Assembly: GCA_965208325.1 (NCBI GenBank)
Contig: OZ242326.1
Location: forward strand, 576,001 to 640,000
Direction: 5' to 3'
Source of the DNA: Candidatus Poribacteria bacterium
Lineage (GTDB): Bacteria; Poribacteria; WGA-4E; PCPOR2b
Length of the DNA stretch: 64,000 nt
Shown: positions 1 to 64,000 of the stretch, piece after piece
Layout: each line of letters starts with the position of its first letter
Position numbering within the stretch: the first letter of the stretch is position 1
Position numbers and translations under genes: made by a program
Notes under the pieces: generated by a model
The model's input: the letters and a program-made list of their open reading frames with translations, nothing else
The model's database searches: none
Told to the model about the DNA's origin: nothing

Positions 1-732
1 AGATGGTTAGAAAGCCTAATCACGTTTATCTACCCCGCAAAATGTCGGTGCTGCGAAATGCCTATGGGCGTTGGTGGCGTCCACTACATCTGCGACACCT
101 GTTGGGAAAAAATTGAGTTTCTGTCAAGACCGTGGTGCGGAATCTGTGGCACACCGCTCAACTCTCGCGCATCAAATAATAACGATGTTTGCGCAGATTG
201 TCGAAAGCAGCCGCCGTGGTATGGCAAACGCCGCGCCATCGCATTTTATGAACCCACTGTGCGTGGGGCTATCCATCTCTTCAAATACGAAAAGAAGCAA
301 ATTCTGGCAAAACACTTGAATCAGTTAATTCAAGTGCATCTTCCCACGGATCTCTTCGCCGCCGACTATGATTTTTTAATCCCCATCCCTCTTCATACTC
401 GTCGGCAACGCGATAGAGGATTTAACCAATCCGAACAGATTGCCCAGAGTGTTGCGGAGATCTGGAACGTGCCAGTCCGGGTGGATATCCTTTTTCGCAT
501 TAAAGACACCGCACCGCAAAGCAGCATGAATTCTCGCGAGGAACGTATTGAAAACATCGCTGACGCCTTTGAAGTCCGCTCGATAGAAAGCATTACCAAT
601 CAACGAATCTTGCTAGTCGATGACATCTATACAACAGGTACAACCGTAGACGAAGCGTCAAGGGTTCTCCTGATCGGGAACCCTACTGAAGTCGATATAT
701 TGACGCTTGCCCGAACGAGACCGGCCAGATAA
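1..732 (+). CDS. comF: ComF family protein (zinc ribbon + phosphoribosyltransferase domain), 5' end lies outside the window
   Basis: Frame open from base 1 (RWLESLITFIYPAKCRCC...); CxxC pairs, PIPLH..R...RGFNQSE, LLVDDIYTTGTT. Confidence 0.9.
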   Translation, partial: RWLESLITFIYPAKCRCCEMPMGVGGVHYICDTCWEKIEFLSRPWCGICGTPLNSRASNNNDVCADCRKQPPWYGKRRAIAFYEPTVRGAIHLFKYEKKQILAKHLNQLIQVHLPTDLFAADYDFLIPIPLHTRRQRDRGFNQSEQIAQSVAEIWNVPVRVDILFRIKDTAPQSSMNSREERIENIADAFEVRSIESITNQRILLVDDIYTTGTTVDEASRVLLIGNPTEVDILTLARTRPAR

Positions 733-751
733 TAATTTTGGAGATTACAAG

Positions 752-1459
752 ATGAAACTTCTAATCACTTCTGCAGCTTCTGATTTAGGTCAATCATTAG
801 CCGCAACTCTCTCCAGCAAATATCAGGTTCGCCTGACAGACCTGGTTGATGTCGAAACCGATCTCGAGTTCGTCCGCAGCGATCTCGGGCATGGTGAGGC
901 GACTAACCAGCTAGTGCGGGGAATAGATACCATAATCCATTTAGCGGCGTTGTCCCCCGTCCTGCTTTCAGAATCATGCGATGCAGCAAATTTGGAAATA
1001 GACTTTTTGACGCGGTGCACCTACAACTTGCTGTTGGCTTCCGCTGCCGAGAATGTATCGCGAGTCATCTACGCGAGTACACTAGGTCTAATGGAGCAGT
1101 ATGATGCAGATTGGACGGTCACTGAATGCTGGCGTCCGCTTCCCACAACGGAGCCTTCCACTCTTTCAAAGCACCTCGGCGAATTCGTGTGCCGCGAATT
1201 TGCCCGCGAAGGATTAATCAACATCACTTGTCTTAGATTGGGTGCATTAGTCACCGAAGCCAAAGTCTCAAACCAACCATTTGACGCGGCATGGCTTGAA
1301 CTGAAAGACGCAGTCCACGTATTTGAGTGTGCGCTAAACGCGCCTGACGCAAAGTGGGAAATATTCCACGTCCAATCGGAATATCCAGATTCACGCTTTT
1401 CCATCCTCAAGGCGAAGGATTCCCTAAAATTCAATCCGCAGTTTTCTTTTGAAAGGTGA
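752..1459 (+). CDS. NAD-dependent epimerase/dehydratase (extended SDR) homologue with degenerate motifs
   Basis: IIHLAA, VIYAST, CLRLG SDR elements; the Gly-rich motif reads TSAASDLG and YxxxK reads STLSK; ATG at 752 follows GGAG. Confidence 0.75.
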   Translation: MKLLITSAASDLGQSLAATLSSKYQVRLTDLVDVETDLEFVRSDLGHGEATNQLVRGIDTIIHLAALSPVLLSESCDAANLEIDFLTRCTYNLLLASAAENVSRVIYASTLGLMEQYDADWTVTECWRPLPTTEPSTLSKHLGEFVCREFAREGLINITCLRLGALVTEAKVSNQPFDAAWLELKDAVHVFECALNAPDAKWEIFHVQSEYPDSRFSILKAKDSLKFNPQFSFER

Positions 1460-1462
1460 ACA

Positions 1463-2191
1463 ATGAAAGTACTAATTTTGGGCGGACACGGTTTTTTAGG
1501 CCCACATCTTGTGACGGCATTAGAGCGATATCACCATCTGCGCATCACAGATATCAAACCGATCGAAACCGAACATGAATCAATGCACGTTGACGTTGAA
1601 TCGCTGGATGAAGTTTTGAAAGCTGCGGAGGGGATGGACGCTATCATCAACTGTTCGGTTTTGCGTGAGGATCGCCAGCTCGCGTTTGATGTGAACACAC
1701 GCGGGTGCTACAACGCCATGTGCGCCGCAGTAAAACACGGCATTCGGAGAGTGATTAACACCGGTCCGCATTTTACGATCCAAGGAAGTTCTTACACGGA
1801 CTTCGACTACGAAATCAATCCGGATGTGCCTCCGCATCCGGGCACGCTCCTTTATGCAATCTCAAAGGGACTTGGGCAGGAGATTTGTAAAGTTTTCACA
1901 GAGAATCATGACATTCATGTGCTCTGTTTTCTTTTTCTAGCGTTCTATTCACATGATGTTGCGGGCGAAGGGACAGATATTAATGCGTTCTCTGTCTCGT
2001 GGCGAGATGCGGCAGAGATATTCAGGTTGGGATTGGAGATTGACCTTGCCGAACTTCCGTCGCGGTGCGAGGTATTCAATATCTTTAGCAATTTACCGCA
2101 TCGGCAATTCTCTAACGACAAAGCAAAACGGATTCTCGGTTTCAACCCGCAAGACAACTTTGAGAAGAAATGGCACAGGTATCGGGCATGA
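1463..2191 (+). CDS. NAD-dependent epimerase/dehydrogenase (uronate dehydrogenase-like SDR)
   Basis: GGHGFLG Rossmann motif, YAISK catalytic motif, AKRILGFNP C-terminus. Confidence 0.85.
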   Translation: MKVLILGGHGFLGPHLVTALERYHHLRITDIKPIETEHESMHVDVESLDEVLKAAEGMDAIINCSVLREDRQLAFDVNTRGCYNAMCAAVKHGIRRVINTGPHFTIQGSSYTDFDYEINPDVPPHPGTLLYAISKGLGQEICKVFTENHDIHVLCFLFLAFYSHDVAGEGTDINAFSVSWRDAAEIFRLGLEIDLAELPSRCEVFNIFSNLPHRQFSNDKAKRILGFNPQDNFEKKWHRYRA

Positions 2192-2395
2192 TGAAAATTG
2201 CAAATACGAAACTCGCTTCGTGGCGCACAGGCACTTGGATTTCGGTTGTTGATAAAATCTTGGTTTTTTACTGCAATTTAGTTTGAATGCGGGTTTTAAT
2301 CCCAATGTCGCGCCTCACGTGCCGAGAACCATGACGGATCCTACAAACAAAATTGTTAATGCAATCGAATATAGCCGCGTGGTGTTACGCGCAAA

Positions 2396-3388
2396 TCACA
2401 CCGGAAACAACAATTGCTGATCGAAGAAAACCTTGCTGACAGATCGATGTTGGTGAATCCTCAAGATGGCTTCAGCGACCAGCGGAGCGATGGAAAGCAC
2501 CTTAATCTTCCCGTGTAGCTGTTTTTCTGCCGGAACAGGAATCGTATTGGTGACGACCACCTCTTGGATGCCGGGGTGACTTAGTCGTTCAAGTGCAGAA
2601 CCGACGAGTACGGGATGGGTAACGCTTATATATGAGGGATTAGCGCCCGCTTTGGATAGTGCTTCGACCTGTTTGTAAATCGTACCGCCAGTCGCAATTT
2701 CATCGTCAATAATTATGGGGGTTTTGCCCGCGACATCACCGACGAGTTCAACAAATTCAACCTGCTGACCGCCCACGCCGCTGCGCCGTTTGTGCATTAA
2801 GGCTAACGGTAGTTCGAGCATATCCATGTACTTTTCTGCTAACTTAGCGCGTCCAACGTCAGGAGAGGCAATAACTCCATTTTCGATATGCTTCTCTCTG
2901 AAATAGTTCACCAATATTGCGACAGCAGTTAAATGATCCATAGGAATATCGAAGAAACCTTGAATCTGCGATGCGTGTAGGTCCAGTGCCACGACACGAT
3001 TCGCGCCTGCGGTGGTCAATAGATCTGCAACCAACTTTGCGCTAATCGGTTCCCGCCCAGTGGTTTTGTGGTCCTGGCGGGCGTAACCAAAGTACGGAAT
3101 AACAGCGGTAATCTGTCTTGCAGATGCACGTTTCATTGCGTCGATGGTAAGGAGTAATTCCATCAAGTGGTCGTTAGCTGGTTCGCACGTTGGTTGAATG
3201 ACATAAATATCCGTACCGCGAATACTTTCTTCAATTTGGACGCTGGTCTCGCTGTTTGGGAATTGACGGATTGAAATCCTTCCAAGCTCAACGTCCAGAA
3301 TGGCAGCGACCTCCTTTGAAATCTCCGGATTCGCACGCCCTGAGAATAATCTGAAATCGCTGCCAACCCTTTCCATTTTCATGGACAT
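2396..3388 (-). CDS. prs: ribose-phosphate pyrophosphokinase
   Basis: IPYFGYARQD, DLHASQIQGFF, SPDVG, DDEIATGGT. Confidence 0.97.
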   Translation of the reverse strand: MSMKMERVGSDFRLFSGRANPEISKEVAAILDVELGRISIRQFPNSETSVQIEESIRGTDIYVIQPTCEPANDHLMELLLTIDAMKRASARQITAVIPYFGYARQDHKTTGREPISAKLVADLLTTAGANRVVALDLHASQIQGFFDIPMDHLTAVAILVNYFREKHIENGVIASPDVGRAKLAEKYMDMLELPLALMHKRRSGVGGQQVEFVELVGDVAGKTPIIIDDEIATGGTIYKQVEALSKAGANPSYISVTHPVLVGSALERLSHPGIQEVVVTNTIPVPAEKQLHGKIKVLSIAPLVAEAILRIHQHRSVSKVFFDQQLLFPV

Positions 3389-3451
3389 ATTGCTATAACC
3401 TCCGTGATTTTTTCGTGCTTATCACATTGGAATGAGGCACACACCCAATGC

Positions 3452-3970
3452 CTAACCAATGTTCATTCTATGCGGTAATCCCCACTGAAGAACAATTTCA
3501 GGCGGGAAAACACATGATTCAATTTCGGAAATCAGATTTTGTAGCATATTCCTTGCCTTCTCTGCTACATCGCCCCGTATCCAATTGTGCAAAATCGCGT
3601 TCTCAAATTCATCTTCATCATGAAGTTGATATCTTCCATCCGGCGAAACCCACAAATCCAAAAATAAATCTGTAATTTCGAAATGCGTTTTTGTTCGATT
3701 CATCGGCATAATTATGTCACAGTAATAACCCGTGAGTTTATTGTCAAGATCATAAATCTTGCCAATGTCATACCATCGGTTGGCGAAGACAAACCAAATG
3801 GCGGTAAAGTCATTCCCAAGCACAGTCACTCCGTCAATCACGATTGGCTTTGAAGGGTTGACCTGCTGAAGGGTTACGATTAAGTCTTTGTCTTCATGAA
3901 GCAAGTCCTGTTGAAAATGGCTAACGCGATCCGGCAAACGTCTGTAGATTAGTTCGATAGTCTGCGTCAT
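3452..3970 (-). CDS. DUF402 family protein (putative nucleoside diphosphatase/RNA-binding)
   Basis: GYYCDI, DLFLDLWV.PDG...L.DEDEF motif; abuts trpF stop. Confidence 0.85.
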   Translation of the reverse strand: MTQTIELIYRRLPDRVSHFQQDLLHEDKDLIVTLQQVNPSKPIVIDGVTVLGNDFTAIWFVFANRWYDIGKIYDLDNKLTGYYCDIIMPMNRTKTHFEITDLFLDLWVSPDGRYQLHDEDEFENAILHNWIRGDVAEKARNMLQNLISEIESCVFPPEIVLQWGLPHRMNIG

Positions 3971-4588
3971 TTAAACTGTTGTTGCTCTCACGGCGTCAAT
4001 AAATGCCTTGATTTTGGCAGGATCTTTGCGGCCCGGGCTTATTTCAACGCCGCTGCTGACATCAACACCATACGGTCGCACCTGCAGAATCGCTGACGCA
4101 ATGTTTTCAGGATTTAGCCCCCCAGCCAAAATGATCCGACCATATTGTCTTGCCTTTACTGCTAGGTTCCAATCGAAAACTCTACCTGTGCCGCCCATTG
4201 CCCCTCTGACATAAGCATCCAATAAATACGCACTGACGCGAAAATCGCCCAAACGAGACAGGTTCGATTCGTCTTTAACACGGAATGCTTTGACAACTTT
4301 TCGTTTCAATGATAAGCATAATTCCGGCGACTCTTCACCGTGTAATTGTATCGCATCTAAAGAACAGTCGATTGCAACCTTATTAATTTCGCTCAATTCG
4401 GCGTTAACGAACAGTCCGACGGTTGTAATGAAGGGAGGTAAATCTTCGATAATTTCTGCCGCTTCATCGGGATGGAGATATCGGGGTGTGTTTGGGACAA
4501 ATATAAAACCGAGCGCATCTGCACCTGCCTCCACCGCAATCAATGCATCGACAAGGTTCGTTGTTCCACATATTTTGATGCGAGTCAA
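3971..4588 (-). CDS. trpF: phosphoribosylanthranilate isomerase
   Basis: IKICG, QLHGEE, GGTG..FDW, LAGGLNPEN, DVSSGVE. Confidence 0.96.
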   Translation of the reverse strand: MTRIKICGTTNLVDALIAVEAGADALGFIFVPNTPRYLHPDEAAEIIEDLPPFITTVGLFVNAELSEINKVAIDCSLDAIQLHGEESPELCLSLKRKVVKAFRVKDESNLSRLGDFRVSAYLLDAYVRGAMGGTGRVFDWNLAVKARQYGRIILAGGLNPENIASAILQVRPYGVDVSSGVEISPGRKDPAKIKAFIDAVRATTV

Positions 4589-4795
4589 CGTGCAATCCTC
4601 GGGTCTTATCGGTTTTCCTTTGTAATCTTATTGTAACAAATTGTCAAAGTATAGATCAAGCCATAAGTCATTCAAAGATTCAAACTTTAATTTAAAAAAA
4701 TCTGACATTTTTCTCGTTTGAATTGACTCCCCATTTCTAAACTCGTTAAAATTCTCAAGCTCATCTCAGTTGAATCTAACAAGATAAACTGTCAA

Positions 4796-5581
4796 CTACG
4801 AATGCGTTGAATTCGTTGTACTCGTTCTATGTTCAAAGTGTGTTTGTAGAGCGACGCTGCTAGACAAGATATGTTGAGTCATTGCTTGCTGTGCCTCTTC
4901 AGCATCCCTGTTTTGGAGCGTTAGGAGAATTTTCTGGTGCTCTCGAACCGACAAAATTGCGCGTCTTTCCGCTTTAGGAATTGGGGGTTCGGCTAGACTC
5001 CCTTTAATCCACGTTTGCAGGTAATTGCGTGTCATGTTTAGTAGGTTATAAAGTATCGAATTCTGTGTGGCTTGAGCAACCGTAAGGTGGAACTGCACAT
5101 CGAATCCTAAATATTTCTCGGGCTGCTGAATTGATGCTTCCATTCCCTTAAGCGTTAGCTCGATTTCGTCTATGTTCTCGGACGAAGCCCTTTGTGCAGC
5201 TAGAAATGCGGTTTGGGATTCCAACATCAGCCGAGTTTCAATCAAATCTTGGATTTTTTTTCGGTCGAGCAACAAACTCCACTGCAGGGCTTTTTCTAAA
5301 TACCGCTCGTTGTCGTTGGAGACAAAAGTGCCGTCACCAACTCGTCCGTCTAGTATTCCCATTACGGTAAGAGAACGCAGCGCTTCTCTTAACGAACTGC
5401 GCCCCACTCCAAATTGTCTACATAGCGCACGTTCAGAGGGAAGCCGGTCACCGGGTTTAAGCACATCTCTCGAAATCAGGTCGACAATTTGAGATACAAT
5501 TTCATCGCTAAGAGACGTACGAGCAATAGGACGCATCTCTTCCATGGCTGAGTTTATCGTGTTATGGTGTCTCATATTCAT
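4796..5581 (-). CDS. FadR/GntR family transcriptional regulator (true start may be 5545)
   Basis: LKPGDRLPSERAL...GVGRSSLREAL wHTH; FCD domain D..FH...A..N. Confidence 0.93.
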   Translation of the reverse strand: MNMRHHNTINSAMEEMRPIARTSLSDEIVSQIVDLISRDVLKPGDRLPSERALCRQFGVGRSSLREALRSLTVMGILDGRVGDGTFVSNDNERYLEKALQWSLLLDRKKIQDLIETRLMLESQTAFLAAQRASSENIDEIELTLKGMEASIQQPEKYLGFDVQFHLTVAQATQNSILYNLLNMTRNYLQTWIKGSLAEPPIPKAERRAILSVREHQKILLTLQNRDAEEAQQAMTQHILSSSVALQTHFEHRTSTTNSTHS

Positions 5582-5662
5582 TCACACTGCCTCGTGTTTT
5601 CCATTTAACAATTCAATAATACCGTGCATGCAACCATAGTCAAATTGCACGAAAAAATTTGC

Positions 5663-5708
5663 TTTACAATTCTATGATTTTGCGATAAAATAACTAAAGG
5701 TCAGACCA
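5663..5708 (+). promoter_or_regulatory. sigma70-like promoter overlapped by a FadR-type operator
   Basis: TTTACA(5663-68)-17 bp-TAAAAT(5686-91), then the palindrome GGTC-A-GACC (5699-5707). Confidence 0.6.
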
Positions 5709-5808
5709 TCAGTTATTATGCTTCTAACTTTCTCTGTTGTCAAGTAAATTACATTGTGAATGAACAGCCGAGAATGCGATTAAATCATTACCCGAGAGGA
5801 TTTAAACC

Positions 5809-6444
5809 ATGGGTGAGACGATCGATATTGGAAGGCGGATTGAATTGGTTCCGATGGATTCCCATTTTCAAGACATTACTATTGGCTTGTACAGCCAGGA
5901 ACAGGATGAGGGTCCCGCGTATTTAATTCATACATATAGTCGCCTGGACGGCACCGAGCAGCGCATTGCATTTGTGCGAAGGGCGATGAAAATTTTGGGA
6001 GGCTTGGAATGTACTCTTGATGGGTTGCTACGGTTTCCTTGTAAGGCAAAACATGAACTTGCTTGTAAACGCATTTTTCTGGAAGCATGCAAGCTCAACC
6101 CGGACAAGCCGATCACGCCGCGCCCTCTAAATACTCTCGACAAGAAGTCCGGTTTTACTATCACGGTTCTCAGTCTCGGAAACGGGGTTTATCAAATCAC
6201 GGCCGATGGCGAGGGGCGTCACAGAGCAAAGCGCATATCGGCTATTGGCGGAGGTTTAATTAAACTCGGGCAGATGGATGAAACAGGTGAAGATGCAGAT
6301 CGAGTGGCTTTTTCTTGTGGACACGTCCACGATGCCATGGTTGGACTATTACTGGTTCGTGCGCCGAATGTACGCGCCGTAATGCGGGAACAGCAGGCGG
6401 TTGCATCACGAGGGACGCTGTCAGCACCCAGCCAACAGGAATAG
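5809..6444 (+). CDS. hypothetical protein, first gene of the corrinoid cluster, with an internal F-x-C-x3-H repeat
   Basis: GAGAGGA RBS; 211-aa ORF co-oriented with the cluster. Confidence 0.75.
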   Translation: MGETIDIGRRIELVPMDSHFQDITIGLYSQEQDEGPAYLIHTYSRLDGTEQRIAFVRRAMKILGGLECTLDGLLRFPCKAKHELACKRIFLEACKLNPDKPITPRPLNTLDKKSGFTITVLSLGNGVYQITADGEGRHRAKRISAIGGGLIKLGQMDETGEDADRVAFSCGHVHDAMVGLLLVRAPNVRAVMREQQAVASRGTLSAPSQQE

Positions 6445-6493
6445 TCTGAACGCAAGTAATGACTAGTCCTTTTTACGTTAGGAGAAAAACGAG

Positions 6494-7549
6494 ATGCAAA
6501 CTCAATCAATGACGAGTCGCCAACGTGTCCTTGCAGCGTTGCAAAGAGCACCGGTGGATCGGACGCCCATTTGCAATCCGACATCTGTGGCCACGGTGGA
6601 ATTGATGGACTTGGTAGATGCGCCGTTCCCTGAGGCAAACCGGCAGCCGGACCTGATGGCACGGCTAGCCGCGACTGGTTATACTGAGTTAGGATTCGAC
6701 ACGATTATGCCGGTTTTCACTATTATTCAAGAGTCTTCCGCACTCGGTTGCAAGATTCAATGGGAACAAAAGGATAACTGGCCCACTGTGAAAATGCGAG
6801 AACCGATTTGGGAAGACGTTGAGGACATCAAAATTCCGCCCAATCTCATAACTCACCAAGATACTCGCTGCGTGACCGATGCGATCCAAATCCTCAAAAA
6901 GGAGTACGGCGAAGAAGTCGCTGTGATCGGCAAGACGATGGGACCCTGGTCGCTCGGATACCACTGTTTCGGGGTCGAGCCTTTTCTGCTGTTGTCCTTA
7001 GACGATCCGGAAAAAACGAAACTCGCGCTGGATAAGATGAAAGAAATCACGATAGCGTTTGGGTTAGCACAGATTGAAGCCGGGGCGGATGCGCTAACCT
7101 TGCCCGATCACGCAACTGGGGATTTGGTCAGCGGCGAGTATTATCAGCGGTACTTGCGGGATCTTCACATTGAGTTTGCCGAACGCCTTCCAATCCCGCT
7201 AATTCTACATATTTGCGGGCGCACGGTCGACCGTATGGAGTACATCGCACAAACTGGTTTCGCAGCTTTCCATTACGACTCCAAGAATGCCCCGGATGAG
7301 TCCATGGCAGTGATGCAGAAGCGAATTGCCCTAGTCGGGAATATCAACAATCCCGAAACGTTGTTTGCAAAAGGCCCTGAGGAAGTGCGCCAGGAAGTCT
7401 ACAAAAATCTTGATGCAGGTGTCGAACTTGTAGGTCCTGAATGTGCGATTCCGCTGCAAACTTCGATTGAAAACCTAAAAGAGATTCCCGCGGCCGTCAA
7501 TGATTGGCACCGGCAAAATGCGAGTTTGATTCAAGAAGAATATATTTGA
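6494..7549 (+). CDS. MtaA/CmuA family (UROD-fold) corrinoid methyltransferase
   Basis: MTSRQRVLAAL..DRTP N-terminus, GPWSL, QIEAGAD, Zn motif LHICG and distal PECA. Confidence 0.9.
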   Translation: MQTQSMTSRQRVLAALQRAPVDRTPICNPTSVATVELMDLVDAPFPEANRQPDLMARLAATGYTELGFDTIMPVFTIIQESSALGCKIQWEQKDNWPTVKMREPIWEDVEDIKIPPNLITHQDTRCVTDAIQILKKEYGEEVAVIGKTMGPWSLGYHCFGVEPFLLLSLDDPEKTKLALDKMKEITIAFGLAQIEAGADALTLPDHATGDLVSGEYYQRYLRDLHIEFAERLPIPLILHICGRTVDRMEYIAQTGFAAFHYDSKNAPDESMAVMQKRIALVGNINNPETLFAKGPEEVRQEVYKNLDAGVELVGPECAIPLQTSIENLKEIPAAVNDWHRQNASLIQEEYI

Positions 7550-7567
7550 AACTTAAAGAGACATACT

Positions 7568-8332
7568 ATGCCTGAAATTACCGACATCGTAAATGATTTC
7601 ATTAGGGATGAAATCGAAGAATACATTGAACGTGCCGATGAACGTACGCGCACTATCAATATATTGGCGCAAGCAAGTCCCGCGATGCAAGCAATTGCTG
7701 CCGCACTTGTTGACGGGGACCACCATACCGTGGATCGATTAACAAAAGAGGCTTTGCACGCGGGTACGGAGGCTTTGGAGATTATGGACGATGGCCTCAT
7801 CGCTGGGATGGGAATTGTTGGAATAAAGTTTCGAGAAAATTTCATTTTCGTCCCGGAAGTCCTCGCTTGTGCGCGCGCAATGAAGGCCGGCATGGCGTAT
7901 ATCGAACCGATACTGTCCGCGTCGGGGATTGAGCCAATTGGTACCGTTATCATGGGGACAGTGAAAGGAGATCTGCACGATATTGGCAAAAATTTATGCA
8001 TCATGATGCTTCGCGGCGCAGGATTCGTTGTACACGATTTGGGCGTCGATACTTCAGACGACGAGTTTATTGATGCCGTGGAAGAACACGGTGCGCCGGT
8101 GCTAGGAATGTCGGCACTCTTGACTACGACGATGCCCAACATGGGTAAGACGATTGAAGCTTTCATTGATGAAGATCTCCGCGAAGATGTCAAAATCATG
8201 GTCGGTGGGGCGCCCGTAACCCAAGAGTTTGCCGATGATATGGGTGCGGACGGATATGGGAAGGACGCACTTGCGTGCGTGGCGCTTGCCAAGCAACTGT
8301 TTGTAGAACTTAGAGACGAAGGAAGGCTATAA
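7568..8332 (+). CDS. corrinoid (cobalamin-binding) protein
   Basis: Cap domain plus GDLHDIGKNL (DxHxxG), SALLTTT, VGGAPV. Confidence 0.95.
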   Translation: MPEITDIVNDFIRDEIEEYIERADERTRTINILAQASPAMQAIAAALVDGDHHTVDRLTKEALHAGTEALEIMDDGLIAGMGIVGIKFRENFIFVPEVLACARAMKAGMAYIEPILSASGIEPIGTVIMGTVKGDLHDIGKNLCIMMLRGAGFVVHDLGVDTSDDEFIDAVEEHGAPVLGMSALLTTTMPNMGKTIEAFIDEDLREDVKIMVGGAPVTQEFADDMGADGYGKDALACVALAKQLFVELRDEGRL

Positions 8333-8520
8333 ACGGTTTTACACCAGTCTTGCTTTATGCTCCCACCGTGCTATTCTGATGAAGTAACTAAGCAAAAATT
8401 AGCCAAACAAGTGAATTAGCACATTGTTGGCCTTAATCGCTAATCGGCGAAGTTCTTGAGCTGATATTTTGTCACTGCCAAGATTCACGTCTGTGTGTTG
8501 AATTTGCGGAAAGGTTTAAC

Positions 8521-10434
8521 ATGCCGAGGATTTCCAAGGAAGAATATCGGAAACGGTTGGACAAAATTACGGAATTGTTCGCTAGCATCGTGGGACACGC
8601 CGATGAACAAGCCGCATATAGGTGTCCCTACAAAAACCGGTTCGATCAATGTACTGCCAAATTCGGCTGTAGGAATCAGCGTAAACCTCGTGAAAAAGGG
8701 AAGTCATTGATGTGCGGCGGCGACGATAAGCTTGACTATCGCAGCGCATGGGATACTGAGGCTGGTGTAGGTGTTTTTATTGAGAGTGAAGGCGATTATG
8801 GAAAGGGCACTATAACGCATGACGGCACAAAGCGTAACCTTACAGCCGGGAAAACAGTTTTCGACTATGCTGACGAATTGGCGGTACAGGTGCCGACCTC
8901 CTGTTTTCGTACGGGGCAATGTCACGAGTGTATCGTTGAGATTAAGCAAGGCATACAGGCATTGCGTCCACGCAACGAAGCTGAGTCGTTTCTTCGGGAA
9001 AATTACCGTCTTGCTTGTCAGGCAGTTGTCGAAGACCCCGATACCGATGTACAGTTTTCGCCGCTGCGCAGAAAGCCTAGGATTCTCACACTTACCCAAG
9101 AAAAGCCCGCTGAACTCGAACCGATGGTCACCCGCCAGGGCGATACAGTCTACTACGATAGGGAAGCTATCGACACATACCGCGGGCACCTTTACGGTCT
9201 TGCCATAGATTTGGGTACCACAACCGTCGTAATGGATTTGGTAAATCTTGAGACCGGCGAAAGCGTGAGCGTCAACTCCTTTGAAAATCCGCAGCGGTTC
9301 GGCGGCAGCGATGTGATGCATCGTATTTCATACGACGGTGTGTATGCCGGTGAGTTACGCAAGGCGGTTACCAATGCCCTGAATCACGAAATCGCCGAGA
9401 TGGGAAAACGTTTGGGCTTCGTCCGTCAGGAAATCTACGAGATTGTTGTTGCGGGCAACTCGACTATGCGCGATATTTTCTTCAAGTTGGACGTGCAGAG
9501 CATCGGCCAAAAACCCTATAAGTCCGTGATTGAACACGCGTACATCGCAGAGGAACTCAACACGACTTCGCTTGTTGAGAAAACGCGGCGTTTAGGGCTT
9601 CGGGCGAATCCAAGAGCCCGAGTTTATGGGTTGCCGTTGATTGCAAGCCATGTGGGTGCCGATGTTGCAGCCGATTTGGTCGCCATTGACATGGTATCGC
9701 AGAAAAAAGCGGTCATGCTGGTAGATGTTGGTACTAACACTGAAGTCGTTGTGGGACACGCGGGACGGCTGATAACAGCGTCTTGTCCGGCAGGTCCCGC
9801 GTTTGAAGGCAGCGGAATTAAATTCGGTATGCCAGGTTACGAAGGAGCCATCGAGTCAATTCGGTGGGGTGACGGCCAAATCAATTATGACACTATTGGC
9901 GGTATTGCACCACAAGGCATCTGTGGATCGGGATTAATCGACCTGTTGGCAGAACTTCGCCGCCATAATCAGATGACAGCAAAAGGTGTTTTTGCTGATA
10001 GAAAACAGTATGACATGACCGTTGTGCCCGAACATGGCATTACGCTTTCCCGGGAAGACATTAGCAACTTGGCTCAAGCCAAGGCAGCCAATTACTGCGG
10101 ACAATTGATAGTCTTGCGAGAGTTCGGTATCGACCCATCGGAAATCAATCGGCTTTATTTAGCCGGTGGATTCGCAAATTATGTGGATGTTCACAACGCC
10201 GTCGAAATCGGTTTTCTTGCGCCAGTGCGCGGCGATAGAATCGTCAAAGTTGGAAACGCAGCGGTGCAGGGCGCGCGGGAAGTTCTCCTATCACGGAAAA
10301 AGCGTGACAATATTGAGCATCTGGTTAAAGGAATTGAACATGTCGAACTAGAGACAACGCCCGATTTCTTTGAGGTGTTCGTGGAAGGGTGCCAGTTTAA
10401 ACCCATGCCGAAGGAGTTAGCTGACATATCATGA
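8521..10434 (+). CDS. RACo/DUF4445 ASKHA reductive activator of corrinoid proteins with 2Fe-2S domain
   Basis: SCFRTGQCHEC...RLACQ ferredoxin; DLGTTT, NPQRFGGSDV..RI, DVGTNTE, AGPAFEG, GICGSG, AGGF. Confidence 0.93.
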   Translation: MPRISKEEYRKRLDKITELFASIVGHADEQAAYRCPYKNRFDQCTAKFGCRNQRKPREKGKSLMCGGDDKLDYRSAWDTEAGVGVFIESEGDYGKGTITHDGTKRNLTAGKTVFDYADELAVQVPTSCFRTGQCHECIVEIKQGIQALRPRNEAESFLRENYRLACQAVVEDPDTDVQFSPLRRKPRILTLTQEKPAELEPMVTRQGDTVYYDREAIDTYRGHLYGLAIDLGTTTVVMDLVNLETGESVSVNSFENPQRFGGSDVMHRISYDGVYAGELRKAVTNALNHEIAEMGKRLGFVRQEIYEIVVAGNSTMRDIFFKLDVQSIGQKPYKSVIEHAYIAEELNTTSLVEKTRRLGLRANPRARVYGLPLIASHVGADVAADLVAIDMVSQKKAVMLVDVGTNTEVVVGHAGRLITASCPAGPAFEGSGIKFGMPGYEGAIESIRWGDGQINYDTIGGIAPQGICGSGLIDLLAELRRHNQMTAKGVFADRKQYDMTVVPEHGITLSREDISNLAQAKAANYCGQLIVLREFGIDPSEINRLYLAGGFANYVDVHNAVEIGFLAPVRGDRIVKVGNAAVQGAREVLLSRKKRDNIEHLVKGIEHVELETTPDFFEVFVEGCQFKPMPKELADIS

Positions 10435-10514
10435 CTTTAGAAACGTGTCGGGCAGCTCACATACCAGATAAGAAGCCTACAGGAAAGCTGACCACATATC
10501 TTTAGGAGACGAAG

Positions 10515-11552
10515 ATGAAGCTTAACGGTCTAGAATTCATAATTATTGGTGAAAATGTGCACACTACTCGTGTGGTGCGTCGAAAAGGGAAGCTCGTTAC
10601 GAATAACGCTGACGGTGTCGAATCCATTCGCTATCTAGATAGAAACAAAAAACGCCGGTATCTCGTCATCCCCGATAGCATCAGGAAAACTCAGGACTAC
10701 GAGGAAGGGCGCATTAAACACGTCAAGATCGCCATTCAGGCAGCCATGACCGAAAAAAATCCTCATGCCGGTGAAGGGCTCGAGTACCTGATGCGACTGG
10801 TGCAACGTCAGTTAGACGCCGGAGCCGATTACTTAGACTTGAATGTAGACGAGGTCTCATTGCATCTTGAGGAACAAAAGGATGCCATGAGATGGCTTGT
10901 GCAGGCCGTGCAGGAGATGTATTCTATTCCATTGTCGGTGGATTCATCCAATACGGAAATCATACAAGCGGGACTTGAGGCCGCTGATGGCAAAGTTGTC
11001 CAAACTATGCTAAATTCAGCAGCACCTGAACGCCTTGATACCCTAGATCTTGCGAAACAGTACCATACGAGGGTCATTGTTCAAGCAGCGAGCGTAAACG
11101 GTATGCCAGAAAACGCCGAAGAACGGGTGTCCAATGCCTCTTTCATGGTGGAAAAAGCCTTAGATAAAGGGATTGCGATTCATGATATTTTCATTGACCC
11201 CGTAATCTTTCCAATCTCAGTCGACAGCCAATACGGCAATCACTGCTTCGATGCGATACGGCAAATTCGCGAGAAATATGGTCCCAATCTCCATATTAGC
11301 GGCGGTTTCAGCAACGCCTCATTCGGTTTACCATGCCGCCGCCTCATTAACGATGTATTTATGATGTTAGCCATTGAAGCCGGTGCGGACAGTGGGATCA
11401 TTGATCCTGTCACGAGTGACCCTCGAAAGATTATGGCAATGGATCGACAGTCAAAGCCCTACAAACTCGCTGAAGATATGCTTCTGGGTAGGGACGAATA
11501 TTGCGCTAATTTTATAAAAGCATTTCGAAAAGGGGAATTGGAGCTCCGCTAA
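10515..11552 (+). CDS. pterin-binding methyltetrahydrofolate:corrinoid methyltransferase (AcsE/CmuB-like)
   Basis: IIIGEN, GADYLDLN, LSVDS, LNS, FIDP, GGFSNASFGLP.R..IN, IIDP. Confidence 0.9.
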   Translation: MKLNGLEFIIIGENVHTTRVVRRKGKLVTNNADGVESIRYLDRNKKRRYLVIPDSIRKTQDYEEGRIKHVKIAIQAAMTEKNPHAGEGLEYLMRLVQRQLDAGADYLDLNVDEVSLHLEEQKDAMRWLVQAVQEMYSIPLSVDSSNTEIIQAGLEAADGKVVQTMLNSAAPERLDTLDLAKQYHTRVIVQAASVNGMPENAEERVSNASFMVEKALDKGIAIHDIFIDPVIFPISVDSQYGNHCFDAIRQIREKYGPNLHISGGFSNASFGLPCRRLINDVFMMLAIEAGADSGIIDPVTSDPRKIMAMDRQSKPYKLAEDMLLGRDEYCANFIKAFRKGELELR

Positions 11553-11555
11553 ACC

Positions 11556-11834
11556 GTGGCTGAATATCAAATATTGTACTGGAAGGGCATTCCAGCCCAA
11601 GTGAGAGTTCTTGAGGGAAAGAAAACAATCTCGCGAGAGATGCCCGCTCGTTTCCAAGCTGACATCGATCGAATCGCAATGCAAGAAGGTTTGTACGGAA
11701 GTGACAATTATCTTGACCAATGGGAATGGACCGAGAAACGCCAGCGGATCGGCGATGCCAAACTAGTATTAGATTCGATCTTACGTGAACTCGAAACCGA
11801 TTACGACGATAAATTTAGAAAACCGAAAAAATAA
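11556..11834 (+). CDS. small 'Virulence factor' family protein typically found beside folate/corrinoid genes
   Basis: YWKGIPAQV...RFQADIDRIAM..G....YL..W motif. Confidence 0.8.
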   Translation: MAEYQILYWKGIPAQVRVLEGKKTISREMPARFQADIDRIAMQEGLYGSDNYLDQWEWTEKRQRIGDAKLVLDSILRELETDYDDKFRKPKK

Positions 11835-11842
11835 TTTCAATA

Positions 11843-12889
11843 ATGCCCAATTTCTCACCTGAGACACTTCGTCATATCGGGTACCAGCTTTTTGAAGCCG
11901 CGGGCTGTAAACCCGAAGATGCGCACGTTGTGGTTAATCACCTGATCGAATCCAATCTCTTTGGTCATGATTCTCACGGCGCTATTCGGTTTGGCGAATA
12001 CCTGCGCGCTATTCGAGAAGGTCGGTTCCAACCTCGTGAAACACCTGAGACTGTAAGCGAAAACCCATGTACCGCGGTCGTTGACGCCCGCGGCGCACTA
12101 GGGCAAATCGGCGCGTCCTATGCGATGAACTTGGCAATTGAAAAGGCTGGCCGCCACGGTGTTGGCACGGTGACCTTACGGAATACAAGCCATGTTGGGC
12201 GCGTGGGCGCCTATCCTTTAATGGCCGCTCAGACAGAGATGATTGGTCTTGCCTTTGTCAATGCGGGCCGGCTCGGTTACCAAATTGTTCCCTTTGGAGG
12301 CATTGATGGCCGCCTAAGTACCAACCCAATTGCATTTGCTGCCCCGCGCCGGGAAGCCCCGCCTATTTTTGTTGATATGACTACCTCGGTATCTGCCGAA
12401 GGTAAAATTCGGGTTGCTATCAACCAGGGAAAACAGGTTCCCGAGGGCTGGATCATTGATGCTCAAGGCAATCCCACCACGGATCCGAAAAATTTTAAAG
12501 GTCCTCCGCCCGGAGCCATCCTTCCACTAGGCGGAGTAGTAGCACACAAGGGCTACGGTTTGAGTATTGTTGTAGAACTCTTGGGCGGTGCCTTGAGCGG
12601 TCAAGGTTGTGCCGCTGGTGAACGTTCAATGGCAAGCAATGGTGTGCTATTTACCGTATACCACATTGAGCATTTCACCACTCTTGATGCTTTCTATAAC
12701 GAAGTGGAATTACTGCTTAATCACATCAAATCGAGCCGACTAGCCCCCGGGTTTGTGGAAATCTTAGCGCCTGGTGAACCTGAATTTCGTAACGCTCAAC
12801 GGAAAATGGTCGAAGGAATTGATATTGATGAGACAACTTGGAATAATATCTGCGAAGAAGCTCTCGCCTTCGGGATTAATCTAGAATAA
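11843..12889 (+). CDS. Ldh_2 family (malate/L-lactate/sulfolactate-type) oxidoreductase
   Basis: GHDSHG, HVGRVG, TNPIAF, DMTTS, HKGYGL, PGEPE. Confidence 0.92.
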   Translation: MPNFSPETLRHIGYQLFEAAGCKPEDAHVVVNHLIESNLFGHDSHGAIRFGEYLRAIREGRFQPRETPETVSENPCTAVVDARGALGQIGASYAMNLAIEKAGRHGVGTVTLRNTSHVGRVGAYPLMAAQTEMIGLAFVNAGRLGYQIVPFGGIDGRLSTNPIAFAAPRREAPPIFVDMTTSVSAEGKIRVAINQGKQVPEGWIIDAQGNPTTDPKNFKGPPPGAILPLGGVVAHKGYGLSIVVELLGGALSGQGCAAGERSMASNGVLFTVYHIEHFTTLDAFYNEVELLLNHIKSSRLAPGFVEILAPGEPEFRNAQRKMVEGIDIDETTWNNICEEALAFGINLE

Positions 12890-12941
12890 TGGTGTACCAA
12901 CGCAATGTAATTGTCGAAATTTTAAAATTAGAGCACTTCAA

Positions 12942-13943
12942 ATGAGGACGTTTCTTGAGAGGTTTGCCGACCCAAGCCCTATGATTTACGATGGCGGATT
13001 TGGCTCAGAACTGTTTGCCAGAAGGATTGAGCTGACGAATAGCGAACTTGCGAACGAACTGCATGCAGACGCGGTAATGAATATTCATTCTGATTATATT
13101 GAAGCAGGCGTTAATGCCCTAGCATCAAACACTTTTGTAGCTTCAAGGCTGCATCTTGAAATGGCAGGAATAGAGGGGCATGTGGCGGATAAAACCGCCC
13201 AGTTGGCGGTAGAACATGCCAAGGTAGCAGTTGAAAAAGGTGGCAAGGAAATATATATCGCAGGATCGTTTGGACCTTCGCCCGGCGCAATTGACGCCGA
13301 TAGCGGCGATATTGATTTTGGAATCCCGATCGCTGTTGTCAGGGATGTTTATGAAAGGCTAGCGAACGTTCTGGCAGATGGCGGCGTTGGCTTTTTCGGT
13401 ATAGAAAACATGTTTTCCGCGAGGGAAGCCGCAATAGCAGTCGATGCTACCAGAAAATACGGGCTTCCTATCGCCGTAAACTTGACATATAAGCGCACGA
13501 AGGACCGCGCTAGCGGCAACGTCGTTTACCGTACAGATTGGGGGCATTCGACGGCGAAATTAATAGGCATATTGTCAAGCGGGGAGTTCTCCAATGGTGA
13601 TAATCTGTTGGATTATGTCCACATATTAGGTCTAAATTGTGGTGCGGAAGTCAAGCATGAGCAACACACTGGGATGCCCTATGCGATAAATGGAATACAA
13701 CAGTTGAAAGAAGCATTGGCGATGAATAATGTTCAATCGAAACGGTTGATGGCTTATCCAAATGCAGGTATGGCACGCCTGGACCAGAATCAGCGTACAT
13801 ATAATTCGCAATCCGCATAAGAAATGGTGATTTTCTTACCAACACTTCTCCTAGCAGGTGCATACTTTGTCGGTGGATGCTGCGGCTCTGGATTTTCCCA
13901 CATTTAAGCCTTTCGTGAAATTATCTCCCCGATAAACAATTGA
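12942..13943 (+). pseudogene. homocysteine S-methyltransferase family gene with two in-frame TAA stops
   Basis: DGGFGSEL, H.DYIEAG, GLNC, YPNAG; TAA at 13818-20, then in frame EMVIFLPTLLLAGAYFVGGCCGSGFSHI, TAA at 13905-07, then AFREIISPINN-TGA. Confidence 0.8.
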
Positions 13944-13992
13944 CGTAATACCGCTCCAATCCAGATAGCCCCGCGGTACGTAGCAGTTTTAA

Positions 13993-14021
13993 TTGACAAA
14001 CTCCCAATAGAGTCGTATACT
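13993..14021 (+). promoter_or_regulatory. sigma70 promoter upstream of the FBP aldolase/phosphatase-like gene
   Basis: TTGACA-17 bp-TATACT. Confidence 0.65.
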
Positions 14022-14216
14022 AACTATTTATAAAAATGCTGTTGCCCGCCTTCTTTAGGCTTTTGTTTTTCCCGTCTTAATACATGTCTCTAGTGAAAAC
14101 TTGCCTAACTTCAGTATGTATAGTTTAGTCTAATAAGCGGCGATCCGAATTCATCCGCGGTTTTGAAAACGGTAAGATGTATAAGGGGCGGTGACAGCAA
14201 CTTTGGAGGTGAATGA

Positions 14217-16754
14217 ATGTCCGATTCCTTTGATGAATCTAGAGAAAATCGTCCACACGGACAATCTAATGTCACCATTGTTACTCTCGATTTGGGGCGT
14301 TGGATTCATGGTGAATTGCCCAACCAGATTGTAGAATTGGCACGCAATGAACTTCAAGGCGGACAATTAGAGAACCGGTTGCGTGGTGCGTGGGTACGAG
14401 GATTTGCGGGGGATTTGCATCTGCACATAACAACCTACAACGAAGATTTCATCGTAAACGGCGCGTATACGAATCATCCTATTGAGGCCGCGGTGCGAGC
14501 CGCTGTCAATGCGGGCCTCATTGCGCTGGAAGAAGCCGTTAAAATGCAACGCTGTACTGACGCGGCAAAGGAAGTCCTGACACTTGATACCGAACAGCAA
14601 GCCGAGGCGTTGCGGCCGTATTACCTAAACTTCCCCTTTACCGAGAGAGGCGCCGAACCCATATTTGCTGCGAAGGCTATCAACGGAAGCTGGGGATTCT
14701 TCAACCGCGCCGTTTTTAATCTGTTTTTCAACCCGGATAAAGGTTCCGGGAGGCGCATTGAGGGAAATGAATTTTTGGGTGTAGTTGAATCAATTGCGGA
14801 TCTCAAGAACGGCGTGGATAATGTACGAACCTATGAGTTTGGCCCTGGAAACCTTAACGAAATGGTCGCATTAATTGCCGACGCCGATGAATGGCGACTC
14901 AGCCGCGTATACGCAGTCCGCGGTAAGTTCGGTGAAAGTGAACTGCGTGGAGAACCCGCCCTTGTGGTCGAAGGTGCCAAAAACCCAGTTTTGGTAGGTC
15001 GCTCTCAGTCAGGTCTTCCCGCTGTCGGTGAATTCACTCAAGCCGTTGGAGAATTCTGCTTTGGACCAGGAGGCGGCGCAGGCAAATACCGGGTTGGACT
15101 CATGCCCGTTAATTTTGAAGAGGCACGCTGCAATTCAATTCCTCAAGGTACAGCGAAAATAGTCGCCTATGCCTATCAGTCCTACGACTACGGAAAGATT
15201 CCGAGTGATTCGGATGTGGTTGACGTTTTTGACCAAAACCGCCCTGAGACTAGGCGTTTACAGCGAGATGCAGCAGACCTAATCGGAAAAATGGTCAGTC
15301 ACGGGGAGTTTGAGCCTTACGTGAACCCAATGGCCGCAGAAGATACCGCCTCACGCGAGGCGCAACGTTTGGTGACACGCTTTGAATCAATTCCTGAAAC
15401 TTCTGACCTTTTGTTAGAAGCCGCAAACAAAAAGGCTATCTTCACACTATCTGATATTAAAGCCGACAGCGGCGGCAAAGTTGGACATACCACGCCCCCT
15501 CACATGTTCCGATATGTTGCGGAGGCTAGTCTGCAAGAAGGGAAAGAAGCAGGGCTAATCTTCGAATCGTCCGAAATCATTGAAGTTGGGGACGACGGAC
15601 ATCTGTTGATGAGTCATAACCGCGGGGCAGATAGCAATGAAATTCATCTTTTCGCTTACCGTACTTTTTTCCGGCAAGTGTGGGTAGCCGAGGTATTGGG
15701 ACAAAAGTGGTATGGTTTGGGGCAGGATTTGGTCGGAGAAACGACGGCTGGACATCCTACCGAAGAATTGGCAAACCTAAACGATGCTTTTCTCAAATTA
15801 TTGCCCAAATTCCTGCCTGCCGCGGAACGTGCACACATAGGTCAGCTTGAAAACGCGTATAGAGTGTGGAAGACTGGTGAAGGCAAAGGGCATAACGTAC
15901 TTCACGTTTTTTCAGGTAACATCTCAGGACAAGGTCCCGGCTTTGCGGAACTCCCGTTGTTTCGCCCTGGTAGAATTGGGCTGCTGGCGATTGACAAAAC
16001 AGGGCCCTCAGCCTTTAATTTGCCGATATGGTGGAGCTTAAATCAAGCATCAGCATCGGGCGCCCTCACTTCCTATCTCAACCAGACCGGGTCAGTAGGC
16101 TGCGTATTGGAAATTTGGGATGTGGAGCATCATCGTCGTATTTTCCTAGACTTCAAGAGTGAAGCAGAAATTGCGCAGCATTTACTTGGCGCGGTCGAAA
16201 GGTTTAACATCAAGCGAATTTGGAGCTGTCGAGCGAATAACTGGAACGCAGAAAGCCCATCGGACGGACTGGGTGAGGTGCTTTTGGCGGCCTCAACTGA
16301 GAAGCTCGCGGTCATTACCGGCGGAGAATACCGAGGGAAAGATGACCCTGTTTTGCTTGCAGTGGAGCCTTTGGCGGACGCGCTCAACCTATTCATGCGC
16401 GATTGCTTTTACATGACCCAGGGAGATGGCCGAGGTTCTCATTTCATGTTCCCGACGCCGCTGCCCTTCCAAGATGCTATAGCGACGGTCAACAGCCGCG
16501 CCGTGGCGGTGTCCGCTTGGGTTAGCATTAATCCTGACGGTCAGATCTGTGGGTTGCAGGACGTTTTTTCGGATGCAATCTACGAAAACGCACGGGATCG
16601 AGCTTACCGGTTAAATAAAGCAATCTGGGATGCTCAAGGCGGCAACTTTATTCCCGTCGGTGTAGGTTCAGCCAAGGTAGAACAATCATATCCTCTGGCA
16701 AAAATGCTGGACCGCATCACTGCCTCAAATTCCGAGTTTGCTTCCAAGCACTAG
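14217..16754 (+). CDS. tandem-domain fructose-1,6-bisphosphate aldolase/phosphatase (class V FBPase) homologue
   Basis: C-half IKADSGGKVGH, GDD, YGLGQDL, GNISGQGPG.AE, DKT.P.AFN, EYRGKDDPV, RGSH; N-half ERGAEP, RSQSGLPAVGE, LMPV, HGEFEP; GGAGGTG RBS. Confidence 0.8.
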   Translation: MSDSFDESRENRPHGQSNVTIVTLDLGRWIHGELPNQIVELARNELQGGQLENRLRGAWVRGFAGDLHLHITTYNEDFIVNGAYTNHPIEAAVRAAVNAGLIALEEAVKMQRCTDAAKEVLTLDTEQQAEALRPYYLNFPFTERGAEPIFAAKAINGSWGFFNRAVFNLFFNPDKGSGRRIEGNEFLGVVESIADLKNGVDNVRTYEFGPGNLNEMVALIADADEWRLSRVYAVRGKFGESELRGEPALVVEGAKNPVLVGRSQSGLPAVGEFTQAVGEFCFGPGGGAGKYRVGLMPVNFEEARCNSIPQGTAKIVAYAYQSYDYGKIPSDSDVVDVFDQNRPETRRLQRDAADLIGKMVSHGEFEPYVNPMAAEDTASREAQRLVTRFESIPETSDLLLEAANKKAIFTLSDIKADSGGKVGHTTPPHMFRYVAEASLQEGKEAGLIFESSEIIEVGDDGHLLMSHNRGADSNEIHLFAYRTFFRQVWVAEVLGQKWYGLGQDLVGETTAGHPTEELANLNDAFLKLLPKFLPAAERAHIGQLENAYRVWKTGEGKGHNVLHVFSGNISGQGPGFAELPLFRPGRIGLLAIDKTGPSAFNLPIWWSLNQASASGALTSYLNQTGSVGCVLEIWDVEHHRRIFLDFKSEAEIAQHLLGAVERFNIKRIWSCRANNWNAESPSDGLGEVLLAASTEKLAVITGGEYRGKDDPVLLAVEPLADALNLFMRDCFYMTQGDGRGSHFMFPTPLPFQDAIATVNSRAVAVSAWVSINPDGQICGLQDVFSDAIYENARDRAYRLNKAIWDAQGGNFIPVGVGSAKVEQSYPLAKMLDRITASNSEFASKH

Positions 16755-17134
16755 CACGAGTTTCAGGAAAGAAAAAACAACTCGAAACTACCAGCCCACG
16801 CCCCTTTGGTTTTAACCCTGCCAAGTTTGCACAAACTGCGAATTCAAAAACGTTAACTGTGTAGCAAAGACATTCATTGCAAAGGGTTTTGGAATAGAAT
16901 GATTGTGCGTGCTGACCTACCAATGGAGGACGTTTTAAATAGATATGGTATTGTGAAACCAAATCTATACGCCGCACAGTTTCGCATTGGGTTTACAAAT
17001 CTCTTCAACTCCAAATGTGAATATGCCGTGTTGGAATAGCGTTTGAAACATTGCTGACCAAACCCATGCTAACTGATGCATGTTCCACGCAAGCGTTGTC
17101 CTTCGGGGACAGAAAAAATATTTGAACAAAATTA

Positions 17135-17177
17135 TTGACAAAGCGAAAGTCGTCTGTTATACTTAACGGCGTTAAGT
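17135..17177 (+). promoter_or_regulatory. sigma70 promoter with overlapping palindromic TetR-type operator
   Basis: TTGACA(17135-40)-17 bp-TATACT(17158-63); perfect inverted repeat ACTTAACG-G-CGTTAAGT (17161-17177). Confidence 0.75.
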
Positions 17178-17206
17178 TAAATTACGATGTAAATTATGGT
17201 TATGTA

Positions 17207-17812
17207 ATGGGCGTTAAAGAACGCAGAACAAGGGAAAAAGAGCAGTTACGGCGTCAGATTCTTGCTGCCGCGCGAGAGTTGTTCGTCAATGAAGGCTACG
17301 AAAACGTCTCTATGCGAAAGATTGCCGATAAGATTGAGTATTCGCCGACGATGATTTACCTCTACTTCAATGGCAAAGCAGATCTTTTGGATTCCGTTTG
17401 CCAAGAAACCCTCCTGAACCTATTGAATACCCTTGAGCTGCTGAAAAGAGATAAAAGCGACCCCATTGAGAACCTGAGAAAAAGTGGTAAAGCCTATGTC
17501 GAATTCGGTTTAAAGTACCCGCAAGATTACAAGCTGACATTTGTCGTCCGTCCTCAATACCAGGAGGGTTTAGGTCTGCCAGAAGGATCGGTTGGCGAAA
17601 GAGTGTTTAATTACCTGAGTGCAATGGTCTCCGAATGTGTTCGACAGAAGACCTTCCGCCAAGTGGATGTCGAAATCACCGGACAAGCGCTGTGGTCAGC
17701 AGTTCACGGAGTTACCATGCTCCTGATTGATTTCCCCGATTTCCCTTGGGCAGCGAAAGATAAATTGATTGATACGGTGATACACACGATGATCAGAGGT
17801 TTGAAGGCGTAG
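17207..17812 (+). CDS. TetR/AcrR family regulator (WHG-like C-terminus)
   Basis: ILAAARELF...GYENVSMRKIA..IEYSPT.IYLYF HTH; WSAVHG. Confidence 0.93.
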   Translation: MGVKERRTREKEQLRRQILAAARELFVNEGYENVSMRKIADKIEYSPTMIYLYFNGKADLLDSVCQETLLNLLNTLELLKRDKSDPIENLRKSGKAYVEFGLKYPQDYKLTFVVRPQYQEGLGLPEGSVGERVFNYLSAMVSECVRQKTFRQVDVEITGQALWSAVHGVTMLLIDFPDFPWAAKDKLIDTVIHTMIRGLKA

Positions 17813-17892
17813 AATTTGAATTATTGGGCGAGGTTTAATATATTTTTTTGGCACTCTGTTAACACTGTTAATTTAATTATCTATGTTAATAG

Positions 17893-19581
17893 ATGAAAAA
17901 TACCGAAAGGAAAACAAAAATTAATAAGTATATCCAATCCTACAAACACTGTCTTTATGCAATTCTTATCTCGCCAAGCAATCAGGCGGACCGCTACCGA
18001 CGAAGTCTGCTTTCCATAGTGGTTCTTGGAGGGTTCTTATCGGGCTGCACGCCACTGTTCGGCAAAGAGGTTAATCCGATACCCCTTGCCTCCGAGGAAT
18101 TTTCTCTCAAGCATTACGAAATCGTCATTGGCACAGCAAAACACCAAACCGTTTTGACAGGATTTCTTCTTGGCGGTATTACCGCGGAACTTGTGGTGGT
18201 GAGCATCGACACGGCGCATAATCGTCGGTTATTCCTGTACAAATTTGACAACGAAAGTTGGGCGATAACGCTCGACGCATCGCTGCGACCGGAAGTGCTG
18301 TTCGTCGACGTGGTTAACATCAAGGGACGCGACCGATTGATTACTTATGAGCACGGTCGCATTAATTGGTTCGAGCCCGAAACATCAATCGAGCACTTGC
18401 TGGTTGAGGTTAGTGCGAAAATCCCGCCTCCCAAAATTGAAGTCCCGCATGTTGATATTACGCGGGACCTCAACGGTGATGATCGAGACGATATAGTCCT
18501 GCCGGATGCCGACGGCTTCTGGGTGTTTATCCAGTTGAACGATGGTGCATTCGCCGATCCGGTAAAGATTGGTCCCTCGTTTAAGATGGATGAAATTTAC
18601 ACGGGCGACGGGTACCGGTTCATCCCGTGGAATGAAAGTCGCGTCCACGAGGTGGACTATAACCGAGATGGGCGCATTGACCTCGTCTTCTGGCGTGATG
18701 ACCACTTTGTAGTTCATCATCAAGATGAGAATGGGCTGTTTTCTCCAGATACGGAGACCTTCTGTACGGAGGTGGGATTCGATTCGGACGACCTTTCATC
18801 GCTTGTCGCGCCCGAGGGGGTGCGTGGCAGGCGTTTTGATCACGGTGCCCCTGGAGTCATGACGGGAAGAGTGTTGCACGAATTGACCGATATGAACCAT
18901 GACGGTGTCGCCGACCTGGCAGTATTTTCTTTGCAGGCGGGGAATGGCCGCCTATTCGGTCAGACATCCAAGTTGTGGGGTATGCGCTCAACTTACGAGG
19001 TGCACTTTGGGGTGCCGGCCCCGGGCGCAACTGAATTCGGATTAGAGGTTGACACCATGATTCGGGCAGACGGAATCCCGTTCGAGATAGCTGCGCGCGA
19101 CTTCGACCACGATGGTCATGTCGATGTGATGTTCACGGTCATTAATCCGGGTATCTTCAAAATCATCGGTATGTTGGTAAGGGGGATGGCCACGGATTCC
19201 ACGTTGCTAGATCTTAATCTCTACCGCTTGAAAGACAACTCGTACTCCGACAAGCCCAACACTACTCGCAAAATCAAAGCGTATACTCCCGGTGATTCAG
19301 GGGAGAAAGCCATGCACTTTCCGTCGTTGCTCTGTGGGGACGTATCCGGCGACGGACACTCGGACCTTTTGGTACAGAATGGACGGAAAGAACTGTACGT
19401 CTTCATCGGCGAGCGCGGCCCAAATATGTTCGTTCGGAAGCCTAAAAAGCTAGCAGTCAACATGCCGTACGAGGAATACACCCAGTTGATAGATCTTAAC
19501 GGCGACGGCTTGTATGATGTCCTCATGCATCACCCGTCTTTCGCAGAACCGCATCGGGTGACGATGCTTATTGCTCAATGA
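17893..19581 (+). CDS. FG-GAP/VCBS repeat protein, probably exported or a lipoprotein
   Basis: Repeats DLNGDDRDDI, DYNRDGRIDL, DMNHDGVADL, DFDHDGHVDV, DVSGDGHSDL, DLNGDGLYDV; hydrophobic stretch ending LSGC. Confidence 0.85.
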   Translation: MKNTERKTKINKYIQSYKHCLYAILISPSNQADRYRRSLLSIVVLGGFLSGCTPLFGKEVNPIPLASEEFSLKHYEIVIGTAKHQTVLTGFLLGGITAELVVVSIDTAHNRRLFLYKFDNESWAITLDASLRPEVLFVDVVNIKGRDRLITYEHGRINWFEPETSIEHLLVEVSAKIPPPKIEVPHVDITRDLNGDDRDDIVLPDADGFWVFIQLNDGAFADPVKIGPSFKMDEIYTGDGYRFIPWNESRVHEVDYNRDGRIDLVFWRDDHFVVHHQDENGLFSPDTETFCTEVGFDSDDLSSLVAPEGVRGRRFDHGAPGVMTGRVLHELTDMNHDGVADLAVFSLQAGNGRLFGQTSKLWGMRSTYEVHFGVPAPGATEFGLEVDTMIRADGIPFEIAARDFDHDGHVDVMFTVINPGIFKIIGMLVRGMATDSTLLDLNLYRLKDNSYSDKPNTTRKIKAYTPGDSGEKAMHFPSLLCGDVSGDGHSDLLVQNGRKELYVFIGERGPNMFVRKPKKLAVNMPYEEYTQLIDLNGDGLYDVLMHHPSFAEPHRVTMLIAQ

Positions 19582-19619
19582 CTAAAACAACTAAAATAGA
19601 TTGATAGGAGGAATTTACT

Positions 19620-20186
19620 ATGGGATTCACAGCGAAACACGATTCAACCCGAAATTCAGCGGCAATATTAATCGCAACATTAGCTTGTGTATGTTTGGCT
19701 TTAATTTTCAGTTTTTCGACGCAAGCACACGCATCTGATCTCACCAAAAATTTTGGTATCGGACTTCAGGGAGCCACACCTGCATTTGGCGGAATTAGTT
19801 TTCGCTACAACGCGCTTGCCCCCGTCTATCTTCAAACCGTTGGACGTTTTATTCTCAATAATCAGGACAGCGACCATATGTTAGGCGCTGGCGTTTCTTA
19901 TGCCATTTTTGAGCATAAAGGCAGGCGGAACTTAGCCCGGCTGTATTTTAGTTTAGAAGGTGGCTGGCGGTATGAAGAAGAGCAGAAGCACGGCGGCTCA
20001 ATGGTGGAAACCACAACACTAGCAGCAGGAATCGCTTTTGGAGGTGAACTGGTGTTTTCATTTGGAGGGATTCCACTCGGCTTAAACGCGGAAGTAGGTC
20101 AAGGGTTTGGCAGGGAAAAAGACACTTCTCAATCCAACGGTATTGCCGGCGTTTACGTAGGAACGGGAATACATGCCTATTTTTGA
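19620..20186 (+). CDS. small outer-membrane beta-barrel protein
   Basis: Signal peptide ending AHA, alternating hydrophobic/Gly strands, C-terminal GIHAYF; AGGAGG RBS. Confidence 0.7.
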   Translation: MGFTAKHDSTRNSAAILIATLACVCLALIFSFSTQAHASDLTKNFGIGLQGATPAFGGISFRYNALAPVYLQTVGRFILNNQDSDHMLGAGVSYAIFEHKGRRNLARLYFSLEGGWRYEEEQKHGGSMVETTTLAAGIAFGGELVFSFGGIPLGLNAEVGQGFGREKDTSQSNGIAGVYVGTGIHAYF

Positions 20187-20305
20187 ATCTCAATAGGCAT
20201 TACGCAGTTGATCGCTTAGTAGCCTCGTGTTGTTAATTTAAACCTCGTAATAAGTGGTTTTTTGGCGGACGCAACCCATGCCATCACCAATTCCGGACAC
20301 ATATG

Positions 20306-21601
20306 TCATGTTAAATAAGGTTTGATGTAGGCGAGCGTCCGTTGGGTAGCTCCCAGATTTTCCTCAATGGTTTCCATCGCAATTTTCCCCATTCGATCGC
20401 ACAGACCTGGGTTGGATAGAAGCAATTTAATCACATCAGCCATCTCTTCGACAGTATTGACCAAACGTGCCGCGCCCTGGTTTTTCAGTAGGTATGCTTC
20501 ATGCGCATTATGGATGGTAGGACCGAATAATATAGGTTTTGCCACTGCGGCTGGCTCCATCACGTTGTGTACGCTTCCGTTAAAACTTCCGCCGACAAAC
20601 GCTAAATTTCCCAGGCGATAGAGTTTTGCGAGCATACCCACTTTGTCAATTACGATTGCATCAATTTTGCTTAAGTCGTCCCCTGCTTTCAGCTGCGAAT
20701 AACACGTATGTGTAAGTCGTTGCCGATCCAATTTAGTCCGAATTTCTGAGATTCGTACCGCTGTAGGCTCGTGGGGGACCAGGATTAAATGCGGCATGTC
20801 CTGCGGCGAATCTAAGCGTAGGAGACGGCATGCTCCAAGCAGAACTCGTTCATCTGTCGAGTAAGTGCTTCCCGCGATTAATATGGGACGCTTTAAGGTA
20901 GATTGCCCGGGGAAGAATCCATCGTCGGAATCAACCGCGGCAGCATGTTGATAAACCCGATCAAAACGAGTATCCCCCGTAACTTGGATTTGAGTGTTTA
21001 ACGGGCAAATGCGGCGAAACCGTTGCGCGTCGAGGTTTGAGATAACGCAATGCACCGAAATGTGACGATGGACGCACTTGAAAAAAGACCGGGCTAAGGG
21101 CGTCAACCGTTTGGATTTTGCATGCAGCGATCCGGCGATGAGGATGATTGGTACCCCAAGTTTGGATGCGGTCCAGACTAAATTGGGCCATATGTCGAAC
21201 TTGGAAAAGACTAGGACGGACGGCTTGATGCATTGAATGAGCCGTTTAGTGTTACGAATGGTATCAAGAGGAAGATAAGAGGCCGCATCGAAATGCGGAT
21301 ATTTTGCAATGTTGGGATGAACCGAAGGGGAGAAGTAGGTTAGAACGATGCGCGTGTCGTCTTTAACGGCTTCGATTAGCGGTTTGGCTTGCTCGAATTC
21401 GCCAACGGATGTGAAATGAAACCAAGCCGTTCGGTCGAGGTCTCGTGTGGACTCCAACTGGCTTTTCAAATTCGTTATAACGTATCGTCTGCCGGTTATC
21501 CCCTCACGAGCCTTTGCGTTGAACCTTGCACTTATGTGGAATCCGACGAACAACGCGGGAACTACGATTGTGTTATAGAACGCTCTCCAAATTATAGCCA
21601 T
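20306..21601 (-). CDS. waaA: 3-deoxy-D-manno-octulosonic acid transferase
   Basis: WFH..SVGE, YLPLD, WPN, TGDTRFD, AGST, VGGSF, HNVMEPA. Confidence 0.92.
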   Translation of the reverse strand: MAIIWRAFYNTIVVPALFVGFHISARFNAKAREGITGRRYVITNLKSQLESTRDLDRTAWFHFTSVGEFEQAKPLIEAVKDDTRIVLTYFSPSVHPNIAKYPHFDAASYLPLDTIRNTKRLIQCIKPSVLVFSKFDIWPNLVWTASKLGVPIILIAGSLHAKSKRLTPLARSFFKCVHRHISVHCVISNLDAQRFRRICPLNTQIQVTGDTRFDRVYQHAAAVDSDDGFFPGQSTLKRPILIAGSTYSTDERVLLGACRLLRLDSPQDMPHLILVPHEPTAVRISEIRTKLDRQRLTHTCYSQLKAGDDLSKIDAIVIDKVGMLAKLYRLGNLAFVGGSFNGSVHNVMEPAAVAKPILFGPTIHNAHEAYLLKNQGAARLVNTVEEMADVIKLLLSNPGLCDRMGKIAMETIEENLGATQRTLAYIKPYLT

Positions 21602-21699
21602 CGAAAATGCGTTCCTTAACAATTGAACGAATGGACCGGGCGCAATACGTAAAGTGTTTCCGTTTTACGCATTGTTGCCTCCGTTTCGCTATCCATTAT

Positions 21700-22026
21700 C
21701 TACAACGCGGAGAGAATCTTTTCCTTCAACGCGCCTTTTGGTAATGCGCCGACAATCTGCCCTTTAACCTCCCCATCACCAAACACTAGCAGCGTGGGGA
21801 TGCTGAGGACGCGGTATTTCATTGCAGTTTCACGATTGTCATCAACATTGAGCTTGCCGACTTTGAACTGGCCGGTATGTTCGTCGGCAAGTTCTTCCAA
21901 GATTGGCGCAATCATCTTGCACGGTCCGCACCATTCCGCCCAAAAATCAACAACGATCGGCATTTCCGAATTTAAAACAGTTTCCTCAAATGTGTCGTCA
22001 GTTATTTCTAAAACATTTTTAGCCAT
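21700..22026 (-). CDS. trxA: thioredoxin
   Basis: VDFWAEWCGPCK. Confidence 0.97.
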   Translation of the reverse strand: MAKNVLEITDDTFEETVLNSEMPIVVDFWAEWCGPCKMIAPILEELADEHTGQFKVGKLNVDDNRETAMKYRVLSIPTLLVFGDGEVKGQIVGALPKGALKEKILSAL

Positions 22027-22323
22027 TGGGATTTCTCCTAATCAACTCATTTAATCACAAAAAATAAAAACCGAGGTGTTTGCCGCGCCGTGAACTTCTG
22101 CAATCTACATTGAAATTGCCAAACTCAAATATTTTTCAATAATTGTCAATGGATACCTAATATGATACCCTAGAAAAGAGGATTTATCATTAGGCACGCG
22201 ATCTAGCATTTGGGACGATGACGAAGCGCCCAATTAGTCTAAGCCGCCCGCAAAATTAATGGGGAAAACAATGACGGAGTGCATTCTTAACACTTTGATC
22301 GGTGCACCGCGGAGTGTAGTCTG

Positions 22324-23136
22324 ATGCTGATTCGTTCTACTTCAAACTTACACATCAAATACATTCGGATGTTGTGCGAAAAACGCATGGCGCGGAATAC
22401 CCACTATGAGTTTTTCGTAGAAGGAGTACGCGCAGTCTCTGAAGCAATCAGTCACGGTTGGAATGTGAAAAAACTGATTTTTTGTCCGTCGCTGGTCCGA
22501 TCAGATTGGGCAAAGAAGATAGTCGCTGAATCCGATCGATTAATTCACCTTCAAATTTCAGAAAACCTGCACAGCAAATTGTGCGACCGAAACGATTTAG
22601 AATTGATGGCAATCATTTCGCAAGTTGAGGACGATATTGACCGCATCCCGATTGAATCAAATCTTCTTGTCATCGCAGCGGAAAATCCGCAGAATCGAGG
22701 CAATTTGGGGACAATCATCAGATCCGCGGACGCTATGGGCGCACACGGAGTATTAATAATGGAGCCCGCTGTCGATCTCTATGATCCCAAAACAGTTCGA
22801 GCCACGATGGGATCTCTGTTTGCATTACCTGTAATTCGGATTAAATGCCACTCATTCTTCGGGAGTTGGCGTGAAAAAGTTCGTGCGGCTCTCGGCGCAT
22901 TCCAAGTCATTGGAACTAGCCCACATGCGTCAACAACAATCGACAAGGTCGACTTTACGGTTCCAACGCTGCTAGTTGTTGGGAATGAACAATCCGGAAT
23001 CAGCAAACAGCTTGAAACAATGTGTGATGCGTTGATTTCTATCCCAATGTCAGGGTCGGCGGATTCTCTGAACAGTGCGATCGCTGCGTCAGTCGCCCTC
23101 TACGAAGCCAATCGTCAACGAATTGCAAGCAAGTGA
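22324..23136 (+). CDS. TrmH/SpoU family RNA methyltransferase
   Basis: NLGTIIRSA, RATMGS, VGNEQSG, IPMSGSADSLN. Confidence 0.92.
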   Translation: MLIRSTSNLHIKYIRMLCEKRMARNTHYEFFVEGVRAVSEAISHGWNVKKLIFCPSLVRSDWAKKIVAESDRLIHLQISENLHSKLCDRNDLELMAIISQVEDDIDRIPIESNLLVIAAENPQNRGNLGTIIRSADAMGAHGVLIMEPAVDLYDPKTVRATMGSLFALPVIRIKCHSFFGSWREKVRAALGAFQVIGTSPHASTTIDKVDFTVPTLLVVGNEQSGISKQLETMCDALISIPMSGSADSLNSAIAASVALYEANRQRIASK

Positions 23137-23199
23137 AACAATCGTGCCTGCTATTGTTCATCCAGTCCAATCACCGCGTAAAACCGCTAAATTTAAAAC

Positions 23200-23304
23200 T
23201 TAAGCCGTCTTTTTTAACGTCTGTTTTTTTCTTTTTAGGCGGCGTTTTTGTTGCTGATGAATGAGTGTCCTTCGTCGAACTCGTCCACTCTTGCTGCGCG
23301 CCAT
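23200..23304 (-). CDS. 34-aa highly basic small protein MARSKSGRVRRRTLIHQQQKRRLKRKKQTLKKTA (below the ORF-track cutoff)
   Basis: Hand-translated; strong Shine-Dalgarno TAAGGAGGTGA just upstream of ATG; starts 18 bp after the upstream stop. Confidence 0.7.
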   Translation of the reverse strand: MARSKSGRVRRRTLIHQQQKRRLKRKKQTLKKTA

Positions 23305-23322
23305 TGAATCACCTCCTTACCA

Positions 23323-24366
23323 CTATTCATCCAACACCTTTGCAAGATAAAACACAGATTTACCACAGAGTTGTTCTATCTCTTGCATGGCATCGTTTAA
23401 TTGTGCCTTTCGAGGACATTGGAGCAGGAGTCTATCCGCCGTAAGGGTAACATATCGGTGCTGTGTTTTGTGTGAATATTGAGCTTGTTGTTCCCCATCT
23501 GTGGTGAGTCGATATCCATCTCCCAATTCGAACGTCTGACGCACTCTCTCCCAATCCAAGTTCTTGTACAATGCTTTTGCAGGCAACTCCCTCGGTGTAG
23601 GCGTCTGAGATGTCTGAGTGGGTTCATCTTCATCCGAAAAATAATCTGCAATATCGCTCGATTTTTGAAAGCCATTGTCTAAGCCGTCAGAAACCTGTTC
23701 ATCAATTGTGTGTATCTGCCGATCTCGAATGTTCTCACCCTGGCTTATCGCTAGTAAATCGTAAATTACCCATTGTATCGCTTCGTGCTCATCCCGTCCA
23801 AGTTGAGATTGGGTAGACACGGTTTCAAGCGTACGAACACAAATGTTCAAGATGAGTGGATGGAAATTAAGTGATGCTGGTTCAGCAAGATCAAAAAACA
23901 TTCGCGTAACCACTGCAATCTCCGCTTTTTCCCTAGCGCCAATACGTTTTAGCCGCGTTTCGCAGGCTTTAAGCGACTGGGAAATTAGTTGGAGGAAATT
24001 GGGTGTAATCAGGCAGGGCAGCACTTCGTCGCGGAATTTTTCAGAAATCGTTTCCATCCAATCCTCGCCTCGCGTCAATTCGTCCTGGTCTTCGGATCGC
24101 ACGAAGTTTGGAGGGGGGAGGTGAAGCAATTCACGAATTGCTTGATAGAGGCGCTCTGTATTAAATCTGACTTTCTCTAGTTCAGGTTCGTTAACTAGCA
24201 ACCCGCTTTTCATAATTCTGTCTTGTAACTGTTCTCCATCTGATTTTGCACTCTCTAGCATGCGCTGCTTTCTGAATGCCATCTGCCGCTGCCGGGATTT
24301 TCCAACCTGATTCCGTTTCGCACGTTTATGTGCAATATTGAGTTGCCGATTCTTTTTTCTCGCCAT
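23323..24366 (-). CDS. hypothetical protein with basic N-terminus
   Basis: Long ORF, likely start MARKKNRQ at 24366; no family recognised. Confidence 0.7.
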   Translation of the reverse strand: MARKKNRQLNIAHKRAKRNQVGKSRQRQMAFRKQRMLESAKSDGEQLQDRIMKSGLLVNEPELEKVRFNTERLYQAIRELLHLPPPNFVRSEDQDELTRGEDWMETISEKFRDEVLPCLITPNFLQLISQSLKACETRLKRIGAREKAEIAVVTRMFFDLAEPASLNFHPLILNICVRTLETVSTQSQLGRDEHEAIQWVIYDLLAISQGENIRDRQIHTIDEQVSDGLDNGFQKSSDIADYFSDEDEPTQTSQTPTPRELPAKALYKNLDWERVRQTFELGDGYRLTTDGEQQAQYSHKTQHRYVTLTADRLLLQCPRKAQLNDAMQEIEQLCGKSVFYLAKVLDE

Positions 24367-24660
24367 TTTTGATCCGGATGCCACGGTGTCAGTGCGCGTT
24401 GTTCCAATTTGTTGGATCGAACGCAGGAAAGTATACAAAATGAGCACAAAAATGTCAACACAAGGATTTCTAGGTTATGGTATGAAATCTCAAGCGTAAA
24501 ATGTAGCCCAAATAGATTCCGAATCCTTATCAATTCAAATGATCACGCCCTCATCTTTCGCGCAACGATCCTGTGCGGAAGCGTTTTGGATTTCACGTTA
24601 GTTGGACTGTGAAGGTTTAAATTCTGCCCGAATATTCCTTCCATCCAAATGCACCCTGTT

Positions 24661-27036
24661 CTAATGTCTTGGGCTAAGCGCTTTTGCAAAGACCTGGTCA
24701 ACCCGGTCTACAAACACGAAATCAAGCCCTTCTTTTGCATCATCTGGAATTTCTGCGAGATCTATTTCATTTCGCTTCGGAATAATAAAGGTTTTTATTC
24801 CCGCTTGTTTAGCCGCGAGGATTTTTTCCTTTACGCCGCCAATTGGTAGTACACGTCCTCTTAATGTAATTTCTCCTGTCATGGCAATTTCAGGATTAAC
24901 GCTTTGCCCAGTGGCAAGCGACGTGAGCGCTGTCGCAATTGTGATACCGGCAGAAGGTCCATCTTTCGGAATGGCGCCCGCTGGCACGTGTACGTGAATG
25001 TCATTCTTCCTGAAGAAATCCGGGTTAAATCCTAATTCTCCGGCTTTAGACTTGACGTAACTCAAAGCTGCCTGAGCAGATTCCTGCATCACCTCACTAA
25101 GATGGCCCGTCAAGACGAGTTTGCTTTCACCACTCATGCTTGTCGCTTCAACAAATAAAATTTCCCCGCCAAAAGCGGTAACCGACATTCCCGTTGCGAC
25201 TCCCACTTCTTCCTCTTGTTCGGCAATTTCAGAATGGAATTTGATTGGACCGAGGTAATCCGAAATCCCGATGGGGGTCACATGTGTAAATTGGGCGCCG
25301 CGTTCGGCAATCTTGCGGGCGGCTTTCCGGCAAATTGCTCCCAACTCACGTTCAAGATTTCGGACGCCTGCCTCACGAGTATACGCTTCAATCACTGTAC
25401 GAATCGCGTCGTCCGAAATTGAGAGCAATTCGCTACTGATTCCGTGAGCTTCCAATTGTCGTGGAATAAGATACTGTTTGGCAATTCCCGTTTTTTCATT
25501 AGTGGTATAGCCAGGCAGCTCCAGAATTTCCATACGGTCTCGTAGGGGGGAAGGGATGGTGTGAAGCTGGTTAGCGGTTGTAATAAACATCACTTTTGAC
25601 AAGTCAAACGGGGTGTCAATGTAGTTATCCACAAACGTATTGTTTTGTTCAGGGTCAAGCACTTCAAGCAACGCCGCCGCGGGATCGCCTCTAAAATCCG
25701 ATCCGAGCTTATCGATTTCGTCTAACATAAAAACCGGATTATTGGATTCTGCTTGACGCAGTCCTTTTATAATTCGCCCCGGCATTGAGCCGATATATGT
25801 TCTCCGATGTCCTCGAATCTCCGCTTCATCGTGTAAGCCGCCTAAAGAGATACGGACGAAATTCCTACCCATGGTTCTCGCAATTGATTTCCCTAATGAA
25901 GTCTTTCCGACCCCAGGAGGACCCACAAAGCAGAGAATCGGCCCTTTCATATCTTGCTTGAGCATGCGTACGGCTAGATATTCCAAAATTCGATCTTTGA
26001 CTTTTTCCAAATCGTAGTGATCTTCGTCAAGAACCTGCTGAGCATGAGAGATATTGAGTTCATCTTCAGCGCAGACTGCCCATGGCAGATTAACTAGCCA
26101 ATCCAGATAATTCCGGGAAACTGTGGATTCCGGAGAGGAGGCGTGCATTTTAGACAAGCGATTGAGCTCCTTTTCCGCAACTTTGCGCGCCTTTTCGGGC
26201 ATATTTGCAGCTTCGATTTCCTGGCGAATCTCTTCCACCTCCAGTAATAAATCATCAGCCTCGCCCAACTCCGTCTGAATCGCCTTCAGTTGTTCCCGAA
26301 GGAAATATTCACGCTGTCCTTTGTTTATCACAGCTTCCGCATCCGACTGTATCTTGCTCTCTAGTTCGGTAAGATCTAACTCCTTGGTAAGTATTACAAT
26401 AAGCTGATTTAACCGGTCTTTGATAGGAATTGTTTCCAACAACAACTGTTTATCGTCGGGTTTGAGATCGAGCACTGAGGTGATATAATCCGCAAGACGT
26501 TCCAAATCATCTAAATTATCAGCGATGATACCTAGCTCTTCCTGGTATCTTGACGATAGCTTGACGATTTTTTGAAACAGTTCAACCGCAGTTCGCTTAA
26601 GGGCTTCAATCTCAATGGTGGTTTCCTCTTTTTCATCTTGCTCAACAATTCGAACCTGTACTTTCACAAACGGTTCTGTTTGAATGACCTCTTCGATTTG
26701 AACCCTGGCACGACCTTGCGCGAGAATCAATACATTTTCATCATCTGTACGGTACTTAATTATATGGACTAACGCTCCAACCGGAGCAAAATCATCAATC
26801 ACCGGTGAATCTGTTTCCTTCAGTCTCTTAAAGACACAAATGCTTCTAGATGTGTTGATCATCGCATCATCGACAGCGGCTGTGACTGTCTTCCCAGATA
26901 ACGCTAGATGATGAGGGGAAAACGGCGGAACGGGAGGCATGTGAGGGAAAATGACGAGATCGTTCACAATTAGAACCGGAAGTTCTTTCGGAATCTCCAT
27001 ATCCGTTTTTTGTTCATTCACGAATTCATCCACCAT
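24661..27036 (-). CDS. lon: ATP-dependent protease Lon
   Basis: [30 protein letters not shown]. Confidence 0.98.
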
Positions 27037-27523
27037 GATTCGCCTCCTTTAGGTCCTGTTCGTTTTTTATCTCTTTTTCATTCTGACGGCCAATTTCTTC
27101 CGATTGTTCACGATTGACTTTGGGAATATCAATCTCAAGGAAACCGCCGGCGTATCTGGCTTGAGGTTTTATAGAATCTGAGAGAACGTCTGGTAGTGCG
27201 ATAGATCGCTCAAACCGCCCATAGTTTATCTCGGCCTGATGATAATGTTGCTTTTTTAATGCGGTCCGATCTTGTCGATTACCGTTAATTGTCAAGATAT
27301 TCCCATCCAGACGAATTTGGATGTCCTCTTCCGCCTTTAGTCCAGCAACTTCAATCTTAATAACGAAGCTTTCGACAGTTTCGTAAATATCCATTGGCGG
27401 CCGCCACAGTGCGGTTTCTGGCGTCAATTTTTGGGCCGGCCGCGTAAAGGAGTCAAAATGGATTTCAAGCTCCTCCTGCAATTCAAAAAACCCCGTGATG
27501 AATTCACTGGGATTTGATTTCAC
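27026..27523 (-). CDS. Hsp20/alpha-crystallin small heat-shock protein, overlapping lon
   Basis: WRPPMDIYET, EINYGRFERSI.LP, A.Y.GGFLEI.IPK. Confidence 0.9.
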   Translation of the reverse strand: MKSNPSEFITGFFELQEELEIHFDSFTRPAQKLTPETALWRPPMDIYETVESFVIKIEVAGLKAEEDIQIRLDGNILTINGNRQDRTALKKQHYHQAEINYGRFERSIALPDVLSDSIKPQARYAGGFLEIDIPKVNREQSEEIGRQNEKEIKNEQDLKEANHGG

Positions 27524-27695
27524 CTTCTTACTCTCCTTTTGCGCGATGATTTTTTGTTAGCGTTTATCGGCGGGGAAAATCTTGGCGGCGTAAGGCGTAA
27601 TAAGTAATTTTCAATGCAACCTGCGCTACGTGATGTGCCGACCGCGAGAGTCGAATTTTAGCGGATTCACCGCTGCAAAATTAACCAAAGAAGTG

Positions 27696-28319
27696 CTATT
27701 CAGTCAATTCCGTTTCGTTCAAGCCTTCCCCTTCCTTGAGTTTCATTCCGAGGGCGATTAGATTATTCGCCAATGTCAAACGACTAATTTTATTGTCATC
27801 CAACGAGTCCGTCTCAGTAATTAACTCATTCCTCAATGTGTCGCAGTTTCGTCGCATTTGGTCGCGCAACTCAGCTATTTGAACGGCATTTGAATTGTTA
27901 ATTTTGTCAATTTTTTCCTGCACCTCCTGGACCAACGTTTCCGCCACTATGGAAATTTTGCGAGCATCTGCGATTACTTCTCCAATTACTTGATTAATCT
28001 GTTCATTGATTTTGTTTTCAAACTCTCTTAACTCTTCATGCAAATCCACAGTCAATTCGTCAATTTTATTGGCCAATTTTGTGTCGACATCTTGGGAGAG
28101 TGCATTAAACGATTGTTGGAGGTTTTCTAACTCTGTTTCTATTACACGGAATCGGTTTTCATCCTCACGCAGCTTGGGCCCAAGAATTACTTCGCGGATA
28201 GCATCTGCTGTTTCTGTGGAAGGCGCTGATTCACCGGTTGGCGAGGGGGCAATGGTTGTTTTTTCATCTTCATGCTCATCAGAGTCTAGCGTCGGACGGG
28301 CAGGGTCAATTCTACTCAT
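27696..28319 (-). CDS. hypothetical acidic coiled-coil protein
   Basis: AAGGAG RBS; heptad-rich helical sequence. Confidence 0.65.
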   Translation of the reverse strand: MSRIDPARPTLDSDEHEDEKTTIAPSPTGESAPSTETADAIREVILGPKLREDENRFRVIETELENLQQSFNALSQDVDTKLANKIDELTVDLHEELREFENKINEQINQVIGEVIADARKISIVAETLVQEVQEKIDKINNSNAVQIAELRDQMRRNCDTLRNELITETDSLDDNKISRLTLANNLIALGMKLKEGEGLNETELTE

Positions 28320-28454
28320 CTAGTTCTCCTTATCGGGACGGTTTATCGGACTGGCGGTCAGCACAGCAGTCTACAAGCATATTCTATCAAAGGCTTTAAA
28401 CGAATGTCAAAGAAATCAGGTTGATTATGGCACGCTTGCAGGAGTCAATGCTGA

Positions 28455-29552
28455 TTACGGATAATTATACAGATTCTCATCCTCATTGTGATGCTCTTGT
28501 GGAGGAGACTGGTTCTGCCGAAATTCACGGAGAATGCAATCGATAATATCTTTATTGTAGGCTTGAGCATTGATTCGTTTCTGATTGGCTTCCCACGCCA
28601 TTTGCGCGGCTGCTTCAAAATATTCCGCATGCTTATATGCATCAAGAATGTCTGCACCGCGTGAGAAGGTTCCATGTCCAACCCAACATAGTATATGACG
28701 CATTTCGTGACGTTGATTGGATGGTAAGTCTTCCTTTTTGAAGAGGCGCAGATTTTCATAAGAAAGCTCAGGTATACCTGGCGCTTTCTCTTGGACGAAA
28801 CCGATGCCGCCAGATTTTTCATAAATGATTGGCGTTTCTGGTTCGTAACCCCTCAAGAAATCGTAGAATCGTGAGGGACTCCCATACTCACTCCGAGAAA
28901 TTAGGTTCAAAAACTTCGGCTGCAAATGTACAAGCGCCTTGAACCCGTGATTTTCGAGTTGGTCAAATATCAAGAGATAGTGGAATAATTCGCTGGTTGG
29001 TTTGGGCGCTGTAATCTGTCCTTGTTCCAATATGGACACTGGAGGCGTGCCATATCTCATTCGGTAATGGCGTCCATCGTCATCGATTTCAACAATTGTT
29101 AAATTCAGTGCTGGATGTTCTACTGCAATGGCGTCTAATCTTGATCCGGACTTGGTAATCAGCACGCGCCGCCCCGCAAGCTGTTTTACAGTAATGGCTG
29201 CCGGCAAGGAGTAACGCGGGGATTGATCGCGCGGAACCAGACAGCGTAAATCAATGGCTTCAGAGAGCAATGCACCCATATTGCCGGCTGTTCCCCACAG
29301 ATAACCGCGGGCATGTGCTTGGCTTCCCATCCACCCCATCTGTCCAACGAGAACTCCCATTTCGCTATCGGACGACATCGGTTGCAGGGCAGCTTGATAT
29401 CCGCGCGCTTGCCACTGCCGGTAGCGGAAACTCCTCGGCGGAGGCGGCAGTAAATTGTTGGTGAGATAAGGATTTGATGGCGATATTCCACGCATCGTTT
29501 TTCTCCTAGTAACATGAATATTATATTCCGATTCGAAAGAAGAATATACCAC
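28455..29552 (-). CDS. class II aldolase/adducin family protein (rhamnulose-1-phosphate aldolase-like); start uncertain
   Basis: GTAGN, ITKSG, PTSEL, HLQP, PE, WVGHG, AEYFEAAA. Confidence 0.75.
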   Translation of the reverse strand: MVYSSFESEYNIHVTRRKTMRGISPSNPYLTNNLLPPPPRSFRYRQWQARGYQAALQPMSSDSEMGVLVGQMGWMGSQAHARGYLWGTAGNMGALLSEAIDLRCLVPRDQSPRYSLPAAITVKQLAGRRVLITKSGSRLDAIAVEHPALNLTIVEIDDDGRHYRMRYGTPPVSILEQGQITAPKPTSELFHYLLIFDQLENHGFKALVHLQPKFLNLISRSEYGSPSRFYDFLRGYEPETPIIYEKSGGIGFVQEKAPGIPELSYENLRLFKKEDLPSNQRHEMRHILCWVGHGTFSRGADILDAYKHAEYFEAAAQMAWEANQKRINAQAYNKDIIDCILREFRQNQSPPQEHHNEDENLYNYP

Positions 29553-29774
29553 GCTTGATTGAACTTATCAACTGTTTTCTGTGACCAATTTCGATCTAAG
29601 CAGATGTTCTAACTTGAGCAAAGCACCCCAAAAATGATATAATCAGATGGTTAAGTAAACATTCAAGGTTTGTAGATCTAGATACACGGTTTCAATACTC
29701 AAGACCAATAGCATTCAGATCTTCCCTTTGTTTCAATACAGCAAATATGAATAGAATTTCTACCGGAGGAGTAG

Positions 29775-31166
29775 ATGGACACACGAATTGAGAAGGACAG
29801 TATGGGTGAAATTGAAGTTCGCGCAGATCGGTATTGGGGTGCGCAGACGCAGAGATCTATCCAGAATTTTAAGATTGGCGGTGAACGGTTCCCACGCGAG
29901 ATGATTTGGGCGCTTGGAATCGTTAAATGCTCGGTAACCGAAGTGAACGCTGAACTAGGTCTGCTTGAAAGAGATAAAGCGGATGTAATTTTGAAAGCCG
30001 CACAAGAAGTGATTGACGGCCTTCTTGACGATCACTTCCCGCTTGTGGTCTGGCAGACCGGCAGCGGTACACAGACGAACATGAATACGAACGAGGTCAT
30101 TGCTAATCGGGCAATTGAAATGCTGGGTGGCAACCTGGGGAGCAAAGGGCCCATTCATCCGAACGATCACGTCAACAAGTCTCAATCGACCAATGACGCA
30201 TTTCCGACTGCAATTCATGTGGCTATCGCAGACCGCATCCACCATAACCTTATTCCAGCGGCGACTGTCCTACGTGACGCGCTCAATGATAAGGCGGAAG
30301 AATTCAATGATATCGTAAAAATCGGACGTACGCATTTACAGGATGCGACGCCCCTGACATTGGGACAAGAGTTTTCCGGGTACACAATGCAGATTACCAA
30401 CGCAATTCGAACAATCGAAAATTGCCTCCCACACCTCTATGAATTACCGATTGGCGGCACGGCCGTAGGGACGGGATTAAACAGCCATCCAGAGTATGCC
30501 GCAAAAGCTGCAGCGGCAATCGCTAAGCGAACGGACTTTCCGTTCGTGTCGGCGCCGAACAAGTTTGAAGCTCTCGGTGCACGAGATGCTGTTGTCGAGG
30601 TGAGCGGTGCTTGCAAAACATTGGCGTGCTCACTCAACAAGATTGCAAACGACATCCGTTGGCTTGGGAGCGGACCGCGTTGTGGGATTGGAGAGATTTC
30701 CCTACCAGAGAACGAACCGGGGAGTTCCATCATGCCGGGGAAAGTCAATCCAACACAATGCGAGGCGATGACGATGGTTTGCGCCCAAGTCATTGGCAAC
30801 GATACGACGATAGCACTCGCCGGCGCCTCAGGAAATTTTGAACTAAATGTGTTCATGCCTGTCATCGCCTTTAACGCGCTGCAATCAATTCGCCTTTTAG
30901 GAGACGCCTGCACGTCATTCACGCAAAATTGCATTCTTGGCATTCGCGCGAACCGCGAAAAAATCGACCAATATTTGAATGACTCCTTAATGTTGGTGAC
31001 GGCGCTGGCGCCTAGCATCGGGTATGACAACGCCGCTCTAGTAGCAAAAACAGCCCATACGGAAAACAAGACGCTGCGCCAAGTCGCACTTGAGTTGAAT
31101 CTATTGACCGAGGAAGAGTTCGATCGCTTTGTCGTTCCCAATAAAATGATTGGTCCAAACGTGTAA
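29775..31166 (+). CDS. fumC: class II fumarate hydratase
   Basis: [37 protein letters not shown]. Confidence 0.98.
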
Positions 31167-31269
31167 GCGAACTAACTTTACGCTTGAATTGAACTGATTG
31201 AACATTAGACCTCGAATTCTTTGAACGAATTGCGTATTGGCTTTATTGAGATGTAATTCGTCACATGTT

Positions 31270-32196
31270 ATGCCCCCTATTGAAAAACTGATTGCTGATT
31301 TTGATGGAACGGTGTCTGAGGTGGATACGCTGGGTCTATTGGTGCAGAACGCCGCAAAACATCGGGCAACTGGCGGCGACATGGGAGCGCAACCGTCATT
31401 CTTAGAATGGCGTGAAACGGTGGAATGGTATTCAAAACAGCACGCTCGGATTGTGAACGAATGGCTTACCAATGACAGCGGGGGAACGACCGGCACGGAG
31501 GACAATCTAGAAGTTCACCCAGACCTAGCTGGACTCCGGAGATTCCTTGATGCCGCTGAGGTCCTGGAATATGACGCTACCCATAGAGTCATAGAAAGAA
31601 AATTCCTGTCAGGGCTCACAAAGGAGACGCTCCGGAAGATTGGCCGGTGCGTTCAATTGAGATCTGGGGTATTCACGCTAATGGAGGCGATGCGCGCGAA
31701 TGGTGTAAAGATTGAAATACTCTCTGCTAATTGGTCAAAGACCTTTATTCAAGGCGCGATGGGAGAGATGTGCGATCAGATTGTAACCAATAGCCTGATA
31801 TTTGATAAATCAGGGCGTTCAACAGGGGAAATTCATTTACGCGTGATTTCGGCACAAGATAAACTGAAACACTTTTTGAGGCGGAAAAGCCACCGCAATC
31901 AATTTACACCCTCGCAGGATGTGAAGGAACAGTACCGCAAGCTACAGCCACGGATCGGACGCACATTGTACATCGGTGATTCAGTTACAGATTTACTCGC
32001 CATTTTGGAGGCTGATGTCGGGGTGTTGATTGGCACCAAGCAAACCGCTGTTCAGGCAATGAAGCGGTTTGGTATTCCCACGCGAGAAATTACCGGCAAA
32101 GATAGATTTGGTTCCGTCCGTGATGTTTCACGCACCGTGCTACGTGTGGATTCATGGGAGACATTAGGGCATTTTCTCGGATATGAAAAGTCATAG
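31270..32196 (+). CDS. HAD superfamily hydrolase (thiamine-phosphate-phosphatase-like)
   Basis: DFDGT, LSANWS, K, YIGDSVTDLLAILEADVG. Confidence 0.8.
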   Translation: MPPIEKLIADFDGTVSEVDTLGLLVQNAAKHRATGGDMGAQPSFLEWRETVEWYSKQHARIVNEWLTNDSGGTTGTEDNLEVHPDLAGLRRFLDAAEVLEYDATHRVIERKFLSGLTKETLRKIGRCVQLRSGVFTLMEAMRANGVKIEILSANWSKTFIQGAMGEMCDQIVTNSLIFDKSGRSTGEIHLRVISAQDKLKHFLRRKSHRNQFTPSQDVKEQYRKLQPRIGRTLYIGDSVTDLLAILEADVGVLIGTKQTAVQAMKRFGIPTREITGKDRFGSVRDVSRTVLRVDSWETLGHFLGYEKS

Positions 32197-32406
32197 CCAA
32201 AACGACGAACAGACAGTGCGGTAGAAGCTACACAGATTTTAGCAACGCAAACGCCCAAGAAACGCATTATCACCCATTGTTCAACCAGGTTTCCGGATAT
32301 GAACACACGCAGTAATTGGATTAATCATCTCCGTTTCGAGGTTTGACTTATCATGTTGTTTTACGGGAGAGATTTGCGCGAGTGAGAATACAGGAGGGAA
32401 GTCATT

Positions 32407-33612
32407 ATGCTCAGTGTCGAGGAAGCGCGTAAACGGATATTGGACGCAACCCGCGTCTTGCCGCCGGAAAAACTCAGGATTATGGACTGTCTCGGATATG
32501 TCTTGGCGGAAGATGTGCACGCCGCCGAACATATACCGCCGTTTCGCAATTCGGCGATGGACGGATATGCAGTGGTTGCTGAAGATACACAGTCGGCTTC
32601 CAAAGATTTTCCAATTCAACTTTCGATTGTCGAATCTATACCCGCAGGCTATGCTCCAACCGAGTGCGTTGCACGCGGCCAAGCTGCCCGGATTATGACG
32701 GGGGCAATGATGCCCAATGGAGCAGATGCCGTTGTGATGATAGAGGAAACGCAATCTGAAAAGAATCTGGTTAAGGTCCTTGATAGTGTAGAAAAAGATG
32801 AGAATGTACGCTTCGCGGGTGAAAGCGTAAAGCAAGGCGATCTCGTGATGTCAAGAGGAAAGGAAATCCATCCGCCCGAAGTTTCCATGCTTGCCTCACT
32901 CAATCTACCGGCAGTCGAGGTGCACAAACGCCCCAAGGTTGCCGTGATTTCGACAGGCGACGAGCTAACACCTCTCGGCGGACCGCTGAAGCCTGGCAAG
33001 ATTCGAGATAGCAACCGTTACGGCATATGCGCCCAGATTCAGGAAGCTAAGTGCTTCCCGATTGATATGGGGATTGCCGTCGACGATGAAGTGGAGTTGG
33101 AACGTAAATTCCGTGATGCAGTAGGTCAAGCCGACGCTGTCGTCACCAGCGGCGGCGTATCAGTCGGAGACCACGACAGTGTGAGAGCGGTTCTCGCACG
33201 TATGGGTGAGATAAATTTCTGGCGTGTCGCGATGAAGCCGGGAAAACCACAGGCGTATGGATTCATTGACGGCGTGCCAATCTTTGGATTGCCGGGAAAC
33301 CCGGTATCGTCGCTTGTGGTGTTTGAATTATTTGTCCGTCCTGCCCTGCTCAAAATGGCGGGACACACCGATTTACTTCGTCCAACGTTCCAAGCCATTT
33401 TAGATGATGACGTGGTAAACAGGGATGGGCGCGTAAACTATCTGCGGACAATCATTACATCGCGCAACGGCAAATTTCATGCCCGGACGACGGGACCGCA
33501 AGGATCCGGCATACTTTACTCGCTCGTTTTAGCAAACGGCTTCATCATTATTCCGGCAGGTGCGACCATCAAAGCGGGCGAAACAGTCGAAGCACAGTTA
33601 CTGAAGTGTTGA
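32407..33612 (+). CDS. moeA: molybdopterin molybdenumtransferase
   Basis: SAMDGYAV, RIMTGA, STGDEL, SGGVSVG, MKPGKP, LPGNPVS. Confidence 0.97.
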   Translation: MLSVEEARKRILDATRVLPPEKLRIMDCLGYVLAEDVHAAEHIPPFRNSAMDGYAVVAEDTQSASKDFPIQLSIVESIPAGYAPTECVARGQAARIMTGAMMPNGADAVVMIEETQSEKNLVKVLDSVEKDENVRFAGESVKQGDLVMSRGKEIHPPEVSMLASLNLPAVEVHKRPKVAVISTGDELTPLGGPLKPGKIRDSNRYGICAQIQEAKCFPIDMGIAVDDEVELERKFRDAVGQADAVVTSGGVSVGDHDSVRAVLARMGEINFWRVAMKPGKPQAYGFIDGVPIFGLPGNPVSSLVVFELFVRPALLKMAGHTDLLRPTFQAILDDDVVNRDGRVNYLRTIITSRNGKFHARTTGPQGSGILYSLVLANGFIIIPAGATIKAGETVEAQLLKC

Positions 33613-33726
33613 CAGTTGCGCTATAATAAACTGTAATTTCTGTAGAGATTCCTAATGACTGATTAAAACTGGGTACAAACAAAGGTACGAACCGCGCCTT
33701 TAAATTAAAGCCTTCAAACTGAAACC

Positions 33727-33755
33727 TGTGAGGGATTGGTGCACCCAACCCTACA
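33727..33755. repeat. GTAG-type REP-like palindrome
   Basis: TGTGAGGGATTGG-TGCAC-CCAACCCTACA, resembles the element at 44238-44260. Confidence 0.5.
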
Positions 33756-33775
33756 AATTGAATGAGGGATCACAC

Positions 33776-34375
33776 ATGCCACGACAGGTTTTTGTCGATA
33801 TAGATACGCAACACGACTTCATTGATGCTGACGGCGCTCTTTCGGTGCCGGGAGCAGAGGATATCCGAGAAAATTTACATATGCTTACTAACCACGCGCT
33901 TGAAACTGGGGTGAAAATTATCGCCTCGGCGGATGCACATGCGCCTGACGATAAAGAGTTTGAGGTCTTCCCGCCCCATTGCGTACAAGATACGCCGGGG
34001 CAGAAAAAAATTGAGGAGACAAGCGTTGCCAACACGCAGGTCATCACAAACACCGCATCAGGAACCCATCCACACGAAGTGGTTAGCGGGGCGGATCTGG
34101 TCTTGTTAGAGAAACAGACATACGACGTCTTCACGAATCCGAACACGGCAGAGATTGTCCGGGCGGCAAACGCGGATGAACATATCGTTTACGGCGTTGC
34201 GACGGACTACTGCGTCAAAGCGGCAGTGTGCGGATTGCTTGATCGAGGGCATAACGTAATCGTCGTCGAGGATGCCATTGCGGCGGTGGACGAGAGTGCG
34301 GGCAATGACGCTATCGCATTGATGAAACGGCAAGGGGCAATTTTTAAGAAGACCCGTGAAATCATCGGTAGGTAA
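33776..34375 (+). CDS. pncA: nicotinamidase/isochorismatase family hydrolase
   Basis: DIDTQHDF, DAH, PPHCV..T.G, K, GVATDYCV. Confidence 0.85.
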   Translation: MPRQVFVDIDTQHDFIDADGALSVPGAEDIRENLHMLTNHALETGVKIIASADAHAPDDKEFEVFPPHCVQDTPGQKKIEETSVANTQVITNTASGTHPHEVVSGADLVLLEKQTYDVFTNPNTAEIVRAANADEHIVYGVATDYCVKAAVCGLLDRGHNVIVVEDAIAAVDESAGNDAIALMKRQGAIFKKTREIIGR

Positions 34376-34404
34376 TTCAGTCTGTTCTAGGGTAGCGGAA
34401 TCCA

Positions 34405-35352
34405 ATGAATGCTGAGAGGAAAACAGGTTTTGTTTACCATCCCGATTTTTTGAAGCACGATACTGGACACGGACACCCCGAACGTCCGGATCGGCTAAAG
34501 GCTTGTATTCAGTCCCTTCAGGCGTCGCATTTTTGGTCAGATTTAGTTCAAGTAAAACCAATAATTGCCACGATTGATCAGATTTGCGATGCGCATACGA
34601 AATCGTATGTGGCCCGAGTCAAGCGCCATAGTGCTGAGAGCGTTCCACTCGCTTCCGATACCCCGGTCTCAACCGATTCTTATAATGCGGCGTTATGCTC
34701 CGCGGGGAGCGTGCTTGCGGCGGCTGACGCCGTAATGACCGGTAAAGTTAAAAATGCGTTCGCCCTTGTTCGTCCCCCTGGCCACCACGCCACGTCGGAT
34801 CGAGGCATGGGATTTTGCTTATTCAATAATGTCGCCGTTGCGGCTAAATTTCTTCAACGAGAGCACAATGTCGGGAAAGTTGCGATTGTGGATTGGGATG
34901 TGCATCACGGCAACGGCACGCAAGACATTTTCTACAGCGATGAATCGGTTTTTTTCTTTTCTATTCACCAATTTCCGCTCTACCCCGGTTCAGGACTGGC
35001 TAGCGAGATTGGCGCTGGCAAAGGAATCGGTGCGACCTTAAATGCGCCGATGCGCGCCGAGAGTGAGGCGAACGACTATATTGAGGTGTTCAAAAGTTTG
35101 CTCATACCTGCGTTGAATAATTTTGCGCCGGACTTCATTATAATTTCGGCGGGATTCGATGCGCATCGCTTGGACTTGTTGGCATCAATGAACTTGACGG
35201 CAGTGGGGTTTGCGGATTTGACTGACATTATGGCAAAAATTGCTGCGCAGTGTTGTGAAGGTCGGCTGGTGTCGGCATTAGAAGGGGGCTACAGTCTTGA
35301 AGGGTTGTCAGAATCGGTCGTCGCCCATATTCAACGGCTGTTTGAGAATTAG
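34405..35352 (+). CDS. Zn-dependent histone deacetylase family protein
   Basis: HPERPDR, RPPGHHA, GFC.FNN, DWDVHHGNGTQ, SAGFDAH, LEGGY. Confidence 0.95.
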   Translation: MNAERKTGFVYHPDFLKHDTGHGHPERPDRLKACIQSLQASHFWSDLVQVKPIIATIDQICDAHTKSYVARVKRHSAESVPLASDTPVSTDSYNAALCSAGSVLAAADAVMTGKVKNAFALVRPPGHHATSDRGMGFCLFNNVAVAAKFLQREHNVGKVAIVDWDVHHGNGTQDIFYSDESVFFFSIHQFPLYPGSGLASEIGAGKGIGATLNAPMRAESEANDYIEVFKSLLIPALNNFAPDFIIISAGFDAHRLDLLASMNLTAVGFADLTDIMAKIAAQCCEGRLVSALEGGYSLEGLSESVVAHIQRLFEN

Positions 35353-35358
35353 AGAACG

Positions 35359-36552
35359 TTAAAATCTATCAGTTTCCCACAAGAACAACTCCCCGGGTGG
35401 GAAAAGTACACCAAGCAGCTCAATTTTACTGTCGTCAAGCGTCAATTCGTTGGAGAATGCAATCTGACGCGGCGTCATATTTCCGAACAACAGATTTAAC
35501 AGTTGTGTGTGGCTGACGGCGAGTTCGATGCTTGGCATTCCGATTAATGCTGAGCGCTTGAAAATTCCTCCGTCAACACTAAAGCATAAAATTTTGGTTT
35601 CGCAGCGGATAACAATCGATCCGCCCCATCCCGAAAAGTCAGAGTCATTGAGCCTTGTTTCGAATGTCGGCAGCATCTTCGTAAGCAGAGATTCGAGGTC
35701 AATTATCCGAATCATCGTATGATAATGTTCGACACGCTTCACTGCGCAGCCTGTAGCTGTAAGTAACTCGCGGCATTCGTGCGGAACAATGGCTTCAACT
35801 GAATTAACTTCCTCAACATTCGCTTGATTGAAGAAGCGGTGGAATAGTTCAATAGTTGCACTTTCAAAATTCGGCAGATAACCCATTTCGCGGATGAACC
35901 ACCGGTCGCACATGAGATAAGCGACGATTCGGCCGTTCTGCCGCGCTGTCCAGAAGAGTGTGGGATCGTAATCACGCCACTTCGGCCGGTTGTTCCAATA
36001 TTCGACAGATCTGACTATCGTCCCTGTACGGGACGCATTGAAGCGATTGTAAATTTCCCGCAACGCCCCTTCATCTTGATCCAGGTCACATTGCCGAACG
36101 ATCACGTCCGACGAATTTTCAAGCTTTTCAGGTAAAGCCAGGCGTGTCCTGAACATAGGGTACATCACCCAACCCGCCTTGGCGTAATGCGATTGGATGT
36201 CCGTAAAGAGAATCGAGAGGTCGTAACCCGCCGCACGCATGTATTGAACGCTATCCCGAATGACTTGCGATGAGTGTCCGGCACGGCGGTATTCAGGCCG
36301 CGTGCTGACGTTTCCGACTCCCCCCATCTGCACAACGCTGCCGCCAATTCGCATGGTACGCCGAAATATCTGAACGACGCTAACCACCTTCCCATCTACA
36401 AAGCAGGCGCGGGTATTGTTTAAGTCGAACCAAGGATCGAGTTTAACAATGTTCGTGAACATGTGCTCCGATTCATCGAACACACTTATGCTGCATTGAA
36501 TTGAATCGTCAAGTTCAGTTTGGTTTAGGGGAGCGCGGTATTGAATATTCAA
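35359..36552 (-). CDS. Eis-like GNAT acetyltransferase with SCP2-like C-terminus
   Basis: GGVGNVST.PEYRRAG, LF....HY.K.GW; tandem GNAT architecture. Confidence 0.8.
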   Translation of the reverse strand: MNIQYRAPLNQTELDDSIQCSISVFDESEHMFTNIVKLDPWFDLNNTRACFVDGKVVSVVQIFRRTMRIGGSVVQMGGVGNVSTRPEYRRAGHSSQVIRDSVQYMRAAGYDLSILFTDIQSHYAKAGWVMYPMFRTRLALPEKLENSSDVIVRQCDLDQDEGALREIYNRFNASRTGTIVRSVEYWNNRPKWRDYDPTLFWTARQNGRIVAYLMCDRWFIREMGYLPNFESATIELFHRFFNQANVEEVNSVEAIVPHECRELLTATGCAVKRVEHYHTMIRIIDLESLLTKMLPTFETRLNDSDFSGWGGSIVIRCETKILCFSVDGGIFKRSALIGMPSIELAVSHTQLLNLLFGNMTPRQIAFSNELTLDDSKIELLGVLFPPGELFLWETDRF

Positions 36553-37253
36553 GTCTTCCTACCGACGTGGATGGCAACAATGCCAAGGGTCTTTTGATAG
36601 TATCGCACATTAGCCAGACCGCAGCCTTCCATTACGGCTTTAAGCTGTTCACAATTCGGAAATTGCATGACTGATTCTGGAAGATAACCGTATGCATCGT
36701 CTTTGTTTCTTGAAATTAAATTGCCGATTACGGGCAATAGCCTTTTGAAATAGAAGAAATGGAGATTGCTAAAAACCGGTGCGGACGGCTGAGTAAACTC
36801 AAGAATTACAACACGGCCGCCTTTGACGGCGACTCGTGCCATCTCGCGGATTCCGCGCTCTAGCTTTGCCACGTTCCGAATACCGAACCCAACTGACACG
36901 ATATCGAAGGTATCGTCCGCAAATGGAAGTTGGAGCGTATCCGCCTCTACGGCAACCAAATCATGGGTCCTTTTCTGTTTTTCTACTTTCTCTTTGCCAA
37001 TCGCTAGCATTTCGAAGCAGAAGTCAGTGCCGATTACGGGTTTACCGTTACCCATTGCATCCGCGTAAGCAAGCGCGAGTTCACCGGTGCCTGTGCAAAC
37101 ATCAAGCACGCTATTGCCCGGTGCAACCTCGCTGACTCGGGCGGTAAATTTACGCCATGACCGGTCACACCCCATACTCAACAGGGTGTTGAGAAAATCG
37201 TAACGCCTTGCAATCGCGGAGAAAATGTTATGGATGTAGGTTTCTTTTTCCAT
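36549..37253 (-). CDS. ubiE: demethylmenaquinone/ubiquinone methyltransferase UbiE/MenG
   Basis: RYDFLN..LS.G.D..WR, LDVCTGTG, FGIRNV, LEF, YL.ESV..FP. Confidence 0.93.
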   Translation of the reverse strand: MEKETYIHNIFSAIARRYDFLNTLLSMGCDRSWRKFTARVSEVAPGNSVLDVCTGTGELALAYADAMGNGKPVIGTDFCFEMLAIGKEKVEKQKRTHDLVAVEADTLQLPFADDTFDIVSVGFGIRNVAKLERGIREMARVAVKGGRVVILEFTQPSAPVFSNLHFFYFKRLLPVIGNLISRNKDDAYGYLPESVMQFPNCEQLKAVMEGCGLANVRYYQKTLGIVAIHVGRKT

Positions 37254-37281
37254 AATCCGAACGGAAATCAGACACGCGTTG

Positions 37282-38073
37282 TCACGCGGACGGCAACTGG
37301 ATACTTGCCACAAATCGCCTCGTGAAATCGAGGTTCATTTTGGCAGAAGCGAAAGCATCCTCACCGGTCGGCGTTTCCAGTACGAACCAACCATCATAAT
37401 CGATATCCACAATTGCTTTGCTGACCTCTTCGAAGTCCACTTGTCCCCCGCCCAGAGGCTGCGAATCCGTATCCTTCATGTGCAGATAGCCAATATGCTC
37501 TGCGGTAAGCATTCGGATTTCCCGGGCGGGGTCGTAGCCCGCGCTTACGGCGTTACCCACATCGTAACAGAGGGCGACGGCCTCAATATCAACTGCCTCG
37601 AGCAGACGAAGTTGGTCCTCACCGCTCAATGTACATTCGAGAGCGAGTGTGACGCCGTATTGCGCGGCAACCACGCCTGTACGCTTTAGTCCATCCACCA
37701 GGCGCGGTGCCGTGGCGTGTTCTGAAATTAGCGTCGCCTCCTCAAAAAAGGGCAATACAATGAAGTTAGCCGCCAACCGCGGTGCAACGCGCGCCAAATA
37801 GTTTACGAATTTTATTCCCTCACGACGCAGGTCATCATCAGGATTCAAGAAGGTGCGTGGAATCAACGCCTGAGCCGTAAGTGCGGCGACACTACATCGT
37901 GACGAATCAATTAATTCTTGGACTTTTTCGACCCCTTCCTCGCTGAACAGTAAATGGTCTTGATAGTTATCTCCAATGCGGAACTCCAGGCCGTCAAAAC
38001 CAAGTTTCGCGGCTTGGGCGAATGTTTCCTCAAAGGGAACGGGCAACATCACATCACGAATACCGATTTGCAT
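37282..38073 (-). CDS. sugar phosphate isomerase/epimerase (AP endonuclease 2 TIM barrel)
   Basis: GFDGLE, LALE, YDVGN, HMKD, LG.G.VDF, VLET. Confidence 0.88.
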   Translation of the reverse strand: MQIGIRDVMLPVPFEETFAQAAKLGFDGLEFRIGDNYQDHLLFSEEGVEKVQELIDSSRCSVAALTAQALIPRTFLNPDDDLRREGIKFVNYLARVAPRLAANFIVLPFFEEATLISEHATAPRLVDGLKRTGVVAAQYGVTLALECTLSGEDQLRLLEAVDIEAVALCYDVGNAVSAGYDPAREIRMLTAEHIGYLHMKDTDSQPLGGGQVDFEEVSKAIVDIDYDGWFVLETPTGEDAFASAKMNLDFTRRFVASIQLPSA

Positions 38074-38242
38074 ACGTCTAATCCTTTTGTGACTGTCCAC
38101 GTTGGTTTGTACACACTAACAGACGAGCATCTATCCCAATCGGCAGATTACGACAACAGAGACCCGATACCAGTCCTTACGGAAATCCGGCAGCGTTGAG
38201 CTAAAATCGCAATGTGTGACGCTGAAGCCTGACACCGCTATT

Positions 38243-38653
38243 TCACACCCTTGATTCTAGGATTTGCATTAGTTCGAACACGAGGCCGTTGGGTGATCTG
38301 AAAAAGGCAATGCGCCGCATTCCCAATCCAACACTGATTTGCCGCGGCTCGAATAGTGTTTCTGCTCCCAGCCCCGCGGCTTGTTCGCAGGCTTTGTCCA
38401 AGTCTTCAACCTCGAACACCGCATGGGTCAATCCGGTCATGAGCGGGTAGTTAAGCGATTTTTCGAACAGCGGCGCCGGCATCAAAGACAGCCGCGTACC
38501 CCCGAATTCCAGTAACGCCACCTCGTAAGTTTTGCCATCAGCCGTTGAACGAGTTTCTCGCACCAGCACCTTGCCGCCTAAAGCTTCGAAAAAGTTGACT
38601 TCCTGATTTAGGTCTTCAATTTTTACGCCAAGGTTCCAGAGACTAGCCTCCAT
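38243..38653 (-). CDS. VOC/glyoxalase family protein
   Basis: GLTHAVFEVEDL, FFRSPNG..FEL. Confidence 0.82.
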   Translation of the reverse strand: MEASLWNLGVKIEDLNQEVNFFEALGGKVLVRETRSTADGKTYEVALLEFGGTRLSLMPAPLFEKSLNYPLMTGLTHAVFEVEDLDKACEQAAGLGAETLFEPRQISVGLGMRRIAFFRSPNGLVFELMQILESRV

Positions 38654-39604
38654 AATTCGCCGCCTTCGCGAGGATAAGGTTGCCGGTAACACACCTATTG
38701 TACCGGCGGCCCTTGTTTTGCAATCCGATGAGAGAATACCGCTGGCGGTAACCCAAGCCGTTGGTATTTCGGTTAGCAGAATGGTGAATTCCGATACTGT
38801 GGATAACAACACTTGTACCGGGGTGCAAGATGTTGAGTCGTCCTAATATTGCGCGGCGTGCGAGTCAGCGTATGAAAATTCTCAATACCCTTTCGATTCC
38901 ATCGGTGTCGTGTGTCAACAGCGGAAATAAATGTCAATCCGGTAAACATGGGAAGGACTGGCAAGGGTCGGTCGCCACCGAATTTGCGTTTGACCCAATG
39001 ACTTTGACAGATCGCAACGGTGTCCCTTTATGCGAGGCTGAGTCCTTGGGACACTCATGTCCACCGGCACAATCTTGATTGAATTTTGGTATTCGACGAC
39101 ACTTGAGAAACCCGTCCAACACTAGCTCCATGGCATGTTCGGCGTACCTATCCACGCGTCAGTTTCGACTCGCGCAAGAGTGCCCTTTTGTGCCCTTTTG
39201 TGCCCCATTTCGAAGTTTCCATTTTGGGACACTTCTCACGGTTCGGGTTGCACGTCCGGCTTGCGGTTACGATTTTACGGTTCAGCACGAGTAGTCAATC
39301 CTGTGGTAATGAAATTAAATGTACGATTTCCGCCCATTTTGAGAAAAAAAAGGCGAGGTTAGACATCCTTCAGCGCCCTCGCCTCGCCAACAAAAATTTA
39401 TTTTTTCAGATTTTGTGTAAAACATCTTTCTATTGCATTTTACACGATAATAAATACACATGTCAAGGAAATTTAAAGCCTACAAGCGAAAATTTATGGA
39501 GCGCGAGTGATGTCTACTACGCTAATACCCGAGGACTGTCGCGCTCCCTAAATTACCCAATAAATTATCGACCTCGCAAAACCGAGATATTAATTTGCGG
39601 CGGT

Positions 39605-40276
39605 TTAGAATTTCCCCGATGGGGATGTGCCAACACCTACCTTTACCCCCGTACCCTCCATCTGTTCCACGACGTGGCGAATGCAGTCGTCAACCGTTTT
39701 GAAAGGGGGATTGGTGTAGGATTCTAGGCTAAAACTCAAGTCATTTGCGCCAAAAACAAGCATATCAACCCCGGGTTTTGCCAGTTTCCGGGCATTGATA
39801 ACGGCATTAACAGATTCAATCTGTAGACAGAGAATACCATTATTGTTCCACCATTCGGCGTATTCGAGACGGTCAGGAATCGCTTTTATGCCGTAGCCGG
39901 AGCTGGGCCCCCAACTCCTTTTTCCCATCTGCGGATAGTAGAACGCATCAATCGCCTCGTCCACCGTCGATTCGTTCTCTACTTGCGGTATCACGATGGC
40001 TAGCGGCCCCAGATCGACGTAATTGCCAATGAGAAACGCGTGCCGTGTGTGTTTGATTCGGAACATAGCGGGCACACCCAGGTCCTCCGCCATGCCGCAA
40101 AACCGAACAAGTTCTTTTTCATCGAACGCCGAGTGTTGGCTGTCAATACCGACCAAATCGTATGAGTCCTTGCTGAAGATATCCTCAAGTTGCTCCTTGG
40201 TGGAATCCATGGGCGCACCGCCGACATTAACGGCTTCGCCGTTGTGTATGCGTTGTTTTAACGATAGTTCTGACAT
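39605..40276 (-). CDS. HpcH/HpaI aldolase family protein
   Basis: IDSQH, PQVE, YP..G.RS.G, QIES, FGANDL. Confidence 0.85.
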   Translation of the reverse strand: MSELSLKQRIHNGEAVNVGGAPMDSTKEQLEDIFSKDSYDLVGIDSQHSAFDEKELVRFCGMAEDLGVPAMFRIKHTRHAFLIGNYVDLGPLAIVIPQVENESTVDEAIDAFYYPQMGKRSWGPSSGYGIKAIPDRLEYAEWWNNNGILCLQIESVNAVINARKLAKPGVDMLVFGANDLSFSLESYTNPPFKTVDDCIRHVVEQMEGTGVKVGVGTSPSGKF

Positions 40277-40650
40277 ATCTCACGATCTCCTTTATTTTGG
40301 CTTAAACGATGCCGCAGGCTGAAAATAAATGTGTCAATCAATGAGTCGACCGCTGTCAGGCATTTTACGCCTTTTTTGTCTACTGATCAACAAAAATCTG
40401 TTCGTGCGTCTTTTCTCTCTTTTTTTGTATCAATGTTGTCATATTTTTTTGCATAGTTTGGCGGCTCGTTCCAAGAATGGGAGTAATTGTTGCCGGACTA
40501 TCGGCTTGCCGAACGAGGAGTGGTGTGCTATCATTGATTGAAAGCCGCACTATTTTTTGGGAGTGGTTTAGCGCTTGAATTTGGGCAACGGATTGGCGTA
40601 ACGTCTCAAGTGCCATAGCCAAAAATCAACTGCAGAAAGGACATCAAAAT

Positions 40651-41061
40651 ATGGCTACATTTTTGCACACACGTATTCGAGTCAGTGATCTAGAGCAATC
40701 AATCAAATGGTATTGCGACAATCTCGGTTTCGTTGTGAAACGCCGTAGCGACAGATCGCCGGCGGGCAACCAAATCGTCCATTTGGAGTTACCCGGTAAT
40801 GTCCCCACCCTAGAATTGACCTATTCCCCCGATTATGAACTGAGCGTTCCGGAAGATTTGATGCACCTCGCCATCGGCGTACCGAATCTCGTAGCCTGCT
40901 GCGACGAACTGGAAAATTCTGGCCTTGAAATCTGGCCAGACGGTTGGCGTGAGCAATTCACCTCGGGCGGCATGAAAATGGCCTTTATTACCGATCCAGA
41001 CGGCTATGAGGTAGAATTGCTTGAGGATATGGAGAAAATTATGGATGAGTTGAGCGAGTGA
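40651..41061 (+). CDS. lactoylglutathione lyase-like VOC protein
   Basis: LHTRIRVSDLE.S..WY, LELTY, HLAIGV, FITDPDGYEVEL. Confidence 0.88.
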   Translation: MATFLHTRIRVSDLEQSIKWYCDNLGFVVKRRSDRSPAGNQIVHLELPGNVPTLELTYSPDYELSVPEDLMHLAIGVPNLVACCDELENSGLEIWPDGWREQFTSGGMKMAFITDPDGYEVELLEDMEKIMDELSE

Positions 41062-41101
41062 GTTTAATCGCCGCCCAGTCTCATGTGGGGGAGACCTACA
41101 G

Positions 41102-41743
41102 ATGAAGTTGCTCTCGGTAAATGTTTCGAAACCGAAGCCTGTCTCATATAACGGTAAAACGATACACACAGGGATTTTCAAAGTTCCGGTGAAGGGGCGC
41201 GTTGTCCTTAAAAGATTGAACTTGGACGGTGACGGGCAGGGCGATTCAACGGTACACGGCGGCGTGGACAAGGCAGTCTACGCCTACCCAAATGAGCATT
41301 ACGAGCATTGGCGGCGAGAACTCTCGCGTGACAATCTGGCCTACGGGCAGTTCGGCGAGAACTTTACCGTGGGCGGCATGTTGGAGGATGGCGTTCATAT
41401 CGGAGACATATTCCGGGTAGGGTCGGCATTGGTGGAAGTGTCGCAGCCGCGCGTGCCGTGTTTTAAGCTTGGGCTAAAGATGGGTATTCCAACATTTCCG
41501 AAACAGTTCTTGGCGAGCGGACGGTCGGGGTTCTACCTGCGTGTACTGGAACCGGGGGAGGTCGGCGCTGGCGATGCGATCGAACGGGTTAAGGTTGGGC
41601 ACAAATGCCTAACGGTAAAGGCGGTACACCACCTGCTGTATTTCGACAGCGGTAATTTGGAAGAAATTCACGAGGTTGTAAGCATCCCCGCCTTGGCGGC
41701 GAGTTGGCGCGAATCATTCGAGAAGGTGTTAGCAAAAGCCTGA
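41102..41743 (+). CDS. MOSC domain protein (YiiM-like) with 3-alpha domain
   Basis: GD.Q.D..VHGG.DKAVY, FGEN, QPRVPCFKL, GFYLRVL. Confidence 0.92.
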   Translation: MKLLSVNVSKPKPVSYNGKTIHTGIFKVPVKGRVVLKRLNLDGDGQGDSTVHGGVDKAVYAYPNEHYEHWRRELSRDNLAYGQFGENFTVGGMLEDGVHIGDIFRVGSALVEVSQPRVPCFKLGLKMGIPTFPKQFLASGRSGFYLRVLEPGEVGAGDAIERVKVGHKCLTVKAVHHLLYFDSGNLEEIHEVVSIPALAASWRESFEKVLAKA

Positions 41744-41762
41744 AATCACACGAAAGTGAAAT

Positions 41763-41810
41763 GCGGCGAATGGTTAGTGGAAAGCACGAAATTCACTAAC
41801 CACTCGCCGC
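41763..41810. terminator. 17-bp inverted repeat between convergent genes
   Basis: GCGGCGAATGGTTAGTG ... CACTAACCACTCGCCGC (one mismatch). Confidence 0.55.
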
Positions 41811-41872
41811 TAATGTACAAATCGCCGTTCATGGATGACTTCCTGATGCCGACGATGGAAATCACCCCAACG

Positions 41873-43354
41873 CTACTCAACCATGCGAATCTTGGCGGCT
41901 TCTGGCGCACGCGTCGGCAAGTTCTGCTTCGCCAGTTGGTTTTCCGGAATATATCCGGTGTAATCAGGTATTCGACCGTGCGTCAATGAGTAAACAGCAA
42001 CGTTGGTCATAAACCGATATACGCCTGGCGAATAGTGGACGGACCGCGTCGGCAGGCTGACTGCCTCCATGGCGCACATGTAATCTCGCCGCACGACTAG
42101 CACCGAAAGCTTTTCACCAATTGAGATTCCTTCCAAGAAATTCCGCCTGGGCGGCGGTTGGGTGCCGAACCAGAAGATGTCAAATCCAACAGGCGGGCCG
42201 CCCATTTCATAGAAGTTATTATATAGCTCGTGGTCGTTAGGAATACGCCCAACCTGATGTTCAGGCATGACATAGCGCATCTGAGCGAGGAAAACGCGAG
42301 TAAATCCACGGTCGGCGGCATTTACGCCGCAATCGTCAAAGACGAGCAGGCCGCCTCTCTCCACAAGGTAACGCCGCAGTCCAACCGCTTCCGGTTCCGT
42401 GAGTCTGCTGTTCAGCGTTGAACCGTAACCGCCCTTTTGAGCGAGTCCACGGGAACGAGCGAGGGCAGGGTCATGTCCTGTAAAAAATGCCAGCGGGGTT
42501 TTTTGTAGGGCAGCGTCCGTCAATTTTACCGCACCGCCTTCAACGTTCATGTCAGTCTTTATATGGGTGCGCTCGTTCAACCATTTCGTCAGCGCATTCA
42601 GCGATGACGCATCCGCCCACCAATCAGACAAGTTATGACGGATTCGGGTAAAACGGAATACGCCTCGAATGTCGCGTCCCTTACCGATGACTGTACCCCC
42701 AGGCTCACCCCTCGGCAGCGGCGGAACGTCATCATTGCCGAGTGTGATGCTTTCAACTACATCCTCCAGGGCATCGCGAGTAGCACCAACATGTTCCACC
42801 ATCGCCAACCCGGGCGGACGTTGAGGACCAAATGGCGCCTGAACCGTACCGGGAGCAATTCCACGTCCAATCGCTGACGTCCCAGCGCTCGGTGCAGATG
42901 CAACGGGGCCGGAAAACGCCAATACGCCCGGCGCATCAGAAACCGGCAAATCAGCATGGGTCATTGCTCGCGGAACCGGCACGTTCGGGTTGACGAATTT
43001 GGGGACGTTTGGATCTATTGGTTGGTTCAACCTGACGAATTTGTTCGAAAATTCGAGCGCCGTTTGGGGCTCGAAGGTAGCGGTACGTACCACTGCAGCG
43101 GTTGTGACTCTTGGTTGGACCTGAACTTGCGCAACGAAAACGGTGTTATCCGTCGGAGTTGCAGGTCTTACCACTCTCCTAGGGGGTATACGCGGTTTGA
43201 GTTTAGGCGGATCTGCTGGATTCAGTATTTCCGCACTGACCAAGTCTTTGAACTGCGGGGTTTGTGTGACGAGATAAACTCCTAGAATCAGAACAGCGAC
43301 TCCATGAAGAATCATCGACGTCATCAAAGCGCGTGAGGTTTTCTTGGCAGACAT
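41873..43354 (-). CDS. DUF4159 domain protein with N-terminal membrane anchor and Pro-rich linker
   Basis: SMILHG..TM helix; C-terminal FTGH, E...LRRYL.ERGG.LVFDDC, HELYN.FY, LEGI. Confidence 0.75.
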   Translation of the reverse strand: MSAKKTSRALMTSMILHGVAVLILGVYLVTQTPQFKDLVSAEILNPADPPKLKPRIPPRRVVRPATPTDNTVFVAQVQVQPRVTTAAVVRTATFEPQTALEFSNKFVRLNQPIDPNVPKFVNPNVPVPRAMTHADLPVSDAPGVLAFSGPVASAPSAGTSAIGRGIAPGTVQAPFGPQRPPGLAMVEHVGATRDALEDVVESITLGNDDVPPLPRGEPGGTVIGKGRDIRGVFRFTRIRHNLSDWWADASSLNALTKWLNERTHIKTDMNVEGGAVKLTDAALQKTPLAFFTGHDPALARSRGLAQKGGYGSTLNSRLTEPEAVGLRRYLVERGGLLVFDDCGVNAADRGFTRVFLAQMRYVMPEHQVGRIPNDHELYNNFYEMGGPPVGFDIFWFGTQPPPRRNFLEGISIGEKLSVLVVRRDYMCAMEAVSLPTRSVHYSPGVYRFMTNVAVYSLTHGRIPDYTGYIPENQLAKQNLPTRAPEAAKIRMVE

Positions 43355-43449
43355 TTTTTTTCCCTCCAAAGTCAACATGCGGTGTTATGGTAGCTAAGTC
43401 TTCTCCCGCCGCGCCATCTAAGGAATTGCGCGACGTAATTTGCAGTATG

Positions 43450-43465
43450 AGCAATTTATATGCCA
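43450..43465 (-). promoter_or_regulatory. sigma54 (-24/-12) promoter for the DUF4159 gene
   Basis: Minus strand reads TGGCATATAAATTGCT, giving exact GG-N10-GC spacing about 95 nt before the ATG. Confidence 0.6.
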
Positions 43466-44011
43466 TAATTGCATTTCAGGGTGCAAATTTACCAATTGCC
43501 CATGCGCATGCGGGGTACGCGATGGAAGATCGGAATTAGTCCAGCCCGCTCCATGACTGCGTTTCGGCGGTCGATCTGACTTTTTTGCCGTGCACTGCAT
43601 ACGAATATAAAAACTTCCGACTTATGGCGCTAACTGTTTTTAAACACCGGCGAAGACTGTACATTTCTGCGCTAAACGGTTAATCCGCTTTTTCAGTTTG
43701 CACCAGACGGTGCAACCATTAGCTGTATTGAGAATTGAAAACTTGACGTTATTGATACCGGTGTGCCCGTTAGAAAATTAGGAATTTGGGCTACAATTAC
43801 ATCAATTAAAATATCCAGTACGTCAAGCCACAATCGCGTTCATTCCAATGCCTGTGTTCATTCGCTGCAGACACAAAAAGGCTTGACACGAACCTTGTGT
43901 CATGATAAATTTGGTCGGTTGTTTTACTCGATTGAATTGCCAAAAAAAAATTTCTATACTTGCCTATAAATATTAGAGGGTGTTGGCATTTATGTAAAGT
44001 TGCCTGTATTC

Positions 44012-44260
44012 GTAGGGGCGAGGTCACCTCGCCCATTGACCAAAAGGGCAGGCAATTCTCAACCATGCGGGTTAAGTGGATTGTACGCCAAAAATCACAT
44101 CTTGACAAAAACAAACAAGTGAGTTGCACCATAGTCTTGGCTCAATTAAGCCGGCGTGTTGCAGTATATTCTAGAGTTTTGCCGATTTTGGTCAAACAAC
44201 CTACACCAGTCAGAAATCGTGTCTTATTGTGAATAAAGGGTTGGGGGACCCAACCCCTAC
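44012..44260. repeat. pair of inward-facing GTAG-type REP-like palindromes
   Basis: GTAGGGGCGAGG-TCA-CCTCGCCC (44012-34) and GGGTTGGG-GGA-CCCAACCCCTAC (44238-60). Confidence 0.65.
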
Positions 44261-44609
44261 GAAGGATCATGTGCCTGTGCGCCGCTCCTGATTGTTCGGT
44301 TGCGATGAAATGTCAACAGAACCTAGTAAACTGTTGCGCGAAATTAACGGCGCAACCAAAATTGTGTCTTTCGCCCCCAGCCTTTAGCCTACGAGCGTCG
44401 AAAATATGGACTTCGGGAGTAAATCAATTGGCAATCCTAAATTTTGAATTGCACAGGATGCAATTTAAGTCAGATTTTTAACGTGGACGCTTAACACATA
44501 ATATTTACCGGCAATCGAAATGTATTCTCAAAAAAACCGTACTTAGAACCAAATGGGACGATGACGGATATTATTTTGTATTGATGGAATTTGACAGGAG
44601 GTTTATTCA

Positions 44610-45578
44610 GTGAATGTGCTAATTCTCCCTTCCCCGCCGCAGTTGCATTATTGGTGTGACGGCGTTGTTACAGCGTTAGACGACAGGTATCCGATCAGGC
44701 ATTTTGATCCGACGCAGGCGGCAGCTGACCAATTTAGAGACATTGACGTCGTCGTGGAGTGTGCCGGCTGTACGCGGGAAATGGTTGATGCAGCAGTAGA
44801 TGCTGGCGTAAAATTGTGGCAGGTCATGGCGGTTGGACTAAATGCCTGGGATGTGAACTACTTCTTGGAAAAGGGCATGCCGTTTGCGAACACGCCTGGG
44901 CCTTTTAGCGCGGTCGCTCTGGCGGAACATGCTTTATCATTGATGTTCTTGATCGCCAAAAACTACACGGCAGCGCAAGAAAATGTCCGATCGGAAAATT
45001 TCAGTCTGCCGGTGAACGACGAGTTAGCGGGAAAAACGCTAGGCTTGGTTGGGTTGGGTGCAAGCGGGCGTGAACTCGCAAAGCGCGCCCATGCGCTGGG
45101 CATGCGGTTGGCGGCTATTGATATCGTTGATGTTTCTCAGGAAATTCGAGACGAATTGCACTTGGAGTTCTTTGGCAATCCGAGCCGGTTGGACCACCTG
45201 TTGAGCGAGGCAGATTACTTATCAATCCACACGCCGCTTACCTCAAAGACGCGGCATCTAATCGACCGGCGCGCATTAGAAATAATGAAACCGACCGCGG
45301 CGTTGATAAACATTGCACGCGGAGGAATCGTGGATGAGCCGGCTTTAATTGAGGCGTTAGAAACAGGTCAGATTCGGGCTGCCGGCCTGGACGTGTTTGC
45401 TCATGAACCGCTGTTATCCAGCCACCCTTTCCAACAGATGAAAAACGTGTTTTGCACGCCCCACATCGCCGGCGTAACTAAGGAGACTGTTCAACGGCGG
45501 GCGGAATTAGTGGTTGAGAACATCGATCGGGTGGCTAAAGGTTTGACGCCGCTGCATCTCGTTACATCTGCCGAATAG
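44610..45578 (+). CDS. D-isomer-specific 2-hydroxyacid dehydrogenase
   Basis: GLVGLGASG, H.PLT..T, INIARG, GLDVFAHEP, TPHIAG; AGGAGG RBS. Confidence 0.93.
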   Translation: MNVLILPSPPQLHYWCDGVVTALDDRYPIRHFDPTQAAADQFRDIDVVVECAGCTREMVDAAVDAGVKLWQVMAVGLNAWDVNYFLEKGMPFANTPGPFSAVALAEHALSLMFLIAKNYTAAQENVRSENFSLPVNDELAGKTLGLVGLGASGRELAKRAHALGMRLAAIDIVDVSQEIRDELHLEFFGNPSRLDHLLSEADYLSIHTPLTSKTRHLIDRRALEIMKPTAALINIARGGIVDEPALIEALETGQIRAAGLDVFAHEPLLSSHPFQQMKNVFCTPHIAGVTKETVQRRAELVVENIDRVAKGLTPLHLVTSAE

Positions 45579-45717
45579 TCAGCGACGCACTGCACAGAAT
45601 TTTCCTCGCTTTTGCCGCTGAACCGCCCATTTCGGCGGATAAACTTCAACCCTGTATCGGCATGAATGCACCCTTCTCGCAACATCATCCCGCATATTGC
45701 GTGGATGACGTACCGTT

Positions 45718-46782
45718 TTGGAGGAAAATCTATTGAAGTATTTGTCTGCTTCCCAGCTACAACAGATTAGCACAAAGATTTTGGATGCAGCCGGTTCGCC
45801 GCATGAAGAATCCGTTATCGTAAGCAAAGCGCTTGTCCGCTCAAACTTAATGGGGCACGATTCTCACGGCGTATTGCGTATCGCACAGTACGTCGGGGAT
45901 ATTCGGAACGGCGAGATTTTACCGGGGGCACCGATTGAAATTGAGCGAGAAATGGACGCTTCTGCCGTGATAAACGGCAACTCAGGATGGGGCATGGTGG
46001 TTGCCCAGAAGGCGATGCAGCTTGCGATCGACAAGGCGCGCAGGTGTTCGATTGGTACGGTGGTCGTGCGCGGAAGCCATCACGTAGGCCGCGTGGGAGA
46101 GTATCCCGCTATGGCGGCTGCGGCACAGATGATCGGTATGGCTGCCATCAACTCATACGGAACCCCCGGTATGATGGCGCCGTGGGGAGGAATCGATCGG
46201 CGGCTTTCCCCAAATCCGCTAGCATTCGCTATGCCGAGTGGGGAAGAGTGGCCTGTGCTTGTAGATCTCACTACATCGGTTGTGCCGGAAGGCAAAGTTC
46301 GCGCCGCCCAATACGCGGGCGAATCCTTGCCGGAAGGGTGTATCATTGATTCCGAAGGAAATCCAACCACAGACCCCAACGCTTTCTACGGTCCGCCAAC
46401 TGGCGCGATCTTGCCATTGGGCGGCGTCATGGGACACAAGGGCTACGGGTTGGGCATCGTCGCCACCTTGCTGGCAGGAGCGTTGTCAGGCGTAGGTTGT
46501 AACGGACCAGAGGCGCCAATGAAGGGCAATGGGATATTCTTTCAGGCAATTAACATCGACGCCTTCCTACCGCTAGAGGAGTTCATCCAAACGGTTCAAG
46601 GGCAAATCGAATGGATGAAGTCGTCTCGACGGAGGCATGGTGTGGATGAAATTCTTTTTCCCGGCGAGCCGGAGTTTCGGACGGCACAGCGACGCGAATC
46701 GGACGGCATTCCGGTTGAGGACGCCGTTTGGGAAGAAATGGTTGAAACAGCAGCAAGTCTAGGGCTGGAAATTGCGGAATGA
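45718..46782 (+). CDS. Ldh_2 family oxidoreductase (paralogue of 11843-12889)
   Basis: GHDSHG, HVGRVG, NPLAF, HKGYGL, PGEPE. Confidence 0.92.
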   Translation: MEENLLKYLSASQLQQISTKILDAAGSPHEESVIVSKALVRSNLMGHDSHGVLRIAQYVGDIRNGEILPGAPIEIEREMDASAVINGNSGWGMVVAQKAMQLAIDKARRCSIGTVVVRGSHHVGRVGEYPAMAAAAQMIGMAAINSYGTPGMMAPWGGIDRRLSPNPLAFAMPSGEEWPVLVDLTTSVVPEGKVRAAQYAGESLPEGCIIDSEGNPTTDPNAFYGPPTGAILPLGGVMGHKGYGLGIVATLLAGALSGVGCNGPEAPMKGNGIFFQAINIDAFLPLEEFIQTVQGQIEWMKSSRRRHGVDEILFPGEPEFRTAQRRESDGIPVEDAVWEEMVETAASLGLEIAE

Positions 46783-46796
46783 GGACAAGAAAGAGA

Positions 46797-46883
46797 GTCT
46801 TCTCTCTTGGCAAGGGGGAGTTAGGGGTGGTCAGAGTTTTCCGAATTAACCTCCCCTAGCCCCTCCTTATTAAGGAGGGGAAT
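46797..46883. repeat. CCCCTCCTT-N3-AAGGAGGGG palindromic element
   Basis: Same family as 62809-62891, 63292-63362 and about 63845-63872. Confidence 0.75.
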
Positions 46884-46913
46884 AAAAGCTCGCAAAACGG
46901 ACGTTTTTCTGCT

Positions 46914-47327
46914 GTCGAGAGGTTTGAAAAGCGTTGGGTTTCGCTACATACATACAGGTCTTGCACTCAATCGGCAAACTAGACTCATGCTGGATAGCTT
47001 ACATTTTTCATGGAACCCGCTCTACCCAACCTACAAAACTATAAAAACTATCGCCTTCCCTAATCGGTCAGTTGATCCTCCATGGCAGGGAGGGGAATAA
47101 GAACAAAAGAACTTCCCACAGCGTACAACGTTGTCGGGTAGTCGAGAGGTTTGAAAAGCGTTGGGTTTCGCTTCAAGCTTACAAATCTCGAACTAAATCG
47201 GCAAACTAGACTCATGCTGGATAGCTTACATCTTTCATGGAACCCGCTCTACCCAACCTACAAAACTATAAAAACTATCGCCTTCCCTATTCGGTCAGTT
47301 GATCCTCCTTGGTAAGGAGGGGGATAA
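46914..47327. repeat. two tandem copies (period about 227 bp) of a composite REP-containing repeat
   Basis: GTCGAGAGGTTTGAAAAGCGTTGGGTTTCGCT at 46914 and 47141, each followed by near-identical ...GCTCTACCCAACCTACAAAACTATAAAAACTATCGCC... Confidence 0.9.
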
Positions 47328-47389
47328 ACACAACCGCCCGGATTTTATTGCTCAGCCTAAATTACGGCGTTTTAACGGATTGCGTACGC

Positions 47390-49147
47390 CTACGATTCAA
47401 CGACGGACGCCAATACCTCATTTAACAGCCCTTCGTTTTTCCGCTCCAATGCCAGCAATTCCGCGGCGATTTCATCAAGAGACCGAAGCGGCGTGTATTT
47501 GTAGAAATAACGATTGAAGTTGATTTCGTAGCCGACCTTGTCCTTCTTCCTGTCCAGCCAACTGTCCGGCAGATGCGGTTTGACCTCCCGCTGGTAGTAA
47601 TCTTCGATGTCCTCACTGAGCGGTACCCGCTCGTAGTCTCGCCGTTTAGAATCGGGTTTAGGATTGCCCTTCTTGTCTCTGACGACCACCTGCTTCTCCT
47701 CGCCCTGATTTTTCTTCGTTTCGACCAGCGGCCGCTCAACCGTGACTTTGGTGTAGCCGAAGAACCCGTTCTCGTAGATTTTGCAGTGTTCGTTCTCCTC
47801 GAAATTGGCGTAGAGCGCCGCCAAACGACGGATATGTTCGTCAGAGATGAAAACGCTCTTGTCGCCCAGGTTTCGTTTCATCTTGTCGAAAAAACTCGCA
47901 CCGTTAATGAGTTGTATCATGCCGTGCCGTTTCTCTGATTTTTGGTTCGTCAATATCCAGATGTAGGTTGCGATACTAGTGTTGAAGAACAGCTTGTCGG
48001 GCAGCGCAACAATGCATTCCAGCCAGTCGTTCTCAATAATCCAGCGTCGAATTTCGCTCTCGCCGCTGCCGGCATCGCCTGTGAATAGCGGAGAACCATT
48101 AAAGACAATGCCGATCCGGCTGCCGCGGAATTCCATCTTGGAGAGCATGTGCTGCAGAAATAGCAACGCTCCGTCAGAGGTGCGCGGCGTACCAACAGCG
48201 AACCTGCCGCTTGGGTTCTCGGCGTCCGCTTTAACCGCCCCTTCCTCGGACTTCCAACTGACGCCGAACGGCGGATTCGTAATCATATAGTCGAAGCGCT
48301 GCGCTTGAAATTTGTCAGCCGATAGCGAGGAGCCGAGTCGAATTGAATCCGGATCCTCGCCGGTAATCAGCATGTCCGATTTGCAGATAGCGTAGGTCTG
48401 CGCATTCAGTTCTTGACCGAGCAGGCGAAGTTCGGCTGAGCGGTTGATATGTTCTAGGAAATATTCTTTGCCGATGGTCAACATGCCGCCCGTTCCGCAG
48501 CACGGATCGAAGATGCTCCGGACAACGCCCTGTCCCTGCAAATTCTCGCGGTGTTCGGCGAATAGCAGCGAGACCAGCAGCCGTACGACGTCACGCGGCG
48601 TGTAGTGTTCCCCGCTGGTTTCGTTGGACATCTCTGAGAATCGGCGGAGCAACTCCTCAAACACCTGACCCATGATGTGGTTGTCCACTTTGTTGGGGTG
48701 CAAGTCCACTTCAGTGAATTTGCTGCAGAAGATGAACAGCCGATCGTTCCGGTCCAACCGTTCAATAAACCGGTCTAGGTTGAAGTTTTCGATGATGTCC
48801 CGTACATCCGCACTGAATCCGTTCAGGTAATTCTGGAAGTTATGGCGTATGTTGACAGGTTCATCTTTCAGCCGCGCCAGGTCGTATTGGGAGGTGTTGT
48901 AGAATTGGGTGCCGGTGGCTTTCAAGATAATTGGCGGCAGCCTGTCTTCGGACACCTTGTCCTTGAATTGGTTGTAGGCGTTGATGGCTCTCTTTTTTCG
49001 TTCGCCTTCCTCCAAGATGCAGTCCAACCGCCGCAGCACCAGAAACGGCAGCGTCACATCGCCGTATTCGTGCGGCTTGAACAATCCGCGCAGCACATCG
49101 TCGGCAACATTCCAAACCAAATTTGCGAGTTCTTGATAGTTTGCCAT
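47390..49147 (-). CDS. hsdM: type I restriction-modification methyltransferase subunit
   Basis: GEHYTPRDVV, DPCCGTGGM, NPPF, FNGSPLF, LF.NT.I.TYIW. Confidence 0.96.
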   Translation of the reverse strand: MANYQELANLVWNVADDVLRGLFKPHEYGDVTLPFLVLRRLDCILEEGERKKRAINAYNQFKDKVSEDRLPPIILKATGTQFYNTSQYDLARLKDEPVNIRHNFQNYLNGFSADVRDIIENFNLDRFIERLDRNDRLFIFCSKFTEVDLHPNKVDNHIMGQVFEELLRRFSEMSNETSGEHYTPRDVVRLLVSLLFAEHRENLQGQGVVRSIFDPCCGTGGMLTIGKEYFLEHINRSAELRLLGQELNAQTYAICKSDMLITGEDPDSIRLGSSLSADKFQAQRFDYMITNPPFGVSWKSEEGAVKADAENPSGRFAVGTPRTSDGALLFLQHMLSKMEFRGSRIGIVFNGSPLFTGDAGSGESEIRRWIIENDWLECIVALPDKLFFNTSIATYIWILTNQKSEKRHGMIQLINGASFFDKMKRNLGDKSVFISDEHIRRLAALYANFEENEHCKIYENGFFGYTKVTVERPLVETKKNQGEEKQVVVRDKKGNPKPDSKRRDYERVPLSEDIEDYYQREVKPHLPDSWLDRKKDKVGYEINFNRYFYKYTPLRSLDEIAAELLALERKNEGLLNEVLASVVES

Positions 49148-49374
49148 ACTACTCCTATTTTATTAGAGTGAATTCTATTTCTCCTCATTGATAAGTCGGG
49201 GCTAGAGGAGGTGACTCAACTTCCGGAACTTTACTTTCAAATTTGGACGCGACAGGGAGTTCTCTGAGTTATAGGGCTTGACATCGCCATAAGGGATTTG
49301 ATATCCTTTGATATCCAAGCCTTAAGATGATTACATAGACAATTTATGCCGCATGGAAATGGAGTGAGACTGAT

Positions 49375-50367
49375 TTGCCACGAATCACACAGAAATCGTC
49401 AAAGACCGGCCAAAGATGGCTCATCTACCTTGTAGAAGACGTCAGCATGTTGCGGTACATTGCGGGCTTCATCTTAGCTGTTATCTTCTTTGGTCTTTCC
49501 TATGCTCTACTTACACCATCAGGTCACGGCATTGGACGAAATCTCGAACCAATTCCCGGTAACACATTTTGGGACACATTCTTGACCGGCATATACTTTA
49601 GCGTCGTCACAATTTCCTCGTTGGGATACGGTCACATGCATCCGATGGGACTCTCGAAGGCACTAGCCTCCGTAGAAGTCCTCATAGGTCTCGCAGTGAT
49701 AGGTATAATGATTGCTAAAGTGACTTCGCAACGCTTGTCATACCACGTATCACGTCTGTTTAGTTCCGATGCTCAAAAACGGCTTGAAGATATCGCCGAA
49801 AAATTTAAGGCATCAGAAGCCAATCTTAAGGCAATTATGCCGAAACTAGTGGGTGCCTACCAAAGTACCCCAGGTCAGGCTACTCAACCCGCCGAAAACA
49901 AAAGCAAATTAATTTCTGACTTCCGAAGGATCATCGGCGACCTCAATTCAGAATGCGTTAAGTTGCGTGATTATTTTTCAAGCGAAATTGAACAGGGCAA
50001 ATACTTCCAGAGCGTGCCGGTCACTGCTGTAACACAGGTCGGTAATGCAGTTGATGAGCCATTTTGGATTCTGGGCCAACTCATCAAGAGTTTGCCACCG
50101 CAATCAACGTTGGAAATTTTTGATTTGTACAATAGAAAGGCGGTATCCGAAGCGATCTCCTCCCAAAAAAAGGTGTGCGACTTGGTAAATAACTATGCAA
50201 CTGAGCAGGGCACCCGCGATGCATTCCAGCGTATTAAGGAGCACTGTGATGGAATTCCCACAAGTTACTTCGCGGTTCCAGAATCACAACCCGACCAAGC
50301 GCCTCAAGATACTGACGAACCTCAGGGATCAACAGGGATGGGCAATCAAGAAACAAATATTTCATAA
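49375..50367 (+). CDS. 2-TM potassium-channel-like protein (Ion_trans_2) with uncharacterised C-terminal domain
   Basis: TM1, pore YFSVVTISSLGYGHMHP, TM2 A..E.LIG; alternative start 49447. Confidence 0.8.
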   Translation: MPRITQKSSKTGQRWLIYLVEDVSMLRYIAGFILAVIFFGLSYALLTPSGHGIGRNLEPIPGNTFWDTFLTGIYFSVVTISSLGYGHMHPMGLSKALASVEVLIGLAVIGIMIAKVTSQRLSYHVSRLFSSDAQKRLEDIAEKFKASEANLKAIMPKLVGAYQSTPGQATQPAENKSKLISDFRRIIGDLNSECVKLRDYFSSEIEQGKYFQSVPVTAVTQVGNAVDEPFWILGQLIKSLPPQSTLEIFDLYNRKAVSEAISSQKKVCDLVNNYATEQGTRDAFQRIKEHCDGIPTSYFAVPESQPDQAPQDTDEPQGSTGMGNQETNIS

Positions 50368-50399
50368 GAATTAGCAATCACAGTAGGTGGAGGTCTAAA

Positions 50400-50756
50400 A
50401 TGCAATTAAAGTGGATTCAGTGTCAGGGCGATGTATGGTGCAAGCTCAATGCGGTAAATTTGGACCATGAGCATTTCAACAATATGCATGGAGTCTATGT
50501 AATATGGCACGGGGGTACGGACCCCAAAGTAGTTTACGTGGGCCAGGGAATCATCAAGGATCGTATAATTGAACACCGGACGGATCCACAGATTCAAGCT
50601 TATGCTGATCTAGATCTCTATGTGACTTGGGCAGCAGTGCCCAAGGAGTACCGTGCCGCCGTAGAGTCTTACTTAGCCAACACATGGAGCCCAATAGTAA
50701 GTTTACGCCATCCGCAAACGTCTCCTCCTATGCAAGTAAATTCGCCATGGAAGTAA
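50400..50756 (+). CDS. small GIY-YIG-like nuclease-fold protein
   Basis: GVYVIW...VVYVGQG.IKDRI.EH...E..L motif order; GGAGG RBS. Confidence 0.65.
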   Translation: MQLKWIQCQGDVWCKLNAVNLDHEHFNNMHGVYVIWHGGTDPKVVYVGQGIIKDRIIEHRTDPQIQAYADLDLYVTWAAVPKEYRAAVESYLANTWSPIVSLRHPQTSPPMQVNSPWK

Positions 50757-50821
50757 TTAGGTATTTGCGACTGGACGGCTTTGGCCATGGTCAGCATAAG
50801 TTCTGATGCAACGCCTGCTCT

Positions 50822-50951
50822 TGTAGGTTGGGTTAAGCGGGTCCACGAAACCCAATCTACAATCCTACACCCACCCAGTGCTGAAAAGTCCGGAATTGGA
50901 ATTCCCGCCTACAAGCATAATGCTGTAGGAACGATCTCCGAATCGCGACAC
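50822..50951. repeat. cluster of REP-like palindromes between convergent genes
   Basis: TGTAGGTTGGGTT...AACCCAATCTACA; GGAATTGGAATTCCCGCCTACA; TGTAGGAACGATCTCCGAATCGCGAC (echoed at 63401-63462). Confidence 0.65.
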
Positions 50952-50956
50952 ACACG

Positions 50957-53923
50957 TCACAAAGCCGATGGCGCCGACGGTTGGCGATAATCCTGATACA
51001 GCAACCGCTTTAGGTCGGCATTAACGTCCGGTTTTGATAGTTTGTTGTAAAGGTCCACCTTGTCTTGCACAAAGCCTAACAAAATGGCATCAAACACTTG
51101 ATTAAACTTGTAGCGTCTGTTGCTATCTGTGTTGTCACCCTCAAACACCTGCCGGAGCGACTCGTCGGCGTGCACCTTTTGGCGGATGGTCTCAATGTCA
51201 ACCTTGTCTTCCTGGGTAAAGTCCGTCTGATACGCGTCATTCAGCGTCTGGATGATATTGGAGAGTAGGTCGTGTTCCGGGTCTTTGCGCGAGGACTCAT
51301 CGCCGCCGATACCGTTAACCTCGCTATCTCCTGGGTCGAGATACAGCGTTTGGCTATCATGAATCTTCTGCACACGGAACGAATCCAAGTCCACGGACGC
51401 CAAGACATCGCTTACATCTTCGTATTCCCGTTTCGGCAGTTTCTTATTGAGGCTGCGGCAGAAAACGTAGAGCTTCTCCAACGCGGGGTCGGTGAACGTA
51501 ATCAACTGAGAGATGTATCCGTAACCCCGGATGTAGCTCTGCAATGCGGAACGAAAATCCTCGCGCGCTTCGCTCTCCAACTCCGACCATCTCTTAACGA
51601 CGCCGTCTAGGATGGGTTGCAGCCGTTCATTGGGTTGTTTTTCGTCATAGAAGATAAGGCAAAAGCCGTTGACCGTATCGAGGTCGAATAGCTCAAAATC
51701 TTCCAAACGCCGCTGCAGGTCATACAGCCGATTCGGGTCGGTATCCTCCTCAAGGATGGTCGCCTCATAGTATTGCTGAAACGCATCCTGAATCTGGTCG
51801 GGTTCGTTCACGAAATCGAGCACCAGCGTCTCCGTCTTGCCGGGCGCGACGCGGTTTAAGCGGCTGAGGCTCTGGACGCATTGCAGCCCGCCCAGCCGTT
51901 TATCGACGTACATGGTTTGCAGCATCGGTTCGTCGAAACCGCTCAGGAACTTGTTCGATACGATGAGAATCCGATACTCCGGACGCTTGAAGGTGTCCGC
52001 AATCGAAACGCTCGGCGCCAGATTGTTCATACCGTTTTCCGTGTAGTCCCGCCCGACATCGGTATCGTGCACTGTGCCGCTGAACGCGACCAGACAGCCG
52101 TAATGCAGGTTCATCTCCCTCATCTGGCGGTCAAATTCCGTCTTGTACCGCACACAGTGCATGCGGGACGGCGTGATAAGCATCGCCCTTCCCTTTCCCG
52201 CAATCGTATTTGCGGTGCGCTCGACAAAATGCTCCAGGATAATCCGCGTCTTGGTCTCAATGCTGTGGGGCTGCAGGTCAACGTAGTTCGTGAGCATCCT
52301 GAGCGTCCGCCCCTTCTCATAGGCTTTATCCTCCGATACGCTCTTCACCAGTTGAAAGTAACGCTTAAAGGTGGTATAGTTCTGCAGCACGTCGAGCGTG
52401 AAACCTTCGCTAATGCTCTGACGCATCGAATATACGTGGAACGGGACGAATTTTCCGTCTTCATTCTTCTGTCCAAACAGTTCTAAGGTTTTGTTCTTGG
52501 GTGTGCCGCTGAACCCGAAATATGAGATATGATCTTGCGCTTGGCGCCGCTCCATCTCCTCAATAATTCGCGCATCCATGTCCGAAACGTCAGGTTCGTC
52601 TTCGTCCAATGCCTCGCTCTCAATGCCTTTCGAGAGCGAGACTTTGAGGTTCTTGGCGGCTTCGCCGCTCTGGGAGGAGTGGACTTCATCGACAATCACG
52701 GCGAATGTCTTGCCTTTGAGTTCGCCGATTGCCTCGGCGATTACGCTGAACTTCTGAATCGTCGAGATGATGATGTCCTTTCCGGATTCGAGGAAATTCC
52801 TGAGTTGCGCCGAGGTTTTATCCACGGAGTGCACGACGCCAGCGACCTGCTCCATCTGTTTGATTGTCGCCTGAAGTTGGCGGTCGAGCACGCGACGATC
52901 GGTCACGACGATGATGGAGTCGAAGATGCGGTCCGTGTCTTCGGGAGAACGGTACAGATGCGTGAGCAGGTGCGCCAGCCATGCAATCGAGTTCGACTTG
53001 CCGCTGCCGGTGGCGTGTTGGATGAGGTAGTTACGCCCGACGCCGTCCGCAATGACCGCCGCCTTCAATTTCCGAATTACGTCGAGTTGGTGGTATCGCG
53101 GGAAAACCAACACTGAGCGTGGCTTATCTTTGACTTCGTCGTGGTCAGGGTTGTAGACCTTGTCTGTGACCTTTTGCTCATGAATAAAGTCGCCGATGAG
53201 TTCCATCAGGTTGTCGGGCTGCAAGATGTCCTCCCACAGGTAGGCGGCTTTGTGCCCATCCGGGTTCACCGGGTTTTCGATGCCTCGGTTGTACGGAAAG
53301 AAGCGCGTGCTGCTGCCCTGTAGGTGCGTCGTCATGGAGACCTTCTCGTTACCCACCGCGAAGTGAACCAGACAGCGCCGGAATCGGAACAGCGGCTCTC
53401 TCGGATCCCGGTCGGTGCGGTACTGTTTCTCGGCGTCCGCCACCACCTGACCGGTCAGGCTGTTCTTCAGTTCCATGGTCACCAGCGGCAGACCGTTGAG
53501 GAACAGCACCATATCCAGCGATTTCTCATTTTTTTGCGAGTACTTTAACTGCCGGATCAGAGAAAACCGGTTTTGCGCGTAACGCTTCAGAAGGTCGGGG
53601 TTCATGCCGCTTGCCGGGCGGAAATAGGTCAGGTCGAAGTAACAGCCTCTATCTTTAACGCCGTGCCGCAGCACATCCAGCACGCCGCGGCGTTCGATTT
53701 GTCGGCTTATTTCGTCGAGCAGCTTCTCGGGTGTCTCCTTCTGGTATTGGCGTTCAAGTTTCTCATACGTTTCCGGCTGCGTATCCTGAATAAATTCCAG
53801 CATCTCATCGTGTATCAGGCAGAGGCGCTTATTGTAGAAGACCGGTTGCCGAGAGCGGTAGCCTGACCGATTCAGGTGCGCTTCGATATGGTCTTCAAAG
53901 TTTGTCTCGTCATATGTCGGCAC
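50957..53923 (-). CDS. hsdR: type I restriction endonuclease subunit R
   Basis: D..LFLNGLP..TMELK nuclease motif, HATGSGKS, DEVHSSQ, FSGTPK, GFDEP, QSLSRLNR. Confidence 0.96.
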   Translation of the reverse strand: MPTYDETNFEDHIEAHLNRSGYRSRQPVFYNKRLCLIHDEMLEFIQDTQPETYEKLERQYQKETPEKLLDEISRQIERRGVLDVLRHGVKDRGCYFDLTYFRPASGMNPDLLKRYAQNRFSLIRQLKYSQKNEKSLDMVLFLNGLPLVTMELKNSLTGQVVADAEKQYRTDRDPREPLFRFRRCLVHFAVGNEKVSMTTHLQGSSTRFFPYNRGIENPVNPDGHKAAYLWEDILQPDNLMELIGDFIHEQKVTDKVYNPDHDEVKDKPRSVLVFPRYHQLDVIRKLKAAVIADGVGRNYLIQHATGSGKSNSIAWLAHLLTHLYRSPEDTDRIFDSIIVVTDRRVLDRQLQATIKQMEQVAGVVHSVDKTSAQLRNFLESGKDIIISTIQKFSVIAEAIGELKGKTFAVIVDEVHSSQSGEAAKNLKVSLSKGIESEALDEDEPDVSDMDARIIEEMERRQAQDHISYFGFSGTPKNKTLELFGQKNEDGKFVPFHVYSMRQSISEGFTLDVLQNYTTFKRYFQLVKSVSEDKAYEKGRTLRMLTNYVDLQPHSIETKTRIILEHFVERTANTIAGKGRAMLITPSRMHCVRYKTEFDRQMREMNLHYGCLVAFSGTVHDTDVGRDYTENGMNNLAPSVSIADTFKRPEYRILIVSNKFLSGFDEPMLQTMYVDKRLGGLQCVQSLSRLNRVAPGKTETLVLDFVNEPDQIQDAFQQYYEATILEEDTDPNRLYDLQRRLEDFELFDLDTVNGFCLIFYDEKQPNERLQPILDGVVKRWSELESEAREDFRSALQSYIRGYGYISQLITFTDPALEKLYVFCRSLNKKLPKREYEDVSDVLASVDLDSFRVQKIHDSQTLYLDPGDSEVNGIGGDESSRKDPEHDLLSNIIQTLNDAYQTDFTQEDKVDIETIRQKVHADESLRQVFEGDNTDSNRRYKFNQVFDAILLGFVQDKVDLYNKLSKPDVNADLKRLLYQDYRQPSAPSAL

Positions 53924-53926
53924 GGG

Positions 53927-55282
53927 CTACACCTCGTTTCGGACATCTATCTTGCCCGTCACAGCATCGGAGATAAGGGATTGGCGGTATTCTTTAAGGA
54001 GTTCAATGCTTCGCTGTTCTTCGGATATTAGTTCGTCAATCTGTAAGATTTTGCGGTCGAGGTAATCGGCGATTTTGGCTTGTTCTTGAATGGATGGAAC
54101 AGGAATCGGAAAGTTCTCAACAAATTTCGTTGGCACCCGTTTCAGACCAACTGCGCTGGTCATAAAATATTTGCCCATGCTACGAAGCGGGTCATTGTGG
54201 AGGACATAATAAAGAAAAGTTGGAAACACTTTCCGCGAGACTGGACGAATGACAATGAACTCAGTTGACCCGAAGCCAACTTGGGATGCCAAATTCTTTA
54301 TGAGGACAATCTTGCCATTTTCAAAACAGGGAGTAACTTTGGCTATGAGAACGTCATTTTCCTCAAAATAAGTGTAGCCGTTTTTGAGTTGTGAATATGG
54401 AACCTTTAATTCTTGGTCAAACGTCCCATCAGTATGAACTCGCTCCATCGGAAGAAAGACCACAAGTTTATCTTTAAGGTAATGTGTTTTGGGATTGTTC
54501 TTCGACGGATTGCTAGAGCCCACATGTTTTACCTTCAAAACTTCCCAATGTGCCGGTATCTCCCCAATCCACTCCACGCCCGACGGTTTCAACTCCACAT
54601 TCGGGTTAAGCCCTTTCGTCACCGCCTGATTTATCAGTGCGGTCCGCTGTTCCTGCAGCAGTTTTTTCTTTCGCTCTTTGATGCGGATTAGCTCGTCAAT
54701 TTGACCGGTCTTGTGGTCGAGGAAGGTCACTATCTTAACTTGCTCATCTTTGGAGGATGGCATAGGGATTAGATTGGAGATATATTCTTCTACCTTGAGG
54801 TTTGGATATGTCGTTGCGGAAACCATGCGCTTTATTCGCTCTTTTGTTATGGATGAAGTCAGAAAATAATACAAAAGCTTTGGCACATACATGTCCCGAT
54901 TCGCTTTCACACGCATCAAAAAATTGCTGAATACGATACTCATGGAACGGTTGTCAATGTATCCTGCCTTTCCAGTGATTATGTTAGTCGCGGATCCGCT
55001 TGACTTTACAACAATAATGTCCCCGTCTTTCACTGAGTAATAATCATGATCGGCTTTGCTAAATGACCTAATAGGCATCTTTTCTATGAGCCAATCTCCA
55101 TCCGTCGTTAGATGTGCTGTAGTTGAAACAGGTACATCAAATTCCAGAATCCCCTGGTCCTCACCCCACACCCCGCTATTATCAATCTGCGCGACATGCT
55201 TCATCTTAACCAATTCCCAAGCCTGGGGTACGGCGCCGATCAACTCCTCACGAGTTTCTATATATTCAGGATATCTCCTCAT
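53927..55282 (-). CDS. hsdS: type I restriction-modification specificity subunit
   Basis: Two TRDs separated by conserved EQ.KI..FLD......ID.LI / KPSGVEWIGEIP.HWEV; C-terminal SLISDAVTGKIDV. Confidence 0.95.
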   Translation of the reverse strand: MRRYPEYIETREELIGAVPQAWELVKMKHVAQIDNSGVWGEDQGILEFDVPVSTTAHLTTDGDWLIEKMPIRSFSKADHDYYSVKDGDIIVVKSSGSATNIITGKAGYIDNRSMSIVFSNFLMRVKANRDMYVPKLLYYFLTSSITKERIKRMVSATTYPNLKVEEYISNLIPMPSSKDEQVKIVTFLDHKTGQIDELIRIKERKKKLLQEQRTALINQAVTKGLNPNVELKPSGVEWIGEIPAHWEVLKVKHVGSSNPSKNNPKTHYLKDKLVVFLPMERVHTDGTFDQELKVPYSQLKNGYTYFEENDVLIAKVTPCFENGKIVLIKNLASQVGFGSTEFIVIRPVSRKVFPTFLYYVLHNDPLRSMGKYFMTSAVGLKRVPTKFVENFPIPVPSIQEQAKIADYLDRKILQIDELISEEQRSIELLKEYRQSLISDAVTGKIDVRNEV

Positions 55283-55743
55283 AATCCCAACACTCCTAAT
55301 GACCTTCAAGCGAATTCCCCATGAGCATTATAGCATAATTGATATGTGCTGTCACTGCATATCAACCACAGTCCAAAATCGACGTGGCTGCAAGCACGGG
55401 TACGTTTCTTAATCTTGAGACTGGGAAAATTGATGATAGTCGGCATCCTAATATTGCTTTACAAAAAATCAAATTTGTTATACCATTGTCCCAAAATAAT
55501 CGTCTACATTATATACCGAAATTTAAAGCGGAAGGGTGAGGTATTTGGGGTTGGTGATTTACACTTACCTATTAGACCAGACAGACGAAATTCTTCACTT
55601 CACTTTTTTGAGTCGACACCCGATGCGACGGCAAGAGACAAGCGGCAGTTTTGTTCACTCGCATAAATTTCTTAGAGTCATAATGTTTGTACGCTGTCGT
55701 TTCTCAACTGAGCGACTCAAGACCAGCAGATTATTGAAATGAT

Positions 55744-56820
55744 ATGGAAAACTGTTCAGTCATAGATTTGTTTTGCGGAGCAGGTGCTCTTACACATGGG
55801 TTCGTCCAAGAGGGTTTTAATGTTGTCGCCGGACTTGATGCAGACGAAGCATGTAGATATCCATATGAAACCAACAATAACGGGGCGCAATTTATCGCAG
55901 AAGGAATTGAATTAGTTAAAGGCACTGATCTCTCAAAGCACTATCCGAAAGGCAATACAAAAATACTCGTAGGTTGTGCCCCATGCCAGCCTTACTCACC
56001 TTACAACAAGCGCAAACGGTTTCCGGAGAACAAGTGGAAATTGCTCACTAGCTTTTCTGACAGAATCTCGGAGATTAAACCGGATATTGTATCAATGGAA
56101 AATGTCCCAGATTTGGTGACTTTCAATAAAGGCAGTATTTTTCAGGACTTCGTGAAACGCTTGGAAACGGATTACATTGTTACTTCATATCCAGCAGTGT
56201 TCTGTCCCGACTTTGGCATTCCGCAACAGCGAAAACGGCTAGTTCTTTTCGCCTCCAAATTCGGCAAACTCGAACTTCTGAAAGCAACTTGCCAGCCCAG
56301 TGAATATAAGAAGATTAAAGATGTAATAGGTAACCTAGAATGGCTTGAAGCTGGCAAGACAAGTCAGAACGATCCTTATCATAAAGCAGCTGGGTTGTCG
56401 GACTTAAACCTTCAACGCATTAGAGCGTCCAAGCCCGGCGGCACATGGAGAGATTGGCCTAATGATTTGGTTGCGCGCTGTCATCAAGAAAAAAAGGGCA
56501 AAGGCTATGCGAGTGTCTACGGAAGGATGCAATGGGATGGTCTTTCCCCAACGATTACAACACAGTTCCATGGGTTTGGAAATGGAAGATATGGCCATCC
56601 TGAACAGGATCGCGCGATTTCGTTAAGGGAAGCGGCGCGACTCCAGACGTTTCCTGACAGCTATAAATTCGTTCCGCCAGATAGCCCGCATTCCGTTACG
56701 ATGATTGCGCGATTCATCGGAAACGCGGTGCCCGTTGAACTCGCTCGAATAATTGCAAAAAGCATCAAACGACACCTATTGTCTCAACGAATTACTCTAG
56801 GGGTTGAAGAGAATGCCTAA
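55744..56820 (+). CDS. dcm: DNA (cytosine-5)-methyltransferase
   Basis: DLFCGAG, GCAPCQPYS, MENV, PQQRKRL, R.ISLREAARLQTFP, GNAVP. Confidence 0.96.
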   Translation: MENCSVIDLFCGAGALTHGFVQEGFNVVAGLDADEACRYPYETNNNGAQFIAEGIELVKGTDLSKHYPKGNTKILVGCAPCQPYSPYNKRKRFPENKWKLLTSFSDRISEIKPDIVSMENVPDLVTFNKGSIFQDFVKRLETDYIVTSYPAVFCPDFGIPQQRKRLVLFASKFGKLELLKATCQPSEYKKIKDVIGNLEWLEAGKTSQNDPYHKAAGLSDLNLQRIRASKPGGTWRDWPNDLVARCHQEKKGKGYASVYGRMQWDGLSPTITTQFHGFGNGRYGHPEQDRAISLREAARLQTFPDSYKFVPPDSPHSVTMIARFIGNAVPVELARIIAKSIKRHLLSQRITLGVEENA

Positions 56821-58966
56821 ACTAAAATTCACGATTGATGCCGCGCTATTGAGAGAGCTTGGAGAAAGGCTTGTCGGTAGACCTCACATTGCATTGGCAG
56901 AATTAATTAAGAACAGTTATGACGCTGATGCAACTCAAGTAATCATTGAGTTTTCACCAGATAGCGACCAAATTAAGGTCTCTGACAATGGACACGGCAT
57001 GACGTTCGAGGAATTCAAAAACTTTTGGATGCGAATTGGAACAACTCACAAGTGGAAAAAACAGTCCCGAGGTTTTAACCGAGCCATGACCGGTTCTAAA
57101 GGAATTGGACGTTTAGCAGTCCAATTTTTGGCTACGAGGCTGGAAATCAAAACTGTTTCCAGTGACGCACGTGGCAATTGGCTTGAAGCACAAGCTAATT
57201 GGTTAGAGACCGCAAACGCTAAGGAACTTTCGGAGGCGACGGTTGAATACAATCTTAGCGGCGCAACTACGCCATTTCCGCACGGCACTTCAATAATTCT
57301 TAACGGATTAAAAGGCGAGTGGACAACTGAATCCGTTCGGAAGTTAGCCTCTGAGCTATGGTGGCTTCAGCCCCCTTTCACTTCCTCATCCTCGGATTTA
57401 ACCCATTCGAATGTTGAATTTCGAGTTGATTTTCAGGCTTCTCATCACAATTACGCCCAAGAATTTCTTAACCAAATGAACGCGATAAAGCGCATTTGGA
57501 TTGCGCGGATAGTCGGAAAGAATGTTGACGGGAAAGTCAGGCTTTCGCTAGAGTTTCCCGGTGACCAGCCAACTATTAACAAATACAACATAGCTGACTT
57601 TTCCCACAATTTGGGACAATACGACAAAAACAATAACCTCAATAACGCACATTTTGAGATTCGGATTTATAATCTGTCGGGAAGACAAAGATTTGGCATT
57701 GAGGTGAAAAAAGCTAGAAAATATTTTGAAGAACATGGAGGCGTCCACGTTTATGATGGTGGGTTTCGACTCCCTTACTACGGTTTACCGACGAGCGACT
57801 GGCTGAAATTGGAATACGATCACTCTCATCGAAAAACGGTTTCCCAATATTTTCCGAGAGAAATCCAGGTTCACAGAGCCTTAAATGATTTACCGACCCT
57901 TGGGCGCGTTCTTGGTGAGGTGAATGTAGACACGTCCCGAGAACATAATCTCAAGATTATGATTACTCGAGATCGTTTAACTGAAACTAGGGCGTATGAC
58001 GATCTCGTGTCTATTGTCCGACATGCAATTGATTGGTACGCAATCGAAACTGCTCGGCGCAAATTTGAGGCGAAAAAAAGAGAAGCGCCGCCTGAACCTA
58101 CATCGCAGAGACTTGTAAAAATTGAACAAGTCTTGGAACAGTATGAACCTGAAATTCCTAAAAACGTGTATCACGAGGTACATGAAGAAGTTCAAAAGGT
58201 AATTACAACGGTAAAGACAAATCAGGAGTTCGTTATTGAACAGATGGCGCTGCTTGCGCCGCTCGCGACGGCAGGTATTTCGGCGTTATCGTACCAGCAC
58301 GAGTTGAAAAAACAATTTGCGTTTGTTGAAAGCATAATCGACAGCATGACTGGCATTCAAACAGAAGATCGTGGACTCCGGCAGGACTTGATTTCACTAA
58401 GCGGGGATTTGAAATTGTGGCTGGAAAGAGCCAAAGCAACCAACGGTCTCTTTGACTACATAGCTGACGCTGAGAACACCAAGTTAAGGTTCAGGTTGCG
58501 AGCTAATTCGGTGATTCACGATATCGTTACACAGACGCGTTTCTTAGCACGTGACATCAAAGTTGATTTTAGTCAGCTTGAGGACGAACTGTTTTTGCCA
58601 AAGGCATCATTTGCAGAATGGGGTGCAATTTTTCAAAATATTTTTACCAACTCATTTAATGCAATGCTTGATTCGTCCGAACGCCTGCTTCATATTAGTT
58701 CACAATCCAAGCAGAAATCACGCGAGATACTTATCCAAGACACTGGACACGGTATTAACGTAGAAGAGTCAGATAGGTATTTCAATCCATTTGAGCGGGC
58801 ATCCTCTGTTTCTCCCGAACGACAAGCGCTTGGTTATGGTGGTACCGGCCTCGGTCTTACAATAGTGCGGCTGCTAGCGGACAATATCGGATGCCGGGTG
58901 CAATTCGTACCGCCGCACAGCGGGTTTAGGACAGCGTTCTCAATTCAATGGAGGGAAAGTAAATGA
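56813..58966 (+). CDS. MORC/MutL-type GHKL ATPase fused to a histidine kinase
   Basis: N-term ELIKNSYDADA, DNGHGM, GSKGIGR, HGT; C-term H-box YQHELKK, N-box QNIFTNSFNA, DTGHGI, FNPF, GTGLGL; overlaps the dcm stop. Confidence 0.88.
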   Translation: MPKLKFTIDAALLRELGERLVGRPHIALAELIKNSYDADATQVIIEFSPDSDQIKVSDNGHGMTFEEFKNFWMRIGTTHKWKKQSRGFNRAMTGSKGIGRLAVQFLATRLEIKTVSSDARGNWLEAQANWLETANAKELSEATVEYNLSGATTPFPHGTSIILNGLKGEWTTESVRKLASELWWLQPPFTSSSSDLTHSNVEFRVDFQASHHNYAQEFLNQMNAIKRIWIARIVGKNVDGKVRLSLEFPGDQPTINKYNIADFSHNLGQYDKNNNLNNAHFEIRIYNLSGRQRFGIEVKKARKYFEEHGGVHVYDGGFRLPYYGLPTSDWLKLEYDHSHRKTVSQYFPREIQVHRALNDLPTLGRVLGEVNVDTSREHNLKIMITRDRLTETRAYDDLVSIVRHAIDWYAIETARRKFEAKKREAPPEPTSQRLVKIEQVLEQYEPEIPKNVYHEVHEEVQKVITTVKTNQEFVIEQMALLAPLATAGISALSYQHELKKQFAFVESIIDSMTGIQTEDRGLRQDLISLSGDLKLWLERAKATNGLFDYIADAENTKLRFRLRANSVIHDIVTQTRFLARDIKVDFSQLEDELFLPKASFAEWGAIFQNIFTNSFNAMLDSSERLLHISSQSKQKSREILIQDTGHGINVEESDRYFNPFERASSVSPERQALGYGGTGLGLTIVRLLADNIGCRVQFVPPHSGFRTAFSIQWRESK

Positions 58967-60174
58967 AAAAGAAAATCCTGATTTATGATGATGAGCAGCA
59001 ACAAAGAGAGGTCTTCAAGACAAAATTGATGCGTGGACTGGAAAGAGCAAAAGTAGACGACGCTTTCGATGTTAAAATCATTGGTGAGGACGATCTTCAG
59101 ATCTCAATGGAAACATTGCGGGCTAGGCAGGTTGCTACTCGGGACAACGGCGAATCTTCTGATGAGACGACGCAATTTGACGAAACCTCAGTATTCATGA
59201 TTGATTACGACCTACTCAAAAGTAATGCGAAAGGATTTTTCACGGGTGAAAACCTCGCGTACAGTGTTAGATGCTTTTCAACATGCAAGATGATTGTAGG
59301 ATTGAATCAATTTGGAAGCAACCCGTTCGATTTAACGTTGAAAGGACATCCAGAATCCTTCGCTGACTTGAATCTCGGGGTGGAACAGCTTGATAATCCC
59401 GGTCTCTGGCACAGCAACTGGGGAGATTCCAGACAAGGTTTTAGACCGTGGTACTGGCCGAATTTATCGGACTCCCTGAATAATTTTGACCAGAAGTTTG
59501 AGGATGTTCAACAGAATTTGGACAAGCCTATCTGTACAGTTCTTGGGTTTAATCAAGAATTGTTCGGTACGCTACCCCGCGCCGTTGTTCAATTCTTAGG
59601 AAAAGGCAATGGGAACGATTCCACTCAAGCGACGTGTCGGGAGTTTGTCACAGAGTCCGGCAACGGTTTAAGGCCTAAAGACGCGACCATTTCAGATGTG
59701 GACGTTTTGGCAAGGGTTGGGGCAGCAAGAATCTCAAAATGGCTGGAGAGATTCGTTTTGCCGGAGCAGGACTTCCTGGTTGATGCGCCGCATTTGGTCT
59801 CCAGGTATCCGAGTCTCATTGCAAATGGCGAGACGACAATCAAGGCTTGGAACAGAACAGCGCAATTGGTGGACTATCGGGAATTGGGGCTTGTCTCCGA
59901 GGTTATAGAACGCTTTAGATTCAAAAAAGACTATTGGATTTCACGCCCTGTTTGGGTTTGGGATGAACTTCGCGAGTGTAAACGTATCAAAGAAGTATCG
60001 GAACCCTGGGGGACACCAAAACCAGAGTGGGTTTTCTGTGAAGATGCCTCGCGATTCTACAACCGTAACACCTGCCGCACTTTTTTTGCCGACACTGCGT
60101 CCCCATTCATTCGGCGATTTGCTAGGAGTTTCAAGAATGTTGATTATAGGCCTATGGTTCGGCTTTCACTGTGA
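58963..60174 (+). CDS. receiver (REC)-like domain protein with uncharacterised C-terminal region
   Basis: KILIYDDE acidic pocket and FMIDYDL phospho-acceptor-like Asp; ATGA overlap with the kinase gene. Confidence 0.7.
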   Translation: MKKKILIYDDEQQQREVFKTKLMRGLERAKVDDAFDVKIIGEDDLQISMETLRARQVATRDNGESSDETTQFDETSVFMIDYDLLKSNAKGFFTGENLAYSVRCFSTCKMIVGLNQFGSNPFDLTLKGHPESFADLNLGVEQLDNPGLWHSNWGDSRQGFRPWYWPNLSDSLNNFDQKFEDVQQNLDKPICTVLGFNQELFGTLPRAVVQFLGKGNGNDSTQATCREFVTESGNGLRPKDATISDVDVLARVGAARISKWLERFVLPEQDFLVDAPHLVSRYPSLIANGETTIKAWNRTAQLVDYRELGLVSEVIERFRFKKDYWISRPVWVWDELRECKRIKEVSEPWGTPKPEWVFCEDASRFYNRNTCRTFFADTASPFIRRFARSFKNVDYRPMVRLSL

Positions 60175-60192
60175 GTTTCGCCTAAAAACGAA

Positions 60193-60888
60193 ATGAAAAA
60201 AACTGTCACGACGTTAGAAGATATCCTGGTGCCCCTGTTTCAGATTCAAGAATCCGCTTGGGGTGAAAAGGATTTAACGCTAAAACCATCCAAACAAGCG
60301 TTGAATACTTACCATGCCATATCTGTAGTGGTACCGCCCATAACTCTTGAAGAAACTAAATTCATTTATGAACCACCTAACTACATACTGGATTATTCTC
60401 AACGTGGAAGAGTGTTATATCTTCCACCGCTCCAAAACAAAGTCTCGGACTTTGTGCCAATTCTGTCGGCATGTTGCAAAATGAGCAGAGCGAAGTGCAC
60501 TGCGAGACTCCAAGTCATGTTAGTACGTTTTAACCAGCACCCTAAACCTCTTGGCATGGGTTTTCGTCTAGAAACGCCAGAACGCGCGAATCAGAACGAC
60601 GATGCTACGACTCAAGAGGGGATCCACGACTTTCACCATGCGCAACTCATTCGGGAATTTCGTGATAATCGGCTTGACGGCGCTCTGCGAATTAGTTGCC
60701 CTTGGTGGCTACCTGTTACTCAACCCTCGTTTCCGTTGCCCGCCGAATGTCCTGTAACGTTGTTGCTCTGCCTTATTGTGACGCTGTATGGTAGAAGGTA
60801 TTATAATCAGTTCCTAGACGACCATCAAATATTCGACATCAAACGGCACCGAAAGAAACTAGATCCGTGGATAAACTGGCGAAAATAA
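60193..60888 (+). CDS. hypothetical protein, last gene of the dcm operon
   Basis: 231-aa ORF 18 bp after the REC gene; FRLE, HDFHHAQ, QPSFPLP motifs. Confidence 0.7.
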   Translation: MKKTVTTLEDILVPLFQIQESAWGEKDLTLKPSKQALNTYHAISVVVPPITLEETKFIYEPPNYILDYSQRGRVLYLPPLQNKVSDFVPILSACCKMSRAKCTARLQVMLVRFNQHPKPLGMGFRLETPERANQNDDATTQEGIHDFHHAQLIREFRDNRLDGALRISCPWWLPVTQPSFPLPAECPVTLLLCLIVTLYGRRYYNQFLDDHQIFDIKRHRKKLDPWINWRK

Positions 60889-60922
60889 TTGAATACTCCC
60901 GCAATATTGGTAAAAAAAACGC

Positions 60923-61426
60923 TCAAGTTTCGCCGCACGACCGATGGATGTCATCCTCACAAATGAACTTCACTGTCACACCATTTTCACGAAGTACGTG
61001 GCGGAATTCCCACCACTGCGTGTCGGTCGCTTGCAGGATTGGCGGTTTCTCTGCATGGGCAAGCGCAACTGCGACAAATTTCCGATCTTTTGAATGAAAA
61101 CCATTCAACGCTTTATCGTCTGGAAACTCTTTAAATTCATTTTCTAAACCGTTCACAGTCGTGATCGAAACTAAGTGGCATCGTTTATCTTTGTTAATCA
61201 AGACCCAGCGAAGAAACCTATCGCCTGTACCGGGCTTACCGCTAGAGCGAAGATTACCGATGTATTCGGCGAGAATTATCCATCTATCATCAAGAACCAA
61301 TGTCTCCTCGCCACGCATGATTTTTTCAAGCTTACCGATACAGGTGTTAACGCAATTCGGAGTAGCTTGCGGTGACTCCTCTCGACCGTTGGCGACCTTC
61401 GCAACGTTTGTATCCACCACAACCAT
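60923..61426 (-). CDS. PIN-domain-like protein
   Basis: VVVDTNV, EY, DRKFVAVA, ATD acidic pattern; ATG overlaps the upstream TAA. Confidence 0.65.
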   Translation of the reverse strand: MVVVDTNVAKVANGREESPQATPNCVNTCIGKLEKIMRGEETLVLDDRWIILAEYIGNLRSSGKPGTGDRFLRWVLINKDKRCHLVSITTVNGLENEFKEFPDDKALNGFHSKDRKFVAVALAHAEKPPILQATDTQWWEFRHVLRENGVTVKFICEDDIHRSCGET

Positions 61427-62727
61427 TATTCCATCACTTTCCGCCGGTTCATTTCAGCTTTAGTCTTTTCCACTAGGTCCCCCATATCATCGCCAAAGAA
61501 GTTTTGGGGCCAATTTCGGATGTTGCCGTATTCATCAACATTGAGTCGTTCAATTTCGGAACGACCATCGTTGATTTGGCAGGAATAGAGTTCCGTGTCG
61601 TTCGTCGAAAGCTGCTCCTCGGCGATGCGGCGTGTTAAGCGGTGAAGCAGGTGCTCGCTGTGGCTTTCAAAAATTATCTGGACGTTTCGATTCTTCACGA
61701 CATCAATCAGAATGTCTGCGAGTTCTGATTGCGCTTTTGGATGTAGATGGGCTTCAGGTTGTTCAATGATAAGGATTGAGCCCTCAGGAGCGTAATAGCA
61801 TAGAACCAACACCGGCAGAACCTGGGAAACGCCAAGACCTACATCTAAAAGTTTGACTTCGAGACTGCCGTTGTATTCTGTGACATGAAATTCGTAACTC
61901 TGTTTTCTTCCTTGGACCGGGTCGAGTCGATAGGAGTCAATCAATTCCAATCGCTTTACCCATTTCTGAATCTGTTCGTCAACTGAGAGACGCCTTACTC
62001 GCGCTGAAAGCAGTGCGGAAATCATCTTTTCCCCACGCTGACCAACGTCTTTTGCATGATCGCCCTCCCAGACGTAATGGTGCCGAGGATGTTCGCGAAG
62101 AGGCCCCAAGAAATGGATCTGAGCAAATAATTTTTCGAAGTCGTTTTTACAAACTAGGAGTTCTTCCAAGCGTTCATCAAAATGGTTATCGGGGGTCATA
62201 ACGCCATAGCATCGAAATGGATTCGCATCAATCGGCTCTTCAAACGATGACGGCTTGTAAAACGCTGCATAGACGGAAACTTTGAATTTATTGTTTTCGC
62301 GCTCTCCTACTATCTTCCAGATGTCTTTCCAGCCATAATAAAACCTCTCCACTTCAGATTGCCTGGATTTTTTTTCAATTTTCGTGGTGAATGAAATCCA
62401 TTCGGTCGACAGCCATGAACTCTTCTGAGGTTTAGCCCGTTTCCAGGTAACGGAAACATCAAGCGTTAATTCCTCACTGTGCCCATGAATCATGTCATCG
62501 AAACTACCGAGGTGAACCAGCGTTTTCTTGTCACACTCATCACCTAAGTAAAGGGGTTCATTCCAATCCGATGGACGTTCCGAAGTCTGCTTGAGCATTA
62601 GCAGGACTTGCAAGATGCTGGTTTTTCCGGAGCTATTCGCGCCGAAGAATCCGGTCAATGGTGCGAACTGCAGCGCACCGGTATCTTTCCAAGACTTGAA
62701 ATTTTGGGCTCTGAGCTCGGTAATCAT
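61426..62727 (-). CDS. ABC-type (AAA_15/AAA_21) ATPase with DUF3696 C-terminus
   Basis: NFKS, GANSSGKTS, VGLGVSQVLP, IEQPEAHLHP, ESHSEH, G.I.NWP..FFG. Confidence 0.9.
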   Translation of the reverse strand: MITELRAQNFKSWKDTGALQFAPLTGFFGANSSGKTSILQVLLMLKQTSERPSDWNEPLYLGDECDKKTLVHLGSFDDMIHGHSEELTLDVSVTWKRAKPQKSSWLSTEWISFTTKIEKKSRQSEVERFYYGWKDIWKIVGERENNKFKVSVYAAFYKPSSFEEPIDANPFRCYGVMTPDNHFDERLEELLVCKNDFEKLFAQIHFLGPLREHPRHHYVWEGDHAKDVGQRGEKMISALLSARVRRLSVDEQIQKWVKRLELIDSYRLDPVQGRKQSYEFHVTEYNGSLEVKLLDVGLGVSQVLPVLVLCYYAPEGSILIIEQPEAHLHPKAQSELADILIDVVKNRNVQIIFESHSEHLLHRLTRRIAEEQLSTNDTELYSCQINDGRSEIERLNVDEYGNIRNWPQNFFGDDMGDLVEKTKAEMNRRKVME

Positions 62728-62808
62728 AACTTTTCCTCTATTTCACAAAGAGATTGAAACACACAATCCAACACGTGCCGATGATGAAGCGTTGTGTTTT
62801 ACAATTAC

Positions 62809-62891
62809 GACCTCCCCTAACCCCTCCTTGGTAAGGAGGGGAATTTTAAAGCAAAGTCCTCCCCTTTGCCAAGGGGGAGTTAGAGGGGGTC
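62809..62891. repeat. double-hairpin palindromic element at the 3' end of the DUF559 gene
   Basis: GACCTCCCCTAACCCCTCCTTGGTAAGGAGGGG...CTCCCCTTTGCCAAGGGGGAGTTAGAGGGGGTC. Confidence 0.8.
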
Positions 62892-63267
62892 AGACTCCTG
62901 ATTTCTCCATCTCCTCGACTGTGTGCCTAACGAATTCCATAACCCCGTCAAGATTTCCGCAAACTTCCGCGTTCGTAAAACGCAGAAAACGGATGCCAAA
63001 CCTCTCAATGAATTCTTGCCTTGTCAGATCATATTCACCAGCCCCGGCTTGAAAATGTGTATCACCATCAATTTCGATTGCCAGTTTTAGCGAAGGACAA
63101 TAGAAATCGACGATGTACACACCAACACTGTACTGTCTGCGGAACTTATAGCCCTGCATCTGTTTTGCACGCAACTTTGACCAAACCAAAGTTTCCGCTT
63201 CAGTCATGTTTTTCCGCAGTTTGTGTCTTTTTTCCTTCTCGCTCGTTCTATTGAAAACTCGTGTCAT
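62890..63267 (-). CDS. DUF559 (Vsr-like/PD-(D/E)xK) endonuclease domain protein
   Basis: LRKNMTEAE..W..LR, KFRRQ..VG.YIVDFYC, IEIDG..H, D..R, LRFTN. Confidence 0.93.
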   Translation of the reverse strand: MTRVFNRTSEKEKRHKLRKNMTEAETLVWSKLRAKQMQGYKFRRQYSVGVYIVDFYCPSLKLAIEIDGDTHFQAGAGEYDLTRQEFIERFGIRFLRFTNAEVCGNLDGVMEFVRHTVEEMEKSGV

Positions 63268-63291
63268 ATTCCCGTTTAACTCGCCGTTTCA

Positions 63292-63362
63292 ACCTCCCCT
63301 AGCCCCTCCTTGGCAAGGAGGGGAACAAGGACAAAAAAATCCTCCCCCTTGCGAAGGGGGAT
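63292..63362. repeat. double-hairpin palindromic element at the 5' end of the DUF559 gene
   Basis: ACCTCCCCTAGCCCCTCCTTGGCAAGGAGGGG...CCTCCCCCTTGCGAAGGGGGA. Confidence 0.8.
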
Positions 63363-63844
63363 CGAGACTAAATGACCAACTGCCCACGAGGTCAAAAATT
63401 GTCGGGAATTGGAATTCCCTCCTACAGGCGTAAGGCGGTAGGAGCGATTTCCAAATCACGGCAAAGCATCTCAATTATAACACAGTTTGATTCCATTGAC
63501 AAAGCCTTGAGGTGCAGGTCAAACTTCTCCTAAAGATGTTGCAGAAGCATAACTTGTATGTCTCTCATGGCAAAAATGAAATTTCAGATGCAGTTATCCT
63601 GAAGGTGGTTGCTTATTGGCTTGTCTTTTATTTGCGATTGTGCTATAATCCCGGAATTCCAATTAGAAAGTGAGTTCAGAAATTGTTCAATCAACTAAAA
63701 CCAAGGGCGGCGTGAATGCCAGCTAGGTTTGGTTAGATCTACTGAACTTCCCGCCATTTCTTCCTGCCAATCGCCCGTCCGTGAGCAGTGTACCTCACTG
63801 CTATTTTTCGTGCCTTCGACTTTTTTCAAATAACAATCAAAACA

Positions 63845-64000
63845 ACCTCCTTCTCCTTAGTAAGGAGGGGAATAAGAACAAAAGAACTTCCCACAGCATA
63901 CCACGTTGTCGTGAAGTCGAGAGGTTTGAAAAGCGTTGGGTTTCGCTGTAAGCATAAATATCTCGAACTCAATCGACAAACTATATTCATGCTGGATAGC
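63845..64000. repeat. third copy of the 227-bp composite repeat, truncated by the window end
   Basis: GGAGGGGAATAAGAACAAAAGAACTTCCCACAGC...GTCGAGAGGTTTGAAAAGCGTTGGGTTTCGCT...CATGCTGGATAGC matches about 47089-47225. Confidence 0.88.

Follow-up and report, generated by a model that had tools for sequence, protein, structure and literature searches.

Four adjacent genes in a 64,000-nucleotide stretch of a Candidatus Poribacteria contig (hereafter the window) very probably form a defence cassette of a methylase-linked kinase/receiver class and are best read as a defence system under phosphorelay control. At a finer level, the cassette is probably a mobile anti-phage or anti-plasmid member of the methylase-linked paraMORC-kinase/receiver class that includes modules described in 2021 and the Ambrosia system. 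It spans positions 55744-60888, and the ORF list places all four genes on the plus strand, tightly packed, as follows:

55744..56820, plus strand: gene 1, C5 cytosine DNA methyltransferase, 358 aa
56813..58966 (ATG start), plus strand: gene 2, paraMORC-like GHKL ATPase fused to a histidine-kinase core, 717 aa
56885..57241, plus strand: N-terminal GHKL (HATPase_c_3) ATP-binding module of gene 2 (Pfam PF13589)
58298..58300, plus strand: predicted phospho-accepting His of gene 2, H496 in the 717-aa form, in the H-box YQHELKK (invariant in 15/15 relatives; FixL alignment)
58628..58948, plus strand: C-terminal catalytic ATP-binding (CA, HATPase_c) domain of gene 2 (Pfam PF02518)
58963-60174, plus strand: gene 3, 403 aa
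58963..59502, plus strand: N-terminal receiver (REC) fold with insertions in gene 3, about aa 1-180 (AlphaFold2, Foldseek, hhalign)
59203-59205, plus strand: predicted acceptor D81 of gene 3 (acidic pocket conservation)
59503..60174, plus strand: C-terminal domain of gene 3, about aa 181-403 (about 230 aa), candidate output/effector domain without a family match
60193..60888, plus strand: gene 4, 231 aa, without a family or fold match

The junctions, read directly, bear out the four co-oriented genes of the original prediction, two of whose junctions overlap (by 8 bp and 4 bp) while the third is an 18-bp gap. The ATG start of gene 2 is placed 8 bp inside gene 1 (ATGCCTAA), genes 2 and 3 overlap by 4 bp with ATGA common to both, and gene 4 follows gene 3 after 18 nt; such overlaps of stop and start suggest co-translation. 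The frame is open from a TTG at 56804 too, which would extend gene 2 to 720 aa; the public gene collection holds the 717-aa ATG form (P0124). Relatives at 40-80% identity number in the hundreds for each gene, and dN/dS across the cassette is 0.09-0.37, so the four genes are real and not chance ORFs.

Gene 2 carries both of the modules predicted for it, a MORC/MutL-like GHKL ATPase and a histidine kinase with an intact H-box. Pfam places HATPase_c_3 (PF13589) at aa 28-146 (E 3.7e-28) and HATPase_c (PF02518) at aa 609-715 (E 6e-18), and the N-terminus weakly resembles those of MutL and PMS2. In an alignment of 15 relatives from five phyla, the GHKL motifs (E30/N34/D37, D58-G60-G62, G94-G97-G99 and T159) are invariant, as are H496 and the N (N609, N613), G1 (D643-T-G645-x-G647), F (F657...F660) and G2 (G674...G681) boxes of the kinase. 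The His aligns with the FixL H-box AHELNQ (4gcz/8a7f) in hmmsearch, with the DHp+CA stretch 455-664 matched, and the CA domain matches AdeS, CpxA, EnvZ and HK853 chains. The kinase had been described as free of TM and sensor domains; accordingly, no sensor domain was found with Pfam, and the highest Kyte-Doolittle 19-mer (1.52) suggests that there is no TM segment.

The gene 3 product has no family match in Pfam, NCBIfam, PADLOC or PHROGs. The motifs from which a receiver-like start had been proposed (DDE and IDYDL) are present, and structure prediction supports the proposal: the N-terminus of the AlphaFold2 model (pLDDT 95.3, pTM 0.93) has a receiver fold, and a C-terminal domain without a family follows. 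Receivers head the Foldseek list for this model and make up most of the best 50 matches in a VIA-wide structural search (Z 8.6-7.0, 100-149 residues aligned, rmsd mostly 3-4 Å, model range 1 to ~175). Alignment by hhalign with 22 receivers encoded in the same genome gave a score of 37.6 (E 3.9e-6), compared with at most 14.3 in 20 column-shuffled controls.

The predicted receiver is atypical. Its acidic pocket is retained, with D9, D10 and D81 each kept in 80 of 82 relatives, while the conserved Thr position is Asn (N115) in 80 of the same 82 and no position clearly corresponds to the conserved Lys (R or K occupies position 127 in 56/82); on account of these two features, canonical phospho-switching is not assured. 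The C-terminal domain found no match in Pfam, NCBIfam, PADLOC, PHROGs or PDB sequences and no usable match in the Atlas, its fold having been searched as part of the whole model. It does contain near-invariant polar residues, namely D274, H277, E360, D361, S363, R385 and Y395 (80-82 of 82 relatives).

Gene 4 matched nothing in any sequence-family library searched. Its model is confident (pLDDT 87.6, pTM 0.87), yet the best Foldseek match in the PDB had an E of 0.92 and the best VIA-wide Z was 4.1, with none of 48,161 chains reaching 5, in keeping with the unfamiliar fourth gene that had been expected. Its 214 relatives are all unnamed, and R125, E127, H145, H149 and Q151 are invariant. Neither sequence libraries nor structure searches revealed a recognisable effector domain, nuclease or otherwise, in the products of genes 3 and 4.

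Gene 1 is the C5 methyltransferase that it had been taken for, matching DNA_methylase (PF00145, E 8.8e-59, aa 5-343), NCBIfam dcm (TIGR00675, 132.9 bits; cut-off 100.65) and PADLOC MTase_II (2.1e-88). Genes for repair of m5C deamination adjoin the cassette in 7/33 loci (Vsr in four, an HhH-GPD glycosylase in three), which indicates that the methylase acts on host DNA. The methylase is dispensable to the cassette: of 30 assessable related loci, 21 have an orthologue beside the kinase gene and nine lack it, with at least five independent losses, each of which left genes 2-4 intact. In these methylase-less loci, genes 2-4 are under purifying selection, with dN/dS no higher than elsewhere, and two of five such genomes examined show no PF00145 methylase anywhere.

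To judge from its gene order and distribution, the cassette is a real and widely transferred unit. Genes 2, 3 and 4 are contiguous in all 31 assessable loci, gene 2 directly upstream of gene 3 and gene 4 downstream, so that genes 3 and 4 co-occur with the kinase throughout; the loci come from Poribacteria, Chloroflexota, Bacteroidota, Acidobacteriota and an actinobacterial plasmid (five phyla). Of the four-gene order, whose conservation was originally raised as a point to check, the last three genes are constant in these loci, and the methylase adjoins them in the 21 loci noted above. Distribution is patchy (21/176 genomes of the phylum and none of three other genomes of the genus), and relatives of gene 2 occur on 82 plasmid records. 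The defence island recognised at the outset is borne out by the neighbours in the window:

47390-49147: hsdM, type I R-M
50957-53923: hsdR, type I R-M
53927-55309: hsdS, type I R-M
60923-62727: HEC-03A/B
62890-63267: DUF559/Vsr-like gene

Close relatives have a similar setting, with the cassette inserted between hsdS and hsdM, beside HEC-03. PADLOC matches flank 13/23 distant loci, a count made without a background control. At some distant loci the neighbours are of an ordinary metabolic kind.

We propose that gene 1 would methylate cytosines of the host chromosome, while gene 2 would serve as a soluble dimeric sensor whose MutL/MORC-type GHKL module and middle domain engage a DNA-related invasion cue. 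Its C-terminal kinase domain would then autophosphorylate H496, the phosphoryl group would pass to receiver D81 of gene 3, and the conserved C-terminal domain of gene 3 would be released, probably together with gene 4, against the invader. Real His-to-Asp transfer from gene 2 to gene 3 seems likely, and there is an even chance that the gene 3 C-terminus and/or gene 4 is a direct effector and not a transcription factor. The defence reading is supported by the cassette's patchy, island- and plasmid-borne spread and by the protection that Ambrosia confers on Pseudomonas. The original prediction had gone further, inferring restriction-modification self/non-self logic wired through two-component signalling. 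Its phosphorelay stands as the best reading, but strict R-M logic is weakened by the methylase losses and by the report that methylation by AbrA of Ambrosia gave phage no protection (bioRxiv 10.1101/2025.09.30.679545).

It is possible, although unlikely, that control is instead transcriptional, as in Ambrosia: infection would set off the kinase, which would phosphorylate the gene 3 protein, whose C-terminal domain would bind DNA and switch on the cassette, with gene 4, alone or with the methylase, as effector. In one variant, that effector may act on the cassette's own modification and not be blocked by it. As described in the preprint, the Ambrosia REC protein has a wHTH, reporters of the cluster genes are induced upon infection and the AbrA mark is unprotective (10.1101/2025.09.30.679545); repeated, harmless methylase loss would also be easily explained by an effector that either requires the mark or is indifferent to it. 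A Paraburkholderia plasmid carries genes in the same order (HTH, SAM methylase, kinase, a 355-aa gene and a 225-aa gene), and hhalign weakly aligned its last protein on the HxxxHAQL motif of gene 4 (E 0.0069, probability 5.6). Gene 3 itself speaks against such a switch, since searches detected neither an HTH nor a winged-helix family in it, full-length response regulators match its model only through the receiver (TM 0.2-0.4 and rmsd >10 Å with DNA-binding domains included), and the near-invariant acidic, His, Ser and Arg residues of its C-terminus are typical of an active site. Moreover, the 434-bp gap upstream of the cassette contains no XRE gene, and the Vsr and glycosylase partners point to constitutive host methylation.

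The direct-effector phosphorelay that we favour must also be set against a disguised ATP-dependent restriction enzyme, with gene 2 as its core alongside genes 3 and 4, gene 1 as the protective methylase and the kinase and receiver as relics without phosphotransfer. No restriction endonuclease domain was recognised in any of the four genes, as originally noted; the sole such signal is the resemblance of the N-terminal 180 aa of gene 2 to the N-terminus of the BbrUII/HgiDII family (NF050001; aa 8-182, E 2.9e-28) and to two PADLOC REase_II models. With it go the upstream methylase overlapping gene 2, as in R-M operons, the linked deamination-repair genes and the paraMORC ATPases known as R-M companions (PMC2292703). 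We consider this explanation quite improbable, given that the BbrUII match extends over the GHKL head only and, at 98.8 bits, stays below the cut-off of 550, that invariant or near-invariant H-box His, N/G1/F/G2 boxes and receiver Asp pocket are unexpected of relics, and that methylase loss with genes 2-4 intact should be lethal in a classical R-M pair. Most improbable of all is a role outside defence, in which a cytoplasmic two-component system would make a housekeeping or epigenetic response depend on nucleotide pools or on how the DNA is methylated. The authors of the 2021 paper did not settle on a role (PMC8011034), and some loci have the metabolic neighbours mentioned above, but patchy, island-borne and plasmid-borne occurrence, repeated transfer across phyla, insertion between hsdS and hsdM beside HEC-03 and the proven defence function of the cousin Ambrosia (10.1101/2025.09.30.679545) all argue for our defence reading.

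Among known systems, a close layout is that of Bellieny-Rabelo, Pretorius and Moleleki (PMC8011034), who described in 2021, by computation only, a C5-MTase with HATPase_c_3/HEF_HK/HATPase_c and Response_reg_2 in 644 regions and suggested R-M regulation or NTP sensing for the HEF_HK modules. Both layouts have, in the same order, a C5 methylase, a soluble HATPase_c_3...HATPase_c protein built around a His-bearing helix pair, and a receiver-like protein with an unassigned tail, and Vsr genes and R-M neighbours are common to both; by profile-profile comparison (hhalign), gene 2 is homologous to canonical HEF_HK kinases over aa 21-544 (probability 99.9, E 5.3e-34). However, gene 2 (717 aa versus ~950-1000) falls short of PF19191 and gene 3 (403 aa versus 530-620) of PF19192, neither of which matched any protein of the window. 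PF19192 was found in 0/61 relatives and weakly in 2/82 (best E 0.012), and the gene 3 profile showed no similarity to Response_reg_2 proteins (probability 0.4). The fourth gene, always present in this branch, is absent from the six canonical HEF_HK/Response_reg_2 loci recovered, all from Bacteroidota genomes.

BbrUII/HgiDII enzymes and paraMORC ATPases, the latter known to accompany R-M systems (Iyer, Abhiman and Aravind 2008, PMC2292703), likewise place a MutL/MORC-type GHKL head beside a C5 methylase, but beyond that head gene 2 is a histidine kinase and not a nuclease. Detocs, a defensive two-component system (bioRxiv 10.1101/2023.01.24.525353), is described as resisting phage through histidine kinase signalling to a receiver-effector fusion. 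No Detocs family was matched in the window with PADLOC 2.0.0, which possibly lacks Detocs models. In Detocs the sensor is reportedly of TPR type, a receiver protein acts as a buffer and the effector is a nucleosidase; the system is said to have neither a methylase nor a GHKL/MORC head.

Ambrosia (AbrR-AbrA-AbrB-AbrC-AbrD) of Pseudomonas aeruginosa, which blocks phages and needs its receiver Asp, is described as comprising XRE, N6 methylase, HATPase kinase, REC and HNH components (bioRxiv 10.1101/2025.09.30.679545). It does not act like a conventional type II R-M. Compared by description, it shares with the window a single cluster of DNA methylase, HATPase-type histidine kinase, receiver protein and small last gene. 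It differs in its N6-adenine methylase, XRE regulator, wHTH-bearing receiver protein and HNH nuclease; the window lacks a regulator gene and has instead a C5 methylase, an unassigned output domain and a last protein without an HNH or other match. As to an exact match with a characterised system, which the original prediction had raised, the class is already in print (2021, and Ambrosia in 2025), while genes 3 and 4 differ from both. Since these two genes belong to no Pfam or PADLOC family, the branch is set apart within the known class, and the cassette makes up an uncharacterised branch within a defence class that was predicted in 2021 and was shown in 2025, through its cousin Ambrosia, to block phages.

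The cassette comprises four open reading frames on the plus strand (55744-60888), arranged as originally predicted: direct reading of the junctions places the ATG of gene 2 within the final codons of gene 1 (an 8-bp overlap), shows an ATGA common to genes 2 and 3, and leaves 18 nt between genes 3 and 4. The defence-island setting assigned to it also holds, with type I R-M genes, an HEC-03A/B pair and a DUF559/Vsr-like gene around the cassette.

Features of the cassette and its surroundings in the window
47390-49147, minus strand: type I hsdM
49375-50367, plus strand: potassium-channel-like gene (Ion_trans_2)
50400-50756: 118-aa ORF with no matches
50957-53923, minus strand: type I hsdR
53927-55309, minus strand: type I hsdS
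55744-56820, plus strand: gene 1, C5 methylase (ORF)
56813-58966, plus strand: gene 2, GHKL/histidine-kinase fusion (ORF; ATG start, with a TTG at 56804 also open)
58963-60174, plus strand: gene 3, receiver protein (ORF)
60193-60888, plus strand: gene 4, small last protein (ORF)
60923-62727, minus strand: HEC-03A/B pair (PADLOC, 2.2e-28 and 1.9e-109)
62890-63267, minus strand: DUF559/Vsr-like endonuclease

The type I R-M genes of the window are non-contiguous, hsdM being cut off from hsdR and hsdS by the Ion_trans_2 gene and the 118-aa ORF. The HEC-03A/B pair is convergent to gene 4, and the DUF559/Vsr-like endonuclease, conceivably a stand-in for Vsr beside the C5 methylase, lies farther out. 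Close relatives carry the cassette between hsdS and hsdM with HEC-03 adjoining (order hsdR-hsdS, cassette, HEC-03, hsdM in the related loci L003-L006); HEC-03 homologues accompany it in L002, L004, L005, L006 and L008, and an HEC-03A fragment in L003. Other defence genes seem to insert recurrently at the type I operon. A promoter and terminator scan returned counts equal to the shuffled expectation. Of the seven listed sequencing runs that contain the stretch, none is from RNA. PADLOC 2.0.0 named no system for genes 2-4, and no endonuclease family was recognized in the cassette by Pfam, PADLOC or NCBIfam searches, in keeping with the original prediction.

Gene 1 encodes a C5 cytosine methyltransferase (PF00145, E 8.8e-59 in Pfam). 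The two ATP-binding modules proposed for gene 2 were recovered by Pfam as an N-terminal HATPase_c_3 (PF13589, aa 28-146, E 3.7e-28), which also has weak matches to MutL/PMS2, and a C-terminal HATPase_c (PF02518, aa 609-715, E 6e-18), and the pair is present in 120/120 of the gene 2 relatives listed. Across 15 aligned relatives, drawn from five phyla, every GHKL motif is invariant, as are the kinase boxes H496-E497, N609/N613, D643-x-G645-x-G647, F657/F660 and G674-G681. The gene 2 profile matches the DHp and catalytic domains of FixL chimeras, CpxA, HK853, EnvZ and AdeS; its YQHEL superposes on the AHELNQ H-box of FixL in the alignment to solved kinases, and no hydrophobic segment of the protein reaches the usual transmembrane threshold, so both the intact H-box and the lack of a transmembrane segment read from the sequence are upheld. 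Given the invariant motifs, the match to solved kinases and the lack of a transmembrane segment, gene 2 is predicted to encode a soluble protein in which a MutL/MORC-type ATPase is joined to an entire class I histidine-kinase core. In PHROGs, matches came from the GHKL and kinase portions of gene 2 and from nothing else of the cassette. A predicted complex of gene 3 aa 1-140 and the gene 2 segment aa 455-717 in two copies scored 0.00, a control-free result that is uninformative in both directions.

Gene 3 has no match in Pfam, NCBIfam, PADLOC or PHROGs. Its relatives number 942 proteins by word-indexed search and 675 clusters at 50% identity by exhaustive search (474 of them below 1e-30), all unnamed, and the family spans at least five phyla as well as plasmids. 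The AlphaFold2 model, built from 82 relatives, has a pLDDT of 95.3 and a pTM of 0.93. Foldseek against the PDB returned nothing at E <= 0.001, and its top rows were all response-regulator receivers. When the structure search was run without the Foldseek prefilter, receivers made up nearly all of the best 50 rows, covering model residues 1 to about 175 (Z 8.6-7.0, 100-149 residues aligned, rmsd mostly 3-4 Å), and a viral structure library likewise gave receivers. The N-terminal 140 residues of the family, compared by hhalign with 22 canonical receivers of the window's genome, scored 37.6 (E 3.9e-6, probability 87), against at most 14.3 for 20 column-shuffled controls and 22.4 for the reversed profile; the published Response_reg_2 domain scored 35.8 against the same 22 receivers. 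The receiver-like N-terminus noticed from the sequence is thus borne out by fold, structure searches and controlled profile comparison.

In the gene 3 model, strand 1 ends in D9 and D10 and strand 3 in D81, each kept in 80/82 relatives. Receivers normally carry Thr or Ser at the end of strand 4; here the position is N115, an Asn in 80/82. A clear counterpart of the conserved Lys was not found in gene 3, position 127 being R/K in 56/82. On the basis of this model, gene 3 is a predicted receiver that keeps the metal and phosphate pocket and has an unusual switch. Its C-terminal ~220 residues look like they hold a candidate active site because D274, H277, E360, D361, S363, R385 and Y395 are near-invariant among the 82 relatives. 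The structure matches come from whole-model searches with lists filled by the receiver, and none speaks to aa 181-403. Compared with PDB sequences, the gene 3 profile gave a chance-level match only (PsaF, E 0.095). In the ESM Atlas, whole gene 3 led to unnamed clusters and to a 0.87 lead to PF22563 iREC, and its C-terminal part to no usable named match.

Gene 4 found no structural neighbour, even by way of a confident model. Its 214 relatives are all unnamed, with R125, E127, H145, H149 and Q151 invariant, and its model (pLDDT 87.6, pTM 0.87) found a best Foldseek E of 0.92 and, among 48,161 representative chains, a best Z of 4.1 with none at Z >= 5. As a possible membrane protein, gene 4 offers one hydrophobic 19-mer (KD 1.87, aa 180-198), which lies inside a long helix of the compact model. 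We also considered that genes 3 and 4 are a split form of a long Response_reg_2 protein; the gene 3 C-terminus and gene 4, aligned to the C-terminal 380 aa of six Response_reg_2 proteins, gave hhalign probabilities <= 0.3, which rules this out on present evidence.

An Ambrosia-like five-gene row was observed on a Paraburkholderia plasmid (NZ_AP023177.1, 3262-8894; L078), encoding an HTH regulator, a class I SAM methyltransferase, a sensor kinase, and 355-aa and 225-aa hypothetical proteins. The last of these shows a weak alignment to the gene 4 profile (E 0.0069, probability 5.6), placed exactly over the invariant HxxxHAQL motif. This is a hint that C5 and non-C5 versions of the class alike have a gene-4-like protein at their end, and by this weak match the last protein of the window's cassette may be shared with Ambrosia-like N6 cassettes.

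A scan of one genome per species gave 33 loci, mostly in Candidatus Poribacteria MAGs and otherwise in Chloroflexota, Bacteroidota and Acidobacteriota; tblastn with the four proteins then located the genes in them. The order of genes 2-3-4 proved constant across these taxa. Gene 2 is directly upstream of gene 3 in 31/31 assessable loci, with exceptions in form at L011, where it is interrupted by about 1.3 kb (4737-6057), and L030, where it is in two pieces (4281-4308). Gene 4 is downstream of gene 3, again in 31/31 assessable loci, the exceptions in form being L021 (genes 3 and 4 1.7 kb apart, 8173-9860, with an in-frame stop in gene 4), L019 (gene 4 split, 8619-8640) and L010 (gene 4 short). 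The four-gene form is less uniform: a C5 methylase adjoins the trio in 21/30 loci (20 upstream, one downstream), and four of these enzymes share just about 30% identity with gene 1. In L006 an IS-type integrase (rve) occupies the expected methylase place (3518-4366).

Distribution is patchy, with the family in 21/176 genomes of the window's phylum and 0/3 other genomes of its genus, and with one clear and one marginal case among 301 sampled Bacteroidota. A fragmented assembly from the window's order (genome G402; contigs C432, C388, C455 and C653) contains four gene 3 profile matches, three full length and one partial, which may reflect either a set of paralogous cassettes or a bin of mixed strains. 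Relatives of gene 2 occur on 82 plasmid records, and a Mycolicibacterium plasmid carries the gene 2-3-4 trio beside a divergent dcm. Campylobacter accounts for 41 plasmid records with a gene 2 relative, those inspected being conjugative; similarity is about 26% identity over the N-terminal 56%. In the Campylobacter jejuni example (CP132133.1, 4929-9394; L079), the gene 2 relative precedes a gene annotated as a response regulator (340 aa) and a dcm in convergent orientation; this row is another three-gene variant.

The C5 methylase is absent in 9/30 loci. On a maximum-likelihood gene 3 tree these loci occupy at least five places, each with its own support, and their genes 2-4 are full length, with pairwise dN/dS of 0.10-0.37 in comparisons with methylase-less loci versus 0.09-0.27 for other pairs. 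Remnants of 28-30 aa are left in L015 and L019, and the opposite strand carries an N4/N6 methylase in L016 and L019. Of five genomes whose locus lacks the methylase, two, both large assemblies, gave no PF00145 match. That the methylase has been lost repeatedly while the other three genes did not decay argues against self-protection by methylation alone.

A gene for repair of m5C deamination adjoins the cassette in 7/33 loci, four with Vsr (PF03852; L021, L025, L028 and L034) and three with an HhH-GPD/EndIII-type glycosylase. The latter are the Chloroflexota loci L023 (8888-9613), L026 (8945-9667) and L032 (1295-1990, plus strand), where the HhH-GPD glycosylase, with an EndIII iron-sulfur motif, is a co-oriented fifth gene after gene 4; it is matched by a PADLOC 'type II nicking endonuclease' model and is probably a T:G mismatch glycosylase in the Vsr role. 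The presence of such repair genes says that the methylase, where present, would mark host DNA. The original prediction held that the clamp detects unmethylated DNA, with methylation as the self-mark. Host methylation is favoured by the repair-gene linkage, and methylation as the only safeguard is disfavoured by the repeated, apparently harmless loss of the methylase; the proposal itself is possible.

The best-supported reading is that the cassette represents a compact, divergent branch of the methylase plus kinase-relay class. We consider its membership of this functional class likely, and real phosphotransfer somewhat more probable than its absence. In this scheme the gene 2 kinase fusion would be the sensor, D81 of gene 3 the phospho-acceptor, and the output would come from the conserved C-terminal part of gene 3, probably together with gene 4. 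A more specific version, which we hold only tentatively and think rather unlikely, is that the gene 3 C-terminal domain and gene 4, both conserved families, together make up a new type of effector. Phosphorylation of the atypical receiver (Asn for Thr) would turn it on, and the MORC-type clamp of gene 2 would read the state of the DNA, for example a free end or missing m5C. If true, this would be a compact, methylase-optional immune sensor.

Ambrosia-type transcriptional gating is one rival, named for a phage-tested cousin that is induced on infection (10.1101/2025.09.30.679545). We judge a direct enzymatic effector and a transcriptional switch about equally probable. The cassette could also be a disguised ATP-dependent restriction enzyme: the BbrUII/HgiDII restriction enzymes do match the GHKL head of gene 2, at 98.8 bits and so far short of that family's cut-off of 550. 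An endonuclease making the methylase indispensable, as in classical type II R-M, was not recognized in the cassette by Pfam, PADLOC or NCBIfam. A non-defence regulator is the remaining rival. In 13/23 distant loci at least one flanking ORF matches a PADLOC model, a raw count without background control; the models concerned are type III CRISPR, PrrC, Lamassu-like, HerA, Hma and methylases. Our preferred reading is still the divergent branch of the kinase-relay class.

Bellieny-Rabelo et al. (2021) defined HEF_HK (PF19191) and Response_reg_2 (PF19192), and the available text of their study reports 91.6% linkage of both genes over 644 regions, where C5 methylases lie upstream and Vsr is often found downstream (PMC8011034). 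In their proposal the genes make up a cytoplasmic two-component-like system with ties to R-M and an origin in paraMORCs; the study includes no experiments (PMC8011034). As in that class, gene 2 is a HATPase_c_3 plus HATPase_c kinase-like protein with a C5 methyltransferase gene directly upstream, gene 1 running 8 bp into it, and its first 544 residues are homologous to canonical HEF_HK kinases (hhalign probability 99.9, E 5.3e-34). Gene 2 nevertheless lacks PF19191, with no match at E <= 0.1 and none precomputed in 120 relatives (canonical proteins gave 9.3e-27 and 3.8e-06), yet it has a conserved His-Glu in a helix pair that aligns with HisKA-type kinases. Gene 3 differs further, lacking the Response_reg_2 domain although its fold is that of a receiver: PF19192 had no match in the window's genome at E <= 10 and matched 0/61 relatives at E <= 0.01, 2/82 relatives were matched weakly (best E 0.012), and the gene 3 profile showed no similarity to six Response_reg_2 proteins (hhalign probability 0.4). 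In six canonical examples found in Bacteroidota the methylase is about 370 aa long, the kinase 947-1001 aa and the receiver protein 533-616 aa; none of these six loci has the fourth gene of the window's cassette. This kind of system is known. In the window's branch, two of the four proteins fall in no curated family, and gene 4 has no neighbour among solved chains.

Literature searches on PF19191/PF19192 found the 2021 paper, its preprint and two passing mentions only, and searches on paraMORC/phage defence and on Detocs/histidine-kinase anti-phage systems found no test of the C5-methylase form. The available text of the DefensePredictor paper names HATPase and REC in one figure legend only (PMC13092281), and that of the Vibrio cholerae WASA paper concerns a GHKL-Shedu fusion (PMC12137116); neither bears on the cassette. 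The branch would not surprise a specialist aware of the 2021 and 2025 papers. It is, however, large, compact and free of every recognizable effector domain, and therefore offers a clean route to the identity of the effector and to the cue of a prokaryotic MORC-type head. Methylase loss with the other three genes intact is a natural experiment that bears on how Ambrosia-like systems avoid autoimmunity.

Ambrosia of Pseudomonas aeruginosa is the single experimentally tested member of the methylase-plus-kinase-relay class, described in a preprint whose available text gives five genes: an XRE regulator, an N6 methylase, a HATPase kinase, a REC-wHTH protein and a type IV HNH nuclease (10.1101/2025.09.30.679545). 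It shields P. aeruginosa from two phage groups, mutation of any domain, the receiver Asp included, abolishes its activity, and AbrA methylation gives phage no protection from it (10.1101/2025.09.30.679545). The present cassette differs in most parts. No XRE/HipB-like regulator precedes it, the 434-bp gap upstream of gene 1 holding a 106-aa ORF without a Pfam match; gene 1 is a C5 rather than an N6-adenine methyltransferase; and gene 4 is not an HNH protein by Pfam (gene 4 and 12 relatives), PADLOC, NCBIfam or structure searches. The kinase core and a receiver fold with D81 are present, likened to AbrB and AbrC by description, not by sequence. The class is among the few immune layouts whose R-M-like module appears to be gated by a bacterial two-component phosphorelay, and the Ambrosia results give the idea of such wiring experimental backing, in a cousin with different parts.
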